From the NCBI GenBank assembly GCA_964549615.1, contig CAZJVP010000052.1, positions 1 through 55,502 of the forward strand: a DNA stretch of 55,502 bases, given 5' to 3'. This DNA comes from an uncultured Thermococci archaeon (GTDB lineage: Archaea > CAYQAE01 > CAYVLA01). Shown piece after piece: positions 1 through 55,502 of this stretch. A program made the position numbers and the translations under genes. Under the pieces are notes generated by a model. That model searched no databases and had not been told where the DNA came from. It was given only the letters and a program-made list of their open reading frames with translations. Within the stretch, counting starts at the first letter, position 1; each line of letters opens with the position of its first letter.

Positions 1-531
1 ACTGACCTTGTCCAGACTCGGCGACCCACAGATTGGTCAGAAGCCATGCTGTGGCGGCTGCACTTGATGATCTCACGCAATCGGTGAAAGTATCACGGGA
101 CTGGTACGCCCCACGGACAAAGCTCCGCAGTTTCGATATTCCTCCTCAAGGGGGGTGAAGAGTTCACCCCGGATGGAGTCAAGGCCTACCTGATGCCAAC
201 GGTTGGAAGGGCCGAGATGCCTCAGAGGCTGCAGAGCTGGCTGAGGATGTTCTTGAAGGCAAGCGGCTCCGCACGGACAGCCCCTTTATCCCTGAAAGAT
301 AGACATGTTGAAGAGGTGGAAGCAGAGGAAAAAAGGGCGGCGGGTACGAACTCGGATTCGAATACATTCCCCGCCATCTCCAATTTGTAACCGGAGCAAT
401 AACCGGGCTGTCTTGGGCAATGACGCTCGCCGGCAGGCGCCCAGAAGGCGTACACGCGCGCGTCTACTGCCCCCAACAGGCCGAAGTGTCGACCTTCCGT
501 GCTGATCCTCGACGCGGCCCCTCCACTCTGG

Positions 532-1770
532 CTAGCTCCCGACGCTTCTCGTGGCGGATACCGGACGGAACATCCTCCTCTTCACCATGAGCGACCAGAT
601 GACGACTCCAGAAAGGGCCGACGTCGAGGTCACGGTGAGCCACTCAACGAGATAGGCCCACGTCAGCGCCCGTTCCTTAAGTTCCACGGACTCCGCCTCG
701 ATTTCTAGGGCAAGGTCAAAAGCTTCTCTCATTTTGGATTCCACCAGGTCGAACTCATGCTCAAGATAGAGTTCGCCGGCCTCGCTGCCCATGAGCTGCA
801 AGCCCGCCAGCCTTTTCTCGACCCGCTGGGTGTTCGCTCCGAAGCTATCCGCAAACTCGATTATGTTGCCCACGAGAGTTATCCTCGAGCGGAGACGGAT
901 GAAGGAGTCACGCAGGATGTGAACCCTTATCGGATCATCGGGGAGATCCCAGCCCGAGCTAAGCCAGATGAACCCGGTGAAGATGTCCAGCGCATACCTT
1001 TCCTTCCCATCGTTTGTACGCCACATCGAGGTGTCAAACTGATCGGCGGTCACCCACACCAAGGCATTTCCCGGTCCATATCTCCAAGAGATGAATAGGG
1101 GGAACCTCGTCACGCCAGCTCCCAAGAACGCGTTCGTGTGGCAGTAAGCCCAGACCGTTGCACCGGGCCTCTCGAACGTGGGGCGCGCCTCCCCAAACGG
1201 TTTGATGTTCTCGATTCCGAGGGGGATGTAAGGCGTCATGAGCGGCGGGAGGTTGGGGTCTCTGACGATCTCTAGGTCGAACGGCTTATCCCCGGGAGCG
1301 CCCAGCTTGAGGTTCTTCGAGTGATCGTAGGGGAAGCAGTCGTAGAGCTGGGTTTCCAGCCACGGGCCGTAGATGTCCGCGTACTGGCTTTCCATGAAGC
1401 ACAGCGCGCCCCTGCCTCCTTCGGCAATTGCGAGGTAGATGTCCTGAAGCGAATTCGGGGGAAAATACCGCACGACGGGCTGGTTGATCAGGATGAAGTC
1501 GTACTCCAACATTCCCTCAAGATTCCTGGGCAGATAGAGACGGATGATCCGCTTCAGCCCCGCCTCCCCGTACGTCGTGGCGTGCATGTCTCTTGCCACG
1601 ACGAGGGTTGCGTCCAGAGAGGGCTCGGCCTGGCAATATCCCCATATGGGACAGTAACTTGTGTCGACCTCGCCCATCGCGAGGACTCGCATCAAGTGCG
1701 GCGGGGAGACCTGTTCGCCCTGCACGGCAGGGAAAAGGAGGCAAACCAAAATGAGGGCCAGCCTTGTCAC
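532..1770 (-). CDS. Uncharacterised secreted, C-terminally membrane-anchored protein (paralog 1 of 3; GATase1-like/DUF1355-like extracellular domain suspected)
   Basis: ORF 532..2007. The likely start is GTG at 1770, giving a signal peptide MTRLALILVCLLFPAVQG, with TTATA about 32 nt upstream. The C-terminal TM ALTWAYLVEWLTVT...WSLMVKRR is shared with 11387..12658 and 38704..39893. Confidence 0.8.
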   Translation of the reverse strand: MTRLALILVCLLFPAVQGEQVSPPHLMRVLAMGEVDTSYCPIWGYCQAEPSLDATLVVARDMHATTYGEAGLKRIIRLYLPRNLEGMLEYDFILINQPVVRYFPPNSLQDIYLAIAEGGRGALCFMESQYADIYGPWLETQLYDCFPYDHSKNLKLGAPGDKPFDLEIVRDPNLPPLMTPYIPLGIENIKPFGEARPTFERPGATVWAYCHTNAFLGAGVTRFPLFISWRYGPGNALVWVTADQFDTSMWRTNDGKERYALDIFTGFIWLSSGWDLPDDPIRVHILRDSFIRLRSRITLVGNIIEFADSFGANTQRVEKRLAGLQLMGSEAGELYLEHEFDLVESKMREAFDLALEIEAESVELKERALTWAYLVEWLTVTSTSALSGVVIWSLMVKRRMFRPVSATRSVGS

Positions 1771-1980
1771 GGAGTCGCCGTGTAACGCTTTGATGCCCCT
1801 GTATAAGTCGTTTTCTTTGAGCCGTGACCTGCAGCGAGGATCACCGGCCACGAGCTGTTGAGAAGAATGCCGGCACGGCGCTGACCCCGATATTGATGTC
1901 TCGGCAGTCAAGCTAACTGATCGGAGAATGCGGCGGCTGATGTGGCGCAAAGGGCAGCTAGGATGGCGCGGGACATCGTC

Positions 1981-2017
1981 CGATAAACTTAATAAGAACG
2001 ATGTCAAATGTATGACA
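1981..2017 (+). promoter_or_regulatory. BRE/TATA-like promoter plus TGTCA-N6-TGACA inverted repeat upstream of the RHH gene
   Basis: CGATAAAC-TTAATAAG at 1981-1996; perfect inverted repeat TGTCA (2002-2006) / TGACA (2013-2017). Confidence 0.5.
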
Positions 2018-2041
2018 ACTCACAGCCAGCGGGGAACGGTC

Positions 2042-2227
2042 GTGACCAAGACCATTTGCCTTAGGATGGAAGACGAGACGATGGAGATCCTGCAGAAGGC
2101 GGCGAGCCACCGGAAAGAGAACATCTCGGTGTTCGTCAGGCGAGCGATCTTCAGGGAGCTCGCCCAACTCGGCTATCTGAGCCCCGAGGAGACGAAAGCT
2201 CTCCTCTGGTGGCAGCAGAAGAAGTGA
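2042..2227 (+). CDS. Ribbon-helix-helix (CopG/DUF1778-like) transcription regulator
   Basis: TKTICLRM beta-strand followed by two helices (EDETMEILQKAA; NISVFVRRAI). The likely start is GTG 2042, within ORF 1928..2227. Confidence 0.7.
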   Translation: MTKTICLRMEDETMEILQKAASHRKENISVFVRRAIFRELAQLGYLSPEETKALLWWQQKK

Positions 2228-2320
2228 CTCGCCAGTCCGCTCAGGGTGATGCGAGCCCTTCCACAGCAAACTACAGCTCCGTGACTAGCCTAGAAAGGGT
2301 ATTCAGAGGGAGGAAGCATT

Positions 2321-2370
2321 TTAAAACGCCGTTAAACGCCGTCTAACGCTGTATAAGCGCGTCTAACGGA
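2321..2370 (+). repeat. Five tandem imperfect 10-bp direct repeats in the hydrogenase promoter
   Basis: TTAAAACGCC / GTTAAACGCC / GTCTAACGCT / GTATAAGCGC / GTCTAACGGA, starting at a TATA-like TTTTAAAA; RBS GGAGG at 2393-2397. Confidence 0.75.
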
Positions 2371-2405
2371 AACAGCTCAAACATCGTTATTCGGAGGAAG
2401 CGACC

Positions 2406-2987
2406 ATGCAGGCAGGGACCCCTCAGGCGCCCATAAGTTCAAGATCCTACGGCCGCCCAGCCTTCCCGCAGCGCACCATCGTTGCGATCGAGGCCGGCAG
2501 GCCGCAGGGACCCGGTCTTCCCAAGAGAGAACTCGAGGCGCGCGACGATCTGATCCGCATTATCCGCGAAAACCGAGGCAGATCATCCGCTCTGATCAGT
2601 GTGCTCCACGATGTTCAGAACAGCCTTGGGCACATCCCGCTCTGGGCTCAGCTCACCGTATCCCAGGAAATGGGGATACCGTTCAGCACCGTCCACGGCG
2701 TTGTTACCTTCTACAACTTCTTCTCCCAACAGCCAAAGGGCAGGCACACGATCCAGATCTGCCAGGGGACAGCCTGTTACGTACGTGGGGGGAGAAGGAT
2801 CCTGCAGCAGCTGGCAAGGAGACTTGGCGTCCGGCCGGGTGAGACCACGAAAGACGGCAGCTTCTCTTTGGAGATCGTTCGCTGCCTAGGATGCTGCGGC
2901 CTTGCCCCCGTTATTTCAATCGACGGCAAGGTCTACCGTCGGATGAATCCCAAGAAGGCGGCGGAGATCCTAGAGGGTTACAACTAG
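2406..2987 (+). CDS. hoxE: NuoE/HoxE/HydC-like [2Fe-2S] subunit
   Basis: GVVTFYNFFS, ICQGTAC and CLGCC motifs of the NuoE family; GGAGG RBS. Confidence 0.92.
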   Translation: MQAGTPQAPISSRSYGRPAFPQRTIVAIEAGRPQGPGLPKRELEARDDLIRIIRENRGRSSALISVLHDVQNSLGHIPLWAQLTVSQEMGIPFSTVHGVVTFYNFFSQQPKGRHTIQICQGTACYVRGGRRILQQLARRLGVRPGETTKDGSFSLEIVRCLGCCGLAPVISIDGKVYRRMNPKKAAEILEGYN

Positions 2988-3015
2988 CCGCCGAATGGAA
3001 GCACAGGATGTCTGA

Positions 3016-6000
3016 ATGTTGAGAATCCCCAATGCGGAAGCCCTTTCAGATCTTGCGCGGGCATGCAAGGCGGAGGCAGACGCAAGGAAGGCCAGCCGCC
3101 AAGTTCTGGTTCACAACGGCACCTGTGGGATAGCCTCCGGCTCCAAGCTCGTCAGATCCTATCTGGACGAGCACCTCGGAGAGCAGGCAGGAATCGTGGT
3201 CCGCGACACGAGCTGTTGTGGGGCCTGTCACCAGGAGCCCATGATAACCGTGGTCGAAACCGATGGAACCCAGATCATCTACGGAGATCTGACGCGGGAA
3301 AAGCTTGCCAAGATCGTCAAGGAGCACCTAAGGGGCGGCCATCCGGTCCGAGAGCTGATGACCGACGGCTCGAATCCCTTCTTTCAGAAACAGGTCAAGA
3401 GGGTGACGAGGCTTCTTGGCGTCATAGACCCCTATGATATCAGGGACTACATCGCCCACGATGGCTATCAGGCGCTTGCAAAGGTCCTTTCCCTTCCAAG
3501 GGAGAAAGTTGTCGAGGAGGTCACCAGATCGGGGCTGAGGGGACGGGGCGGGGCGGGATTCCCGACCGGCCTGAAATGGTCCTTCGCGGCGAAAGCCCAG
3601 GGAAGTCCAAAATATGTGATCTGCAACGCCGATGAGGGGGATCCAGGCGCCTACATGGACAGGGCGATAGTCGAGGGATGCCCCCATTCCGTCATCGAGG
3701 GGCTATGCATAGCCGCCTACGCGATCGGCGCCAACAAGGGCTTTGTCTACATCCGGGCAGAGTATCCGCTGGCCGTCGAAGTCATCACCAACGCCATCGA
3801 CCAGGCCAGGGATTTGGGCCTATTCGGGGAGAACATACTGGGAAGCGGGTTCAACTTCGACATCGAGGTCTGTCTTGGAGCGGGCGCATTCGTCTGTGGC
3901 GAGGAAACGGCGCTCATCGCCTCCATAGAGGGCAAGAGAGGGAGCCCACGCCCGAGGCCTCCCTTCCCGGCCAACCAGGGCCTTTACGGCAAGCCCACGG
4001 TCATCAACAACGTGAAGACCCTCGCCAACATACCCCTCATATTCCTCCATGGTGCTGACTGGTTCGCAAGCCTTGGAACCGAAAAGAGCAAGGGCACCGT
4101 CATTTTCTCCCTCACAGGCAAGGTCAGAAGAAGCGGATTGATCGAGGTACCCCTGGGTACAACACTTGGGGAGGTCATCTTCGACATCGGAGGGGGAGTT
4201 TCGGCCGGGAAGCGGTTCAAGGCCGTCCAACTCGGGGGCCCCTCCGGTGGGTGCATCCCGGGCAAGTACCTGAACACGCCCATAGACTACGCCGACATCG
4301 AGGCGCTCGGGGCCATAATGGGCTCCGGCGGAATGATCGTGATGGACGAGGACTCCTGCATGCCGGATATGGCAAGGTTCTTCATGGAGTTCACGAAGGA
4401 CGAGTCGTGCGGCAAGTGCACTCCATGCAGGGCGGGCATCCCCCAGATGCTCGGGATCTTGGATAAGGTGACGAGTGGAAGGGCCGAGCTGGAGGACCTC
4501 CAAGTCCTAGAGGAGTTGGGCAAGATGGTGAAGGAGTGCTCCCTGTGCGGCTTGGGCCAAACTGCCCCAAACCCCGTCCTAAGCACCCTCCGCCACTTCA
4601 GGGACGAGTACGTGGCCCACATCATCGACTACAGATGTCCGGCCGCCGTTTGTCAGCCTCTCTTCACTGCCCCGTGCCAGCACGCATGCCCTCTGGGAAA
4701 CGACATACCCTCGATCATGGCGCTTGTCAAAGAGGGACGATACGAGGACGCCTATCTGCTGCTTCGGCAGCGCAACCCTCTGCCATCGGTTTGCGGAAGG
4801 GTCTGCGTTCGCTATTGCGAGGGGAAGTGTCGCCGGTCCCAGATCGATGAGCACCTATCCATAAACCACCTGCTGAGATTCGTGGCCGACTATGCCATCG
4901 AAAAGGGGATCGAATACGTCCCCGAGATCAAGGAGAAGAAGAAACAGAAAGTGGCGATCGTTGGTTCCGGCCCCGCCGGCCTGTCGGCGGCATACGACCT
5001 TGCCTTGAACGGATACGGCGTGACCGTCTTCGAAGCCACATCAAAGCCCGGGGGAATGATGGTCTGGGGCATACCGGCCTACCGCCTGCCCAGGGCCGCG
5101 CTCGAGGCCGACCTTAGGGTATTCCGCAGGATGGGGATTGAGATCAAGCTGAACAGCAGGGTGACCGATGTCGAGTCGCTCCTAAGACAGGGCTACGACG
5201 CGGTCTTCATTGCCAGCGGGCTGCCAAGGGGGCGCAAGATGGGCATCCCGGGAGAGGACCTCGATGGGGTATACGAGGGCGTTGATTTCCTCAGGAAGCT
5301 AAATGCGGGAGAGAAGCTCGAGGTAGGACAGAGAGTCGCAGTGGTGGGCGGGGGCAACGTTGCGGTCGACGCCGCCAGGGCAAGCTTGCGGCTAGGTGCC
5401 GAGAAGGTCTACATAGTCTACAGACGTGAAAGGGCGGACATGCCCGCAATAGCCGAGGAGATCGAGGCGGCCGAGGAGGAAGGCGTAGAGATAATGCCCC
5501 TCACCAATCCGCGCAGGATCATCGGTTCCAACGGGAGGGTTTCGGGCCTTGAGTGCGCCCAGATGTCCTTGAGCGGGTTCGATGATAGCTGCCGAAGGGT
5601 GCCGCACGAGGTCGAGGGCTCGCGAATACTGCTCGAGGTCGACACGGTGATCGAAGCCATCGGACAGGCTGCCGAGAACGACTTCCTCCAAGGCAAGGTC
5701 CTGACCGACAGACAGGGTTTGATCCTTGCGGATGAGAGAACACTGGAAACCAATGTTCCGGGGATCTTTGCGGGAGGCGATGTGGTCACCGGACCATCAA
5801 CCGTGGTCGAGGCGATAGCCGCGGGACAGAGGGGAGCCCATTCGGTGATGAGCTATCTCCGTAATCAGCCCATACCCAAGAGGGTTTCCAGGGAAATACC
5901 CCTCAAGATCGAAATCCCGCAGGGTGAGATCAAGGACGAGGTACCCGAAGAACGCCATGTGAAATGGGCGGTCTGCCCTGCCCGGGAGAGACGTTCCGAC

Positions 6001-6084
6001 TTCCGGGAGGTCGCCCATGGTTATACCGAGGCGCAGGCCCGCAGGGAAGCGTCGCGGTGCCTCAGGTGTGATCTCGAGGTGTGA
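3016..6084 (+). CDS. NuoF/HydB-like FMN/NAD(H) subunit fused to a GltD/NfnB-like FAD-dependent oxidoreductase
   Basis: N-terminal thioredoxin-like FeS domain. NuoF motifs: GLRGRGGAGFPTG, CNADEGDPG, GAGAFVCGEETAL, GGPSGGC, ESCGKCTPCR. GltD/NfnB motifs follow: PCQHACP...VCGRVC, GSGPAGL, WGIPAYRLP, GGGNVAVD..VYRR, GIFAGGD, EASRCLRC. Confidence 0.93.
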   Translation: MLRIPNAEALSDLARACKAEADARKASRQVLVHNGTCGIASGSKLVRSYLDEHLGEQAGIVVRDTSCCGACHQEPMITVVETDGTQIIYGDLTREKLAKIVKEHLRGGHPVRELMTDGSNPFFQKQVKRVTRLLGVIDPYDIRDYIAHDGYQALAKVLSLPREKVVEEVTRSGLRGRGGAGFPTGLKWSFAAKAQGSPKYVICNADEGDPGAYMDRAIVEGCPHSVIEGLCIAAYAIGANKGFVYIRAEYPLAVEVITNAIDQARDLGLFGENILGSGFNFDIEVCLGAGAFVCGEETALIASIEGKRGSPRPRPPFPANQGLYGKPTVINNVKTLANIPLIFLHGADWFASLGTEKSKGTVIFSLTGKVRRSGLIEVPLGTTLGEVIFDIGGGVSAGKRFKAVQLGGPSGGCIPGKYLNTPIDYADIEALGAIMGSGGMIVMDEDSCMPDMARFFMEFTKDESCGKCTPCRAGIPQMLGILDKVTSGRAELEDLQVLEELGKMVKECSLCGLGQTAPNPVLSTLRHFRDEYVAHIIDYRCPAAVCQPLFTAPCQHACPLGNDIPSIMALVKEGRYEDAYLLLRQRNPLPSVCGRVCVRYCEGKCRRSQIDEHLSINHLLRFVADYAIEKGIEYVPEIKEKKKQKVAIVGSGPAGLSAAYDLALNGYGVTVFEATSKPGGMMVWGIPAYRLPRAALEADLRVFRRMGIEIKLNSRVTDVESLLRQGYDAVFIASGLPRGRKMGIPGEDLDGVYEGVDFLRKLNAGEKLEVGQRVAVVGGGNVAVDAARASLRLGAEKVYIVYRRERADMPAIAEEIEAAEEEGVEIMPLTNPRRIIGSNGRVSGLECAQMSLSGFDDSCRRVPHEVEGSRILLEVDTVIEAIGQAAENDFLQGKVLTDRQGLILADERTLETNVPGIFAGGDVVTGPSTVVEAIAAGQRGAHSVMSYLRNQPIPKRVSREIPLKIEIPQGEIKDEVPEERHVKWAVCPARERRSDFREVAHGYTEAQARREASRCLRCDLEV

Positions 6085-6087
6085 AGC

Positions 6088-8070
6088 GTGTCCGGGGACG
6101 AGTTTACCGCCATCGTCGACGGAAGGCCTGTAAAGGGCACCAAGGGAGCCACCATACTCGAGCTCTGTAGGGCCAACGACATCTACATCCCCACGTTGTG
6201 CCACTTGGACGGCCTTTCGGGGAACGGGGGATGCCGGATGTGCCTGGTCGATGTGGAAGGCCAGAGGAGGCCGGTTCCCGCATGTATGACCCTGGCGGCC
6301 GAGGGCATGAAGATCGTGACCAACAGCCCGCAGCTGACAAGCTACCGGCGCATGGTCCTCGAGCTTCTCCTGAGTGAGCGTAACCACTTCTGTTTCTTCT
6401 GCGAGAAGAGCGGGGACTGCGAGCTTCAGTCCCTCTGCTACGAGTTCGGCATAGACCACCCGAGGTTTCCGGGGATGTTCCCTCCCCTAGGCCTTGACGC
6501 GACCGCCGAGGCCCTGGCAATAGACAACAACAGGTGCATCCTGTGCGGCAGGTGTGTCCGGGTATGCAACGAGATCGTGGGCAACAATACCCTAGACTTC
6601 GCAAGGCGCGGGTCAAACACGGTCATAAACGAGCCCGACCTCCTTCCTCTCGGTCAGTCCAACTGCATCCAGTGCGGTGCATGCGTCGAGGTTTGCCCGA
6701 CGGGGGCCATCTTCGGGAAGCTGAGCAGCTACAGGGGTAGAAAGGCACAGTGCATGGTGCTAAGGACCACATGTTGCGAGTGCCCGATGGCCTGCGACCT
6801 GACTGTCCATGTGCGCGACAATAACATCGTCATGATCACGGGCGGCGGGCTGCAGTCGCGGTTTGGGGGGCAGCTCTGCAAGAGGGGCCGGTTCGATCTG
6901 CTGTCCCGCAGCTACGACAGGATAGTTGCACCACGTATCGTTAGAGGCAATTCCCAGATCAAGGCCGACCTGCCTGAAGCCTTAGCCACGGCATCCAGGC
7001 TACTGCGCGAGGTCCAACGCAGGCATGGCAAGGACAGCGTGGCGGGGATCATATCGCCGCGATGCACAAACGAGGCAATCATGGCCTTCAAGGAGTTCGT
7101 CGAGAAGACGCTGAGGACCAAGAACGTGTTCATCATCGAGTCCGCATTCGGGGTCTTGAGCGACAGGATCTTGAAGGCGATGGAGAAAGAAGGTCTAGGT
7201 CGATTCTCCGAGTGCAGGACGGCAGAGCTTGCCCAAGCGGACTTGATCGTGGCGATCGGACTTGGACGGTCGGAGCCGCATCCCATCATCGCATCCAACG
7301 TAAGAAGGGCCCTCAACAAAGGCGCCCATCTGATAATCGTCGCGGGTTCAGAGAACGTCCTGTCCGCGCGCGCCAGCCTGATGATAAGCGCGGATGAGGG
7401 CAGGCTCGCACCAGTCGTGAAGACTCTGGCCAGCCTCGTCGGCGCGGCTGCCAGGGGGGACGAGCGATCCATTCAGGATACCATGCGAAAATCGTCGGAT
7501 CTCCAGCATGAGGAGATGTCCGCGTTCCTGACATACGTTCGCGGGGCGAAGAAGGTCGTGACCATCGCAGGCGGGGAGATCGAGCCCGATCCCGCCGTCC
7601 TCAAGGCCGTCGCCCTCCTGGCCGCGGCCCTGGCCAAGGCCGACAATGGACCGGTGCCCGCCATCTTCCTTCGATCAGGGGGAAATGCCAGGGGCGCCCT
7701 TGACCTACTCGGCGAGGATCTCAGAAGCCTCCCCACCGATCTTGGGAAGTTCGGCATCCGGGCGGCGTACATGTTGCTTTCCGACGAAGATCCTGGGACT
7801 GTTGATCGGATCGATCTTGCGGGGTTGGAGGCCATCGTCACCCAAGCGTCCTTCGAGTCGGATCTTACCAGCAGAGCCGACGTCGTCATCCCATCCAGGA
7901 CCTGGGCGGAGAGATCCGGCACCATGACCGACATCGATGGGGAAGTGAGGAAGATCAGCCAAGTCCTCGTCCCGCCCGATGGGGTCCGCTCGGACGAGGA
8001 GATCATCCACGAGCTGGCGCGACGCTGGGCGCAGGGTGCGCCGGACGAAAGCAAGGGAGGGATTGCTTGA
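6088..8070 (+). CDS. NuoG/HoxU/HydA-like multi-FeS subunit with a degenerate molybdopterin-oxidoreductase domain
   Basis: [2Fe-2S] (IPTLC...GGCRMC...C), NHFCFFC..C, two ferredoxin motifs (CILCGRCVRVC, CIQCGACVEVCP) and CCECPMAC...LCKRG. No FDH catalytic Cys/Sec-His motif, no H-cluster motifs and no C-terminal MGD-binding domain. Confidence 0.88.
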   Translation: MSGDEFTAIVDGRPVKGTKGATILELCRANDIYIPTLCHLDGLSGNGGCRMCLVDVEGQRRPVPACMTLAAEGMKIVTNSPQLTSYRRMVLELLLSERNHFCFFCEKSGDCELQSLCYEFGIDHPRFPGMFPPLGLDATAEALAIDNNRCILCGRCVRVCNEIVGNNTLDFARRGSNTVINEPDLLPLGQSNCIQCGACVEVCPTGAIFGKLSSYRGRKAQCMVLRTTCCECPMACDLTVHVRDNNIVMITGGGLQSRFGGQLCKRGRFDLLSRSYDRIVAPRIVRGNSQIKADLPEALATASRLLREVQRRHGKDSVAGIISPRCTNEAIMAFKEFVEKTLRTKNVFIIESAFGVLSDRILKAMEKEGLGRFSECRTAELAQADLIVAIGLGRSEPHPIIASNVRRALNKGAHLIIVAGSENVLSARASLMISADEGRLAPVVKTLASLVGAAARGDERSIQDTMRKSSDLQHEEMSAFLTYVRGAKKVVTIAGGEIEPDPAVLKAVALLAAALAKADNGPVPAIFLRSGGNARGALDLLGEDLRSLPTDLGKFGIRAAYMLLSDEDPGTVDRIDLAGLEAIVTQASFESDLTSRADVVIPSRTWAERSGTMTDIDGEVRKISQVLVPPDGVRSDEEIIHELARRWAQGAPDESKGGIA

Positions 8071-8633
8071 ACAAGGTCAGGATCGCCACCGCATGGTTAT
8101 CGGGCTGCTCGGGCTGCCACATGTCATTCCTGAACATCGACGAGGCGCTGATGGAGGTTGCGAGCAAGGTCGAGTTCGTCAGAAGCCCCCTCGTCGACGC
8201 AAAAGAGTTCAGGCCCTGCGAGGTGGCCATCGTAGAGGGCGCGGTCTCGGACACGGACAACCTCGAAACGCTAAAGTCGCTCAGAGCAAACTGCAAGATC
8301 CTCGTGGCATTGGGAGACTGCGCCGTGTTCGGAGGGATGACCTCGATGAGAAACCTCTTCGACGCCGAGGACGTCCTGAAGCGCGGATACGTCGAGACCG
8401 AGACAACCAAGGACGGGTTCGTGCCAGTGGACCCTCCCGTCCCCAGGCTTCTGGAGCAAGCGACACCGCTAAGCGCCCATGTGAAGGTCGACGTCAACAT
8501 ACCGGGATGCCCTCCCCACCCGGAGTCGATCCTGCATGTGGTCACACGCCTTCTTGAGGGAAAGGATCCCAAGCTTCCTCGGGAGCTGCTGCACTTCGAT
8601 TCCAGAATCAAGGTCAGGAGCGATGGCAAATGA
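8067..8633 (+). CDS. hoxY: [NiFe]-hydrogenase small subunit (group 3d/HoxY-like)
   Basis: WLSGCSGCHMS, VEG, GDCA and PGCPP motifs; short single-cluster form (188 aa). Confidence 0.92.
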   Translation: MNKVRIATAWLSGCSGCHMSFLNIDEALMEVASKVEFVRSPLVDAKEFRPCEVAIVEGAVSDTDNLETLKSLRANCKILVALGDCAVFGGMTSMRNLFDAEDVLKRGYVETETTKDGFVPVDPPVPRLLEQATPLSAHVKVDVNIPGCPPHPESILHVVTRLLEGKDPKLPRELLHFDSRIKVRSDGK

Positions 8634-10054
8634 CCGCAAGGGAGATCGTCATAGACCCAGTTACGCGGGTCGAGGGGCACGGCAAGATCACACTCCAGCT
8701 CGACGAGAAGGGCAATGTGTCAACTGCCAGGTTCCATGTGACGCAGTTCAGAGGATTCGAGAAGTTCTGCGAGGGGCGGCTTTTCTGGGAGATGCCCTCG
8801 ATAATGCCGAGGATTTGTGGGATCTGCAGCATAAGCCATGGCCTTGCATCCGCCAAGGCGTGCGACGCTATACTGGGGATTGAGATAACCGAGACCGCCA
8901 GGAAGCTGAGGGAACTCTTGCAGGCCGGCGAACTGATACAGTCCCATGCCCTACATTTCTTCTACCTGGCGGCTCCCGACCTGCTCTTCGGCATGGATGC
9001 CGACCCGCAGCACAGAAACGTTCTTCGCGTGATCGACGAGCGTCCCGACCTTGCCAGGATGGGGATAGGACTGAGGAGGTTCGGCCAGACCATATTCGAG
9101 AGGTTGAGCGGAGCCAGGATACACATCGACTACCCAATTCCCGGAGGAGTTAGCGGGGCCTTGAGCGCAAAGGATCGTGACTATCTGCTGGCCCACGTCA
9201 GGGAGCAGCTGGGGGCAGCGCAGACCGGCTTGGACCTTGCTCGGGATTACATTGAGAAAGGAGGCATAGAGGTAGAACGGTTCTCCAAGTTCCCGTCAAA
9301 GTATATGGGGCTTGTCGACGAAGAAGGAAACCTCGAGGTCTACGACGGGAGCCTCCGGCTCAAGTCCGCTGATGGCGAGGTGTTGGAGGAGGTTCCCTCA
9401 CAACGGTACGCTTCCATCATCAGCGAAGGAGTCGAGAGCTGGTCATACCTGAAATTCCCCTACTACTCGAAGGAGTCCTTTGCGGGCGGGATGTACAGGG
9501 TCGGCCCATTGGGCCGGCTGAACGTCTGCGACGGGATCGATACCCCCCTTGCAAAGGAGGCTGCCAAGGAGTTTAAACGCGTCGGCGGCAGCCGGCCAGT
9601 CCACTCGACAATGTTCTACCACTGGGCAAGGATGATCGAGCTGCTGCACTTCGTGGAGAAAGCCCAGCAGATCCTGGAGGATGAATCGATCTGCAGCACC
9701 GACATCGTCCGATCGTGCCATCCCCAGAACACCGAGGGAGTTGGGGTCACCGAGGCTCCCAGGGGTACCCTGATACATCACTACTACACCAACGAGAAGG
9801 GGGTGATCACCCGCGTCAACCTGATCGTTGCGACGGGCCACAACAACCTTGCCATGAACAGGTCATTGACGGAGGTGGCCAAGCAACACGTTCACGGAGG
9901 CAAGATCTCCGAGGGAACCCTCAACAGGTTCGAAGCGGCGATCCGCTGCTACGATCCCTGCCTTTCGTGCTCGACCCACACAGTGGGTCAGATGCCTCTA
10001 GTCGTTGAGGTCATGTCCGCCGATGGCGAGCTGGTTGGGACGTACTGCAGGTAG
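8630..10054 (+). CDS. hoxH: [NiFe]-hydrogenase large subunit (group 3d/HoxH-like)
   Basis: TRVEGHG, L1 RICGICSISH, EAPRGTLIHHY and L2 YDPCLSCSTH followed by a C-terminal extension. Confidence 0.95.
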   Translation: MTAREIVIDPVTRVEGHGKITLQLDEKGNVSTARFHVTQFRGFEKFCEGRLFWEMPSIMPRICGICSISHGLASAKACDAILGIEITETARKLRELLQAGELIQSHALHFFYLAAPDLLFGMDADPQHRNVLRVIDERPDLARMGIGLRRFGQTIFERLSGARIHIDYPIPGGVSGALSAKDRDYLLAHVREQLGAAQTGLDLARDYIEKGGIEVERFSKFPSKYMGLVDEEGNLEVYDGSLRLKSADGEVLEEVPSQRYASIISEGVESWSYLKFPYYSKESFAGGMYRVGPLGRLNVCDGIDTPLAKEAAKEFKRVGGSRPVHSTMFYHWARMIELLHFVEKAQQILEDESICSTDIVRSCHPQNTEGVGVTEAPRGTLIHHYYTNEKGVITRVNLIVATGHNNLAMNRSLTEVAKQHVHGGKISEGTLNRFEAAIRCYDPCLSCSTHTVGQMPLVVEVMSADGELVGTYCR

Positions 10055-10217
10055 CGAGGATCCCCAGGCAAGATCGGAGTCCGGCGGAGGGGGAAGGGCG
10101 CCGGCTGCGCGAATTTGCGAGATAATGCACTCCTGCCCTATTTGGGAAATGTTAAAAAGGTGAGAGGCGCCGCGGAGCCAGCGGACACGCAGCATCGATG
10201 AGAGCTGGTGCAATAGA

Positions 10218-10382
10218 ATGGACAAGTACGTATGCACGGTATGCGGATACGTCTATGACCCTGAGAAGGGCGACCCGGATTCGGGGGTAGAGCCGGGCAC
10301 TGCATTCGAGGATCTGCCTGACGACTGGGTTTGCCCGGTCTGCGGCGCCGGAAAGGACGAGTTCGAGAAACAGGAATCGTAG
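10218..10382 (+). CDS. rub: Rubredoxin (54 aa; absent from the ORF track)
   Basis: Translated by hand as [54 protein letters not shown], with two CxxCG knuckles. GGTG RBS and an upstream GGGAAATGTTAAAAAG promoter-like element. Confidence 0.96.
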
Positions 10383-10437
10383 GAAGGCCTACTTCCCGAG
10401 AAGGACCGGTCCGGCTGGCGCCAGGCAGCAAGCTATC

Positions 10438-11253
10438 CTAGCCTCCGAGCACGGCCTTGCTCCTGGATGTCGTTAGGGGCATGTCCTCCGCACGGCCCGA
10501 CAGCACGGAACGCACCAGCTGCAGGTCCTCCTCCACCTCTTGGACGCTGGAGAAACCCAACGCCAGCGGGTCAGTGGGCTTGACGGCCCGCAGGGCGAAT
10601 GGCAGGCCGATCTCGGGCGTCACGCGCCCAGCCGCCATGGTCTTGATCGTGATCACGGGCTTGGAACTATTACAGATGATCCTCTGAACCCATTCGACCT
10701 CAAACGGACAGAGAAAGCCGATTGGGTTCAGCGGCAGGATGTAGGCTTCCACATCCTTCCCCGCTCGATCCATCGTCACGATGGTCTCGGGTCTATGGGT
10801 GCTCAGACCGGGTATCATGCCGAGGGATCGTATCTTCTCGGCGATGCGGTCATAACCCAGAAGGTCGTTCTGCGCGGGAAGGAGATTGTTGTCCGTGTAC
10901 ATCTGGTGCGGCATACAGATTTCCACATCGTGGTCTCGGCACCAGACGGCCCCCTGCATAACCTCTTCTGCGTTGTTCCCTCCCGGGGTGCATATCCAGT
11001 GCATCTCCAGCCCCTCGGCCCGCAGGTCGCGAAGGATGGCGTGAAGTCGATCCTGAATCCCGCTTACGACGGCGTTCACGCCAAGTTCGCATGCCCTGCC
11101 CATGATCTCCTTGATCCTGTCGTCCGTGAAGTACTGCTTCATCCACAGGTCGCGTGCCCTAGTGAAGTGGGAGAACCCGAAGAAAGGGTTCGTGCCGCAT
11201 ATGACCTTCGAGATCGCGAGGCCGCCAATCTGAACCGTCGGAAGGCCGCGCAT
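10438..11253 (-). CDS. Aldo/keto-reductase-like TIM-barrel hypothetical protein
   Basis: ISKVICGTNPFFGFSH N-terminus, PGLSTH and KPVITIKTMAAGR resemble AKR-fold proteins. Confidence 0.6.
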   Translation of the reverse strand: MRGLPTVQIGGLAISKVICGTNPFFGFSHFTRARDLWMKQYFTDDRIKEIMGRACELGVNAVVSGIQDRLHAILRDLRAEGLEMHWICTPGGNNAEEVMQGAVWCRDHDVEICMPHQMYTDNNLLPAQNDLLGYDRIAEKIRSLGMIPGLSTHRPETIVTMDRAGKDVEAYILPLNPIGFLCPFEVEWVQRIICNSSKPVITIKTMAAGRVTPEIGLPFALRAVKPTDPLALGFSSVQEVEEDLQLVRSVLSGRAEDMPLTTSRSKAVLGG

Positions 11254-11386
11254 GTGGGGGAACGGGATCCCTACGCTGAAAAAAGTATTCGCTGAGGCGC
11301 GGCTTTCCGGAGCTTTGAAACGAAAGGCTTCTCGCCCAGAATAGCCGGGCGCAAAGCTTTATTCTGGAGCATCCCAGAAGTGACCG

Positions 11387-12658
11387 TTGAGAGCGGCCAT
11401 CACCTTCACGGCCATCGTTGCCACCTTTGCGCTCCTGATGAGCGCAGGCCCAGCGCATTCACAAGACCTGATAAGCATAATCGCCATGGGGCAGGTGGGA
11501 CCCAAGGACTGCCCGCTCCACACCTGGTTCTCGGCCGTCCCCGACATCGACTACATTCTGGTCGTGACCAAACAGGACGTTGTGGTCATGACCGCGGAGG
11601 AGATGCAGCGATGGATACGCATCTACTTTCCCAGAAACAGGGAACAGTTGGTCAGCAAGTACGACCTCTACATCTTCATCGATTCGTGGCTCACCGGCTG
11701 GGACAGCTCGGTCCCCCTTCTCACCCCCAAGCAGGTGGACGATATCAAGTGGTCGGTCGGCGAGGCTGGGATGCCGATCTACGCGACCGGAATATGGAGT
11801 TCCGAAACCACGATGGTGAAGGGGATCCTGGCCTCAACCATGGAGGAGTACTACCCTGTCGATCTGACCAAACCAAGGCAGATGGACTCCAAGTACGTGT
11901 ACAAGGTCAGGCTCAGCCGGAACCCAGACCTCCCGCCGGTCCTTACGCCCTTCCTCCCCCTCGGCATTGAGAAGTTTCAGGGACAGTGGGTGGGCCAGCT
12001 GTACCCCAAAGAGGGCACCACGGTATGGGCCACGCTCTACGAAACGAACATACCCAACCCGCCCCCGGGCGGATGGCCCTGGCTGGTCTCGTGGAGGGTC
12101 GGATCAAAGCAGACCATCTTCTGGGTTGCTGCCGACGACATGGAGGTGAAGTGGTGGTACGGCTTCTACCATCCGCCGACCCAGAATCCCTACGGCGTGG
12201 ACATCCTATGCAACATCATCTACTACTCCCTTGGAAAGCCGCTTCCGGAGGACATCCTCATGCTCCACGACCTCCGCAGGCGATTCCTCGAGTTCAATGA
12301 CAGAAAGGCGGTGAGCATTGGTCTGATCGAATTCGCTGAAAGGTTCAAAGCAAACACCGCCTCCCTCTGGAGGGACGTGGAGGCTGCAAACGAGCTGCAG
12401 AAGCGGGCCAGTGAAGCTTACCTCGTTCACGAGTTCTCCGACTCCCAGCAGTACATCTCACAAGGCGAGGAGGCCTTGATCAAGGTCGGCCAAAGAGCCC
12501 TCAAGCTGAAGGATGCGGCTCTGCTTTGGGTTTACGTGATCGAATGGTTGGCGGTGACGGCGGTTGGCATGGTCGCTGGTTCCATCCTTTGGACCCTCAT
12601 GATCAAGAGGCGCCTTTACCGGGAGGTCGCGGCAACACGGGCAAGAGGTCTTCGCTGA
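11387..12658 (+). CDS. Uncharacterised secreted, membrane-anchored protein (paralog 2 of 3)
   Basis: Signal peptide MRAAITFTAIVATFALLMSAGPAHS; RIYFPR, LPPVLTPFLPLGIE and LPEDI blocks; C-terminal TM ALLWVYVIEWLAVTA...WTLMIKRRLY. Confidence 0.85.
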   Translation: MRAAITFTAIVATFALLMSAGPAHSQDLISIIAMGQVGPKDCPLHTWFSAVPDIDYILVVTKQDVVVMTAEEMQRWIRIYFPRNREQLVSKYDLYIFIDSWLTGWDSSVPLLTPKQVDDIKWSVGEAGMPIYATGIWSSETTMVKGILASTMEEYYPVDLTKPRQMDSKYVYKVRLSRNPDLPPVLTPFLPLGIEKFQGQWVGQLYPKEGTTVWATLYETNIPNPPPGGWPWLVSWRVGSKQTIFWVAADDMEVKWWYGFYHPPTQNPYGVDILCNIIYYSLGKPLPEDILMLHDLRRRFLEFNDRKAVSIGLIEFAERFKANTASLWRDVEAANELQKRASEAYLVHEFSDSQQYISQGEEALIKVGQRALKLKDAALLWVYVIEWLAVTAVGMVAGSILWTLMIKRRLYREVAATRARGLR

Positions 12659-12745
12659 ACCGTTCGCCAGATCACGTACCGGTACCGGCCACGTGGCCAG
12701 TCCTGAGCGGCAGATCAAAACGGCCGAAAGCAAGAATAAGGCGGG

Positions 12746-14026
12746 TTGGTAGCACCAACTATGCCTTACATTCCAGGCTCGAAGCTGCGCCGATGCGCCG
12801 AATCTAACCTTGAAGAGGCCAAGAGCTTCCTCCTTGACCTCATCAGGATTCCAAGCGTGTATGGGAAGGAGGCAAAGGCACAGCGATGCGTTCGCGATTG
12901 GTTCCACGAAACCGGGTTTGAGGTTCGTGAAGTGCCGATTATGGAGGGTCTCCAACGGGATCCTGAGTACTCCCATACCGAGCGACCGGTTCGGCCCACC
13001 GGGAGGCCCAACATCGTCGTCCTGGCGGGGGGACATGGTAAGGGCGGCCGCACCCTCATACTCAACACCCATGTAGACGTTGTTCCCGCAGGATCCTGGT
13101 CCGCGGCCTTTCATCCGACCACCGATGGGAAATACGTGACAGGGAGGGGTGCTGTGGACTGCAAGGGGCAGATCGCGGCCATGTATCTTTTGCTCAAGAT
13201 GATGAAGGAGCTGGGGCTCGAGCCACGTTCCCGGCTGACCTTGGAGGTGGTCGTGGAGGAGGAGATAGGGGGGAATGGCACACTCTCCTTGATCCGACAA
13301 GGTTACTCCGCTGGTGGCGCGGTTGTCCTTGAGGCGACGGACCTTACCGTCTGCCCCGCCAATCGGGGGGCGGTCTGGTTCAGGGCCACCGTACGCGGTA
13401 GGCCGGTCCACATGGCCAGGAAGAGCTCGGGGGTGAGCGCCATCGACAAGGCGATCGACCTGGTGCGGCTCCTCTACATCTTCGAAGGCGAGCTTGCCGA
13501 AGCAAGCAAGGATCAGCCGCTTTTCGCCGAGTACGAGCAGCCCGTACAGGTCAACGTTGGGCGACTCACGGCGGGGGACTGGCCCTCAACGGTCCCGGGC
13601 CTAGCGGTCCTGGAAGGCGGCGTCGGATTTCTGCCGAACAAGGATCTCGAGGCCGTCAAGAGAGAGCTGCTCCGTATCCCCGCAAGGGGTGACCAGTGGC
13701 TTGCGACGCATACGACCATCGAGTTCCCAGCCCTTCACAACGACTCCTACCAGACCCCAGTCGGGCACCCGCTCGTCTCCGGGATGGTTGAGTCTTGCAA
13801 AGCTGTCGGCATCCCGACCAGGATCCGGGGCCTTATCGCAAGCTGCGATGCCAGGCTGTTCAACAAGGTGGGCGGCATGCCGACGGTAGTCTTCGGTGCA
13901 GGCCAGATCGAACAGGCCCACTCCGACGGGGAGAGGATCAGGGTCGGCGACCTGGTGCTTGAGGCATGCGCGCTTTTGGAGTTTCTTCGCAGGTGGTGCG
14001 GACTGCAAAACGTAGGACGGGCCTAG
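12746..14026 (+). CDS. M20 family metallo-deacylase (ArgE/DapE-like)
   Basis: LNTHVDVVP, GRGAVDCKG, VEEEIGG, CDAR and QAHSDGE metal-binding motifs. Confidence 0.88.
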   Translation: MVAPTMPYIPGSKLRRCAESNLEEAKSFLLDLIRIPSVYGKEAKAQRCVRDWFHETGFEVREVPIMEGLQRDPEYSHTERPVRPTGRPNIVVLAGGHGKGGRTLILNTHVDVVPAGSWSAAFHPTTDGKYVTGRGAVDCKGQIAAMYLLLKMMKELGLEPRSRLTLEVVVEEEIGGNGTLSLIRQGYSAGGAVVLEATDLTVCPANRGAVWFRATVRGRPVHMARKSSGVSAIDKAIDLVRLLYIFEGELAEASKDQPLFAEYEQPVQVNVGRLTAGDWPSTVPGLAVLEGGVGFLPNKDLEAVKRELLRIPARGDQWLATHTTIEFPALHNDSYQTPVGHPLVSGMVESCKAVGIPTRIRGLIASCDARLFNKVGGMPTVVFGAGQIEQAHSDGERIRVGDLVLEACALLEFLRRWCGLQNVGRA

Positions 14027-14101
14027 AGGCGGACCAGCAGACGGGTCCCTAAGAAAGCTTCATCCCGATGCGAAAACTCGGCCCGAGAGCCCTAACGGGG
14101 T

Positions 14102-14305
14102 CTAGCTTGCGTTGGGGGTCAGATGATCGCCAGATTTCGCCTTGCTTGAGTGTTTTGCTTTCGCCTTGGCCTGCGGTTGATGGGCGCCGCCCGTTGAGGC
14201 GAGATATATGCCAGATCTTAGACCTATCAAGAACCCGATGTATGCGCCCACCCCGGCTATGAGCACAACCTCAAGAACCGTCGCATGGAAATCCAAGACA
14301 ACCAT
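14102..14305 (-). CDS. Possible small single-TM membrane protein
   Basis: Hydrophobic stretch VLEVVLIAGVGAYIGFLIGL with a basic tail; TTATTTAAAA TATA-like element about 30 nt upstream on the minus strand. Confidence 0.4.
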   Translation of the reverse strand: MVVLDFHATVLEVVLIAGVGAYIGFLIGLRSGIYLASTGGAHQPQAKAKAKHSSKAKSGDHLTPNAS

Positions 14306-14461
14306 CCTATGCCGTCTAGGCAGGAATTCGTCCTTTTAAATAAGGCCCGCACTTGCGGCGCATCGGTTGCGCGACTCGCAGCCCCTTCCCGAGGTTCGGT
14401 GATGCTTCGATACACAATCATTAAGAGAGGAAACACCCGAGGGGGGTCCCAAGGTGATCGC

Positions 14462-15496
14462 GTGTACGGAGTCGGGATCGTAGGCGCGGGCTGGGTTGCA
14501 ACCGAACATATCAGGGCCTTCCAGGCCAACCCCGATTGCCGGGTCGTCGCCATCTGCAGCAGCTCCCTGAAGAGCGCGAGGGCAAAGGTCCGGGAGATGA
14601 AGCTGTCAGCCGAGGTCTGCAAGACCTACGATCAGATGCTTCGAAGGCCGGACGTGGACATAGTCTCGATAGCCACACCCAACAACCTCCACTTCGAGGA
14701 GGTTCTCAAGGCTTCGGCCGCGGGCAAACACATGCTGATCGAGAAGCCGGCCAGCCTGGAACTAGATCAGTTGGCCAAAATCCGTGATTCCGTGAGATCC
14801 TCCGGCGTCAAGACGGTGGTTGGCTTCGTGCTCAGGTGGAATCCGCTCTTCCAAGTAATCAAGGCCCTGATCAACGACGGCGCCATAGGGCGCATATACT
14901 ACGAGGAGGCCGACTACCAGCATAACATAGGTCCATGGGCAAGGGGTTGGAAATGGTACAGCAAGCTCGATCTGGGCGGGGGCAGCCTGCTCGGCGCCGG
15001 GTGCCATGCCGTCGATGCCCTGAGGTGGTTCGCAGGCGAGGGGCCCGAGAAGACGATGGACATCGTGCAGGTACACGCCTATTCGGGCGGCTACCGACGC
15101 CAGAGGGGCGAGATCGACTACGACGGGTTCATCGTGGCCATAATGAAGATGAAGAGCGGCGCGATAGCCAAGGTCTCCTCCAACTGGGATTGCGTGATGC
15201 CCTACCGATTCCCCATCGAGATATTCGGGGACCAGGGGACCATCAAGGACAACCGAGTCTACTCGAACAAGTTCCCGGGCCAGACTGATTTCGTCACGAT
15301 CCCGACCATACTGCCGGACAGCGGTGAGGTCACGCACCATCCGTTCCAACCCGAAATCAACCACCTCGTCGAGTGCATCAAGGCCGGCAGGGAAAGCCAC
15401 TGCAACCTGGAGGATTCCATCAATACGCACGAGGCATGCATCGCGGCCAATATGTCCGCCGCCACGGGCAGGACGATCGATCTTCCTTTGATCTAG
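14462..15496 (+). CDS. Gfo/Idh/MocA family oxidoreductase
   Basis: GIVGAGWVA Rossmann motif, IATPN..H, HMLIEKP and GCHAVD. GTG start after an AGGTGAT RBS (ORF 14285..15496). Confidence 0.9.
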   Translation: MYGVGIVGAGWVATEHIRAFQANPDCRVVAICSSSLKSARAKVREMKLSAEVCKTYDQMLRRPDVDIVSIATPNNLHFEEVLKASAAGKHMLIEKPASLELDQLAKIRDSVRSSGVKTVVGFVLRWNPLFQVIKALINDGAIGRIYYEEADYQHNIGPWARGWKWYSKLDLGGGSLLGAGCHAVDALRWFAGEGPEKTMDIVQVHAYSGGYRRQRGEIDYDGFIVAIMKMKSGAIAKVSSNWDCVMPYRFPIEIFGDQGTIKDNRVYSNKFPGQTDFVTIPTILPDSGEVTHHPFQPEINHLVECIKAGRESHCNLEDSINTHEACIAANMSAATGRTIDLPLI

Positions 15497-15938
15497 GCCT
15501 CTTGCGAGAAACCCAACGAAAGGGGCCCTGGAAACGATGCCCTTTACAAGAGAGGCAACCAGCCCGTTTTGGTGCCGAAGAAGAGGCCGGACTCCCTGCA
15601 CTTCCTCATGTCCCTTCACGGCCTGTATGAGGAGATGAGAGACGAGGGCTGGCACTGCCCGTCCGATCATCATCGTTCCACGCAAGATCGCGAAGACCGC
15701 AAGGTGCATGTTAGTTCCGACTTTTCAAAGGGAGCGGGAAGGCAGGCACTCGTCGTTGAGGGGTAGTCGGGTCGCCTCTATGCCTACAGCTGGATGAGGT
15801 TGCAGTCGGCGATCGACGAGGAGACTCTGCCGCGCCCCACAACTCTCGGGTCTTGCGCAGGCACGATATTCTTGGGTCAGAAGAGGCGCATCCGTCTGGC
15901 ATCGACCGCTTTCTCGTGACGCGTCTGCGCGCTGGGGA

Positions 15939-17231
15939 CTAGATCAGATCCCCTAGGACCGCATCCGTCACCTCAAGCAACGAGCGTTCAAGGCCGGGTC
16001 CGAATCCGAGGCTCCTAGCTACCCCGACCTCGTATCCCCCCTCCGAGAATGCCCGGTCGGTTGGCAAGTAACCGAGGTAGTCGTTGGCCAGCTCGACAAC
16101 GACGGCCTTGATTCCCCGGGACTTGGCACGCGACTTGATCTTCAGGCCCGTCTCGACAAAAACCTCGCCCGGCAGTCCGATCAAAGCAATGTCGCCGACC
16201 CTGATTCCCTGGACCTCGGCTCTTGCGAAGCCCTCCTTCGCGTAGGCGAGAGCCCTCTTGGCAAACGAGAGCTCCAACCCTGCTTTGTAGAGCTGCTCGG
16301 GGAGGCCCCCGCTTTTCTCCAATACCGGTAGATTCCGCTCAAGCTCGGCTATGCGCCGGCAGATCTCTGCCTCGGAGACGGCTGGCTGGACGGTTATCTC
16401 GAGTTCCTCGGATGCGAAACGAAGCTCTGGCTCTCTGAGGACACGGGCTTTCGAGAGAACGCACTGGGCAGCTGAGGCTAGGCTTTGGCCCAAACTCATC
16501 GCCTCAGAGAACGTTCCCCCCGACCTGTCGTAGACGTCGCCGCCCGCTTCGAGCCTAGCTCTCAGGCTGCGTGTGAAGGGGTTTACGTCCCCGCATGCAC
16601 CGTTGGTGAAGAGACATATTCCGCCGCTTCTTCTCTCCATCGCTCGCATGGCGTACCCTGGATAGTCGGCGGAGACCAGGTAGTTGTCAGGCCCTAGGAC
16701 GACGGCGTGGCACGAGAAGTTCAGGAGATGCGTCGTGTTCCCATCCCTTGATCTCCACCTTACTGCTACGAGCTCTGGGTCTAGCGGGCCCCCTTTGGGG
16801 TCTCGCCGATTTATGGTCAGCCCCTCGGTGATGCAGGAACCGAAGGCAAACCTCGCCTCTGCCATGCTGGAAGCGGCCCGCGTCAACGTCCTGCATATCG
16901 CAGACGACATCTCCGTCATCCAGGTCCCCATCCTCCCGTAGCCGAGGTCTGGCACTGGGCCGGAGTGGGTGTGGAAAGCGCATACCATGATGTTGTTGGC
17001 TGGGTATCCAAGCCTTCCCGCGGCCTCTCGCACCGCGGTGGTCGTCTCGGGCGTCACGCCTATCAGGTCGCACGAGACAATCCCGCCCCTGGTCTTGCCG
17101 TCGTCAAGAAGGAGTACGCGCGCATTGAGATGATCGTGGATGCCCGTCGAGAAGGAGGATCGCGTCGAATACCCAGCCAGGGGCGACCCCACGGGAGGCG
17201 TGATGCGGACCTTGCTTGCGCCTACCTTCAT
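15939..17231 (-). CDS. Neutral/alkaline ceramidase-like amidohydrolase (paralog A)
   Basis: ITPPVG..LAGY, HTHSGP, NFSCH, SADYPG, NGACGDVNP, LPGEVF and GYLPTDRAFSEGGYE. Confidence 0.8.
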   Translation of the reverse strand: MKVGASKVRITPPVGSPLAGYSTRSSFSTGIHDHLNARVLLLDDGKTRGGIVSCDLIGVTPETTTAVREAAGRLGYPANNIMVCAFHTHSGPVPDLGYGRMGTWMTEMSSAICRTLTRAASSMAEARFAFGSCITEGLTINRRDPKGGPLDPELVAVRWRSRDGNTTHLLNFSCHAVVLGPDNYLVSADYPGYAMRAMERRSGGICLFTNGACGDVNPFTRSLRARLEAGGDVYDRSGGTFSEAMSLGQSLASAAQCVLSKARVLREPELRFASEELEITVQPAVSEAEICRRIAELERNLPVLEKSGGLPEQLYKAGLELSFAKRALAYAKEGFARAEVQGIRVGDIALIGLPGEVFVETGLKIKSRAKSRGIKAVVVELANDYLGYLPTDRAFSEGGYEVGVARSLGFGPGLERSLLEVTDAVLGDLI

Positions 17232-17421
17232 GGGCGGAAGAGGGAGATTCCGCTTGAAATATGCGAGCCGATCGCCTCAACGATCCCAAGACTTGCCTGG
17301 GCCACCGCTTCCTCCCGGATGATCGTTCACGTGGGACCGACATTTTTCAGCGCCGGCTGGCACCGAATCCCGCACGGTCCGCTTCCAAACTTGGCGGAGT
17401 CTTGGCGACTGGTGGGTTGAT

Positions 17422-18750
17422 TTGGACGAAGGGCTTCTGGCGGGCACGGCCCGGGTCGACATAACCCCGAAGGTGGGCTCGGAGCTCATAGGGTACTTCC
17501 AGCCCAGGGTATCGACGGGCGTCGCTGCTCCACTGTACGCGACGTCCGCGGTCATCTCTTCGGGGCGAAGAACGGTCGCCCTCGTTTCATGTGACCTGAT
17601 AGGACTGCCTCGGATCTGGGTTGATGAGGCCAAGCGCCTGGTCTACGACAGGACCGGTCTTCCACCCGACGCGGTGATGATAGCCTGCACGCACACCCAC
17701 ACAGGCCCCTGCACAACCAGCATATTCTCCTCCAATGCCGATGAGGACTACCTATCCCGCCTGCCGGGTCTGATCGAAAGGTGCGTGGCGGGTGCCCATG
17801 CAGGGATGCAGCCCGCAACCCTCAGGACGGCAAGGGATAGTGAGGCTTCCCTGGTCTTCAACAGGCGCTTCAGGATGAAGGACGGATCGGTCAGGACCAA
17901 CCCCGGGGTGCGAAACCCGGAGGTCGTCGAGCCGGCCGGCCCCGTCGACCCCGAGATCCTGGCCATCATCATCCGAGATTCCAGGGACAAGATCATGGGC
18001 TGCATCTTCAACTATTCAAACCACGTCGATGTCATAGGCGGAACGATGATCAGTCCCGACTATCCGGGGATGCTCGCTGAGCTTTTCAGAAAGCGCTTCG
18101 GCCCCTCCTCCAACCTCATCTACCTCAACGGCGCTTGCGGCGACGTCAACCACATCAACATCCGCGGCGCGCGGACCCAAGGGGGACCCTCCCAGGCAAG
18201 AATGATGGCGAGCATGCTCTTCAGGGATCTCCTCGATATGGTCAGGAAGAACGGGCCCTGGTCTCAGCCCGACGTGGGGGGACTTTCCAAGAGGGTCAAG
18301 CTCCCGGTCCGCAGGGTTCGCTCGGCCGATCTTGATCGCGCGATGACCATCCTTCAAGGGGAGAGTGGTTGGGGGACGGATGTCGTTTTCGCCCGCGAGA
18401 TCGTGCATCTGTCGCATGACCGCCGACGTTCCATCGATACTGTCGTCCAAGCGATCAACATCGGGGAAACCGTGTTCGTCGGCATCCCGGGCGAACCATT
18501 CGTCGAGATTGGACTAAGGCTGAAGGTCGGATCCCCATTCGAATATACAGCGATAGCGGAGCTTGCCAACGACTACGTAGGGTATCTGCCGACCGACAGG
18601 GCGTTTCAGGAGGGCGGCTATGAAACAACGCTGGCCCGCTCTAGCCGGGTTGGTCCAGGAACCGAGGCCATCTTGCTAGAGGCCGCTCAGGATCTCGCAC
18701 GCAAGCTTCGCAGCAAGAGACAAGCGCGGGGAATGCAGCGTGGCGGCTGA
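17422..18750 (+). CDS. Neutral/alkaline ceramidase-like amidohydrolase (paralog B)
   Basis: DITPKVG..LIGY, THTHTGP, NYSNH, SPDYPG, NGACGDVNH, IPGEPF and GYLPTDRAFQEGGYE. Confidence 0.8.
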   Translation: MDEGLLAGTARVDITPKVGSELIGYFQPRVSTGVAAPLYATSAVISSGRRTVALVSCDLIGLPRIWVDEAKRLVYDRTGLPPDAVMIACTHTHTGPCTTSIFSSNADEDYLSRLPGLIERCVAGAHAGMQPATLRTARDSEASLVFNRRFRMKDGSVRTNPGVRNPEVVEPAGPVDPEILAIIIRDSRDKIMGCIFNYSNHVDVIGGTMISPDYPGMLAELFRKRFGPSSNLIYLNGACGDVNHINIRGARTQGGPSQARMMASMLFRDLLDMVRKNGPWSQPDVGGLSKRVKLPVRRVRSADLDRAMTILQGESGWGTDVVFAREIVHLSHDRRRSIDTVVQAINIGETVFVGIPGEPFVEIGLRLKVGSPFEYTAIAELANDYVGYLPTDRAFQEGGYETTLARSSRVGPGTEAILLEAAQDLARKLRSKRQARGMQRGG

Positions 18751-20614
18751 AGATTGGCCCCTTTGGCCAACGAAGCCGATGTTGGCGCGGACTGCAGCCC
18801 GGGCATTCTCGAACCCCGAATGGCTTTTCGAGATCAAGTGGGACGGCGTCAGATGCCTCTTGCACCTTTACTCGGGGAAGATCAGGCTCCAATCCAGGAG
18901 TCTTAGGGACATCACCTGGACTTACCCCGAGTTCACGGATCTTTCCCGCGCGATCAGTGCACGTCTGGCCGTGATCGACGGAGAGATCGTCGCCCTTGAT
19001 GCACGCGGCAAGCCGTCCTTCAGGCTTTTGCAGGGCAGGATCAACCTTACCTCGGAATCCGAGATCAAGAGATTTGCGGCGAGAACCCCGGCAACGATCT
19101 ACGCGTTCGACCTCCTGTACTTGGATGGCCGGATCCTGATGAATGAGAGACTTGACGAAAGGAAGCGCCTTCTGCGGAAGATCCTGGTGGATTCGCCTCG
19201 GCTCAAGTACTCCGACCATATCGAGGCTGACGGAGAGGCCTGCTTTTCGGCTGCCAAGGCCATGGGGATCGAGGGCATCATGGCGAAAAGGAAAGACAGC
19301 CGATACGAACCCGGAGAAAGATCCGGCAACTGGCTGAAGATACGCATCGAGACGAGGGACGACTTCGTCATAGGCGGTTGGACCCCGGGGAAGAGGGGCA
19401 GAAGCCGGTTCTTCGGTGCCTTGCTGCTGGGCCAATACCAAGCCGGCAAGCTCCGCTATGTGGGAAAAGTTGGGACAGGTTTTGACGGGAGGCAGTTGGC
19501 CGAGATCCGCAAGAGCTTGGACGACCTGTCGACGGACGCTCGGCCCTTCGCCGACGACCCCAAGCAACCGGATGCCCGTTGGGCTGTGCCGCGCATGGTA
19601 TGCGAGGTGAGGTTCTCGGGAAGGTCGGACGGCGCCATCAGATTCCCAGTCTTCTTGGGCCTCCGCCCGGACAAGGAGGCAAGAGACGTCCTGCTACCGG
19701 TCGAGCCATCGGTCGAGCCCCCGGAGCGGGTCTCAACGAGGGGACGGGTATCGGTATCCAACCCGGACAAGGTTTTCTGGCCGGCGGCGGGCCACACGAA
19801 GGCCGACCTCTTCGACTACTATATGAAGGTGGCCGACGCAATCCTTCCCCATCTCAGGGATAGGCCCCTGACGTTGTACAGGCAGCCCGATGGCATCGCC
19901 GGCGAGAGCTTCTTCCAGAGAAACCGCCCTGCCTCGGCGCCGGAATGGATAGTATCCAAGCAGATCGAGGGCGACCAGCACGCCGGCGTCGATTCGATAC
20001 TCTGCCAAGATGCCGAGACCCTGGCGTGGCTGGCAAACATGGGCTGCATAGAGCTGCACCCCTGGCTGTCCAGATGGAATCAGCCGGACAGGCCCGACTT
20101 CGTGGTGTTCGACATCGACCCGGTTGCCCCGGCCGGGTACCGCGATGCTTGCAGGGTTGCTCTCCTGTTGAGGGACACCCTGTCGGATGTCGGATTCCGC
20201 ACATACGTGAAGACCTCCGGCAAGCGCGGCCTCCATGTCTACCTTCCGATAAAGAATGAGCTGACTTACGAACAGACCCGATCCTTCGCGGCCCGGGTGG
20301 GCGAACACCTTGCATCCGATCTTGGAGACCGCTTCACGATGAGCCGAAGACCGAATGACAAGGAGGGAAAGGTATTCTTGGACCCAGCGCAGAATGGCTG
20401 GGGCAGGACGCTTGCATCGGCCTACAGCCTCCGTTCAACGCCGGGCGCCACCGTCTCAACCCCGATAACATGGGACGAGTGCGAGTCCTGTGTCGACCCT
20501 GGCAACTTCAACATAAGGTCTGTACCGGAGCGCCTGGAAAAGATCGGGGATCCTTGGGAGCGCATGGCCAGGGATGCGCAACCCGTCCGCCGAATTCTCG
20601 GGCTGGAAGAGTAG
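18740..20614 (+). CDS. ligD: NHEJ DNA ligase D (ATP-dependent ligase plus primase-polymerase domain)
   Basis: EIKWDGVR adenylation motif, IDGEI, FDLL, EGIMAK, WLKI and OB-fold GKVGTGF. Then SNPDKVFWP, RQPDG, IELHPW, VFDIDP, KTSGKRGLH and AYSLR (LigD Pol). Confidence 0.92.
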   Translation: MAAEDWPLWPTKPMLARTAARAFSNPEWLFEIKWDGVRCLLHLYSGKIRLQSRSLRDITWTYPEFTDLSRAISARLAVIDGEIVALDARGKPSFRLLQGRINLTSESEIKRFAARTPATIYAFDLLYLDGRILMNERLDERKRLLRKILVDSPRLKYSDHIEADGEACFSAAKAMGIEGIMAKRKDSRYEPGERSGNWLKIRIETRDDFVIGGWTPGKRGRSRFFGALLLGQYQAGKLRYVGKVGTGFDGRQLAEIRKSLDDLSTDARPFADDPKQPDARWAVPRMVCEVRFSGRSDGAIRFPVFLGLRPDKEARDVLLPVEPSVEPPERVSTRGRVSVSNPDKVFWPAAGHTKADLFDYYMKVADAILPHLRDRPLTLYRQPDGIAGESFFQRNRPASAPEWIVSKQIEGDQHAGVDSILCQDAETLAWLANMGCIELHPWLSRWNQPDRPDFVVFDIDPVAPAGYRDACRVALLLRDTLSDVGFRTYVKTSGKRGLHVYLPIKNELTYEQTRSFAARVGEHLASDLGDRFTMSRRPNDKEGKVFLDPAQNGWGRTLASAYSLRSTPGATVSTPITWDECESCVDPGNFNIRSVPERLEKIGDPWERMARDAQPVRRILGLEE

Positions 20615-20748
20615 CCGACTCGCTTCGCGATCTCGCTCGAGCATGAGGACGCCCCGGCCAAGTTCCAAGGCGATCGATAGCCGCTCCCGACGGCAAACAT
20701 TTCTCAACCCTCGCTAGAGGGCTGCGCGGAAGTTCGCTTGTCGGGAGG

Positions 20749-21429
20749 GTGCGCTTGAAGACCGGCCTTGAGGATATCGTCGGCCTCGTGTTCGACTTGG
20801 ATGGGACCCTTGTGGAATCGTATGCGGCCCACATCAAGTCTTGGATTGCCGCCGTTGCCTCCTTTGGCGTAAGTGCCGAGGAGAAGGATATCCGGCCGCA
20901 TTTGGGCAGATCAAGCGAAGACATAGCACGTGCCCTGCTTGGCGAGCGTTCGCAGGATGTGCAGAAGGCCTTCCGCCTGAAGGACGAGATCTATCTGAAG
21001 ATCCTTTCAACCGAGTTGAAACCGGTCAGTGGGGCCGTGGACACCTTGGCGTCCCTCAAAGCCAGGGGCTACCGCATATCGATCGCTTCCTCGAATCCCG
21101 CGGTCGTCATCACGAGAAGCCTTGAGGCCGTGGGGCTGAACCGACTGGTGGATTCCATCGCGAGCCAAGATGAGGTAACGAGGGGCAAGCCCCAGCCGGA
21201 TCTCCTGCTTCTCTCGGCCAAGAAGCTCGGCTTGGATCCAGGGAAGTGCCTTGCCGTGGGCGACACCGCCTACGACGTCTTGGCCGGAAGGGCCGCGGGC
21301 ATGAAGACCGTTGCATTCTCGGGCGGCGTCCAGGGCATATCCGAGCTGCGCAAGGCAGCGCCGGACCACTTGATACGAGATCTCCGCGAACTGCTCGTCC
21401 TTCTTCCCAGCATGGTCAGGAAAACCTAG
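20749..21429 (+). CDS. HAD-superfamily phosphatase (beta-PGM/Gph-like)
   Basis: FDLDGTLV, ASS, KPQPD and VGDTAYD. Confidence 0.88.
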   Translation: MRLKTGLEDIVGLVFDLDGTLVESYAAHIKSWIAAVASFGVSAEEKDIRPHLGRSSEDIARALLGERSQDVQKAFRLKDEIYLKILSTELKPVSGAVDTLASLKARGYRISIASSNPAVVITRSLEAVGLNRLVDSIASQDEVTRGKPQPDLLLLSAKKLGLDPGKCLAVGDTAYDVLAGRAAGMKTVAFSGGVQGISELRKAAPDHLIRDLRELLVLLPSMVRKT

Positions 21430-22007
21430 ATCCGGTGAAAGAAAACATCCTCCGGGTCCCGGTTTCCCAGTTCCTCCAGGAGAGCCCGCCAGAGTTCCCG
21501 GGCAACCGGCACGAACTCCTCCTTCTCCAACATCCTCTCGAGCCTGGGTCTTCCCACAAATCGCGTCTTCGCCGGATCGACCTCGTCGCTGGGCCTGATC
21601 TTGCCCCCCACCCTCGCCACGAAGCAGTGGGAAGTCTCGTAAGCATCCGGCGAGTAGACGGGCCTGCCGAAAGGTCGTATGAGAGGTCCGTTCCTGTTGG
21701 CCACGGTCACGCCGACCTCCTCCTCCAACTCGCGGGCCGCGTCCTCGAGTAGTGCCCGTTGAAGATCGAAGAGCAGCCCCAGACGGAACGACACATGCCC
21801 TGAGGCGGAGTCCGTGTAGGCCCCCGGGTAGGATTCCCTGGTTGGCGACCTTCGTTGGACTAGGAACCTTCCGCGCGCGTCCATCGCAAGCACTCGGACC
21901 ACGAGGTGGTGTACGCGGTCCTTGTGCGCGCGATCCCTAGACAAAGGGAAGATCGTTCCCTTCGCGCCGATGCAAGCCAAGACTTCCTCCCGGCCGTGGG
22001 TCTCCAA
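21426..22007 (-). CDS. NUDIX hydrolase (YfcD/IDI-like)
   Basis: H.VVRV, QRRS, SGHV and the Nudix box ARELEEEVG. Confidence 0.8.
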   Translation of the reverse strand: METHGREEVLACIGAKGTIFPLSRDRAHKDRVHHLVVRVLAMDARGRFLVQRRSPTRESYPGAYTDSASGHVSFRLGLLFDLQRALLEDAARELEEEVGVTVANRNGPLIRPFGRPVYSPDAYETSHCFVARVGGKIRPSDEVDPAKTRFVGRPRLERMLEKEEFVPVARELWRALLEELGNRDPEDVFFHRI

Positions 22008-22026
22008 CGCACACGCCCTGTAGCCG

Positions 22027-22848
22027 CTAGAGGCTGAGGATCTTGGCCAACGCGGATCCAGTGTCGTAGATCATCTTCGTGGGGAAGAATTTGTAGGCTC
22101 CCAGCTCCGCAACGATGAAACCGTCGTAGCGCACTTCCCTGAATGCCTTCATGACCTCAGGCCAGTTTACGTCCCCCTGAAGGAGGTAGGTGAAACCGGT
22201 TATGTTGCCTATCTTGGTGGAAAAGTCCTTCACGTGGACGCACGAGATGTATTCCCCGAGTACCCGTATCCAGTCCTGGGGGTACGCGAAGAGGAGGACG
22301 TTTCCGACGTCGAAGTAGGCTTTGACATGTTCGCTTCCGATCTCCTCCAAGTACCTCCTGAACTCCAGAGGGCTTAGGAGAAACTTGTTCCAGACGTTCT
22401 CGACCCCGATGTTTACGCCGAGGTCCTCGGCCTTCGGAGCCAACTGCTTGATTGCCTTCTGGGACCTCTCGTAGGCCTGGGCGTATCCGACCTCCTCGGT
22501 GACGACCGCGGGAACGACGAGCACCGTCTTCGCCCCAAGCACCGACGCAGCCTCAAGGCTCTTCTCCACAGCCATCATGCCCTTCTTCAGCGTCGCCGCG
22601 TCCGGCGATGAGAGGGGGTACCTCCAGCCCAGGCCGCTGGCGAGGCTCGGTGCTTCCAGTCCGAAGCTCTCTATCTTCTCCCGGTAGGATCTAATCGTGG
22701 CTTTGGCCGTGTTGAGCGTCAAGAGGCCTTCCTCAGATATCGCCAGCTCTATGCCTTCGAATCCTGCGTCTTTGGTCAGACGGAGCATCTCGTCCAATCC
22801 CGTGCCGCTGGGAAAGCCCCACGCATTCATCGCCTTCTTCATGGGCAT
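22027..22848 (-). CDS. Sugar-phosphate isomerase/epimerase (xylose isomerase-like TIM barrel)
   Basis: GFEGIEL, IGVENVWNKFLLSP, FDVGN, VHVKDF and GDVNW. The likely start is ATG 22848 or 22842. Confidence 0.85.
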   Translation of the reverse strand: MPMKKAMNAWGFPSGTGLDEMLRLTKDAGFEGIELAISEEGLLTLNTAKATIRSYREKIESFGLEAPSLASGLGWRYPLSSPDAATLKKGMMAVEKSLEAASVLGAKTVLVVPAVVTEEVGYAQAYERSQKAIKQLAPKAEDLGVNIGVENVWNKFLLSPLEFRRYLEEIGSEHVKAYFDVGNVLLFAYPQDWIRVLGEYISCVHVKDFSTKIGNITGFTYLLQGDVNWPEVMKAFREVRYDGFIVAELGAYKFFPTKMIYDTGSALAKILSL

Positions 22849-22975
22849 GCCCTCGGGATTGGAGCATAGGTCTGGTTTGAAATGTTTTGCCCAAGGCAGG
22901 GCAGCGCAGGGGTCGGTTGGACGCGGGGAGGATATGAGCCACCATGTCACGGCTTGCAGGCGAGGCCGCGGATCG

Positions 22976-24448
22976 CTAAGGGTTCTTCATCCGCTCCATC
23001 TTCTCGGCTATGAGGCGGTTCGTCAGGATCGGGTCGGCCCTCCCCCCGCTCTTCTTCATGACCTGGCCGACGAGGTGGTTCCTTATCTTGGGGTCAGAAA
23101 AGGCCTGCTGGACGACTGAGGGAAACTCGGCGAAGACCTCATCCACGATCTCCTTCAGGACCGCGATGTCCGTGATCCTCGTGAGCTTTGCCGCCTCGAC
23201 GATGTCGCGCGGTTCCCTGCCGGTCTCGAGCATCTCCCTCATGACCGTCTTCGCTATCTTCCCGCTGATCGTCTTATCGTCTATGAGCCTTAGCATATCG
23301 ACGATATGGCGGGGGGTGATCTTGAGCTCATCGATCTCAAGGCCCCTCTTGTTCAAGAAGCCCAACAGCTCGGTCATGAGCCAGTTCGACACCTTCTTCG
23401 GCTCGTTGTAAAGTCTCACGCATTCTTCGAAGAAGTCGGCAAGCCGCTTGCTGGCCGTCAGGACGCCGGCGTCGTACTCAGGTAGACCGTACTGGGAAAC
23501 GAATCGTTCCGCCCTGGAGTCTGGCAGCTCCGGCATCATCCGTCTGACTGATTCGACCATCTCGCTGGTGATCCGGATGGGCATCAGGTCGGGGTCTCTG
23601 AAGTAGCGGTAGTCCTCGACGGTCTCCTTGGACCTCAATGAGACGGTGATCTTTCTAAGTTCGTCGTAGTGCCGGGTCTCTCTGCCAACGACGACGCCCC
23701 TCTTGCGGAGGCTCTTCTGCCTCGTGACCTCGAAGCCGAGTGCCCTTTGGACTGCCTTGAAGCTCGTGATGTTCTTGATCTCAACCACCTTGCCGCCCCC
23801 GACGGAGATGTTGGCGTCGAACCTCATGGATCCCTCGAGGCTTCCGTCAGTAACGCCCAGATGTTCTACGATGCTTCTCAGCTTCTGCGCGAACAGCCTT
23901 GCTTCCTTCGGTGAGGATATGTCGGGGGCCGTGACTATCTCGCAGAGCGCGATCCCGCTTCTGTTGTAGTCGACCAGGGTCTCAGGGGAAGTTGTGATCG
24001 AGCCCTTGAAGACGTTCCTTCCCGGATCCTCTTCAAGCTGGATCCTCCAGATCCTGATCTTCTTTCTCTGTCCGTCGGCCTTCAGCGTCAGGTAGCCGCC
24101 CCTAGCAAGCGTCCTGGAGCCGTCGGGGGCCTCGTACATCGAGATCTGGTAGTTCTTCGGGAGGTCGACGTACGTGTAGTTCTTCCTGTAGAAGGAGCAT
24201 GTCTCCGGGATTTCGCAGTTCAGCGCGTTCGCAATCATCAGCCCGAGCTCAAAGGCCCTCCGGTTTGGCACGGGAAGCGTTCCCGGAAGCCCAAGGCATA
24301 CCGGGCAGACGCTCGTATTAGGCTCAAGTCCCCTGTAGTCGGCTGAGCAGCCGCAGAAAAGCTTGGTTTTAAGTTTGGTAAGCTGGACGTGGCACTCGAG
24401 CCCGATCTTGACGTAGTCTTGGTCTTCCCCCGAAGCGATATTCTCCAT
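22976..24448 (-). CDS. gatB: Asp-tRNA(Asn)/Glu-tRNA(Gln) amidotransferase subunit B
   Basis: IGLECHVQL, TKLFC, CPVCLGLPGTLP, RKNY.Y.DLPKNYQIS, EEDPG, DYNRSG, DANIS, DYRYF and a C-terminal YqeY domain. Confidence 0.96.
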   Translation of the reverse strand: MENIASGEDQDYVKIGLECHVQLTKLKTKLFCGCSADYRGLEPNTSVCPVCLGLPGTLPVPNRRAFELGLMIANALNCEIPETCSFYRKNYTYVDLPKNYQISMYEAPDGSRTLARGGYLTLKADGQRKKIRIWRIQLEEDPGRNVFKGSITTSPETLVDYNRSGIALCEIVTAPDISSPKEARLFAQKLRSIVEHLGVTDGSLEGSMRFDANISVGGGKVVEIKNITSFKAVQRALGFEVTRQKSLRKRGVVVGRETRHYDELRKITVSLRSKETVEDYRYFRDPDLMPIRITSEMVESVRRMMPELPDSRAERFVSQYGLPEYDAGVLTASKRLADFFEECVRLYNEPKKVSNWLMTELLGFLNKRGLEIDELKITPRHIVDMLRLIDDKTISGKIAKTVMREMLETGREPRDIVEAAKLTRITDIAVLKEIVDEVFAEFPSVVQQAFSDPKIRNHLVGQVMKKSGGRADPILTNRLIAEKMERMKNP

Positions 24449-24516
24449 TCGCCACTCGTTCGAACCGGTTCAAAATAACCTTTATATGTGTCTCCAGGGA
24501 AACGACGCGCCAAACA

Positions 24517-25275
24517 GTGGTGTGCTTGGCCTCGGGGGTTCTACTAGGGGATATTGGGGCGAAGGTACTCCTGGGGGTCGCGATGTGCACGGCCCTAGCG
24601 TACGGCGGCTACAAGAAGAAGGCGCTGGATGCGAGCGGCGCGGCGCTTTCATGGATTTTCGGCTTTCTCATAATTCTCCTTTGCGACGTATCATGGTTCC
24701 TGCTGATCCTCATTTTCTTCGTGTCCGGGGCTGCTGCAACGAGGTACAAGTACAAGGCGAAGGAGAAGCTGGGCGCAGCCGAGCAGAGGTTGGGGATGCG
24801 CTCGTGGGAGAACGTTCTGGCAAACGGCATGTCGCCGCTGCTCTTCGTGGTCTCCGAGTTCCTACAACCGGGGGCCATCTTCCTTGCCGGTTACCTTGGA
24901 GCTGTCTCAACGGCAATGGCGGACACGCTGTCCAGTGAGATAGGGCTGACCAGTAAGAGCCACCCCTGGCTGATCACCACCTTCAAGAGGGTGAAGCCCG
25001 GGACGCACGGGGCCATATCGGTAAAGGGAACTCTCGCCAGCCTAGTTGGTTGCGTGGCGCTCGGTTTCGTTGCCTGGGTGCTAGGAATGGAGACCGACTG
25101 GAGCTTTCCCGTGGTGATGCTGACCTGCGTGGTGGGCGGGATGGTGGGATGCACCCTCGACAGCATCCTTGGGGCGGTCTTCGAGTTGAAGGGGAGGATG
25201 TCGAACTCTCAGGTCAACCTCGCCTCCACCATCGGTGGCGGCATCGCGGCAATGGCCGCCTTCCTCGTCCTCTAG
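24517..25275 (+). CDS. DUF92 / TIGR00297 membrane protein
   Basis: Multiple TMs; RSWENVLANG, ADTLSSEIG, PGTHGAIS..GT, DSILGA and VNL. Confidence 0.88.
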   Translation: MVCLASGVLLGDIGAKVLLGVAMCTALAYGGYKKKALDASGAALSWIFGFLIILLCDVSWFLLILIFFVSGAAATRYKYKAKEKLGAAEQRLGMRSWENVLANGMSPLLFVVSEFLQPGAIFLAGYLGAVSTAMADTLSSEIGLTSKSHPWLITTFKRVKPGTHGAISVKGTLASLVGCVALGFVAWVLGMETDWSFPVVMLTCVVGGMVGCTLDSILGAVFELKGRMSNSQVNLASTIGGGIAAMAAFLVL

Positions 25276-26330
25276 CTCGACTCCATTATCGCATCTGCAA
25301 CGAAGATGGACTTCGAGGGCGAATAGGACTCGACTTCCCGAATGGTTTCAAGGGCAAAGCGGCCGACTGAGCCGAGTTCGTCCTGGATCTGGCGTCTTGC
25401 CGCTGATCTTGTCGCAAGCCTGTAGTAATGCAGATGGCCTCCAGGCTTGAGTGCGGCGCACGCCGATCGTAGGAACTCAAACGATGACTCCGGGAGGTTC
25501 ATGATTATCCTGTCGAACTTGCCAACCTCTTTCGCGATCTGGGGAACCAGAATCCGCGAGTTGCCCTGCCTAGCGGATACCTTCCAGGCGCGGTTAAGCC
25601 GGATGTTCTCCAACAGGTACCTGACGGCATCATCGTTCTTGTCGACGGCGTAGACCCTGGCGGAGTCGCGCCGAAGCGACTTTGCGATGGAGATGGAGAA
25701 CGGCCCGATCCCCGCGAACATATCAAGCACCAGATCGTCATCCTTGGCAAGACCTGCAACCCGCGCACGTTCACCAGCCAGCCTTGGGTTGAAGAAGACT
25801 TTTGCCAGATCGAGCTTGAATCGCAGCCCGTTCTCGGCGTGTATCGTTTCCAGGGACGGCTTTCCTGCCAGTATCTCTAGGCCCCTGAGCCTCCTTTCTC
25901 CCGAGATCGCTGAGACCTTCATGGCGACCGTCTCCACGGGGGCCCAGGATAGAAGAGCCTCACCTATCTCATGCTTTCTCCCGAGAAGGGGCGGGGGCAG
26001 GGCGATCACCAAGATGCGCCCGATGACGTCGTATGACCGTCCCATGAGGGAGATGTCATCCTTGGATAGAATTGCGCCGAGGGCCTCCTGAAGGCTTCTT
26101 GGCCGAGCTGGCCTGGGCTCGAATTCGCATCTAACGAGCTGTGAACCGGGGGGACAGATGCCGGCCAAACGGTCCCCGTCGACCTGTTTCAGCGGGAAGA
26201 TCAAGTCTCCGTCGCGCCTGATGATCCTCCTTGATCCGTCAAGAAGGCCCAGTGAGACTAGGAGCCTTCGGCACCTCTCGCCCTGGCTGCAGTTAACCAT
26301 CAATCCGTTCGGCCTGCAGGTCTCGTTCAT
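25272..26330 (-). CDS. trm5: tRNA (guanine37-N1)-methyltransferase Trm5/Taw2 family
   Basis: SYDVIG, HAENG..F.LD..KVFFNPRL..ER, DMFAGIGPF and DRIIMNLP. Confidence 0.88.
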   Translation of the reverse strand: MNETCRPNGLMVNCSQGERCRRLLVSLGLLDGSRRIIRRDGDLIFPLKQVDGDRLAGICPPGSQLVRCEFEPRPARPRSLQEALGAILSKDDISLMGRSYDVIGRILVIALPPPLLGRKHEIGEALLSWAPVETVAMKVSAISGERRLRGLEILAGKPSLETIHAENGLRFKLDLAKVFFNPRLAGERARVAGLAKDDDLVLDMFAGIGPFSISIAKSLRRDSARVYAVDKNDDAVRYLLENIRLNRAWKVSARQGNSRILVPQIAKEVGKFDRIIMNLPESSFEFLRSACAALKPGGHLHYYRLATRSAARRQIQDELGSVGRFALETIREVESYSPSKSIFVADAIMESS

Positions 26331-26480
26331 CTTGGATGCCCTTGTCGTTGCGCGTTAATAATCTTGGTCAGGAGGAAGGGAGACCGAGCAGCCTTCCCTG
26401 GACTGGGAAACCAAAAGGCAGATGGATAAGAGATATATTCGTTCATCCGGGCTTGGTGAGCGGAATCGGAGAAGGACGGC

Positions 26481-27764
26481 TTGTCGACCTTGGCCATGAA
26501 GGCGAGGACGGACGATCTTGCAACCGAGCTTAGGCATCTGGCGAAGGCCGAGAATATCTCCGCCCGCAAGCTCTCCAGCCTGATAGCGACGGGCAGGGTC
26601 GTGGTCCTGCGGAGTTCATTGAGGGCCGATGTTGTGCCGGTGGCGATCGGGGAAGCCATGAGCGTCAAGGTAAACGCCAACCTTGGCACCTCGATCGACA
26701 TCAGCGACATCGATGAGGAGATGGCGAAGGCCAGGACCGCCCTGGAGAGCGGGGCCCACACGCTGATGGACCTTAGCACGGGTGAGGACGCCGGATCCCT
26801 CAGAAGGAGGTTAATCTCTGAGTTCACCTGCCCGATCGGCACCGTTCCCATCTACGACGCCGCCTTGGAGGCGCGGCGGAAGGACGGCAGCTACGTCGAG
26901 CTCGACGAGGACCGGATCTTCTCCTCCGTGGAGAAACATGCCTCCGACGGAGTCGACTTCTTAACCTTACATGCGGCTGTCACGAAGAAGACCGTTGAAG
27001 CTTTGAGGAAGTCGGGCAGGATACTGGGGGCGGTCAGCCGGGGAGGCGCCTTCATTGCAGCCTCCATCATACATTCGGGACGGGAGAATCCCCTCTACGA
27101 GAACTACGATTATCTGCTCGATCTCGCCGCGAAGTACGGGTTCACCATAAGCCTGGGCGACGGCCTCAGGCCCGGATGCATCCACGATGCTTCGGACAGG
27201 GCCCAGCTGGAGGAGCTGATGCTTTCGTCCGAACTGGTTAAGAGAGCCAGGGAGCGCGGCGTACAGGTGATGGTCGAGGGGCCTGGGCATGTTCCCCTAG
27301 ACCAGATAGAGGCAAACGTTAGAATCGAGAAGACCGTGTGCGATGGAGCTCCCTTCTACGTCCTTGGCCCCCTCCCGACTGACGTGGGGGCCGGATATGA
27401 CCACATAACTGCCGCGATAGGCGGGGCTGTTGCGGCCTGGGCGGGCGCGGACTTTCTTTGCGTCGTCACCCCGGCCGAACATCTATGCCTTCCCAGCGTA
27501 GAGGACGTAAGGCAGGGGGTGATCGCCGCACGCATAGCCGCCCACTGCGGCGAGGTGGCCAGAGGGAGGGGGCGGGACTGGGATGATTCGATCTCAAGGG
27601 CGCGAAAGGACCTCGACTGGAGGAGGGTAATGGAGCTCTCGGTGGACAGGCAGGAGTCCGCTAGGCGCCGGTCGGCCAGGCCATCGCACGATCCTCGGGT
27701 CTGCAGCATGTGCTCGGACCTGTGTGCGATCAAGATCCTCGATGACTATCTGCGGGGTGCCTGA
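26481..27764 (+). CDS. thiC: Phosphomethylpyrimidine synthase ThiC (short archaeal form)
   Basis: KVNANLGTS, MDLSTG, GTVPIY, SRGG, SLGDGLRPG, MVEGPGH, GYDHIT and C-terminal CSMCSDLC. Confidence 0.9.
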   Translation: MSTLAMKARTDDLATELRHLAKAENISARKLSSLIATGRVVVLRSSLRADVVPVAIGEAMSVKVNANLGTSIDISDIDEEMAKARTALESGAHTLMDLSTGEDAGSLRRRLISEFTCPIGTVPIYDAALEARRKDGSYVELDEDRIFSSVEKHASDGVDFLTLHAAVTKKTVEALRKSGRILGAVSRGGAFIAASIIHSGRENPLYENYDYLLDLAAKYGFTISLGDGLRPGCIHDASDRAQLEELMLSSELVKRARERGVQVMVEGPGHVPLDQIEANVRIEKTVCDGAPFYVLGPLPTDVGAGYDHITAAIGGAVAAWAGADFLCVVTPAEHLCLPSVEDVRQGVIAARIAAHCGEVARGRGRDWDDSISRARKDLDWRRVMELSVDRQESARRRSARPSHDPRVCSMCSDLCAIKILDDYLRGA

Positions 27765-27778
27765 ACGAGGTGGTTCGG

Positions 27779-28804
27779 TTGAGCAAGATCGGAGTCTCGG
27801 TTATCGGCGGAAGCGGCTACACGGGGGCGGAGTTGCTGAGGATCTTGGCGCGGCACGAACGCGTCAAGATACTTCATGTGACCTCAAGGGAACTTTCCGG
27901 AACGCCCGTCGCGCAGAGGCTGCCGAACCTCAACTGGTTGGACTTGGAGTACGAGATGCCGATCCCCAAGGAGCTCTCCGATTCTGATGTGGCGTTCGTA
28001 TGCGCTCCCCACACCGCTTCCATGGAGATAGTGCCCCAACTGCTGGAGCATTGCAGGGTCGTGGACATCTCGGCCGATTACCGGCTCAAGGACAGAAAGC
28101 TCTACGAGACGATATACCAGGTGAAGCACACGAGTCCCGAGCTTGAGTCGGTCTACGGCCTGCCCGAGCTCCACCGGGAAGAGATCGCTGCAGCCGATCT
28201 GGTGGCCAATCCAGGATGTTACCCGACCGGAGCAGTCCTGGCTCTGGCCCCGCTCGTTCGAGAAAGGTTGATCGAGGACGACAGAATCGTGATAGATGCG
28301 AAGTCGGGTAGTTCGGGCGCTGGGGTGAAACCGTCCGCGTTCACCAGCCACGCGGAGTGCGCCAACGCCGTCAAACCCTACAACGTGACCAACCACCGCC
28401 ATACCGCCGAGATCGACCAGGAGCTATCCTTGGTTGGGGGGAGGAACATCACGGTGAACTTCACGCCCCACCTCGTGCCGATCCCGCGGGGCATCTTGAC
28501 GACCTGCCACACCTTTCCAACCTCGAGCTTGAGCGAGGAGGAGATCCGGCGTCTGTATCTCTCCTTCTACAAAGATTGCCCGTTCGTCAGGGTCAGATCC
28601 GAAGTGCCGGACCTTCGTGGCGTTCCAGGGTCCAACTTCTGCGACATAGGCTTCAGCCTTGACCGGAGGACGGGGCGGTTGGTAGTCGTGTCCGCCATCG
28701 ACAACCTGACGAAGGGCGCATCCGGCCAGGCCGTCCAGAACATGAACATCATGTTCAAGTTCCCTGAGACCCTCGGGCTGGACTCCCTCGGCCTGTACCC
28801 GTAG
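27779..28804 (+). CDS. argC: N-acetyl-gamma-glutamyl-phosphate reductase
   Basis: GGSGYTG, DISADYRL, YGLPE, ANPGCYPT, SGSSGAG, HRH and DNLTKGASGQA. TTG start after GAGGTGG. Confidence 0.95.
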   Translation: MSKIGVSVIGGSGYTGAELLRILARHERVKILHVTSRELSGTPVAQRLPNLNWLDLEYEMPIPKELSDSDVAFVCAPHTASMEIVPQLLEHCRVVDISADYRLKDRKLYETIYQVKHTSPELESVYGLPELHREEIAAADLVANPGCYPTGAVLALAPLVRERLIEDDRIVIDAKSGSSGAGVKPSAFTSHAECANAVKPYNVTNHRHTAEIDQELSLVGGRNITVNFTPHLVPIPRGILTTCHTFPTSSLSEEEIRRLYLSFYKDCPFVRVRSEVPDLRGVPGSNFCDIGFSLDRRTGRLVVVSAIDNLTKGASGQAVQNMNIMFKFPETLGLDSLGLYP

Positions 28805-28815
28805 GTGGTCGATCG

Positions 28816-30045
28816 ATGGAGTGGGTCGACGGCGGGGTGACATCTCCGGAGGGGTTCAGAGCATCCAGCGTGCGGGCCGGGATCAAGAAGGAAGGACTGG
28901 ACCTCGTCGTGGTGGACTGTCCGACCGGAGCCGCCTCCGCGGGACTTTTCACCTCCAATGCAGTCAAGGCGGCGCCCGTCATCGTTTCGATCCGGAACCT
29001 AAAGAGGTCCGGAGGAAGGACCCGGGCCGTCGTGATCAACTCGGGGAATGCGAACGCGTGTAACGGAAGAAGAGGAATCGAGGATGCGTACCGCATTGCC
29101 AGGAAATGTGCAAGATCGCTCAACACGTCGGTTTCGAGGGTTCTTCTAGCATCGACAGGCGTGATCGGCCGGCCTTTGCCGGTGGACAAGGTCCTTGCCG
29201 GGCTGGATCTGGCAATTCCCAACCTTGACTCGTCCAGATCGGCCTCCAAGGCGGCTGCGTCGGCCATAATGACGACGGACAGGGTACCCAAGGAAGCGGC
29301 CCTGAGGGCGACGGTGCGAGGCCGCTACTTCACCATCGGCGGGATGGCCAAGGGAGCAGGGATGATCCACCCGAACCTAGCAACCATGCTGGGCGTTGTG
29401 ACCACGGACGCTAGGATCGAGCCTCACCTTCTTGCCCGAGTCCTCAAGGAGGTGGCAGACGAGAGCTTCAACATGATTTCCATCGATAGGGACACGAGCA
29501 CGAACGACACCCTGATCGCCTTGGCCAGCGGCCTCTCGCCCGCCCCCGAGATCCGGGACAAGGGCGGGGGTCTGGGGGTCTTCAGAGAGGCCCTTTCGCA
29601 GGTCTGCATCAGCCTCGCAAAACAGATGGTGCGGGACGGTGAGGGGGCAACGAAGATCTTCGAGGTCGAGGTTTCCGGGGCAAGGACTCAGGCTGATGCG
29701 CGTGTATGTGCCCGCACGATCGCAGGTTCAAATCTTGTCAAGTCGGCCATCTTCGGATGCGACCCCAACTGGGGTAGGATCATGGCGGCCGCTGGTTACT
29801 CGGGGGCAGAGGTCAAGCAGGACAAGGTGAGAATCTCCCTTGAGACGTTGGACGGTGGGGCACTGGATTGGGTTATCCGCGGACAGCAGGTGTCGGATGA
29901 CAGAAATGAGCTGGCACGCAAGCTGCTGGGCGGAGAGAGTTTCCGGATCAAGCTGGACCTGGGCCTAGGACGATTCAGGGCCACGGCGTGGGGCTGCGAT
30001 CTTACCTACGATTACGTCAAGATCAACTCTCAGTACACGTCCTGA
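28816..30045 (+). CDS. argJ: Ornithine acetyltransferase / N-acetylglutamate synthase
   Basis: NSGNANA, STGVIG, IMTTD, KGAGMIHPNLATML (autoproteolysis site), DTSTND, DGEGATK and DPNWGRI. Confidence 0.96.
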   Translation: MEWVDGGVTSPEGFRASSVRAGIKKEGLDLVVVDCPTGAASAGLFTSNAVKAAPVIVSIRNLKRSGGRTRAVVINSGNANACNGRRGIEDAYRIARKCARSLNTSVSRVLLASTGVIGRPLPVDKVLAGLDLAIPNLDSSRSASKAAASAIMTTDRVPKEAALRATVRGRYFTIGGMAKGAGMIHPNLATMLGVVTTDARIEPHLLARVLKEVADESFNMISIDRDTSTNDTLIALASGLSPAPEIRDKGGGLGVFREALSQVCISLAKQMVRDGEGATKIFEVEVSGARTQADARVCARTIAGSNLVKSAIFGCDPNWGRIMAAAGYSGAEVKQDKVRISLETLDGGALDWVIRGQQVSDDRNELARKLLGGESFRIKLDLGLGRFRATAWGCDLTYDYVKINSQYTS

Positions 30046-30694
30046 GAGACTTGAAATGGCGGCCCAGGATCTCCGAGACCTTCAGCAGGTCCTGCCCACA
30101 TACGACGACGGTTGCCTTTCGGGCAACTTTCTCCGAACTCGGGTTAAACGCCACGGAGAAAGGAACGGACTCGAACATCCAGACGTCGTTCTCATCATTG
30201 CCGACGCACGCGCAGCATTCCAGGGGGATGCGAAGCTCCCGGGCGGTTTGACGAAGCACGAGCCCCTTCTGGTCAAAGCCACACCTTACCCTAACCCTGC
30301 CAGTGATCCTGCCGTTCGCAACCTCAACCTCGTTCGCCACGACCATCGCGATGCCGAGCATGCTCGCCGCCCGCTCGGCGACGGCCGAAATCCCAGTACT
30401 TATGATCATCGTCGCAACCCCGAGCGAGTGCGCCCGGGAGACTAGTTGAGACGCTCCTGTTCTGGGCCGAAGACTCGAGAGGTATCCGCTCAGTGCGGAG
30501 GCGTCCTTTCCCTCCCAGAGTGCTGCATCCATTCTGGCCCACTCTTCGTAGTCTATGTTGCCAGAGAAGAAGAGGGCCATGTTCCTTTCTCTGTCGTGGG
30601 TTGTGCCCAGCAGCTGGTGGTAACGCGCCCAACTGCTGTCATCCTCTATGAGCACGCCGTCGAGGTCCAGGGCGAGGAGCGCCCACGGTTTCAT
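30023..30694 (-). CDS. HAD-IB phosphatase (phosphoserine phosphatase-like)
   Basis: DLDGVL, ISTG, K and VGNDEND..M..AFNP. Confidence 0.82.
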   Translation of the reverse strand: MKPWALLALDLDGVLIEDDSSWARYHQLLGTTHDRERNMALFFSGNIDYEEWARMDAALWEGKDASALSGYLSSLRPRTGASQLVSRAHSLGVATMIISTGISAVAERAASMLGIAMVVANEVEVANGRITGRVRVRCGFDQKGLVLRQTARELRIPLECCACVGNDENDVWMFESVPFSVAFNPSSEKVARKATVVVCGQDLLKVSEILGRHFKSLRTCTES

Positions 30695-31212
30695 GCCCCG
30701 GCCTCCTGCAGGCCTTTGGACAGTGCGTCAAGCGAGCCCTCAATGCTTTCGAATTTGCAGCCCAGCATTCTGGCCAGCGCCTCGGCCTTGCTTTCGCCCC
30801 GTTTACTCGCCAGCGTCCGCACGTATACCACCTTGCGGACCCCCGATAGCAGGGCCCGGAGTACGGCATCCCGCACAACCCGGGGTTTTCCCTCCAGCCC
30901 AAATATGACATCGAGGTTCTCAAGCCAGCCGCCGGTAAGATAGACGGTTGCAGCTTGGCGTTCTGGCAACAGAAGGTCGATGCAGTCTCTCCCGGGAAGG
31001 ATCCGGATTCGACCGCGCTCTGCCACCGCAGCGAGGCCCCCGCAATCCCCACAGACCAGCAGCGTGTGGCCCTTGATCTGCGACTCGACGTAGGCGGCAA
31101 ACTTCGCCGGCTGCAATCTGTGGCACATGGGCTCGAAATAGTCGGCGGAGAGATCGGGCCTCAGGTACCGTAGCTCCCGGGCGAACACTCGGCAGGCCAA
31201 GACCTTGGGCAT
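30691..31212 (-). CDS. DUF1638-like protein
   Basis: LAC.VF..EL, H..P, GDCGG, DCIDLLL and YLTGGW pattern. Confidence 0.7.
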   Translation of the reverse strand: MPKVLACRVFARELRYLRPDLSADYFEPMCHRLQPAKFAAYVESQIKGHTLLVCGDCGGLAAVAERGRIRILPGRDCIDLLLPERQAATVYLTGGWLENLDVIFGLEGKPRVVRDAVLRALLSGVRKVVYVRTLASKRGESKAEALARMLGCKFESIEGSLDALSKGLQEAGA

Positions 31213-31294
31213 CGATCCGCCCTCGCAAGGTCAAGTGGGAAAAATGCTTCCGGCGACGACGCACGAGACATTTTTGAGGTCGGGATGGGCGCGC

Positions 31295-32581
31295 ATGGGG
31301 ATGCGTTCTTCGGGCGAGTTCTCCTTTCGGCTCTTTCTCCTAATCGCCTTCCTAGTGCTTGGGCAGACGGGGCTGGTTGCGGCCAAGAACGCAGATGCAA
31401 GGTCGACCGGAAACTGGGTCGTGACCGGAAGCGAGACGATCATCGACGTGGACGAGGTATGGAACGGAAACATAACTGTCTTGGCCAACGGCCAGCTTAC
31501 CATAACCAACTCGGTCCTGGTCTTCAACTCCTCGAGCCTCGTGCGCTACGGCATAACGGTCGACAAGGGGGGAATGCTTGTAGTGAGCAACTCCCGACTT
31601 GCATCCGTCAACTCCAGCGAGGGCTTCTGGTTCCTGGCCGAAGGGCTACTTGACGTGAGGAATTCGATAATCGAAAGCGTCTTCGCCGGGACGAGCGGCC
31701 TGAACTGGATCGGCGGATTCAGGATAACGTCAGACAACCCCGTAATCCAGAACACGCTTCTCAACGGGTCCGCGGGGTACTTCGTCAGGTTCGAGGGGTG
31801 CAGGAACGTGCTCTTCTCCGGCAACACCATAACCGGCGCCTCGACGGCGCTCCTGCTCAACCGATCAACGGGCGTGGTGAAGGACAACGTTTTCACGAAC
31901 AACTCCGACCGGCACATCGTCATTGAGGCCTGCGACGGCGTGGATGTTCTGAATAACAAGCTCAACGACACCGGCGCTGGGGCCTTCATCGTGTCAGGTT
32001 CCAGGAACATAAGGAGCGTGGGCAACTACTACGAGGGCGGCCTCTATGGGGTCTACACAAAGGCAGCAAGCCTACAGATGGAGCGGGACAACATAACGGA
32101 ATCCTTGGTCAATCTTGAGGGAGTGGAGAATTCGAAGGTTACGCTCATCGATTGCTTGTACGACAAGACCACGATAAATGCAAAGACGGGGTCAGTCGTG
32201 ACCCTTAAGCGCGTGGTCAGGGTGCGGGTGATCGTCGGCAAGAATCCGGTTTCCGGCGCGATCGTCACGGTGCAAGATTCGAAGAAGAACCAGCTCGCGG
32301 AGGCCACAACGGATGGAGATGGGAGGGCGCAGTTCACGATCATAGAATCCGTGGTAACAGACAATGGCATATCCGAAGGGGGCCCGTTTACGTTCAAGGC
32401 CCTCAAGGGCCTTCGCTCGTTTTCGGGGAGGTTCGCCACGATAGGAACGGACGAGCTTGACCTGAAGATATCCCTGCCTTGGGACCTCATCGTCGGCGCC
32501 GGGGCATTTCTCGTCCTCGTGTTATACGCCGTCTCAAGGCCGCCCAAAACCAAGAAGTCGAGAAGGCCGCGGAAAGCCTAG
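31295..32581 (+). CDS. Secreted right-handed parallel beta-helix protein with an Ig-like domain and C-terminal membrane anchor
   Basis: Signal peptide, Asn-rich beta-helix repeats, PVSGAIVTV...TTDGDG motif, TM LIVGAGAFLVLVLYAV and a basic tail. Confidence 0.75.
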   Translation: MGMRSSGEFSFRLFLLIAFLVLGQTGLVAAKNADARSTGNWVVTGSETIIDVDEVWNGNITVLANGQLTITNSVLVFNSSSLVRYGITVDKGGMLVVSNSRLASVNSSEGFWFLAEGLLDVRNSIIESVFAGTSGLNWIGGFRITSDNPVIQNTLLNGSAGYFVRFEGCRNVLFSGNTITGASTALLLNRSTGVVKDNVFTNNSDRHIVIEACDGVDVLNNKLNDTGAGAFIVSGSRNIRSVGNYYEGGLYGVYTKAASLQMERDNITESLVNLEGVENSKVTLIDCLYDKTTINAKTGSVVTLKRVVRVRVIVGKNPVSGAIVTVQDSKKNQLAEATTDGDGRAQFTIIESVVTDNGISEGGPFTFKALKGLRSFSGRFATIGTDELDLKISLPWDLIVGAGAFLVLVLYAVSRPPKTKKSRRPRKA

Positions 32582-32582
32582 A

Positions 32583-33170
32583 TCACTTCATGCGGAACAA
32601 CGTCTTCATGACGTCTACGAAGCCTGATTTGGGCTTCTTGCCGAGCACGATCATGTCGTAACACTTCGTGCACATGCGGTCCTCCTTCCTGAAGCATTCC
32701 GCGCAGACCCCACGTCCGCATTTGGGGCATACGATCTGGGAAGGGATGTCCAGCGGCTTTCTGCAGTTCGGGCAGACCCTTCGGGCGACGTCGGAGCCGC
32801 GCTCTGCGACCCCGTAGGAGGACTCCACCATCCTTCGGATGCCGTCGTCCGGCAAGAACCCTTGCCTGTTTACAGCGATCAGCGTCGCGATCGTGTGACG
32901 GCAGATCGTCCCCGCCGCCAGGCCGCAGGAAAGGCATCGGGGAGAAAGCGCGTTCAGGTCAAATTCAACCTTGGACTCGGTGCGTGAGATTGAAGCGACC
33001 CCGTAGTCCCTAAAGATGCCCCTGCCCGGATCAGTCAGCCTGTGGTCCTTCTCCAGCCGAATCGCGCCGGTTGCTAGGTCCAAACCCCTCCGGACCAAGT
33101 CTTCTCCAAACCTCTGCTTGAGCAGGCTGAGCAACTCGCCTTCGTCCAATTGCGATCCCGCTCTAACCAC
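32583..33170 (-). CDS. SWIM-like zinc finger protein with a C-terminal Cys8 zinc-binding domain
   Basis: CLSC...ICRH, then CPNC, CPKC, CAEC and CTKC. The start is uncertain (33191 or 33170). Confidence 0.65.
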   Translation of the reverse strand: MVRAGSQLDEGELLSLLKQRFGEDLVRRGLDLATGAIRLEKDHRLTDPGRGIFRDYGVASISRTESKVEFDLNALSPRCLSCGLAAGTICRHTIATLIAVNRQGFLPDDGIRRMVESSYGVAERGSDVARRVCPNCRKPLDIPSQIVCPKCGRGVCAECFRKEDRMCTKCYDMIVLGKKPKSGFVDVMKTLFRMK

Positions 33171-33381
33171 TGAGGGGTTTCCAGTTCCCAATGTTCTTCT
33201 CTTGGAGAACCTTGATCCCGGCGTCGTCCAGCTCCACGAGGACCTGCCACATCTTGACCTTGTATCCCTTCTGGGAGGCTTCCTTTCCCATCATGAAGCT
33301 CTTGATGTGGTCCCGTATCTCCGCCTTGGCATATGCGAAATCAAGTTCCGTATCGAAGACTACGTACGGCATCGGGTTCAT
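33163..33381 (-). CDS. Small hypothetical protein (about 72 aa)
   Basis: Protein-like composition; ATTAATAG TATA-like element about 30 nt upstream of ATG 33381; overlaps the start of the zinc-finger gene. Confidence 0.55.
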   Translation of the reverse strand: MNPMPYVVFDTELDFAYAKAEIRDHIKSFMMGKEASQKGYKVKMWQVLVELDDAGIKVLQEKNIGNWKPLSG

Positions 33382-33524
33382 CCCGAACTTTGGGCTGCAA
33401 GCGACCCTTCTATTAATGTATTTGCATCGATCATGGGGGCTTAGGGGTTCGGGAACGAGCAACCTCACGCAGCTTCCGAGGCCGCGAATCCAACACGATA
33501 TCTTTCATGGGACTGCGGGAACCG

Positions 33525-34430
33525 TCATATGCCTCTGTGCAGCGGTTCTGCTCCCGCTTGGCGTCCGGCTTTCCTCAGCCGATTCCTCGCGATCGCTATC
33601 AGGATCAGTGCGCCAACGAAGAATACGGTGGCCCAGGAAAAGAGGTAGGATGCCGCCAGCGATGCAATGACCTTCCCGTCACCGTCTGCCATGTTCCTGA
33701 CGATGTAGCTCTCAAGATTGGCCCGCGAAGCAACCTTGCGGATAGCCTGCTTGTAGTCGCCGATCCCATCCACAAGGCCCAGCTCAAGGGCCTCGGCTCC
33801 CGTGTACGCCGATCCGTTAGCGATTTCTCGCACCCTCTCCAGCGTCAGGTTCGGCCTACCGCTCGCAATGTCCTGGACGAGGATCTCATACGTCCGGTTG
33901 AGCTCCATCTGGATGGTCTCGTTCTCTTCCGCGGTTGGAGACCTCCACGGCTCAAAGAGGTCTTTGGCCTGACCCGTCTTCCACACCCAATACTTTATCC
34001 CTTCCTTCTCAAGCCACTTGCTATAATCCTCCCAGATCGAGATCACTCCCAAGGCGCCCGTGATGGTATTGGCATGGGCGAGGATCTCGTCGGCCGCAGA
34101 CGCAATGTAGTAGGCGCCAGACGCGGCCAACTCATCCATTATGGCGATATTGGGCTTGGTCATGTTCTCCAGGTACCTCCGGATCTCCATGCACGCGAAT
34201 GCGGCCCCTCCCGGGCTATTGACGTAGAGGACGACGGCCTTGACCCGGGGGTCGTCGCGAGCCGCACCAATCTGGTCCGTGATATCGCGGAACGAATAGA
34301 TCGGGCCCATAATCTCGACGACCCCGATCTCCGTCCCCATCCGAAGGTACGTTGAGCTTAATCCTAGGCCGACGTACGCTATGCCCACCGCGACGGCCAG
34401 CAATGACAGAAACGTCCGTTGAGAAACCAC
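33525..34430 (-). CDS. sppA: Signal peptide peptidase SppA (S49)
   Basis: VKAVVLYVNSPGG, AASGAYYIAS, GALGV, KTG..KD and EALELGLVD; N- and C-terminal TMs. Confidence 0.9.
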   Translation of the reverse strand: MVSQRTFLSLLAVAVGIAYVGLGLSSTYLRMGTEIGVVEIMGPIYSFRDITDQIGAARDDPRVKAVVLYVNSPGGAAFACMEIRRYLENMTKPNIAIMDELAASGAYYIASAADEILAHANTITGALGVISIWEDYSKWLEKEGIKYWVWKTGQAKDLFEPWRSPTAEENETIQMELNRTYEILVQDIASGRPNLTLERVREIANGSAYTGAEALELGLVDGIGDYKQAIRKVASRANLESYIVRNMADGDGKVIASLAASYLFSWATVFFVGALILIAIARNRLRKAGRQAGAEPLHRGI

Positions 34431-34636
34431 CCGTCCGACCTCTCCAAGATCGGGGGGCTTGAGTTAATAGCTTTTTGCTGGCCGTGACCGCGTGAACGAC
34501 TGCTCAGGGTTCCCCAACCTGACCATGCGTGCTGGATCCTGACCCGGGCACGATCGATGGGTAACATTTAAAGCGACGCCGGAGGCGGGCCCATAAGGTT
34601 CAACAAACGAATTCTTGCGGCTAGGCGGGGTCGACT

Positions 34637-35287
34637 ATGATGGGCGAAATTGAGGAGAGTTTGAGGAAGGGCACTACTACGGTCGGTTTGGTTTGTGACG
34701 GCGGGGTCGTTTTCGCTGCTGACACTCGTGCAACCTCTGGGTCTTTCATTGCCTCCAAGAGAGCCCAGAAGATCTTTGAGATAGAGCCGCATGTGGGGCT
34801 GTCGACGGCCGGCGCTGTAGGGGACATCCAGGCCTTGGTTCTGCTCCTGCAGGCGGAGGCTAGGCTGTTCCGGATGAGGACGAAGGGCCCCATCTCCGTG
34901 AAGGCTTTGGCCACCCTGACGGCGAACATCGTTCATGCACAGAGGTACTTTCCGTACCTTGTCCAGTTGTTGATGGGAGGCATGGACAAGTCAGGTCCCA
35001 GCCTTTATGCGGTTGATCTCTGGGGCGGTCTGTCGGAGGAGAAGGTTGCTTCTTCCGGTTCCGGTTCTCCAGTTGCCCTAGGCGTGCTGGAGCAAGGATA
35101 CGATCCTGGACTGTCCCTGGAAAGGGGCTTGGAGTTGGCTCTGGCTTCCGTCCGGGTAGCCGTCGAAAGGGACGCGGCCACGGGCAACGTGATCGAGGCT
35201 GCTATTGTGGACGAGGCTGGATTTAGGATGGTCGATAGAGACCGCGTGGAGGGCATCCTGAAGAAGGTTCCCGTTTCAGCGTACTGA
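34637..35287 (+). CDS. psmB: Proteasome beta subunit
   Basis: Propeptide then KG|TTTVG catalytic Thr; AADTRAT, GSGS and ERDAATG. Confidence 0.95.
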   Translation: MMGEIEESLRKGTTTVGLVCDGGVVFAADTRATSGSFIASKRAQKIFEIEPHVGLSTAGAVGDIQALVLLLQAEARLFRMRTKGPISVKALATLTANIVHAQRYFPYLVQLLMGGMDKSGPSLYAVDLWGGLSEEKVASSGSGSPVALGVLEQGYDPGLSLERGLELALASVRVAVERDAATGNVIEAAIVDEAGFRMVDRDRVEGILKKVPVSAY

Positions 35288-35324
35288 GTGGTATTTCGTT
35301 TGTGCTTGATGGGAGGTGTTTGTG

Positions 35325-36047
35325 TTGGCCTTTATGCCTGAGGGCGCGATGGGTTACGACCGGGCCATTACGGTCTTCAGTCCGGATGGCAAGCTGTACC
35401 AAGTTGAATATGCCGAGAGGGCCATCGAGAAAGGCGCGACCGCCGTGGGCGTCAAGTGTGCCGAGGGCGTCGTGCTTCTGGTCGAGAAGCGATTCGTTTC
35501 TCCGCTGATCGAGCCGAGGTCGTATGAGAAGATCTTTCGGATCGACGACCATGTGGGGACGGCCACTTCCGGTCTGATCGGCGATGCTCGGGTCTTGGTT
35601 GACAGGGCCAGGCTCGATTGCCAGATCTTTCGTTTGACCTACGGCGAGCCCATCGGCGTGGAGGAGTTGGCCAAGAAGATTGGCGATTTCAAGCAAATGT
35701 ACACCCAGTACGGTGGCATCCGGCCTTTTGGGGCCTCGCTCCTGATTGGCGGCGTGGACCATGACGGCCCACAGGTCTACGTGACGCACCCGAGCGGCGC
35801 GCTTTACGAGTTCAAGGCGAAGGCGATCGGACAGAACAACAAGGCCGTCAACGATATTCTGGAGAAGAAGTACTCCTCAGTTCGCTCCCTGGACGATGCG
35901 ATCAGCCTTTCCCTAGAGGCCTTGGGCAGCACGATCGAGGGCGGACTCACGAGGGAGAACGTCGAGATGGCCCTGATCAGAACCGACACCGCCAGGTTTG
36001 AGAAGGTCTCCGACGAGGTCATCCAGAAGTACCTTCCCAAGAAGTAG
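35325..36047 (+). CDS. psmA: Proteasome alpha subunit
   Basis: GYDRAITVFSPDGKLYQVEYA and RPFGASLL; GGAGGTG RBS. The start lies between 35316 and 35325. Confidence 0.96.
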   Translation: MAFMPEGAMGYDRAITVFSPDGKLYQVEYAERAIEKGATAVGVKCAEGVVLLVEKRFVSPLIEPRSYEKIFRIDDHVGTATSGLIGDARVLVDRARLDCQIFRLTYGEPIGVEELAKKIGDFKQMYTQYGGIRPFGASLLIGGVDHDGPQVYVTHPSGALYEFKAKAIGQNNKAVNDILEKKYSSVRSLDDAISLSLEALGSTIEGGLTRENVEMALIRTDTARFEKVSDEVIQKYLPKK

Positions 36048-36063
36048 GACCCGTGCTCCTCTG

Positions 36064-36633
36064 CTATCCTGGATGACGACCGGCCTGCGTCGGCTTCGTC
36101 TTTGGCAAACCGAGCATCTCGACGCGTTTCCCGCGCGCAAGAGGAACTATCCTCCGCATTGCCCCAGCGAACTCGGCGTCCAGCTCCCTGCCCTCGAAGA
36201 GCCTGTCAAGAAAGATGGCGAGGCTTGCGACCTCGGAATGCGGCTGGTTCCCGATCGAAACATTGTAGTCAACGAGCCCGTAGACCTTTCCCGGGACCTT
36301 CTCGGATCCGACCACGACGAGAAGGTCCTCCCGAGCCGCTCTTGATCTTATTTCGGCAATGACGTCCTTGATAGGCAGCCCGTACATGGTAAGGTGGACC
36401 TTCAGCCCCCGGAACCCCTCCACGCACCTTTGCCAATTCCTTTCGTAGGCGAGCTTGAACTCCCCTCCCCAGTTGTCGACCACCCTTTTCAGGGACGAGA
36501 GGATCCGATCATCCCGCTCGCCCGAGAGTATCATGCCCCGTGCACCCAGGGCCCTCGCGGTCAGGCCGACGTGGGTGGTCATCCTCATGTCCCTCGCTTT
36601 TCTGTGACCCAATCTAAGCACAGTCACCTTCAC
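36064..36633 (-). CDS. trm56: tRNA (cytidine56-2'-O)-methyltransferase
   Basis: VLRLGHR..RD.R.TTHVGLTARALGA, VHLTMYG, VGSEKVP and NQPHSEVA. Confidence 0.95.
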   Translation of the reverse strand: MKVTVLRLGHRKARDMRMTTHVGLTARALGARGMILSGERDDRILSSLKRVVDNWGGEFKLAYERNWQRCVEGFRGLKVHLTMYGLPIKDVIAEIRSRAAREDLLVVVGSEKVPGKVYGLVDYNVSIGNQPHSEVASLAIFLDRLFEGRELDAEFAGAMRRIVPLARGKRVEMLGLPKTKPTQAGRHPG

Positions 36634-36714
36634 AAGGCAAACCCCGATTCCACGCGCCTCTTATCGCCGAAATAAGGCCCCAGAGAGGCTATTTCGTCCT
36701 AGAAAGCCCGTCTG

Positions 36715-36735
36715 GCAACATTTAAATATTTTTGA
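36715..36735. promoter_or_regulatory. AT-rich TATA region between divergent trm56 and tfe
   Basis: CATTTAAATATTTTT in a GC-rich background, upstream of both starts. Confidence 0.5.
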
Positions 36736-36778
36736 CGATCAATTCTAGATAGAACCACTTCTCCTCGAGGCTTCTACC

Positions 36779-37282
36779 TTGGAGAGGGACTTAGGGGAAT
36801 ACATTCGGGCAAACATCGGGGAGGAAGCCCTGAGGGTTGCGGATACCATCTCGGGCAGAGAACTGACCGACGAGGAGATATCAAAGATAACCGGCTTCAG
36901 GATCAACGACGTGAGGAGCTCGCTCTACCGCCTCTACGACTACAGGCTGGCTTTCTACAGGAGGTCCCGCGACCCCAAGACCGGGTGGTTCATCTATCAC
37001 TGGAGGCTTGACCCAGACAGCCGCATCAGGGTGCTCGAGAACCAGAGGCGAAGGGATCTCAAGGTCCTAAGGTCGAGGCTCGAATACGAGGAGCAGAACA
37101 TCTTCTTCGTTTGCAAGGCTGGCAACTGCTCCCGTTTCACCTTCGAGATTGCGGCCGACAACGGATTCAAATGCCCAAACTGCGGTTCAATGCTCGAGCA
37201 CCACGACAACACGGGGATCGTGATGAGCCTGAGATCCAAGATCGAGCGACTTGAGTCTGGCTCAGGCGGAGAATCCGAATGA
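36779..37282 (+). CDS. tfe: Transcription factor E (TFIIE alpha homolog)
   Basis: TDEEIS..TG...NDVR..LY.L, RD..TGWFIYHW and zinc ribbon C...C...FKCPNCG. Confidence 0.93.
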   Translation: MERDLGEYIRANIGEEALRVADTISGRELTDEEISKITGFRINDVRSSLYRLYDYRLAFYRRSRDPKTGWFIYHWRLDPDSRIRVLENQRRRDLKVLRSRLEYEEQNIFFVCKAGNCSRFTFEIAADNGFKCPNCGSMLEHHDNTGIVMSLRSKIERLESGSGGESE

Positions 37283-37827
37283 GGCCCTCCAAGTCGGAGG
37301 TCCTCGCGCTCATGCGCGAGAAAGGAGCATCGAAAGAGGTCTTGAACCACAGCCTGAAGGTCCTCGACGTTGCAGCTTCGATCGCGCACGACATCCAAGC
37401 GAGGGGAGTGAAGCTGGATTCCGAGCTCGTGCATCTGGGTGCCCTTCTCCACGACCTGGGTCGGATCAAGACGAACAGCCTTCGGCACGGGTTGGCTGGC
37501 GCGGACATGATAAGAAACGATCCAGCGTTCGCAGCTTTGCTCAGTGAGGAGGACCGGGAAGCCCTAGCAAGGATCTGTGAACGCCATTTGGGCGCCGGAA
37601 TCCCGGCCGAGGACGCGGCCAAGCTCGGGCTTCCGCCCCGCGACTACGTGCCGGATACCCTGGAGGAGAAGATCGTCACCCATGCGGACAACCTAGTGTG
37701 GAACCGGATACTCACCCTTGAGGAAAGCCGGAGGGCCTTCGAGAGGGAGTTTGGCAAGGACAGCCCCATCGTGAAGCGGATCATCGACCTGGGCGATGAG
37801 ATAGAAAGGCTGGCTGGACGGATATGA
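37279..37827 (+). CDS. HD-domain protein (TIGR00295-like)
   Basis: H...GALLHDLGR, HG..GA, ERHLGAGI and EEKIVTHADN. Confidence 0.88.
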   Translation: MRPSKSEVLALMREKGASKEVLNHSLKVLDVAASIAHDIQARGVKLDSELVHLGALLHDLGRIKTNSLRHGLAGADMIRNDPAFAALLSEEDREALARICERHLGAGIPAEDAAKLGLPPRDYVPDTLEEKIVTHADNLVWNRILTLEESRRAFEREFGKDSPIVKRIIDLGDEIERLAGRI

Positions 37828-38555
37828 GGGAAGTCACGGTCCTGGAGAAGATATATCGGAATGCCAAGCAGGCCAAGGCAAGCTTGGCCAGGATGGTGAA
37901 CGAGCTATTGGAACTCGATGCCACCGTGGCATTCGTCTCGAAGGGGGCAAGAGAGTGGGCCACGATCGGTCTCGAGGGGCCAGACGAGGAGGTGGCGGCG
38001 AAGTACGTCGCTTCCCGGCTGGGCACTGTGGCGAGGCTGGAGGAGTTGGCCGAAGGGCAAATCCGCAGGGGAAAGATCATCGACATCGGGAAGGTGGGCT
38101 ACGGCATCTACGTTGACGTCGGGGCTTTTGACTCAAGCGGCTCGCCTGTGGATGCACTGATTCCGGCATTCTCCCTCAAGAGAAGCCTCGGGGTGCAGGG
38201 AAACATCGGCGTCAAACGCATCGCCAGCCTTCTGGGACTCATGGACTATCTGCCGCTAAACACCAGGATCGTGAAGGTCGATCTTGGCGCATCGGAGATC
38301 ATGGGAAGGCTCACGGTCGCGCAGGCCCGGCACCTGGAGCGCAGGGGCAACAGGTTCTACGTTTGCGGGGAGACGAGGGGAAGAATTAAAAACGCGATCG
38401 AGAGAACCGGAAACACGGCCAGGATCCTGAGGGTGAAGAGGCTCGGTCTCCTGGAATGCGAGGTTGAGTGCCGCAAAGGCGTAAAGCCGCAAGAGGTGCT
38501 TCGCCAGATCGGCCCGATGCTCAACGCCAAGGTGACCGTTCCCAGGGGCCTGTAG
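37824..38555 (+). CDS. DUF2110 family protein
   Basis: VTVLEKIY, G.DEEVA and GKVGYGIYVDVG; the usual archaeal neighbour of tfe. Confidence 0.75.
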   Translation: MREVTVLEKIYRNAKQAKASLARMVNELLELDATVAFVSKGAREWATIGLEGPDEEVAAKYVASRLGTVARLEELAEGQIRRGKIIDIGKVGYGIYVDVGAFDSSGSPVDALIPAFSLKRSLGVQGNIGVKRIASLLGLMDYLPLNTRIVKVDLGASEIMGRLTVAQARHLERRGNRFYVCGETRGRIKNAIERTGNTARILRVKRLGLLECEVECRKGVKPQEVLRQIGPMLNAKVTVPRGL

Positions 38556-38634
38556 TGTAGCTTGGATTCCGAGGGGCCAGCCAGCACAGCACCCTGCGGA
38601 GGTGCACACCCGGGTTCAAATCCCGGCAGGCCCA
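38546..38634 (+). tRNA. tRNA-Arg(GCG) with a 15-nt intron in the D-loop (38568-38582)
   Basis: Acceptor GGGCCTG/CAGGCCC, anticodon arm GCACC-CTGCGGA-GGTGC and T arm CCGGG-TTCAAAT-CCCGG. Removing the BHB intron restores the D arm GTGT-AGCTTGGATA-GCAC. CCA is not encoded. Confidence 0.92.
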
Positions 38635-38703
38635 CACACCTTTCGTAGGGAAGATGCGCGCCGGATGTCGGGACATGATTCCTTCCGCTCGCAGTTCCTG
38701 CGC

Positions 38704-39893
38704 TCAGCCAGCCCGTATGTCCTTGGTCGGCCTCATCTCTTTGTAGAGGCGACGCCTCACCATAACCAGCCACAGAACCGATCCACAGAGGATGAAGGTC
38801 GCGGTGACCGCGCACCATTCGACGACGAACATCCAAAGGGTAGCCGCGTTTCTTACCTTGATGGCTTCGGCGATCGCCGTGTCACAGAAGTCCAACACCT
38901 CTGCATAGGCCTCCAGTGCCTGCTCCATTTCACAACCCACATAGAGCTTCGCCGCCCTTCTCTTCTTCTGCTCGATGTCTGCAGCCAACTTGGTCAGGCC
39001 AAGGCTGCTGCCGCCCATCCTTTCAACGAACTCGACCATGTTGTAGAACGTGGTCAACGCTAGGTCTGCGTCCCTCATCCGCCGCCTAACGACGTAGACG
39101 CTGTCGATGTCGTCAGGCAGACTGCGGCCCGCCAAGAAGAGCATCATATTGATCGCGTAGTCCCCGTAGTACTTCCACCGCATGAAGATGCTCCCGCCAG
39201 CTGGCGTCCAATCGGCGGACTGGACCAAGGTTCTTCCCTTGCCAATGTCCCACCACATGAGAAACGGCCCTTGGCCAAATGCGCCCTGGTCGAGCACGGC
39301 CAACAGTTTGGCCGCGGTTCTAGGCTTGATGTTGCAGCTCCTGTAGAAGAGGCCGCAGTTCTCCAGCCTATCGAAAGGCAAACTCCTGATGAACTCATCC
39401 TCCCAATCCACGATCTTGATCCTGCCGCTGGGCCGATCGGGCGGGGAGCTAACTATGTCGCACGGCAGGACATCGGCGACGCTTGTTGGTTCCCAAGAAG
39501 GGTAGGCTCCTCCCCCTGCGAAGCTCTCTGCGCCCCGATCATGACCAAGCCAAGCCCTCCTTCCACGACGCCGCTGCTCATCCACAGGAAGTGCTCGTTG
39601 CGGAACACCTCCCTGTTCGCATCGCTGAGCACGACCACATCGTTCTCGAGGAATTTCGAGTAACTCCTAGGCATGTAGCTCCTCATGCTCTTCCTTATGA
39701 TGTCGGGGCCTGCGCCGACCGTACACGCGTATACGGCGGAGCAGTCGAGGAGAGGGTCCCCTTTGAGCAGGGGGAAGGGATTGGGACCCCCCACGGCATC
39801 CCCTATGTACAACACCCTGATCCTTCCGGTCACAGGGTCCGCCCTTACCTCGCGGGCCTCAGCTGCTGAAGAGGCAAGCAAGACCGCCAGCAA
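38704..39893 (-). pseudogene. Paralog 3 of the secreted membrane-anchored family, split by a frameshift at about 39535
   Basis: ORF 39453..39893 (…RSYMPR…GGLGLVMIG) and ORF 38704..39585 (GAESFAGG…EWCAVTA…VRRRLY) join if the C4 run at 39533-39536 were C5. This may be a sequencing error rather than a true pseudogene. Confidence 0.7.
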
Positions 39894-40162
39894 GAGCGGG
39901 GACCTGCCCTCATAAGGGACTCAGCTACACGTCTCCCGGATATAGCTATTGCTGCGAACCGAGATGCCTCGCGTCGGGCACTCTCGGGCACCAGAGTGAG
40001 AGGAATACACCGTCGCCCCAGTCCGACAAGCACGGAGCTCCTTCGACCTACGAGCGCGCCCCCCACATTGTCCGGGACCAAGAGCGGGTCGGCCATGTGT
40101 GCGAAAGACTCAACATTTAACGTTGGTACATGTTTTTCCCATGCTCTGAGGAGGTCGGAGGT

Positions 40163-41238
40163 TTGCAGAAGCTTCTTTTCGGCATGTGTGCTTTGCTACT
40201 CCTGGAAAGCTGCGCCGCCAGGATGCACGTCATGACGCCATGGATTCCCACCGAGAACGCCACAGCGTTCAAAGTGGACTGGTGATTCGATACTACGACC
40301 CGAAGGTCGTGAGCGTTCCGGAGATGCTCCGTTTGTTCGGCGAGCTGAAGGCTGCAGGTTGCAATACGGCGCTCGTGGTCGGGAAGGACTTGCGCGCAGG
40401 GGACGACTACGACGCATGGTTGGAGAACCTCTCCCGCGCAATAGGGGAAATGCGTAGCGTCACGGACATGTTTTTCCTTTGGGATGATCCCCAGGCTAAG
40501 GACGGCGCCGAGCTCAGGGACCGTCTGGCTGCCGGGCTCGTCAAAAGGTTTCCCGACGTGAAGTTCGGGGTATCGATCGATGTCAGGTTTGACCCCGGAT
40601 CGCTCGTCCCGAAGGTGCCCGAACTGAACTACACCTACTTCTCGGTCATCCTCGGCTACTACTATGGCATGACCGACTGGAGGCTCTTCCCGAAGGACAC
40701 AACGGACGTGAACAGCCCGAACAGGACGTACGTCCAGGGCGGTCAGGGGTTCTACGACTCGGGCGAGACGACGAAGATCGGATTGGCGATCCACAGGATG
40801 CGCCAGCTCGCCTTCAACGGCACCGAAGTGTGGTTCACGGACAATGCCCACTTCCGCTCACCATATGGCACCACGACCGCGACGCAGATGTTCTTCGACT
40901 TCTTGAGGGCCATCCTTGCCGGAGCAGACAGCTGCGGCTGGTTCATGTTCGATGTGTGGGGCGAGCATCGGGACACCTTCTACGCCGGCGAGCTGAGGGC
41001 GCCGGATGCATGGGCGAGGTACTACTTCCTCGCCGAGTTTCTCATCCCGCTTGGATCAAGCGGTCTCCTCGAGAGCGCTGACAGGATCAACGTGCTCGAC
41101 GGCAGGCTGGCCAGACTCGAAGCAGCCATCGGCGAACTAGCCTGGACAAGCGGAAGGAGTGACATCTCGGCCTTCGCCCTCGTCGCATGGATCGGCGCAG
41201 GCCTCGTGGGACTCGCTACAGGGCTGCAGCGTGGGTAA
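40163..41238 (+). CDS. Hypothetical secreted, membrane-anchored protein (possible glycoside-hydrolase-like barrel), apparently frameshifted near the N-terminus
   Basis: GAGGAGGT RBS and TTG 40163 give the signal-like MQKLLFGMCALLLLESCAA, ending at TGA 40285. The body continues in ORF 40186..41238, which has a C-terminal TM. Confidence 0.55.
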
Positions 41239-41362
41239 AGCGTATCTTGCTATCGGTCCCAATCCGCGCTCGATGATGGACCCGGCCGACGGTTTGGCCG
41301 CTTGGGATCCAAGTCTAGCCGGCCCAGCCGCTGGAAGAGTTTCGCTTCGATCCCAACGCCCC

Positions 41363-42010
41363 CTACTTCAGGACGTGCCCAGTCCTGCAACTCCACATCA
41401 CAAGGTCCAAGGCATCCGGCGGGATTCCGATCTGACGCGCGTATGCAAGCACTTTCTGCTCAATTTCAAGGTATGTCCTCCTGTTAAGCGATCTGGGCAG
41501 TTCAGGTATGACGCCCGCTTCGACGAGGGTGCGGAGTATGTGTCTGTCCAGGATGGCCAGCCCCTCGTACCCGATGTTTCTCAAGAAGTGGCTTGCCTCC
41601 TTGTAGCCGAGCCCTTTGACGCTCCTGACGACGTTCTCCCTTGCCTGAATCGGGTCCTTGACCAACAGGGCGCGCAGCGACGCTCCCCCGGACGGTTTGT
41701 CGACGAATCTCTGCCGCGCCTCGACGATGTACCTCGCTTTGTTCTCTGGGTAGAGAATGCCCGATCTCGCGATGGCATCCGCGATCGTCTCCCTGGATCC
41801 CTGGTAGAGGAGCTTCGTTCCGACCGCATATCTCATGAACCTGTCCGCCGCAAGGGCCGAACTTTGCGGAGTTAGAATGCAGAAGCACATCTCTTCGAAG
41901 ATGCGCCTTTCGCTGGCAGCGGCGAGCCCCTTGAACTCGCGCAGCCTGGATTCTATCTCCCGCCGTCTATCCGCCCAATGTTCCTTCAGTCTTGCTTCCA
42001 GGTCATTCAT
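41363..42010 (-). CDS. ogg: 8-oxoguanine DNA glycosylase/AP lyase (Ogg2 type)
   Basis: FCILTPQS, HhH motif KGLGYKEASHFLRNIG, AILDRHILR and LDL.MW. Confidence 0.92.
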   Translation of the reverse strand: MNDLEARLKEHWADRRREIESRLREFKGLAAASERRIFEEMCFCILTPQSSALAADRFMRYAVGTKLLYQGSRETIADAIARSGILYPENKARYIVEARQRFVDKPSGGASLRALLVKDPIQARENVVRSVKGLGYKEASHFLRNIGYEGLAILDRHILRTLVEAGVIPELPRSLNRRTYLEIEQKVLAYARQIGIPPDALDLVMWSCRTGHVLK

Positions 42011-42021
42011 GGTAAGTCCGA

Positions 42022-42633
42022 TCAGGTCAAAAGATCCGGCCCGAGGTGGGACACGTCGTTGGATCGGATGAGCTTGGCTCTTCCGGGCCGGAGCTCCAGT
42101 ATCGACACACAGCAGTTGTTCTGGCTAAACCTCGTGTAGCCGCACGGCGGGGCACCGAGGATGTTGCTCATGAGCGCCGCCCCGAAGGTTCCATGCCCGA
42201 CGGCCGCGATGCGAATGTCGGTCTCATGTCCCAACAATCTCACCTTGGCCTCGACCCCTGCAGCCCTTGCGTAGAGACGCTCCTCGTCCTCGGGTTCTTC
42301 GGGCCACCATTGCTCCGGGATGTTCACAGTGAACCCCGGGAACTCGGCCGCGATCTCTGACCTAGTCATGCCTCCTCCGCCGTCGTAGCTCTCCATCAGA
42401 TCCGGCCAGACCTGCGGCCGCAGTCCGAGGATGCTTGAGATGATCTGCGCGGTTCGCAAGGACCGTCTCAGCGGGCTGCAAACCAGCAACGCGATATTCT
42501 CTAGCCTCAACCTCTCAGCGACGAGGCGGGCTTGGCGCTTGCCGAGATCCGTAAGATCGGGATCCGCCAGCCCCTGTTGGAGGGCCCCCAGAGATTGGCC
42601 GTGCCTGACCAGATAGAGGCGCAAAGGATCCAA
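42022..42633 (-). CDS. Histidine phosphatase (phosphoglycerate mutase family)
   Basis: LVRHGQS, LTDLG..QA, SPLRRS..TA and VGHG. The likely start is TTG 42633. Confidence 0.88.
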   Translation of the reverse strand: MDPLRLYLVRHGQSLGALQQGLADPDLTDLGKRQARLVAERLRLENIALLVCSPLRRSLRTAQIISSILGLRPQVWPDLMESYDGGGGMTRSEIAAEFPGFTVNIPEQWWPEEPEDEERLYARAAGVEAKVRLLGHETDIRIAAVGHGTFGAALMSNILGAPPCGYTRFSQNNCCVSILELRPGRAKLIRSNDVSHLGPDLLT

Positions 42634-42756
42634 CCGCCTTCCCGTGCGCCGCGACGGTTTTCTGATAAATGTGTCGACATCGCCTCCCCCAGCGTTCAAA
42701 CAGGCATTCCCTCGGCCATGCAAAGCACAAATAAGACAGCGTTCAAGGGCAGGCCT

Positions 42757-43299
42757 GTGCAAGCGAAACGGCGGCCCTACATCCTAGTCGCGGGCTCGGG
42801 CGAGGACACCTGCACCCCGGAGGCAAGATGCCTGGCCCTGGAGTTGGGAAGAGAGCTTGCGCAAAGGCGGTGCATCGTCGTCACCGGGGGCCTCGGCGGG
42901 GTGATGGAGGCAGCAAGCAAAGGGGCGAAAGAGAAGGGCGGGACCACTGTCTGTATCCTTCCGGGCGACAACAAGGACCTGGCCAATCCCTTCTGCGACA
43001 TCGTTGTGGCAACGGGGCTCGGCCACGGGCGCAACTTCGTGAACACTAACACGGCGGATGCCGTCATCGTCGTGGGCGGGGGAGCCGGGACGTTGAGCGA
43101 GGCATGTTTCGCCCAGCTCCTGGGCAAGCCGGTCGTGGCACTCCCCGCCTCGGGCGGCATCGCGAGGGAGATCGCGGGTCGAAGGTTGGACACCCGCCGA
43201 GGCGATTGTGTGAGGGTCGCCCGAAGCCCGAGGGAAGCCGTGGATATCGTCTTTGGGGAACTGGAGCGCGAGAGCCTTGAAGAGGTCAAGGGATCCTGA
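42757..43299 (+). CDS. TIGR00725 / LOG-family Rossmann-fold protein
   Basis: VTGGLGGVMEAASKGA, ILPG, RN and GGGAGTLSE. The likely start is GTG 42757. Confidence 0.88.
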   Translation: MQAKRRPYILVAGSGEDTCTPEARCLALELGRELAQRRCIVVTGGLGGVMEAASKGAKEKGGTTVCILPGDNKDLANPFCDIVVATGLGHGRNFVNTNTADAVIVVGGGAGTLSEACFAQLLGKPVVALPASGGIAREIAGRRLDTRRGDCVRVARSPREAVDIVFGELERESLEEVKGS

Positions 43300-44536
43300 G
43301 ACCATAGTGGGCGAGCACGATTCCTGGAGGGCAAGGTGCCTCAACCTCATCCCGTCCGAGAACGTGATGAGCGACGCGGCAAGATCGCTGCTGTCGTGTG
43401 ACATGGCACACAGATACACGCTCCCCGGGATCGAGGAGATGGATGGCAGGCGGGTTGAGAACGCGTACCGGGGCGCGAGATTCCTCGATGAGATCGAGGC
43501 ATGCGCCGTGGAGCTCGCGTGCAAGGTGTTTCGATGCAGGTACGCCTGCGTCAGGCCAATATCCGGACATGTCTCGGCCCTGATCGCACTGGCATCGGTC
43601 TGCAGGCGAGACGACCTGATAATGGCCCAGGACTTTGCCCACGGAGGCTATCCCGGATACCAATCGGACGAGATGGCTGGCATGCTCGGCCTTCGGTCCA
43701 GGCCGCTCCCATTCGACGAAGGGAAATGGGACATCGACTACGATGAAGCTGTCGAGGCCATAGTGAAGGAGAGGCCGCGGGCAGTGATCCTGGGGGCCTC
43801 GAAGATGCTGTTTCCGCCCGAGATCTCCACGATCAGGAAGGCGTGCGACGAGGCCGGATCGGCCCTTCTTTTCGACGCATCCCACGTCCTGGGCCTCGTG
43901 GCAGGGAGATGCTTCGGCGACCCTTTGGGGAAAGGCGTGGACGTTCTCTTCGGGAGCACCCACAAGACCCTCTTCGGACCCCAAGGCGGCATAATACTCA
44001 CAGATAGGCGGGAGATGATGGCCTCAATCGAGCGGTCGCTGCACTGGAAATCCATCGACAACGCCCACTGGAACAGGATCGCCAGCCTAGCGCAGGCTCT
44101 CCTCGAGATGGAAAGCTTCGGGGAAGCCTATGCAAGGCAAGTAGTCCTCAACGCGAAGAGGCTGGCTCGGGCACTCGATCGGTGGGGATTCCCGGTGCAG
44201 TGCCGGGAGAGAGACTACACTGAATCCCACCAGGTCGGGCTAGACGGGCCGGAAGTTGCGAGAGAATTACACGAGGACACGTTCGAGGATGTTGCGAAGA
44301 AGCTGGAACAGGCAGACATAATCATCGATTGCGTTGGCAGGCTCGGCACGAACGAGGTGACGCGCCTCGGCATGAAAGAAAGCGAGATGGAGATGATCGC
44401 GGACCTCATCGCTCGGGTTCTGATCGAGCACGAGGAGGTATCTAGCGTCAGGGAAGAGGTCCACGCCATGCGGTCCAAGTTCTCAAGGCCGACCTACTGC
44501 TTCGCACGTCGCCGCGCAGCTGAAGACCAAGGCTGA
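43277..44536 (+). CDS. glyA: Serine hydroxymethyltransferase (archaeal type)
   Basis: LNLIPSENVMS, Y.G, HGG, FDASHVLGL, GSTHKTLFGPQGG (PLP Lys) and RLGTNEVTRLGM. Confidence 0.93.
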   Translation: MKRSRDPETIVGEHDSWRARCLNLIPSENVMSDAARSLLSCDMAHRYTLPGIEEMDGRRVENAYRGARFLDEIEACAVELACKVFRCRYACVRPISGHVSALIALASVCRRDDLIMAQDFAHGGYPGYQSDEMAGMLGLRSRPLPFDEGKWDIDYDEAVEAIVKERPRAVILGASKMLFPPEISTIRKACDEAGSALLFDASHVLGLVAGRCFGDPLGKGVDVLFGSTHKTLFGPQGGIILTDRREMMASIERSLHWKSIDNAHWNRIASLAQALLEMESFGEAYARQVVLNAKRLARALDRWGFPVQCRERDYTESHQVGLDGPEVARELHEDTFEDVAKKLEQADIIIDCVGRLGTNEVTRLGMKESEMEMIADLIARVLIEHEEVSSVREEVHAMRSKFSRPTYCFARRRAAEDQG

Positions 44537-44540
44537 GACC

Positions 44541-45896
44541 TCAAACCGGCCGGACCCTGAACATCTTCTTCATGCCGCGTGACCGGAACCTCCTGTCCCT
44601 GCCCAGGCCCTTAAGCATCCTCTTCATCATCTCGTACTGCTTGAGCAGCTCCCTCACCTCGTTCTCGGTCGACCCGGAGCCCCTCGCTATCCTTCTGATC
44701 CGGCTGCTGTTCATGATCTTGGGGTTCTTGAGCTCCTCCTTACTCATCGATCTCATGATCACCCTGAACCGCTTCAGCTTGTCCTCCCCGACCTTGACGG
44801 CCTCATCTGGCAAGGAGAAGCCCATTCCGGGGATCATTTGGATGACCTTGCGGAACGGCCCCATGTTTGAGAGCATCTCCAGCTGCGTATACATGTCCTC
44901 GAGGCTGAATCTGCCCTCGAGAAACTTGTACACCGACTCCTCGGAGATCTCCTCCTGACGCGTGGCCTGCTCGAACTTCTCGATCAAGGTCGATATGTCA
45001 CCCCAACCCAAAAGCCTCCCGACGAAAGCCTTGGGGTCGAACGGCTCCAGATCGTCGATGGTCTCGCCAACGCCGATGAACTTCAGGGGGGCACCCGTCT
45101 CGGCACAGGCCGATAGCGCTCCCCCACCCTTCGCGCTGCCGTCCAGCTTGGTGACTATGATGGACCCTATGTTTGTCGCCTGCTTGAAGGCGCTCGCCTG
45201 CGGCCTTGCCTGCTGGCCCAGCGTGCCATCTATGACCAATATGATCTCGTGCGGCTTGATCTCCCGGGCTATCTCCTGCATCTCGGCGATGAGACCTTTC
45301 TCCTCCTTGTGTCTTCCCGCAGTGTCAACGAGGACCAAGTCATACTCCTTGCCGGAGAAGTGTTCCAAGCCGCGGCGAGCCAACTTCACGGCATCCTTCT
45401 CGGCCGGGTCTCCGAACACCGGTATGCCGTGGGGCTGGGCGAGCAGCTCCAATTGAGTCAGGGCGGCCGGCCGCCAGGTATCTGCACAGACGATGGCCGC
45501 CTTCCTGCCACGCTTCTGGAAGTACCGGGCAAGTTTCACCGTGGTCGTGGTTTTCCCGGATCCCTGTATCCCGACCAGCATCACGACCGTCGTCTGTCGC
45601 CCGGGTGCGAAGGCGATCTGCTGTCTCTCCTGCCCGAGAAATCTCGTCAACTCCTCGTAAACTATGTTGACAACGTGATGTCTCTTGGTTATGCCGGCGG
45701 GGGGCTTCTCGTTCAGCGCCCTGTTCTCTATCGCCTTGGTGAGTTGGCCGACGAGCTGGACGTTGACGTCTGCGAGAAGCAGGGCCCTCTGAATATCCCT
45801 CTTCAACTGGGCGACGGTCTGAGCGTCGATGTCCTTCGCACCGGTCAGTCTTGCAAGCGCGCTGTGAAGGGACTTGCCGAGGGTTTCGAGGACCAA
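44541..45896 (-). CDS. srp54: Signal recognition particle protein SRP54
   Basis: GIQGSGKTTT, DTWRPAA, DTAGRH, TKLDGSAKGGGALS and a Met-rich M domain with SRIRRIARGSG. Confidence 0.97.
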   Translation of the reverse strand: MVLETLGKSLHSALARLTGAKDIDAQTVAQLKRDIQRALLLADVNVQLVGQLTKAIENRALNEKPPAGITKRHHVVNIVYEELTRFLGQERQQIAFAPGRQTTVVMLVGIQGSGKTTTTVKLARYFQKRGRKAAIVCADTWRPAALTQLELLAQPHGIPVFGDPAEKDAVKLARRGLEHFSGKEYDLVLVDTAGRHKEEKGLIAEMQEIAREIKPHEIILVIDGTLGQQARPQASAFKQATNIGSIIVTKLDGSAKGGGALSACAETGAPLKFIGVGETIDDLEPFDPKAFVGRLLGWGDISTLIEKFEQATRQEEISEESVYKFLEGRFSLEDMYTQLEMLSNMGPFRKVIQMIPGMGFSLPDEAVKVGEDKLKRFRVIMRSMSKEELKNPKIMNSSRIRRIARGSGSTENEVRELLKQYEMMKRMLKGLGRDRRFRSRGMKKMFRVRPV

Positions 45897-45987
45897 GGAC
45901 GGTCAACTCGCTAGACCCTGCCAGCCATCAGGGACCTCATAACTCTTCCCTCAAGATCGGCGACGGGGACTCCAGTTCAGCTAGGCC

Positions 45988-46167
45988 TCAGTAGTACCTC
46001 TTCTTGTCTTGGATGGCCTGCTCGATCTTACGGTCAACCTCTTTCATCAAGGGATATGTGATGCTGTCAAGGTTGTCCCGTATCAGCTGGATGACGAGGC
46101 TCTTGAAGATGGGATCCACCCTCATTCTTGCGACTATGTTCCGATAGTCCTGTTCAGTCACGGGCAA
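45988..46167 (-). CDS. Small hypothetical protein (59 aa)
   Basis: GAGGT RBS, TTG 46167 and an upstream ATTTATAA TATA box; amphipathic helical sequence. Confidence 0.6.
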   Translation of the reverse strand: MPVTEQDYRNIVARMRVDPIFKSLVIQLIRDNLDSITYPLMKEVDRKIEQAIQDKKRYY

Positions 46168-46283
46168 AGCGGCAACCTCGTTTTCAGACGATCCGTGCGA
46201 TGTGCGGGGAACGGTTATAAATCTATGTCGAGGATCCAAGCGTGTTAGGTAAAGGGACTTATGTTACACTCTTTCGGGAAGGC

Positions 46284-47195
46284 CTAGTGGGGCTCCCTGA
46301 ACAGCAGGTCAACCAGCCAGTCAGGGGAGAACTCCTGCAGGTCGTCGTATCCCTGCCCGACCCCGATGTAGAGGATCGGCTTCTTGGTCGTGTACGACAC
46401 CGATACCGCCGCCCCGCCCTTCGCATCAGCGTCAGCCTTCGTTAGGATGATCCCCGTGATGTTGCACGCCTGATCGAACTCCTTGACCTGCTGGACTATG
46501 TCGTTGCCGGCCAGGGCGTCCCCAACGAAGATGACCGCATCGGGCTTGTTGACCCGCACGACCTTCCTTATCTCGTCCATCAGGTTTACGTTGGTGTGAA
46601 CCCGGCCTGCGCTGTCGGCCAGCACAACGTCAATTCTCTTCGCCCGGGCATGATCCATGGCGTCGTAGATGACGGCCGCGCTGTCGGACCCCCTCTTTTG
46701 CTTGATCATCTTGACGTTGAGCTTCTGGGCATGGTATTCAAGCTGTTCTATCGCAGCGGCCCTGTACGTGTCGCTCGCTGCGATGACGCAGGAGAACCCC
46801 TTGTCCATGAGAAGCTTGGCCATTTTGGCGATCGTGGTGGTCTTGCCCGTCCCGTTGTAGCCGACGAATAGGATCAGGAAAGGCCTGCCTCCGGCCTTGG
46901 CCCTGGCCACCTGGTCCAGAAGCGGGTATGTCTCGCAGCCTAGGACGGCGCGTATCGCCGACTTCACGGATTCCATCGCAATCTCGGCGACGTTCTCGCC
47001 CAGCCTGTAGCTCCGGCCCGTCAGAACCAGCCGGGCCTCGTTCATGATCCTGTCTACGACCTCCACTGCGACGTCGCTCTCAAGAAGTCCGCTTTCAAGA
47101 TCCGAGAGTATGTCCTGGACGTCCTTTTCGGTAAGGGCCTGCCTCGTCAGTTGCTTCGTGAATCGGGATACCCTTGTCCTGAGCCTATCAAACAA
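46284..47195 (-). CDS. ftsY: SRP receptor FtsY
   Basis: MFDRL start (TTG 47195), GYNGTGKTTT, DTYRAAA, DSAGR, TKADADAKGG and GVGQGYDDL. Confidence 0.96.
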   Translation of the reverse strand: MFDRLRTRVSRFTKQLTRQALTEKDVQDILSDLESGLLESDVAVEVVDRIMNEARLVLTGRSYRLGENVAEIAMESVKSAIRAVLGCETYPLLDQVARAKAGGRPFLILFVGYNGTGKTTTIAKMAKLLMDKGFSCVIAASDTYRAAAIEQLEYHAQKLNVKMIKQKRGSDSAAVIYDAMDHARAKRIDVVLADSAGRVHTNVNLMDEIRKVVRVNKPDAVIFVGDALAGNDIVQQVKEFDQACNITGIILTKADADAKGGAAVSVSYTTKKPILYIGVGQGYDDLQEFSPDWLVDLLFREPH

Positions 47196-47218
47196 GCCCC
47201 ACACCGAAGCGAGATCGT

Positions 47219-47656
47219 TCAAGTGCCCGACGCTTGCTCGGAAGACTCCCTGTAGAGCTTCTGCCATCTGGGGCTCAGCTCGTCCAGGCGGCTGGCGATC
47301 TCCTGGATTCTTTCGCGGGTCTTCTGGATGGCGGACTCCAGCTCAGCGGCCCTCTTGTCGACGGTAGCCTTTGCCTCATCGACGTCCTTCTCGACCGAGA
47401 AACCAGATCCCACTCCTATGATTACCCTGTCGTTCTGCTTGAGCGAGGACCGCACGTAGGAGCCCGACCCCAGGGGTATCAGGAGCTCTTTGCCGGCTTC
47501 AATCTTCTTGAGCTGCTCGAGGCTTTCCCGCGTCGCCCTGAGCTCGGAGAGGGATAGCGTCAATAGCTCCAGGTTCTGGTTGTGCACGCTCGCCTGGTTC
47601 TGGAGAAGTTCGATCTCTGCCGTGAGCCGCGCCAATTCCTCTTGCCTATTTTCCAA
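47219..47656 (-). CDS. pfdA: Prefoldin alpha subunit
   Basis: Coiled coils flanking LIPLGSGSY...VIIGVGSGFSVEK; conserved position before ftsY. Confidence 0.92.
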   Translation of the reverse strand: MENRQEELARLTAEIELLQNQASVHNQNLELLTLSLSELRATRESLEQLKKIEAGKELLIPLGSGSYVRSSLKQNDRVIIGVGSGFSVEKDVDEAKATVDKRAAELESAIQKTRERIQEIASRLDELSPRWQKLYRESSEQASGT

Positions 47657-47921
47657 CCTGCTCACCCGCCATGTACCTGACGGCCGGATCCACGGCCTCG
47701 GTGACAGCGATCTCCTCCACCGACTCTATTCTGACCCTGTTCCGCTTCACCCCGTGTCTGCTGCCGAATTCCGAATAGACCCTTTCCCTTACCTCCTCCG
47801 GCCTGGTTGAGACCATCTCTACGCTGAACGGCTGCATGCGCGTGCCCATAAGGAACTTTCCCTTGACCCTGTAGACCTTCGGAACTTTTCCCGCCGTGGG
47901 ATCACCCCGTCTCTCCCTCAA
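47646..47921 (-). CDS. rpl18a: 50S ribosomal protein L18Ae/LX
   Basis: KVYRVKG, E.VYSEFGSRH.VKR..VRI; conserved gene order. The start is uncertain (see findings). Confidence 0.9.
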   Translation of the reverse strand: MRERRGDPTAGKVPKVYRVKGKFLMGTRMQPFSVEMVSTRPEEVRERVYSEFGSRHGVKRNRVRIESVEEIAVTEAVDPAVRYMAGEQVGK

Positions 47922-48576
47922 AGAGCTCCTCTATCTTCCCCATCTCTATGCCCGTCGTTGGCGTTCCGGCGACCACGCCTTCAGAGTTCGCCAAGATGCA
48001 TGCCCCGACGTAACTAACTCCGAAGTTTGCGGTGCCTCTCTCCACCCTAACATCGAGCGTCTCCTTGATTAGTTTGACCTCTTTGTCGCTGGCGTTCGGC
48101 GAAAGTAGCGCCGCCGAATTCGTTGCCCGGCACAGCGAGCCCACAAGGTTGAGGTTGTTGATGGTACCTCTCCTCACACGGACGCCGAGGGCCGCTTCTA
48201 TCTCGTCGATCTCCTGTTTGCTGTAGGCTTTGGCCACGACGGCGCCGTTGTCGTTTGCCACGATCAGGTTCCCGAGCGCGTTGTGCCTAGTTTCAAGGAT
48301 TGAGACCCTGCCCTTCACGGCCCTGCTGATGGTTTTGATCTCGGCCTCGGTGACGTCGGGGGGCAATAGGACGCCTTGGGAGTTTGCCACCATTAGCGTC
48401 CCTATGAGCTCGGTGCCCGCGATGGTCGTATAGACGGGTTGGGCGCCCAAGGCCTCCGCCATCTGTTCCACAGCTTTTTTGTGCGCGCCAATTGGGGCAA
48501 ATAGATGTGACTGACTCGCGCACGCAAATATCCCCAAGTAGGGGTTACCGTTCAGGTGAGCTCTCATGAAGTGCAT
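47902..48576 (-). CDS. eif6: Translation initiation factor 6
   Basis: GNPYLGIF, TIAG..LIG.L..ANS.G, NALGNLI.AND.GA, GTANFG and TTGIE. Confidence 0.95.
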   Translation of the reverse strand: MHFMRAHLNGNPYLGIFACASQSHLFAPIGAHKKAVEQMAEALGAQPVYTTIAGTELIGTLMVANSQGVLLPPDVTEAEIKTISRAVKGRVSILETRHNALGNLIVANDNGAVVAKAYSKQEIDEIEAALGVRVRRGTINNLNLVGSLCRATNSAALLSPNASDKEVKLIKETLDVRVERGTANFGVSYVGACILANSEGVVAGTPTTGIEMGKIEELFEGETG

Positions 48577-48584
48577 CCGAGACC

Positions 48585-48857
48585 CTATTCCGCCAGAGAA
48601 ACCCTGAAGACGGTTTCTTTCTCTTCCTCCCCCTCGACCTCTTCCTCGGTGACCTTGATCCGAATCCTGGGAGGGATGTGCTGTATTCCCCCTGCCCAGA
48701 TCCTCTTGTTCACGGATTCGTCTATCGTGAACGAATCGGTCTTGAGATGCCGCCTGAGGAATGCACGAACCTCCCTGACCGCGCAGGGAGCCCTCTGAGA
48801 GCGCGACTTCCGCTTCACCTTTCTCAGCGGCACAACGTAGATCCTTTCCTCAGGCAA
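48585..48857 (-). CDS. rpl31e: 50S ribosomal protein L31e
   Basis: ERIYVVPLR, RAP.AVREVR.FL.RH and VNKRIW.GGI..IPPRIR. Confidence 0.95.
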   Translation of the reverse strand: MPEERIYVVPLRKVKRKSRSQRAPCAVREVRAFLRRHLKTDSFTIDESVNKRIWAGGIQHIPPRIRIKVTEEEVEGEEEKETVFRVSLAE

Positions 48858-48872
48858 TCACGGTCCCTCCCG

Positions 48873-49028
48873 TCACACCTTGAGCTTTGTCCTTCTCCAG
48901 ACGCGCATCTTTGGGTGCCTCCTAACATGCCTTGAGGTCCTGACGATGACCCAGATGGGCACCCTTCTGGTCCACCGGTTTGCCTTGGCCAGCCTCGTCT
49001 TCTTTGCCCGGGATCTATGCCTTGACAA
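48873..49028 (-). CDS. rpl39e: 50S ribosomal protein L39e (51 aa; absent from the ORF track)
   Basis: Translated by hand as [51 protein letters not shown] (TTG start). Confidence 0.95.
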
Positions 49029-49037
49029 GTGATCATC

Positions 49038-49364
49038 TCACAGTCTTCTGATCGTCGTCGTGCGCGACCTAGATTGTGCAAGCTTTCTGAGTATCTCCTT
49101 CAATTGCGCATCCGTGACCTTTCCCGCCAGCTTACCCGACTGCGCAAGGGCAATAAGCTGTGCTTCAATGGTGGACGCGTACTCCGGCCGAGAGAGCCTG
49201 AGATTGGTGAGGCGGCTTCTTGCTTCTGGCGTGAGTATGGAACGAAGGATTAGCTGCTTCTGTATCTGCGCGCTCTCCTCCGCCGTCTGCTTGGACCTCT
49301 CCTCCTCCAATCGCCTCTGGAGTTCGGCCAGCTTCTTCTGCCTTATCTCCTCGATGTCCTCCAT
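49038..49364 (-). CDS. PDCD5-like DNA-binding protein
   Basis: IEEIRQKKLAELQ, ILTPEARSRL.NL.L..PE and QLI.LAQSG; usual position after rps19e. Confidence 0.92.
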   Translation of the reverse strand: MEDIEEIRQKKLAELQRRLEEERSKQTAEESAQIQKQLILRSILTPEARSRLTNLRLSRPEYASTIEAQLIALAQSGKLAGKVTDAQLKEILRKLAQSRSRTTTIRRL

Positions 49365-49369
49365 TCCGC

Positions 49370-49789
49370 TCACCCGGCGGAAAGCGCCTCGGCGCACTTA
49401 TCTAAAAGCGACCTGCCCTTCGGGCTGAGCGTTCTGCCATGCTTCTCGGTCCTCTCGACGAGACCCGCTGCCTCAAGCTGCTGGCAGATCTTGCGCTGGA
49501 TGCTGCCGCTGCCCTTGACGAAGTGCGGGGGCTTGGTTCCCACGTCCTTCCTCCCTCCGTACTTCGTTCTCAGCCTCTCCACGCCCACGGGGCCGTCCTT
49601 GTACAGGGTGCGAAGTATGGCAGCCGCCCTGACGTGCCACCAGTCGGGATCCTGCGGAGGCCGCTCCTTGTGCACGCCGGTCTTGACGAAGGCAGCCCAC
49701 CTAGGCGGGGCTAGCTCCGGGTAGCTCTTCAGCTTGTCCGAAAGGAGCCTTATGAAAGCATCGGGTTTCACGTCGAAAACAGTGGTCAA
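49370..49789 (-). CDS. rps19e: 30S ribosomal protein S19e
   Basis: MTTVFDV (TTG 49789), WA.FVKTGVHKERPP..DWW..RAA.ILR, YGG and GSGSI.R...QQLE. Confidence 0.96.
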   Translation of the reverse strand: MTTVFDVKPDAFIRLLSDKLKSYPELAPPRWAAFVKTGVHKERPPQDPDWWHVRAAAILRTLYKDGPVGVERLRTKYGGRKDVGTKPPHFVKGSGSIQRKICQQLEAAGLVERTEKHGRTLSPKGRSLLDKCAEALSAG

Positions 49790-49846
49790 CCAGACCACCT
49801 TGAGCAGGCGCGACCCCTCGAGGGTGCTCAACGGATCGAGGGCCGG

Positions 49847-50134
49847 CTAATCTTTATATATCTTTCCTGACGGCGCCGCACGGGGCCTGAAGAGGGTAAT
49901 GGTGTTTCCTCTCGCTTCGATAAGGTCAGAATGAGTCTCTTTTGACAATTTGGATATCATTTGGTCTCTTTCTGCAAGACGATTGCGTCCGAGGAATCTC
50001 ACCTTGACGAGTTCTCTAGCCTCCAGGAGCCGGTCCAATTCGCCGATGACGCCCTCACTAACCTGGGACTTGCCAACGAGAAGACTTGCCTTGGTCATCG
50101 ACGCCCTTCTCTTCAAATCCGCATTCGACGTCAT
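49847..50134 (-). CDS. yhbY: YhbY/CRM-domain RNA-binding protein
   Basis: VGKS.V..GVI.E....L...ELVKVRF and RGNTI.LFR; conserved position upstream of rps19e. Confidence 0.88.
   Translation of the reverse strand: MTSNADLKRRASMTKASLLVGKSQVSEGVIGELDRLLEARELVKVRFLGRNRLAERDQMISKLSKETHSDLIEARGNTITLFRPRAAPSGKIYKD
49850..49867 (-). promoter_or_regulatory. BRE-TATA promoter for the rps19e cluster, embedded in the last codons of yhbY
   Basis: GGAAAGA-TATATAAA on the minus strand, about 60 nt upstream of the rps19e start. Confidence 0.6.
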
Positions 50135-50143
50135 CCGGATCCC

Positions 50144-50950
50144 CTAGATCAGGGCCCCCTCGAGCGCGCGCCCGCACGCACATGGCCTTTTCTCAGAGAT
50201 CTTCGGGATCACGTCGGCGAGGAGCTTCCTAACCTTGTCGACGTTCGCCTTCATCGTACGGATGACCTCCTGGTTATCGACGACCCGGCCGGTCATCCAG
50301 CAGTCATAGTCGGTCACCATGGCTATCGTCGCATAACAGATCTGGGCTTCACGCGCCAACACGCACTCAGGATACATGGTCATTCCGACCACCGATGCTC
50401 CCCAGGACCTGAAGAGGTTGGACTCGGCCCTCGTGGAGAATCTTGGGCCTTGTATGCACACGTAGACGCCGTCCGGGTGGAAGGGGAGTCCGAGCGCCTT
50501 CGCTCTCTCTCCCAGCAGCCTGTGCAGATCGGGACAAACCGGGTCCGCCGTGGACACGTGGCAGACCGGTCCGCCGTCGTAGAAGGTATCTCTCCTTCCC
50601 CTCGTCCGGTCTATGAACTGGTCAACGAACACCAGTTCGCCCGGGGCATACCTCTCCTGCAGGCTTCCAACGGCCGCAGGCGCAAGAATCGCCTTAACGC
50701 CGAGTTCCCGCAGCGCCCATATGTTTGCGCGGTAGTTTATCGCGTGGGGCGGGATTCGGTGGTTTCGCCCGTGCCTTGGTATGAATGCGACCCGCCGCCC
50801 GCCTAGCTCGCCCGTCTGGATCAGATCCGATGTTTCCCCGTAGGGCGTATAGATCTTGTGCTCCGATACGTCTTTGAACAGCTTCGGATCGTAGACGCCG
50901 GTCCCGCCGATGATGCCGATCGTGGCCGAGGGAACGTTCGTATGTACCAC
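50144..50950 (-). CDS. mtnP: S-methyl-5'-thioadenosine phosphorylase
   Basis: IGIIGGTG, TPYG, RHG..H.IPPH.INYRANIWAL, GPRFSTRAES, VGMT..PE and VTDYD. The likely start is GTG 50950. Confidence 0.93.
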   Translation of the reverse strand: MVHTNVPSATIGIIGGTGVYDPKLFKDVSEHKIYTPYGETSDLIQTGELGGRRVAFIPRHGRNHRIPPHAINYRANIWALRELGVKAILAPAAVGSLQERYAPGELVFVDQFIDRTRGRRDTFYDGGPVCHVSTADPVCPDLHRLLGERAKALGLPFHPDGVYVCIQGPRFSTRAESNLFRSWGASVVGMTMYPECVLAREAQICYATIAMVTDYDCWMTGRVVDNQEVIRTMKANVDKVRKLLADVIPKISEKRPCACGRALEGALI

Positions 50951-51002
50951 CGCCCGTGACCCCGTCTCAAGATCTGATATAGCTTTTCCGCCCCTGAATG
51001 CC

Positions 51003-52031
51003 TCAGTCCTGCGGGATCGTGACGAACATGCCCGTCCTTGAGGACTCAAGCAAGCTGCAGATGGTGCGGGTTGCCCAGATGCCATCCTCGGCGGTCACCA
51101 ACGGGGTCTTGCCCTCGAGCGCGCAGTCAACGAAGTGCCAAAGGCTGGCCAGCCCGAAGCCCATCCGCCTTCCGTGCATGTCAAGCGAGAACAAGAGGTC
51201 AGGATTCTCCCGCTTGAGCTTTGAGTACTTCTCGGCCATGTTGCTGTGGCTAGCGTTGACCGTGTAGCTTCCCTCCGATCCCACGAACTCGAGCTGGAAG
51301 TCGTAGACGGCAGGATGCGTCTCGGGCAGAATCCAGCAGTTCTCTAGGGACGCAACCGACCCGGACCGGAACTCAATCAGGCTTTGGTAGAAGTCCGGCG
51401 TTTGGATCCCCATGCCGCTGAGCACGCCCGATCCGCAGACCGAGAAAGCCCGCCTCGGATCGCTTCCGAGCAGCCATCTGCAAAGATCCACCAAATGGCT
51501 ACCGAGGAACCAGAGGACGTTGGAGCGGGCAGACCAGCCCAGCATCCTGGTGGGCACGAATATCGTGTCGTTGAGCCTTGCTTGCACGAATGCCGGAGAT
51601 CCCAGCTCGCCTGAATCGATGCTACGCTTCAGCGCCATGAGGGGCGGCGACCACCTGTTGTGGAAGTCGACCATCAGCATGGATCCTGACTTTCTGGCAG
51701 CATCCGCGATCGCCTTGGCATCCTCGACCGTGGTTGCCATCGGCTTCTCGACGAGGACGTCTAGCCCCGCCTCCATAGCGAGGATGGCGGGCTCCCTGTG
51801 CAGGAAGTCGGGCGTCGCGACCGAAACGGCGTCAAGATTGGCCTTCGAGATCATCTGAGCATAGTCCGGGTAGAAAGCGCACCGAAGCCTTTGGGCCAGT
51901 TCAGTGCCTTTCTTGACATCTACGTCGCATATCGCGACCAACCTCGATCTGTCATAGGCCCGGTAAGCCTCAGCATGGGTGGTCCCGAAGGTGCCGACCC
52001 CAATGACGCCGACTCTCAGCCGCCTTGCCAG
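51003..52031 (-). CDS. Gfo/Idh/MocA family oxidoreductase (probable CTG start)
   Basis: VATPDFLH, VLVEKP, DFHNRW and LGSHLVD. The Rossmann motif VGVIGVGTFG lies in frame upstream of the listed TTG 51941 and needs a start at CTG 52031. Confidence 0.88.
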   Translation of the reverse strand: MARRLRVGVIGVGTFGTTHAEAYRAYDRSRLVAICDVDVKKGTELAQRLRCAFYPDYAQMISKANLDAVSVATPDFLHREPAILAMEAGLDVLVEKPMATTVEDAKAIADAARKSGSMLMVDFHNRWSPPLMALKRSIDSGELGSPAFVQARLNDTIFVPTRMLGWSARSNVLWFLGSHLVDLCRWLLGSDPRRAFSVCGSGVLSGMGIQTPDFYQSLIEFRSGSVASLENCWILPETHPAVYDFQLEFVGSEGSYTVNASHSNMAEKYSKLKRENPDLLFSLDMHGRRMGFGLASLWHFVDCALEGKTPLVTAEDGIWATRTICSLLESSRTGMFVTIPQD

Positions 52032-52047
52032 CTTGGACCACCTTGTT

Positions 52048-53409
52048 CTAAGCAGCGGAAAGGGAACCTTGGAGAAGGCTCGTCGTCTCGCGGCTCAGAG
52101 ACAGGGCCTCCTTCTTCGTCTTCGCTTCGCATATCACCCTAACTATGGGCTCGGTCCCTGACTTCCTAACGTACACCCAACTCGAGTCCCTGATGACGCG
52201 GATTCCATCCGTGAGGTCGATCCTCTCACCCTTGAAGTGTTCCTTGACCAAGTCCAGCAGCTGCTTGGATCGAGACGGATCGCACGGTATGTTCTTCTTT
52301 ATCATGTAGTACCTCGGCAGCCTCTCGGCCAGAGCGCTCAGCTTACCCCCGAAGTGGCAGAGCCCCTCAAGTATGAGCGCCGTGGCCGCCGGGCCATCCC
52401 TCGCGTACTGGACGGCGGGATTTATCACCCCCCCGTTCCCCTCGCCTCCCAGGACTGCCCCGGTCTGGATCATCTTCTCAACGACGTTCACCTCTCCAAC
52501 GGCGGACCTGAGGAGCGGACAGCCTCGCCTCGTCGCGACGTCCTCCACGGCCTTGGTGGTTGCGACGTTGGTCACGACGGGCCCTGGCCTGTGCTCCAGG
52601 ACGAACTCCGCCGCAAGGACCACGGAGTACTCCTCTCCCAGGGCGATCCCCTTTTCGGTCACCACCGATATGCGGTCCCCGTCAGGGTCGGTGGCGAATC
52701 CCAGATCAGCCCCGGTCTCGACCACCTTTCTGCAGAGATCCTTGAGGCTGCCCGCGGTTGGCTCCGGCCCTCTCGGGAACGTCCCATTCATTTCGCAGTT
52801 GAGCGGTATTGTCTCGCATCCGAGTCTGTTCAGCAGGATCTTCATGATCTCGGATGGAGCACTATTGCAGCAGTCCACCACCACTGCGGGCGCCGTGCTT
52901 GATATCGCTTCCACATCGATCGTCCGAAGAATGTGCTCTACGTGCTCACTGGCTGCACCCGAGTGGGTGAGCACCTCGCCAAGCCTTTCCCACGGAAGGT
53001 AACGGATGCTCTTGCTTCTGTAGATGTGGACGAGCTTGCTGCTCTGTTCCTTGTTGAGGAACACGCCGGAGGGCCCTATGAATTTCATGGCGTTCCAGTT
53101 GATCGGGTTGTGCGAGGCTGTGATCGCCACGCCGCCGCTGGCGTTGTGCCGCTTCACGTTGAATTGGATGGTCGGCGTCGTCACGATCCCGAGGTCGATC
53201 ACACGGCATCCGACCGCCGTCAGACCAGCCGTCACCGCCTCCCTCATCATCAGGCCCGATCGACGGGCGTCCCTCCCGATCACGACGGTCCCGCCCTTGC
53301 AGTAGGTGCCGAAGGCCGCCGAAAACCTTGCGACAACGTCCGGTGTGAGCGTGTCGCCGATAACTCCCCGCACGCCGGATACGCCAATCATCAGGGAAGT
53401 CACGAGCAA
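52048..53409 (-). CDS. Phosphoglucomutase/phosphomannomutase/phosphoglucosamine mutase
   Basis: SGVRG, GRDAR, ITASHNP (phospho-Ser), DPDGDR, GEGNGG and RKSGTEP. Confidence 0.93.
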   Translation of the reverse strand: MLVTSLMIGVSGVRGVIGDTLTPDVVARFSAAFGTYCKGGTVVIGRDARRSGLMMREAVTAGLTAVGCRVIDLGIVTTPTIQFNVKRHNASGGVAITASHNPINWNAMKFIGPSGVFLNKEQSSKLVHIYRSKSIRYLPWERLGEVLTHSGAASEHVEHILRTIDVEAISSTAPAVVVDCCNSAPSEIMKILLNRLGCETIPLNCEMNGTFPRGPEPTAGSLKDLCRKVVETGADLGFATDPDGDRISVVTEKGIALGEEYSVVLAAEFVLEHRPGPVVTNVATTKAVEDVATRRGCPLLRSAVGEVNVVEKMIQTGAVLGGEGNGGVINPAVQYARDGPAATALILEGLCHFGGKLSALAERLPRYYMIKKNIPCDPSRSKQLLDLVKEHFKGERIDLTDGIRVIRDSSWVYVRKSGTEPIVRVICEAKTKKEALSLSRETTSLLQGSLSAA

Positions 53410-53519
53410 TCCACCGGATCATTGCCTGTTGATCCGTATGCTTTTTCTGGACTGAAAAAGGTAACCCGGTACCGCGTCCGAAAGGCTTCTGATTGCGCAG
53501 GACGGTCACCACCGCTTGC

Positions 53520-54194
53520 TTATCGCATTCCTAGCACGGAGGGAAGCTCCAGCAGTGACCGAACGACCGCCTGTGCGCCCCGACCCAAAAGCTCCTCCTC
53601 GGATGGGGTGGGTAGTCGTTCCGTGAATCTCAGAACCGCTATTCCCTTAAAGCCGGCCGCCAGGGCCGTCTCCATGTCGGTGGGGTCGTCTCCCACGTAG
53701 AACGCATCCCGGCAGCCGAGCTCCTGGCCGCAACCGAGAAGCCTGTCCGGCGCGGGCTTGCATCTCCCCGGGCTTTCCCTACCCCAGACTGCCTCGAGGA
53801 ACCTACCGATGCGAAGCCTGCGCGCCGTTGCGCGTATGACCCGGACCGAGTTTGAGCTCACTACGCCGATCCTGAACTCGTTCTCCGAAAGCTCCGACAA
53901 CACCTGCCTTGCCCCTTGGAGAAGGGTTGCCCTCTTGAGGGCCTCGAACTCGCCTGCGGCCATGGACTGGTCCAGAAGCCGCTTGATGCGTTCCCTATCG
54001 GGGTCGCCCGCCAAATCCCGGTCGACGATCCTTCGATAGGCCGCGAAGGAGCTCTCGTTGCTTCGAACGAGGCCCTCGAGACCTAGGGCCTCGCAGGCGT
54101 GGAGCAGGTGGCGCATCATCACCTGCCTGTCGAGCTTCAAATCTGCAAGCGTAAGGTCGTAATCGAAAATTGCACATCTGGGCCCCATTGCCAT
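53520..54194 (-). CDS. HAD-superfamily hydrolase
   Basis: FDYDLTL, VSSN, KPAPD and YVGDDPTD. Confidence 0.85.
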   Translation of the reverse strand: MAMGPRCAIFDYDLTLADLKLDRQVMMRHLLHACEALGLEGLVRSNESSFAAYRRIVDRDLAGDPDRERIKRLLDQSMAAGEFEALKRATLLQGARQVLSELSENEFRIGVVSSNSVRVIRATARRLRIGRFLEAVWGRESPGRCKPAPDRLLGCGQELGCRDAFYVGDDPTDMETALAAGFKGIAVLRFTERLPTPSEEELLGRGAQAVVRSLLELPSVLGMR

Positions 54195-54485
54195 GCGGAG
54201 GCCTTCACGGGAGCCAATAAAATGGATCACCCTTTTGGCATCTGGCCCCGCCTAGGTTCGCGACCGACGTCTCCACAATCGACCTCGTGCGGCGGAATCC
54301 GGTTTGCCCGGAATTCCGGGACTTCGAGCCGAGAAGGTCGCACCTAAGATATTTTAGTCCGAGCGATCAGCTTGGTTTCAGATCAGACTCACGATTTGGC
54401 TCCAATCGTTGCAAAGGTCGTCGCGTGAGCAGAGGCTTGAGTCGTAAGGAGACCGAAATGGTGAGTTCTTAAACTGTGATGACCA

Positions 54486-54917
54486 TTGACCTCCAAAGAG
54501 ATAGTCTCGGCCGGGGGAGTTGTCTACCGGACGATGGGCGATAACGTGTTCTTCGTGCTGGTCGGGCGAAGACGGGGGAACTACTGGTGCCTGCCCAAGG
54601 GTAGGGTTGAGGAGAATGAGACCGAGGTGGAAGCCGCCAAGAGAGAAGTATTCGAGGAGACCGGAATCGGCGAGGTGGAGGTCGGAGAGAAGATCGGCAC
54701 CATTTGCTATGCGTTCTACCGCAGATCCGCCGAGACGTCCTATCAGAAACTGGTCCATTTCTACCTCATGAAGGCCAAGTCGAGCAATCTAAATGTGGGG
54801 ACGGAGTTCGACCGGGCCATGTGGTTCCCAGCAAGGGATGCCCTGAACATGGTCACGCACAGGAAGGAGAAGGAGATCGTCGCGAAGGCCATGCAGATGC
54901 TTGGCCTCCCAGTCTGA
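54486..54917 (+). CDS. NUDIX hydrolase (Ap4A hydrolase-like)
   Basis: SAGGVV and the Nudix box WCLPKGRVEENETEVEAAKREVFEETG. Confidence 0.9.
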   Translation: MTSKEIVSAGGVVYRTMGDNVFFVLVGRRRGNYWCLPKGRVEENETEVEAAKREVFEETGIGEVEVGEKIGTICYAFYRRSAETSYQKLVHFYLMKAKSSNLNVGTEFDRAMWFPARDALNMVTHRKEKEIVAKAMQMLGLPV

Positions 54918-54926
54918 GGCATTGCG

Positions 54927-55307
54927 ATGCGGGCTCCCTTGGTCCTTGGAATTGGCACGGACCTGGTCGAGGTCGACCGCCTGAAGCGAGCGTGGGATCG
55001 AACCGGCGAACGTTTCCTCGAAAAGATCTTCACCCAGAAAGAATTGGCATACTGCAGGGCTTTTAGCGATCCATGGCCGCATCTTGCGGCGCGATTTGCC
55101 GCCAAGGAGAGCGTCATGAAAGCACTGGGATTCTACGTCAACCCGTTGGATATTGAGATCGTCAGATGCGGCAGCGGCGCCCCCCGCGTGGCGCTCCATG
55201 GCTCTGCGCGAGCACGCGCGCATAGGAAGGGGGTTGGCGAGCTGAAGGTCACGCTCTCCCATGCCGGCCGTTTGGCGATCGCGCAATCGATTGCGGTGGG
55301 CCGCTAG
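54927..55307 (+). CDS. acpS: Holo-[acyl-carrier-protein] synthase (AcpS-type 4'-phosphopantetheinyl transferase)
   Basis: GIGTDLVEVDR, F.EKIFT..E, LAARFAAKES.MKALG, G.P and VTLSH. Confidence 0.93.
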   Translation: MRAPLVLGIGTDLVEVDRLKRAWDRTGERFLEKIFTQKELAYCRAFSDPWPHLAARFAAKESVMKALGFYVNPLDIEIVRCGSGAPRVALHGSARARAHRKGVGELKVTLSHAGRLAIAQSIAVGR

Positions 55308-55308
55308 C

Positions 55309-55502
55309 CTACCGCCTTTTTTCCCTGAGCCCCTTCTCCTCGAGCCTTCGCTTCACGTACTCTATGGTCTTGCCAACGGTCGTGTTCTTCTCGGCGTCCT
55401 CCAAGGGAATCTCGATGTCGAACTCCTCTTCGGATGCAGCCACCAGCTCGATCGTGTCTATGCTTTCCACACCGAAATCCTCGACGAACCTTGAGTCCAT
55501 CG
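55309..55502 (-). CDS. acpP: Acyl carrier protein (5' end probably outside the window)
   Basis: [16 protein letters not shown]...[22 protein letters not shown] matches ACP helices II-IV, with the phosphopantetheine Ser retained. Helix I is missing at the window edge. Confidence 0.85.

Follow-up and report, generated by a model that had tools for sequence, protein, structure and literature searches.

A GltD/NfnL-like module in place of the ferredoxin-like domain of HydB in a predicted archaeal [NiFe] hydrogenase

A hot-spring archaeon with the genus label Candidatus Hadarchaeota carries a five-gene operon whose predicted product is a [NiFe] hydrogenase, soluble and made of five subunits, with the HydABCSL, or 'NiFe-Bfu', build. 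In its HydB subunit, a complete GltD/NfnL-type module, with predicted sites for two [4Fe-4S] clusters and FAD and an NADPH-type YRR site, replaces the C-terminal domain that would hold clusters B3 and B4. We tentatively propose, with slightly less than even confidence, that the enzyme would couple H2 to NAD(H) as well as to NADP(H), the latter on the branch formerly served by ferredoxin. The fusion is already in print for [FeFe] enzymes; what is added here is the archaeal [NiFe] case together with comparative detail.

A five-gene hydrogenase operon on an archaeal contig

The operon spans positions 2406-10054 on the forward strand of the window, by which we mean the whole 55,502-nucleotide stretch of DNA that was analyzed. 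Gaps of 28 nt and 3 nt separate its first three genes, and each of the last two genes overlaps its predecessor by 4 nt:

2406..2987, + strand: hydC/bfuC, NuoE-like, 193 aa, with a thioredoxin-like [2Fe-2S] domain (C1 cluster; Pfam PF01257, 2Fe-2S_thioredx, 166.9 bits)
3016..6084, + strand: hydB::gltD, a single ORF of 1022 aa, NADH/FMN flavoprotein (BfuB) joined to a GltD/NfnL-like FAD/NADPH module
6088..8070, + strand: hydA/bfuA, NuoG-like Fe-S scaffold, 660 aa (Pfam; PDB 7t2r_A)
8067..8633, + strand: hydS, [NiFe] small subunit, 188 aa (Pfam Oxidored_q6, 108.5 bits), with one predicted proximal [4Fe-4S] cluster (C14, C17, C85, C148)
8630..10054, + strand: hydL, [NiFe] large subunit, 474 aa (NiFeSe_Hases), with RICGIC (C63, C66) and DPCLSCSTH (C444, C447)

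The contig is archaeal. It encodes proteasome alpha and beta subunits, TFE, aIF6, S19e, prefoldin alpha, Trm56 and an archaeal GlmM, all scoring above curated cut-offs, and the SSU fragment of the genome scores 676 bits against the archaeal model versus 524.1 bits against the bacterial model. The operon itself contains neither a ferredoxin gene nor an NfnS partner, the latter being located elsewhere in the genome beside its own NfnL. Besides this NfnAB, which is canonical, the genome encodes HdrA2, a group-3b-like hydrogenase linked to NAD(P) and a group-4 membrane hydrogenase, as well as the maturation proteins HycI (protease) and HypD.

HydL and HydS are predicted to form the H2 site. HydL extends 24 residues past DPCLSCSTH, an extension of the type cut off by a maturation protease, and scores 539.6 bits against 7t2r_D, 417.5 bits against Hox 5xf9_D and 385.8 bits against MvhA 5odc_F. 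HydS matches the NCBIfam VhuG/FrhG/HydD models, and HydC the HoxE/NuoE models, below their cut-offs; the four cysteines of HydC (Cys119, Cys124, Cys160 and Cys164) are invariant across 32 NuoE-like sequences. HydA comprises Fer2_4, NADH-G_4Fe-4S_3, Fer4, Molybdop_Fe4S4 and weak Molybdopterin domains, while Pfam detected no H-cluster, Fe_hyd_lg_C or Molydop_binding domain in it. Its predicted clusters are one [2Fe-2S], a His/Cys3 [4Fe-4S], two ferredoxin-type [4Fe-4S] and one of the Molybdop_Fe4S4 type, so that Cys sets are present for all five clusters (A1-A5) expected of a NiFe-HydABCSL enzyme; the molybdopterin-fold domain is degenerate. The [2Fe-2S] domain leads straight into the NuoG-like clusters with no GltD insert, and the best PDB match is HydA of Acetomicrobium mobile (7t2r_A, 338.8 bits, residues 5-646 versus 3-661). 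HydA is best described as a putative NuoG-like Fe-S wire that is catalytically empty.

An earlier note, made from the letters of the window, had proposed this gene content, domain order and set of motifs, an archaeal host and kinship to the A. mobile NiFe-HydABCSL. All of these held up: the five ORFs, their Pfam/NCBIfam domains, the motif positions and the archaeal markers agree with the proposal, and among the PDB matches of HydL, HydA and HydB the A. mobile subunits rank first or close to first (665.1 bits for the last).

The fused B subunit and its relatives

The fusion can be divided into four parts, all within one open frame:

3100..3360, + strand: N-terminal domain with Cys37, Cys67, Cys68 and Cys71, a putative cluster or zinc site, alignable to the N-terminal domain of each of 9bov_B, 8oh5_B and 9n5u_B
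3427..4623, + strand: NuoF core, residues 138-536 (TIGR01959, 495.8 bits)
4618..4653, + strand: hinge ('B2') site, His535, Cys541 and Cys546, plus Cys448 at 4357-4359, from alignment to 7t2r_B, 9n5u_B, 9bov_B, 8oh5_B and 7q4w_B
4654..6081, + strand: GltD/NfnL-like module, residues 547-1022 (Fer4_20, 86 bits; Pyr_redox_2, 132.9 bits; PRK12771 over residues 506-1018)

The NuoF half contains Complex1_51K (163.1 bits), SLBB and NADH_4Fe-4S (114.2 bits) domains, and residues 30-552 of the fusion match NfnB (9n5u_B, 668.7 bits) and HydB (7t2r_B, 665.1 bits) in the PDB. Predicted FMN/NADH-site motifs are A212-Y-M214, F292, E297 and GGPSGG (407-412), and C465, C468, C471 and C511 are the predicted ligands of an N3-type [4Fe-4S] cluster; MDEDSC, EYVAHI and CPAAVC begin at residues 443, 531 and 541. 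Compared with the Bfu FMN/NADH motif definitions in section 7 of PMC12018979, Tyr replaces Phe in the A-F-M signature, and the single Phe (F292) and GGPSG are both present. A212, M214 and F292 are conserved in 72 of 72 fused relatives, and E297, the NADH-selectivity Glu, in 71 of the 72. The His and three Cys typical of the Bfu B2 hinge follow the four-helix bundle, and all four residues (C448, H535, C541, C546) are likewise found in every one of the 72 relatives. The residue aligned with the fifth B2 ligand of A. mobile HydB (Cys476) is Thr486, however, so the ligands of a penta-coordinated [2Fe-2S] cluster are incomplete; relatives have T (40), C (14), S (11) or another residue (7) at this position. 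By the rule given in section 6 of PMC12018979 for distinguishing Zn from [2Fe-2S] at the B2 site, Thr486 suggests a Zn hinge. Together, HydC and the N-terminal half of HydB, with FMN, NADH site, Cys3His hinge and bifurcation-type motifs, make up a predicted BfuBC core.

Alignment to HydB/NfnB chains extends up to ...EYVAHIxDxRCPAxxC, and within eight residues of ...RCPAAVC the homology passes over to the NfnA/StnA GltD module. Neither Pfam nor PDB alignment detected the ferredoxin-like domain of the C-terminus (2x CX2CX2CX3CP, clusters B3 and B4) after the hinge; Fer4_20 and Pyr_redox_2 were found instead. The module starts directly after hinge Cys546 in the alignment, in agreement with the earlier placing of a GltD unit where HydB usually has its 2x[4Fe-4S] domain. 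Ligands predicted for the two [4Fe-4S] clusters are C554, C558, C593, C597, C601 and C605 together with C-terminal C1015 and C1018, and nucleotide motifs are GSGPAG (650) for FAD and GGGNVA (778) and YRR (802) of the NADPH type. In the PDB, residues 552-1019 match NfnA (9n5u_A, 393.7 bits), 9bov_A (389.9 bits), T. maritima NfnB (4ylf_B, 365.9 bits) and also StnA (8oh5_C), and the fold of the module superimposes on NfnL chains with TM 0.78-0.80 and rmsd 2.2-2.3 A. According to section 7 of PMC12018979, NADPH is the nucleotide used at the equivalent flavin in each of these nearest solved relatives. The AF2 model of the whole fusion is poor (pLDDT 71.2, pTM 0.56) and provides no cofactor geometry.

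The fused frame was found again in a second genome of the same genus (G002), in 119 other full-length database clusters and in 52 of 80 metagenome loci. Given that it recurs in independent assemblies, an assembly artefact is excluded. The fused B subunit forms a large and mostly bacterial family, and the 52 metagenome loci place it beside hydrogenases (10 [FeFe], 7 [NiFe]), FDH-like (4), MetVF (3), GltB-like (6) and HdrA-like (3) genes, HoxU only (5) or a cytochrome b (1); nine loci are cut by a contig end and four have no partner or no room for one. All 72 relatives have Cys 554, 558, 597, 601 and 605 of the module, and the 70 without a gap at YRR all carry this motif. Selection acts on the module as a unit, and the fusion is retained with many different catalytic partners. 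Among 27 frames labelled unfused, four have T, K and Y at the positions of A212, M214 and F292. In a sister genus (G004), hinge and module are both missing from the HydB encoded in the operon, the rest of which is retained, and a separate fused gene is present as an orphan. The loss in this operon copy indicates that the hydrogenase core can exist without the module.

This wide distribution does not bear out the designation of the system in the earlier note as the best candidate for a new one in the window: bacteria have the fused B subunit in abundance, and it was noted in silico in 2024 for group A3 [FeFe] hydrogenases as 'Sub-type I' BfuABC (Zheng and Huang, 2024; PMC11406978). The present analysis adds an archaeal occurrence, which probably arose by transfer from Chloroflexota-like bacteria, and a sister genus in which the module has been lost from the operon copy. 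Schut et al. (2022) predicted archaeal NiFe-Bfu enzymes, uncharacterized, in Halorhabdus, and their BfuB set was chosen by a domain architecture that includes IPR017896.

Candidate electron routes

To our knowledge, all characterized Bfu-type bifurcating enzymes have ferredoxin as their low-potential partner. In the route that we propose for the archaeal enzyme, electrons from H2 would enter at HydL, pass HydS and then the clusters of HydA, and reach the FMN/[4Fe-4S]/[2Fe-2S] center of HydBC. On the high-potential branch, NAD+ would be reduced at FMN. The second branch, which normally runs via the swinging [2Fe-2S] domain of HydC to B3/B4 and ferredoxin, would here lead to the two GltD clusters, FAD and NADP+, giving the reversible net reaction 2 H2 + NAD+ + NADP+ = NADH + NADPH + 2 H+.

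Using the physiological potentials of Schut et al. (2022; NAD -280 mV, NADP -380 mV), our own Nernst estimate for 25 C puts the H2 balance point of the coupled reaction near 10^2 Pa, that of NAD alone at ~3 Pa and that of NADP alone at ~7 kPa. Coupling would therefore permit NADH re-oxidation to H2, or H2-driven NADPH supply, beyond the range of either single reaction. The energetic gain is small, however, because NADP(H) lies only ~100 mV below NAD(H), and this counts against the mechanism. Nor is a ferredoxin-free route to NADPH obviously needed, given that the genome has the group-3b-like hydrogenase, NfnAB and the group-4 hydrogenase, and the core of the G004 operon copy does without the module. 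A further point against it is that the GltD module of NfnABC/StnABC is described in PMC12018979 as a mid-potential entry port, not a low-potential exit.

The last point leads to an alternative that we consider rather unlikely but the most serious, in which the enzyme would be a hybrid of NiFe-Bfu and Nfn-Bfu types: GltD would be a second mid-potential port, H2 and NADPH would share the FMN center, and ferredoxin, docking on the HydBC surface, would be the low-potential partner. Consistent with this, the GltD half most resembles the NADPH entry modules NfnA (393.7 bits) and 9bov_A (389.9 bits) and shares their permuted topology with ...RCLxC at the C-terminal end, and Table 1 of Schut et al. 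(2022) lists both H2 and NADPH as mid-potential donors. HoxEFUYH bifurcates to ferredoxin without B3/B4 according to a 2026 preprint, so the loss of the ferredoxin-like domain does not alone rule out ferredoxin use, and ferredoxin may still bind the core at another place. The ferredoxin-linked enzymes NfnAB, HdrA2 and group-4 hydrogenase are also encoded in the genome. By contrast, the module sits on HydB at the position of the low-potential exit rather than within the A subunit as in NfnA/StnA, the operon lacks a ferredoxin gene, and the ferredoxin site of Hox is itself only proposed in the preprint.

The invariance of the bifurcation-type motifs and Cys3His hinge across the 72 fused relatives argues against a non-bifurcating enzyme, an improbable reading in which FMN/NAD(H) and FAD/NADP(H) would be independent ports on one Fe-S wire that could act as a transhydrogenase without obligatory coupling. 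Such a wire between NADH and NADPH would, we infer, dissipate the NADPH/NADH disequilibrium. This reading finds support in the HydAB(C) enzymes without B3/B4 that are described as non-bifurcating NADH-dependent hydrogenases (PMC7311640, PMC11406978), and in the G004 operon copy, which retains everything except hinge and module.

Two other roles for the module seem still less probable. The close match to NfnL (4ylf_B, 365.9 bits; TM 0.80) would fit a GltD FAD that acts like the bifurcating L-FAD of NfnSL alongside the FMN-FeS site, an idea of two bifurcation centers raised by Zheng and Huang (2024; PMC11406978) for the [FeFe] form. We regard it as quite improbable: NfnL requires its NfnS [2Fe-2S]/FAD partner for the high-potential branch and the operon has no NfnS, and for NfnABC the homologous FAD is portrayed as a plain entry site for NADPH (PMC12018979; Schut et al., 2022). 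It is very improbable indeed that the module acts on something other than NADP(H), such as the polysulfide reported for SudA-type proteins, or that it passes electrons to an unlinked partner enzyme. Many enzymes use GltD-like modules, the fused subunit adjoins GltB-like, MetVF and HdrA-like genes at other loci, and the fused gene of G004 is an orphan; yet the NADPH-type GGGxxA...YRR is invariant (70/70 relatives) and the close solved relatives all bind NADPH.

Extending the proposed coupling of H2 to NAD(H) and NADP(H) to the family as a whole, we suggest, more guardedly, that NuoE and NuoF::GltD may represent a distinct ferredoxin-independent class of Bfu core, in which NADP(H) would replace ferredoxin on the gated low-potential branch and electron pairs would be split or merged between two pools, NAD(H) and NADP(H).

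Significance and comparison with known systems

If the proposed coupling is correct, an archaeal hydrogenase would make NADH and NADPH jointly from H2, or consume both for H2, and in many uncultured anaerobes [FeFe] hydrogenases, formate dehydrogenases, MetVF and GltB-like enzymes would run on the same core. Use of NADP(H) instead of, or besides, ferredoxin by the family would alter the view of how anaerobes of the subsurface and of hot springs, Dehalococcoidia and Hadarchaeota among them, balance their NADH, NADPH and H2 pools, and would provide a compact catalyst from H2 to NADPH. The archaeal operon and its sister genus, which lacks the module in the operon copy but has the separate fused gene, provide a natural comparison.

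Among solved structures, the NiFe-HydABCSL of A. mobile (7T2R/7T30; 'Type 3 NiFe-Bfu'; Feng et al., 2022; PMC8880783) is the best or near-best match for four subunits. The archaeal operon has the features of this type, namely genes for HydA, B, C, S and L, a group 3-type [NiFe] pair (group by sequence match) and an H-cluster-free HydA with A1-A5, and the two enzymes have the five subunits and the long, catalytically empty HydA in common. They differ in that archaeal HydB has the GltD module where the A. mobile subunit ends in its 2x[4Fe-4S] ferredoxin-like domain, in Thr486 instead of the fifth Cys, and in the archaeal host.

Sub-type I BfuB (PMC11406978) is alike in that B3/B4 are replaced by DPD_II, with two [4Fe-4S] clusters, and an FAD/NAD(P) domain, Fer4_20 being the DPD domain II family. 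The partner here is a [NiFe] HydSL on a long HydA rather than a group A3 [FeFe] BfuA, and the host is archaeal; the main-text passages of PMC11406978 that deal with the fusion do not describe a NiFe form.

NfnABC/StnABC (9N5U, 9BOV, 8OH5) have a highly similar BfuBC core (668.7 bits to NfnB), and among solved structures their GltD module comes closest to the C-terminal half of the fusion, with the RCLxC element in the same permuted position at its C-terminal end. In these complexes, however, GltD is inserted into the A subunit, with the [2Fe-2S] domain on one side and the NuoG-like part on the other, the B subunit retains the ferredoxin-like domain, and there is no hydrogenase. NfnSL (NfnAB) of T. 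maritima and P. furiosus (4YLF, 5JCA; 365.9 and 310.4 bits; TM 0.78-0.80) shares the GltD-like fold, two [4Fe-4S] clusters, FAD and NADPH site, whereas the RCLxC element is N-terminal in T. maritima NfnB and C-terminal in the fusion.

Finally, the group 3d enzymes HoxEFUYH of Synechocystis (2026 preprint) and HoxFUYH of H. thermoluteolus (5XF9) are soluble NAD-linked [NiFe] hydrogenases with a NuoE/NuoF/NuoG-type diaphorase whose F/B subunit likewise has no ferredoxin-like domain, and the Hox large subunit is the second-best PDB match of HydL (417.5 bits). NADPH is inactive with the Synechocystis enzyme according to the preprint. HoxU is short (242 aa, 5XF9_B) compared with the 660-aa HydA, and HoxF, which has no GltD module, ends after the N3 region, whereas the archaeal B subunit continues through the module to 1022 aa.

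Composition and kinship of the hydrogenase operon

The earlier note had read 2406-10054 as a five-gene [NiFe]-hydrogenase operon, and Pfam and NCBIfam searches confirmed this reading, with every motif that the note had quoted found at its expected position. The five co-directional ORFs are separated, in order, by 28 nt and 3 nt, and then overlap twice by 4 nt.

Genes of the operon (Pfam and NCBIfam assignments)
2406-2987, +, ORF 1 (hydC): NuoE-like [2Fe-2S] protein
3016-6084, +, ORF 2 (hydB::gltD): 1022-aa NuoF::GltD fusion
6088-8070, +, ORF 3 (hydA): 660-aa NuoG-like Fe-S protein
8067-8633, +, ORF 4 (hydS): 188-aa [NiFe] small subunit
8630-10054, +, ORF 5 (hydL): 474-aa [NiFe] large subunit

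The NuoF half of the fusion carries a thioredoxin-like N-terminal domain and Complex1_51K, SLBB and NADH_4Fe-4S domains, with TIGR01959 spanning residues 138-536; the GltD half carries Fer4_20 and Pyr_redox_2, with PRK12771 spanning residues 506-1018. In the same Pfam and NCBIfam searches, HydA showed a weak molybdopterin-fold domain and neither an H-cluster nor a Molydop_binding domain. In HydL, both CxxC pairs (C63/C66 and C444/C447) are present, and the C-terminus extends beyond DPCLSCSTH. For the flanking ORFs at 532-2007 (-), 10438-11253 (-) and 11387-12658 (+), neither Pfam nor NCBIfam gave a match at the thresholds applied.

As judged from relative PDB scores, the hydrogenase is kin to the NiFe-HydABCSL enzyme of Acetomicrobium mobile: HydL scored 539.6 bits against A. 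mobile NiFe-HydL (7t2r_D), compared with 417.5 bits against Hox (5xf9_D) and 385.8 bits against MvhA, and the nearest PDB chain to HydA, over its whole length, was A. mobile HydA (338.8 bits). Residues 30-552 of the fusion matched T. sibiricus NfnB and A. mobile HydB (668.7 and 665.1 bits, respectively), while residues 552-1019 matched the GltD modules of NfnA (9n5u_A), 9bov_A and StnA (8oh5_C). Residue-level alignment located the domain switch: homology to HydB/NfnB/StnB extends to ...EYVAHIIDYRCPAAVC, and GltD-module homology takes over from ...APCQHACP onward, with only seven residues between hinge Cys546 and the first GltD cluster ligand, Cys554. Whereas the ...RCLRCD element lies upstream of PCxxxCP in T. 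maritima NfnB, it lies at the C-terminal end in the fusion, as in NfnA and StnA. An AlphaFold2 model of the whole fusion was weak (pLDDT 71.2, pTM 0.56, 16-row alignment), and only the GltD half folded well, so that a fold search agreed with the sequence match and yielded no inter-domain geometry.

Distribution and origin of the fusion

In a word-indexed protein search, the best 119 matches besides the query had at least 96% coverage, lengths of 988-1054 aa and 54-86% identity; the 10 among them with an organism name were all Dehalococcoidia or Chloroflexi. A junction query (residues 500-640) retrieved 56 proteins at E <= 1e-30 among 1.84 billion cluster representatives. A metagenome scan found relatives encoded in 593 of 595 candidate stretches, and the fusion reached residue 1005 or beyond in 52 of the best 80 loci, in which the downstream genes were counted.

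Genes downstream of the fusion in 52 metagenome loci
[FeFe] HydA: 10 loci
[NiFe] small and large subunits: 7 loci
Small Fe-S protein and GltB-FMN-domain protein: 6 loci
HoxU-like gene only: 5 loci
Formate-dehydrogenase-like: 4 loci
MetV/MetF: 3 loci
HdrA/MvhD-like: 3 loci
Cytochrome b: 1 locus
Region cut by contig end: 9 loci
No partner or no room: 4 loci

Among the seven [NiFe] loci, two have a long HydA, four have a HoxU-like gene of the short kind, and the seventh breaks off where the small subunit begins. Given such varied partners, the NuoE and NuoF::GltD pair is not peculiar to the window's operon but a general module. At six loci (L098, L107, L109, L112, L133 and L138), the genes after the pair encode a small [2Fe-2S]/Fe-S protein and then a protein of ~526 aa with a glutamate-synthase FMN domain as its sole domain; this set would constitute an uncharacterised Bfu-like complex, Bfu being the bifurcating family with a BfuBC core.

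The window's contig encodes proteasome alpha and beta, TFE, aIF6, S19e, prefoldin alpha, Trm56 and archaeal GlmM, all of them archaeal markers whose scores exceed the curated cut-offs, and an SSU fragment of the genome scored 676 bits with the archaeal model versus 524.1 bits with the bacterial model. A bacterial contaminant contig was rejected on account of the archaeal marker genes on the same contig and because two related assemblies also carry the operon. The genome (3.21 Mb, 104 contigs) is 99.46% complete with 2.81% contamination. In named genomes, the nearest full-length relatives of the fusion were found in two Candidatus Hadarchaeota archaeon MAGs (70% and 66% identity). A sequencing-run search found the window's DNA in three runs, all hot-spring metagenomes, one of which may be its source, and in no RNA run. 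Elsewhere in the window, an 89-nt tRNA lies at 38546-38634 (+; Rfam, 54.1 bits) with no ARAGORN call there, and its extra length suggests an intron-bearing archaeal type.

From the NuoF core (residues 120-546) we built a FastTree tree of 72 fused and 27 unfused sequences (99 in all), 4 of the unfused ones being cut by a contig end and hence ambiguous as to fusion. The window's fusion fell into a clade of eight (support 0.994) with that of G002 (same genus as the window's genome), both copies of G004 (same family, sister genus) and four further proteins. The sister group of this clade is the named Chloroflexi/Dehalococcoidia fusions (joint-clade support 0.999), and both are nested among metagenome loci; elsewhere in the tree, fused, unfused and NiFe-linked forms are intermixed. 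The relatives of HydL follow this pattern too: below the top matches come 'Ni/Fe hydrogenase subunit alpha' proteins of Dehalococcoidia/Chloroflexi at ~57% identity. For ten HydL matches, the longest contig has the same length as that of a fusion match (127,689; 258,111; 24,023; 35,111; 41,651; 9,461; 14,239; 115,500; 18,444; and 19,436), an indirect indication that [NiFe] subunits and the fusion commonly occur together in Chloroflexota. The whole operon was likely transferred, in either direction, between Chloroflexota-like bacteria and the window's archaeal lineage.

Among five genomes of the phylum (G000, the window's own, to G004), the fused gene lies inside the operon in G000 and G002, and G001 and G003 have stand-alone GltD-like genes only. 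G004 keeps the five-gene operon, but its HydB (L179 7695-9377, contig G004:C1) is 560 aa long and ends ...RHFRQEYVDLIRSG... just short of the His/Cys hinge, its gene overlapping the beginning of hydA; the other operon genes are intact. Because its long branch (0.292) arises within the fused clade, the truncated HydB is a secondary loss; this nesting and the abrupt end before the hinge led us to reject it as an ancestral unfused state. The second G004 copy (66% identity) is a full-length fusion that stands apart on a different contig, with neither NuoE nor HydA neighbours. At this orphan locus (L012 5821-8895 and 10223-11541), genes for a heliorhodopsin (PF18761, 331 bits) and a Staygreen-family protein lie ~1.3 kb downstream on the opposite strand. 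In G002 (L180 14870-15454) and G004 (L179 13470-13958), the hydrogenase operon is followed by a ferritin-like gene, which is absent at the window's operon.

Flavin motifs, genome context and the putative electron path

By the motif and hinge definitions of Xiao et al. (2025; PMC12018979), the fusion carries all three flavin-pocket motifs (A-x-M, F292 and GGPSG) and a Cys3His hinge (C448, H535, C541 and C546). The hinge residues, as well as A212, M214 and F292, are invariant in 72 of 72 aligned fused relatives, and the NADH-selectivity glutamate, E297, is kept in 71 of the 72. Whereas an extra Cys in A. mobile HydB yields a penta-coordinated [2Fe-2S] cluster at this hinge (B2), the fusion has Thr486 instead, which by the comparison in that paper would correspond to the Zn-hinge state of the NfnB and [FeFe] HydB proteins.

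There are three [NiFe] large subunits in the genome: the window's HydL, one in a four-gene group-3b-like Shy/Hyd set (contig C3) and one in a Complex1_49kDa-type (group 4) enzyme (contig C104). It also encodes the HycI protease, HypD, a canonical NfnAB pair (TIGR01316, 630 bits, above the cut-off) and an HdrC-GltD fusion adjoining HdrA2, Mtd and Ftr. With NfnAB, HdrA2 and a group 4 hydrogenase encoded, the organism therefore uses ferredoxin in other enzymes. The HdrC-GltD gene (contig C18, L182 4555-6003), whose GltD-like product has an HdrC-like N-terminal domain, lies downstream of the methanopterin-pathway genes Mtd and Ftr and directly upstream of HdrA2 (5996-8455, with an MvhD domain). 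In this genome it represents the second case of a GltD module joined to a flavoprotein of the bifurcation type.

Because the GltD module occupies the sequence position of B3/B4, the C-terminal 2x[4Fe-4S] domain of the usual HydB, and because the hinge and swinging HydC domain are conserved, we infer that NADP(H) may replace ferredoxin on the gated branch, our preferred but tentative reading, to which we give slightly less than an even chance. By our own Nernst arithmetic, with potentials from Table 1 of Schut 2022, coupled reduction of NAD+ and NADP+ would balance near 1.5 x 10^2 Pa H2, against an estimated 3 Pa or so with NAD alone and some 7 kPa with NADP alone. An uncoupled dual-nucleotide hydrogenase seems to us improbable. 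A hybrid, in which NADPH would be a second mid-potential port and ferredoxin would still bind, as HoxEFUYH is reported to bind it without B3/B4, is rather unlikely in our judgement. As for the flavin of the GltD module, we strongly doubt the proposal of Zheng and Huang that it is a second bifurcating FAD of the NfnSL kind, and we would scarcely expect it to serve another substrate.

Comparison with described Bfu enzymes

The C-terminal 2x[4Fe-4S] ferredoxin-like domain, which Schut et al. (2022) present as a defining feature of the Bfu family as delimited there, is absent from the fusion. The fusion is therefore predicted to work like BfuB, yet lacks one family-defining feature. Our full-text search of the open literature, confined to main texts, found no NuoF/HydB-GltD fusion with a [NiFe] hydrogenase, no archaeal form and no biochemistry, and two Hadarchaeota culture papers, in the passages covered, name no hydrogenases other than Mvh, FrhB, sulfhydrogenase or F420-reducing types. 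For [FeFe] hydrogenases of Hydrogenedentota, a fused BfuB has been described from in silico analysis (PMC11406978), where FAD and FMN-FeS centres are said never to have been reported together before in one BfuABC hydrogenase. Because the fused BfuB is thus already in print for [FeFe] hydrogenases, the window's NiFe-linked fusion is not its first sighting, but it is real and conserved.

Follow-up and report, generated by a model that had tools for sequence, protein, structure and literature searches.

In textbooks, acyl carrier protein (ACP) and holo-[acyl-carrier-protein] synthase (AcpS) stand for fatty-acid synthesis of the bacterial type, and that archaea almost entirely lack them is one of the arguments for the 'lipid divide'. 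Acyl groups are also handled on ACP by LpxA and LpxD, the trimeric LbH enzymes of lipid A synthesis that move an acyl group from ACP to a (UDP-)glucosamine derivative, LpxD having a non-catalytic N-terminal nucleotide-binding domain, and by PlsX, an acyl-ACP:phosphate transacylase of the Pta/Ptb superfamily. The archaeal enzyme ST0452 of Sulfolobus tokodaii (Arch_glmU, TIGR03992; PDB 2GGO, 5Z09 and 5Z0A) has, to our knowledge, no ACP requirement. E. coli GlmU, on the other hand, was described as binding ACP, with a Km of 20 µM for acetyl-ACP versus 400 µM for acetyl-CoA, the acetyl-ACP being supplied by malonyl-ACP decarboxylase (MadA/MadB), which is restricted to Proteobacteria (Whaley et al., 2021, J Biol Chem, PMC8666670). 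Sporadic cases of archaeal ACP, ACP synthase and MCAT acquired from bacteria were also reported (Lombard et al., 2012, reviewed in PMC3533463), and the ACP passages of that review do not mention a link to pta, ack or a GlmU-like gene.

We analysed a window (the whole stretch of DNA, 55,502 nt) that is the entire contig C52 of genome G000, from an uncultured hot-spring archaeon, and that ends inside an ACP gene adjacent to acpS. The pair recalls the cases of Lombard et al. (2012; PMC3533463) in that an archaeal ACP and an ACP synthase were probably received by horizontal transfer from bacteria, and differs from them in that no MCAT (FabD) accompanies ACP/AcpS in G000. [quoted passage not shown] As for E. 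coli GlmU, the likeness would reside in a LbH amino-sugar-1-phosphate N-acetyltransferase that takes acetyl from acetyl-ACP, a role that we infer for the archaeal counterpart; in the description of PMC8666670 the E. coli enzyme uses the housekeeping AcpP and Mad, whereas the archaeal module has a dedicated adjacent ACP, no FAS, and Pta/Ack or ACD. The two enzymes also belong to different families, the archaeal one being TIGR03991 and scoring only 18.9 bits on TIGR01173.

The AcpS and ACP genes and the contig that carries them

The window contig is archaeal, since it encodes the alpha and beta subunits of the proteasome, aTrm56, TFIIE-alpha, prefoldin, L18Ae, eIF6, L31e, S19e, SRP54 and FtsY. 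At its right end (Table 1) we recovered the bacterial-type pair that the original prediction had placed in an archaeal chromosome, namely an intact AcpS and a convergent ACP, the latter with a GVESID motif and a basic C-terminal tail, and the stop codons of the two genes (55305–55307 and 55309–55311) are, as claimed, 1 nt apart.

Table 1. Features at the right end of the window, with positions on the window and supporting matches.
Feature	Position	Strand	Remarks
Archaeal-type phosphoglucosamine mutase GlmM (GlcN-6-P to GlcN-1-P)	52048..53409	-	TIGR03990 520.8 vs cut-off 439
HAD-family phosphatase	53520..54230	-	PF13419 67.3 bits
NUDIX hydrolase	54486..54917	+	PF00293 66.9 bits; 9 nt upstream of AcpS, same strand
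AcpS, holo-[acyl-carrier-protein] synthase, group I phosphopantetheinyl transferase, 126 aa	54927..55307	+	Intact ORF
3' portion of the ACP gene, 63 codons out of about 86	55309..55502	-	PF00550 35.2 bits

AcpS, the sole ACPS match in G000, exceeds the cut-offs of its family models (PF01648, 62 bits, cut-off 25; TIGR00516, 71.2, cut-off 59.8; TIGR00556, 80.7, cut-off 45.35). Residues D12, E61 and K65 are invariant in an alignment of four archaeal sequences, and we take them to correspond to the Mg/CoA-binding D8, E58 and K62 of B. subtilis AcpS, matched through the GIGxD and KE..K motifs and not through a structural alignment. The NUDIX hydrolase gene, probably co-transcribed with acpS, was found paired with it again in G001, G003 and the metagenome contigs L112–L117. 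The HAD-family phosphatase is likewise a conserved neighbour in the archaeal block, with synteny in L112–L117, and GlmM is syntenic in G001, G003, L112, L114, L115 and L116.

The ACP gene runs past the end of the window, so that its match covers only profile positions 21–67 of PF00550, and the ATG at 55500 codes for an internal Met and is not the start codon. The missing 5' part was found at the end of contig C18 (77721–77801); the ends of the two contigs have 14 bases in common, in frame, and the frame read across the join agrees with the complete orthologs in G001 and G003. A sequence bridging the C18–C52 break was sought in Logan contigs and none was found there, the contig of the probable source run stopping at 55497 and two other hot-spring runs yielding at this place only pieces of 150–420 nt. 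Nevertheless, the mixed order of archaeal and bacterial-type genes is kept on single contigs in G001 (128 kb) and G003 (34 kb) and is also unbroken in L112, L114 and L116, and the GC content of the block (0.55–0.61) matches that of the genome (0.60). A chimeric join with a bacterial contig, the danger named together with the original prediction, is thus ruled out by single-contig synteny and GC.

The full-length archaeal ACPs pass TIGR00517, the AcpP equivalog (cut-off 70.45), with 89.7–90.8 bits in G003 and 82.7 in G001, and the copy of G000, truncated by the contig break, reaches 64.9. Their best PDB matches are FAS ACPs (70–77 bits). The attachment residue, Ser36, is invariant in the 34 ACPs aligned; the residue that precedes it is Glu in all five archaeal rows and in 23 of the 24 bacterial GlmU-linked rows (28/29 overall) and Asp in five of five housekeeping AcpPs, so that the Asp-Ser-Leu attachment motif of the AcpP type is not the one that the archaeal ACPs carry. 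In a sample of 401 archaeal genomes TIGR00517 was passed in two, to which the cut copy of the window has to be added, and all three ACPs belong to one family.

Within this archaeal family both genes are under purifying selection (dN/dS of 0.06–0.37 for AcpS and 0.08–0.19 for ACP), and they are intact and conserved without a fatty-acid synthase. FabD (PF00698), FabA/Z (PF07977) and PlsX (PF02504) were found in none of five genomes of the phylum, which are 91–100% complete, at E ≤ 0.001, the Pta ortholog of G001 giving only a 21.5-bit match to PF02504, and the matches to ketosynthase PF00109 (25–33 bits) are due to an archaeal thiolase that scores 616 bits as thiolase. The type II FAS partners that would go with an AcpP-type protein (FabD, FabH/F/B, FabZ/A) are therefore missing from the same genome. 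ACP, AcpS and Ack co-occur: G000, G001 and G003 have all three, and searches of G002 and G004 found none of them. G000 has a single PP-binding (carrier protein) match, and one carrier domain leaves no room for PKS or NRPS: an NRPS/PKS client for ACP was considered and set aside, as it would need more than one such domain, and so was lipoate or biotin synthesis, which would need FAS.

The genes upstream of ACP

The original prediction placed the partner genes of ACP beyond the window end, upstream of ACP, and that is where we found them, on C18. Their identity is another one: where fab/KAS, acyl-AMP ligase or aminotransferase genes had been proposed, there are instead pta, ack and a gene for a GlmU-like hexapeptide (LbH) acetyltransferase (TIGR03991). 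The four genes pta-ack-GlmU-like-ACP are tightly coupled, with 4-nt overlaps (that of pta and ack among them) and one 5-nt gap, and the operon is met convergently from the window side by NUDIX-AcpS, with GlmM and NagB in the flanks. Neighbours of this kind suggest that acetyl groups are transferred in amino-sugar metabolism. The fatty-acyl, lipid-modifying or secondary-metabolite pathway of the original prediction is unlikely, since the FAS partners (FabD, FabA/Z and PlsX) are missing, only a thiolase stands for the ketosynthase, and the carrier protein is a single one.

Pta is borderline-canonical, with 343.7 bits on NF007233 (cut-off 310) and 312.2 on TIGR00651 (cut-off 311.2), and Ack is well above its cut-off (TIGR00016, 504.9 versus 293.4). 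When Pta is compared with that of M. thermophila, R87 and S309-R310 are kept and R133 is replaced by Lys; we take these to be the CoA-binding and catalytic residues of the M. thermophila enzyme, and, because they are kept or conservatively changed, the cluster Pta looks like an ordinary CoA enzyme. A specialised, ACP-adapted Pta was considered on the same residues and found unsupported. The comparison with PlsX is of interest here, as a Pta-like fold can move acyl groups between phosphate and the ACP thiol, which is the loading step needed by the model proposed below; the cluster Pta differs from PlsX in its borderline-canonical score, and G000 has no PlsX. An acetyl-CoA:ACP transacylase was not identified either.

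The GlmU-like protein matches TIGR03991 (alt_bact_glmU) with 335.7 bits (cut-off 225.3) over positions 1–394 of 394, and remains far below the cut-offs of the GlmU models (TIGR01173, cut-off 366.85; TIGR03992, 89.9 versus 292.1). TIGR03991/PF13562 (NTP_transf_4) is an uncharacterised 'hypothetical equivalog' family; on PF13562 the orthologs of G003 and G001 score 73.9 and 63.7 bits, respectively. The structure model (pLDDT 97.1) has ST0452 as best match, with a TM of 0.58–0.61, and the likeness extends to the LbH domain (111–114 bits), of which profile positions 207–356 align with ST0452 residues 242–393 (111.8 bits). His308 of ST0452, presumably the catalytic His, is matched in the alignment by the invariant His of the family, which is H266 in G003. 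Nevertheless, identity is about 20% and the GlmU-like enzyme has an extra three-helix C-terminal extension. Its N-terminal domain keeps the fold and lacks the nucleotidyltransferase signature GxGxR...K: in place of the loop of ST0452 (LAAGSGERL / RPK) the family consensus has an acidic FEDE-type stretch and RP-, in an alignment that scores 0.2 bits only in the N-terminal part and is anchored by the P-x-T-x-x-R-P motif. Because of this N-terminal domain without GxGxR...K, the enzyme is predicted not to be a full GlmU. G000 also encodes a regular archaeal GlmU (Arch_glmU) elsewhere, as well as an ACD, and the module is therefore dispensable for plain UDP-GlcNAc or acetyl-CoA synthesis. In G002 an ACP-less copy of the GlmU-like family adjoins the biosynthetic glmS.

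Distribution and origin of the GlmU-like/ACP pairing

The pairing is not limited to archaea. In 46 of 64 usable metagenome loci (those with at least 500 nt downstream of the GlmU-like gene), mostly bacterial, this gene is followed on the same strand by ACP within 700 nt, and in three further loci ACP lies at 2.2–2.3 kb. On the GlmU-like tree one clade (SH-aLRT 98) contains 62 rows with room for an ACP, of which 47 show one and 15 have none adjacent, versus none of 19 outside this clade. Members of the family outside the ACP-linked clade function without an adjacent ACP. TIGR03991 itself is very large: of 8,000 candidates that were scored, at least 6,923 cluster representatives reach E ≤ 1e-40. 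A fusion of the GlmU-like protein to ACP was looked for among the best 120 homologs listed (292–442 aa), of which none has PF00550, and a longer match of 756 aa lacks it as well.

The partner enzymes change from locus to locus, and all of them act on acetyl thioesters. With near-duplicates (>92% identical) dropped, 47 loci remain, and in these we counted Pta in 8, Ack in 7, ADP-forming acetyl-CoA synthetase in 6 and a homocitrate/isopropylmalate-synthase-like enzyme in 16. The commonest neighbour of the GlmU-like gene is NagB (25/47), a bacterial cluster copy of which is an equivalog-level deaminase (TIGR00502, 326 bits versus a cut-off of 237), and no NagA over the cut-off was found in four of four family genomes. 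In five of five Planctomycetota genomes checked, the linked ACP is an additional paralog: a housekeeping AcpP, which scores higher and has the DSLD motif, is encoded elsewhere. The GlmU-linked ACP is thus a dedicated one that exists beside the housekeeping AcpP, as indicated by the separate location of the latter and by ES versus DS at the attachment site.

The archaeal GlmU-like genes nest among bacterial ones on the tree, and the module therefore probably entered the archaeal lineage from bacteria by transfer. It may not have moved as one unit: on a small ACP tree the archaeal ACPs lie outside the bacterial linked-ACP clade, a 95% branch placing them with the housekeeping copies, and among the 80 closest AcpS loci of bacteria there is none that has the module beside it (a weak ACP match occurs 5.5 kb off in one) or shows the adjacent convergent AcpS/ACP arrangement. 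The nearest bacterial AcpS is at most 51% identical.

Proposed function and alternative explanations

We hypothesize, at about even chances, that ACP and AcpS are part of a bacterial-type module that moves acetyl groups to amino sugars and does not serve lipid synthesis. AcpS would attach phosphopantetheine to Ser36 of ACP; Ack and Pta would activate acetyl from acetate and ATP, a task taken in other lineages by ADP-forming acetyl-CoA synthetase; the activated acetyl group would end on the ACP thiol; and the LbH domain of the GlmU-like enzyme would move it from acetyl-ACP to an amino-sugar phosphate, regenerating holo-ACP. The acceptor would most likely be GlcN-1-P, formed by NagB and GlmM. 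With such steps and an acetyl-transfer gene set, ACP would serve sugar N-acetylation, and the two genes would be kept without fatty-acid synthesis genes because they belong to a borrowed, widespread and most likely acetyl-carrying module. A more specific form of the proposal seems to us possible but doubtful, namely a carrier-based acetyl shuttle that bypasses free acetyl-CoA, in which Pta or ADP-forming acetyl-CoA synthetase loads the ES-type ACP directly and the GlmU-like enzyme, its nucleotidyltransferase site lost, N-acetylates the amino-sugar phosphate from acetyl-ACP only.

An ACP that carries no acyl load could be retained for a regulatory or structural role: as holo-ACP it might, for instance, be a subunit that adjusts the activity of the GlmU-like enzyme, or it might signal the CoA/acetyl-CoA status. 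ACP plays such a part for other proteins outside FAS, and it is described as binding many of them, such as SpoT and the ISC machinery (PMC3340395; PMC13343975), and Pta looks CoA-competent, so the gene set would not require an acetyl-ACP pool; but the retention of AcpS under purifying selection and the invariant attachment Ser argue that the thiol arm of ACP matters, and the partner enzymes all handle acetyl thioesters, which leaves this role rather unlikely. The pathway could also run in the catabolic direction, with the GlmU-like enzyme moving acetyl from an N-acetyl amino-sugar phosphate to ACP, Pta/Ack or ACD making ATP from it, and NagB deaminating the product. ATP formation is the usual task of Pta/Ack and ACD in fermenters, NagB is the commonest neighbour and of deaminase type, and NagA over the cut-off is lacking in the family genomes. 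Going from amide to thioester is, however, uphill by roughly 20 kJ/mol or more, as we estimate from textbook values, the ACP-less family member of G002 lies beside a biosynthetic gene, and the E. coli precedent, in what PMC8666670 describes, runs synthetically; we consider this direction unlikely.

It is decidedly unlikely that ACP delivers a non-acetyl group (propionyl, butyryl, hydroxyacyl or longer) to the amino sugar, in an LpxA/LpxD-like manner, for an N-acyl sugar of a glycolipid or surface glycan. The LbH fold with its C-terminal helical extension would suit such a role, acyl-ACP-dependent LbH enzymes do exist in LpxA and LpxD, and the Ack model bears the name 'acetate/propionate family kinase'. 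Yet LpxA and LpxD use long hydroxyacyl chains made by FAS and the archaeon is without a source of longer acyl-ACP, the LbH domain is nearest to that of the acetyltransferase ST0452 (114 bits), and the 28 PDB sequences matched at E ≤ 0.001 include no chain of LpxA or LpxD. That ACP and AcpS serve fatty-acyl, lipid-modifying or polyketide/secondary-metabolite synthesis is very improbable: ACP is indeed very near FAS-type AcpP by its TIGR00517 and PDB scores, and the archaeal ACPs group on the small tree with housekeeping AcpPs and not with the linked paralogs, but the FAS enzymes sought are missing from the genomes of the phylum, the ketosynthase-like match is a thiolase, and the lone carrier domain has Pta, Ack and a sugar acetyltransferase as operon partners. 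An artefact or a relic, that is, a chimeric assembly or transferred genes fallen out of use, is barely conceivable; the split of the ACP gene at a contig end, where the Logan contig stops too, is opposed by the same junctions on five other single contigs, by the fitting GC, by the dN/dS values and by the distance of the nearest bacterial AcpS.

Our search of the literature found no paper on the module among the titles listed and none on TIGR03991/PF13562 (NTP_transf_4, alt_bact_glmU), and none of the terms sought occurs in the main text of the Brockarchaeota paper (PMC8065059). The GlmU-like/ACP module is widespread and, as far as we could find, undescribed: the association of an uncharacterised and very large family with a dedicated ACP and with enzymes of acetate activation is conserved. 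Combined with the preference of E. coli GlmU for acetyl-ACP, the pairing gives a testable hypothesis of an undescribed route of amino-sugar acetylation, and it calls into question the automatic name 'GlmU' on thousands of genes. As none of the three archaeal genomes of our sample that carry ACP has a fatty-acid synthase, an archaeal ACP must not be counted as evidence for fatty-acid synthesis. Should the acetyl shuttle be true, it would answer the question, left open in PMC8666670, of where GlmU obtains acetyl-ACP in organisms other than Proteobacteria. It would provide a private acetyl pool for envelope or glycan synthesis in many bacterial phyla, moved into several archaeal lineages, and the FAS-free archaeon would be a natural proof of a core function of an AcpP-like ACP outside lipid synthesis.

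Two convergent genes at the contig end

[quoted passage not shown] The match of ACP to PF00550 is limited to profile positions 21–67, since the gene is cut by the window end. The genome contains exactly one PP-binding match and exactly one ACPS match. The surroundings are archaeal, as had also been described, with genes for proteasome alpha and beta, aTrm56, TFIIE-alpha, prefoldin, L18Ae, eIF6, L31e, S19e, SRP54 and FtsY in the window, and the closest AcpS sequences (37–51% identical) are all bacterial by record title, among the best 80 of 591 confirmed hits in the species-genome collection. Both genes are under purifying selection inside the archaeal family, with dN/dS values of 0.08–0.19 for ACP (9 of 10 pairs with finite dS) and 0.06–0.37 for AcpS (15 pairs), although synonymous sites approach saturation in most of them; in the pair with the lowest divergence the values are 0.077 and 0.172, respectively.

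The window comprises contig C52 in full. We located the first 27 codons of ACP, by tblastn with full-length orthologs, at the very end of another contig, C18, of the same assembly (104 contigs, 3.21 Mb, 99.46% complete, 2.81% contamination); the ends of the two contigs have 14 identical bases in common, in frame. Partner genes had been expected beyond the window end, upstream of ACP, and three tightly coupled genes are indeed found there, pta, ack and a GlmU-like gene, the first two junctions being 4-nt overlaps, with a 5-nt gap before ACP. We considered a chimeric join with a bacterial contig, as the Logan contig from what is probably the source run also stops inside the ACP gene (window 55497–55502, end of C18) and provides no bridge; strain variation or a repeat may have caused this break. 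Despite this, such a join is excluded, because two relatives, G001 and G003, have the same gene order on single contigs, as do six metagenome contigs of the family (L112–L117), and because the GC content of the block (0.55–0.61) equals that of the genome (0.60).

Features of the window, of contig C18 and of other loci (model cut-offs follow "vs")
Feature	Location	Strand	Evidence
NagB	C18, upstream of pta	divergent	
Pta	C18, upstream of ACP		NF007233 343.7 vs 310; TIGR00651 312.2 vs 311.2
Ack	C18, upstream of ACP		TIGR00016 504.9
GlmU-like, 422 aa	C18, upstream of ACP		TIGR03991 "alt_bact_glmU" 335.7 vs 225.3; PF13562 and hexapeptide repeats
ACP	55502 down to stop 55309–55311	-	PF00550 35.2 bits
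AcpS	54927–55307	+	complete ORF, 126 aa; PF01648 62 bits; NCBIfam acpS 71.2 vs 59.8
NUDIX hydrolase	54486–54917	+	MutT1 68 vs 475
HAD phosphatase	window side, beyond NUDIX from AcpS		
Archaeal GlmM	window side, beyond HAD phosphatase		520.8 vs 439
Redox gene run	2406–10051		
Ceramidase-like	15942–17231	-	PF04734, N-terminal part, 69 bits
Ceramidase-like	17422–18747	+	PF04734, N-terminal part, 31 bits
LigD-type fusion	18740–20611	+	PF21686, 299 bits
GATase1_like	38707–39585	-	PF07090
GlmU-like copy of G002	G002:C2:129090–132030 (L108)		31–33% identity
Gene trio of G007	G007:C1 (L007 823–1839)		AcpS-like gene, 43 bits
HMGL-like, 468 aa	L162 2019–3422		126 vs 463

The NUDIX hydrolase gene, 9 nt upstream of AcpS, is kept with AcpS in all archaeal copies; its best NCBIfam match is far below the cut-off, and a role in the handling of CoA or 3',5'-ADP is possible. 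Elsewhere in the window, the redox run comprises a thioredoxin-like 2Fe-2S ferredoxin, a NiFe-hydrogenase large-subunit-like protein, a 1022-aa protein in which a NuoF-like FMN/4Fe-4S module is fused to a pyridine-nucleotide-disulphide oxidoreductase, and a NuoG/molybdopterin-like protein of 660 aa. The run resembles a bifurcating-type hydrogenase or a complex linked to NAD(P)H, and the fusion in it is unusual. Two divergently oriented ceramidase-like paralogs (neutral/alkaline type) stand in this archaeon with ether lipids. The LigD-type protein, which joins an ATP-dependent DNA ligase to a primase-polymerase domain, has the architecture of bacterial NHEJ on an archaeal contig. A GATase1_like protein is also encoded.

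A dedicated ACP paired with a GlmU-like gene

A fatty-acid synthesis role, one of those originally proposed, is not borne out: a search of the five genomes representing the archaeal phylum in the collection gave no FabD, FabA/Z or PlsX, there is one carrier domain, and the PF00109 "ketosynthase" matches (25–33 bits) correspond to a thiolase-type enzyme, the archaeal acetyl-CoA acetyltransferase (616 bits on NF053570). ACP, AcpS and Ack co-occur in G000, the genome under study, and in G001 and G003; the other two genomes of the phylum, G002 (96% complete) and G004 (98%), gave no match to any of the three. Of the 401 genomes in an archaeal sample, only G001 and G003 have an ACP that passes the AcpP model; the ACP of G000, cut by the contig end, scores 64.9 on this model. 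Matches below the threshold came from seven further genomes, in several cases within ORFs longer than 3,000 aa. This rarity agrees with the literature, since a review reports ACP, ACP synthase and MCAT only in a few unrelated archaea, acquired from bacteria (PMC3533463). In another archaeal family, three genes stand in a row in the complete 1.6-Mb genome G007: an ORF of 78 aa without Pfam matches, a gene for a MaoC-like dehydratase and one resembling AcpS. They may form a separate, divergent carrier-protein system.

Scanning of metagenome contigs with the GlmU-like alignment gave 80 loci (39–80% identity), 64 of which have at least 500 nt downstream. An AcpP-like ACP is present within 700 nt on the same strand in 46 of these 64 loci and 2.2–2.3 kb downstream in three, with none in the remaining 15; a cut ACP is seen at the edge in four of the 16 loci without room. 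Apart from L112–L117, the annotated loci have a bacterial appearance: L136 encodes PlsC, IspH and ribosomal protein S1, L132 a histidine kinase and L173 T2SS protein F. The TIGR03991 family is over the cut-off in 30 of 151 sampled Planctomycetota genomes, with ACP directly downstream in 7 of the 30 loci (plus or minus 1.5 kb), and in one of these seven, that of G061, the order pta-ack-GlmU-like-ACP is the archaeal one. In a tree of 89 full-length GlmU-like proteins (from 114 loci, less 12 ORFs that were partial or short and, in a second step, 13 near-duplicates more than 92% identical), the ACP-linked rows are all contained in a single 69-row clade (SH-aLRT 98; ACP in 47, none in 15, no room in 7), and ACP is present in 0 of the 19 rows with room outside it. 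The six archaeal rows group together (support 100) within the ACP-linked clade, and from this nesting, in an unrooted tree, we infer the direction of transfer, presumably towards the archaea.

GlmU-like copies of other archaea (24 of 401 genomes over the cut-off, mostly in one family) are 28–39% identical to that of G000, and all nine loci examined lack ACP, pta, ack and nagB within 1.5 kb. G002, which alone in its family lacks ACP, AcpS, pta and ack, has a very divergent GlmU-like copy directly downstream of glmS, the only canonical glmS in the archaeal family; this copy is placed outside the ACP-linked clade, on a long branch.

Five Planctomycetota genomes were tested, and in all five the ACP next to the GlmU-like gene (67–74.5 bits) is additional to a higher-scoring ACP with a GADSLD motif encoded elsewhere (94–112 bits). 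The attachment serine is invariant in a 34-row ACP alignment; glutamate precedes it in every archaeal or linked ACP except that of G061 (28 of 29), and aspartate in all five housekeeping ACPs, so that GVESID, instead of GxDSLD, marks the functional group of linked ACPs. VES-type ACPs were a small set in a database search (11 of 11 clusters examined among P0002–P0025), including a second clade, 59–66% identical, with one member named "Thermoproteota archaeon" by its source, whereas the hits ranked below (11 of 11 examined among P0026–P0040) are canonical GADSLD ACPs. Apart from the motif, the archaeal ACPs are closer to AcpP, and in a short ACP tree they group with the five housekeeping sequences, a 95% branch separating the bacterial linked ACPs; given this position, the block may not have moved as one piece.

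The GlmU-like enzyme and a putative acetyl-ACP route

The AlphaFold model of the GlmU-like enzyme is confident (pLDDT 97.1, pTM 0.94), and its best PDB match is ST0452, an archaeal sugar-1-phosphate nucleotidyltransferase/acetyltransferase (TM 0.58–0.61, 20% identity). The LbH domain aligns to ST0452 residues 242–393 at 111.8 bits, and a family-invariant histidine aligns with His308, the catalytic base. The N-terminal domain, whose alignment alone is not significant, keeps the fold, but LAAGSGERL...RPK is replaced by an acidic FEDE-type stretch and the lysine is missing in the family consensus. The name GlmU is, therefore, only half justified: judging from these alignments, the enzyme is likely an acetyltransferase and doubtful as a uridylyltransferase. 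G000 also carries a regular Arch_glmU (323.7 vs 292.1) and an ADP-forming acetyl-CoA synthetase (ACD) over the cut-off; NagA was not found in this genome, and no GlmS was over the cut-off (best 298 vs 418).

Neighbours were counted in the 47 ACP-linked loci left after near-duplicate removal, within the limits of each contig's length: NagB (equivalog level, 326 bits) is present in 25, Pta in 8, Ack in 7, ACD in 6 (GlmU-like-ACD-ACP in L173, GlmU-like-ACP-ACD in L174), and a homocitrate/isopropylmalate-synthase-like HMGL protein, far under all cut-offs, in 16. Four loci (L135, L136, L147 and L150) have the order NagB-pta-GlmU-like-ACP-ack, followed in L136 by a convergent AcpS and a GFO/IDH/MocA gene, as in the archaeal block. 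The main argument for ACP carrying acetyl is that non-orthologous enzymes making or using an acetyl thioester replace each other beside the same pair. In L162 and 15 further bacterial loci the HMGL-like protein is encoded directly downstream of the linked ACP; it may act as a Claisen-type enzyme on acetyl-ACP or be a Re-citrate-synthase-like enzyme.

Gene content, gene coupling, conservation and the lack of FAS are observed. As a mechanism, we propose that AcpS would produce holo-ACP, that Ack and Pta would activate acetate, and that the acetyl group would pass to the ACP thiol, from which the LbH domain would transfer it to a phosphorylated amino sugar, with GlcN-1-P supplied by NagB and GlmM as the likeliest acceptor. 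There is a precedent in the literature: E. coli GlmU binds ACP, with a Km of 20 uM for acetyl-ACP vs 400 uM for acetyl-CoA, and the supply of acetyl-ACP outside Proteobacteria is a question raised by its authors (PMC8666670). ACP loading is the weak link of the proposed mechanism, no transacylase for this step having been found in our search. Pta looks like a normal CoA enzyme: relative to M. thermophila Pta, R87 and S309-R310 are kept and K replaces R133, these being residues with CoA-binding and catalytic roles in that enzyme. PlsX illustrates that the Pta fold can act on ACP thioesters, a precedent for such loading by analogy only.

No paper on the module was found among the openly accessible main texts covered. 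Pta-Ack of archaeal MAGs has been published in the context of acetogenesis or of the use of acetate, and ACP is not mentioned there ("acyl carrier", 0 occurrences; PMC10321748). The lineage in which this ACP would deliver acetyl groups to an amino-sugar phosphate is a tiny phylum, represented by only five species genomes in the collection.
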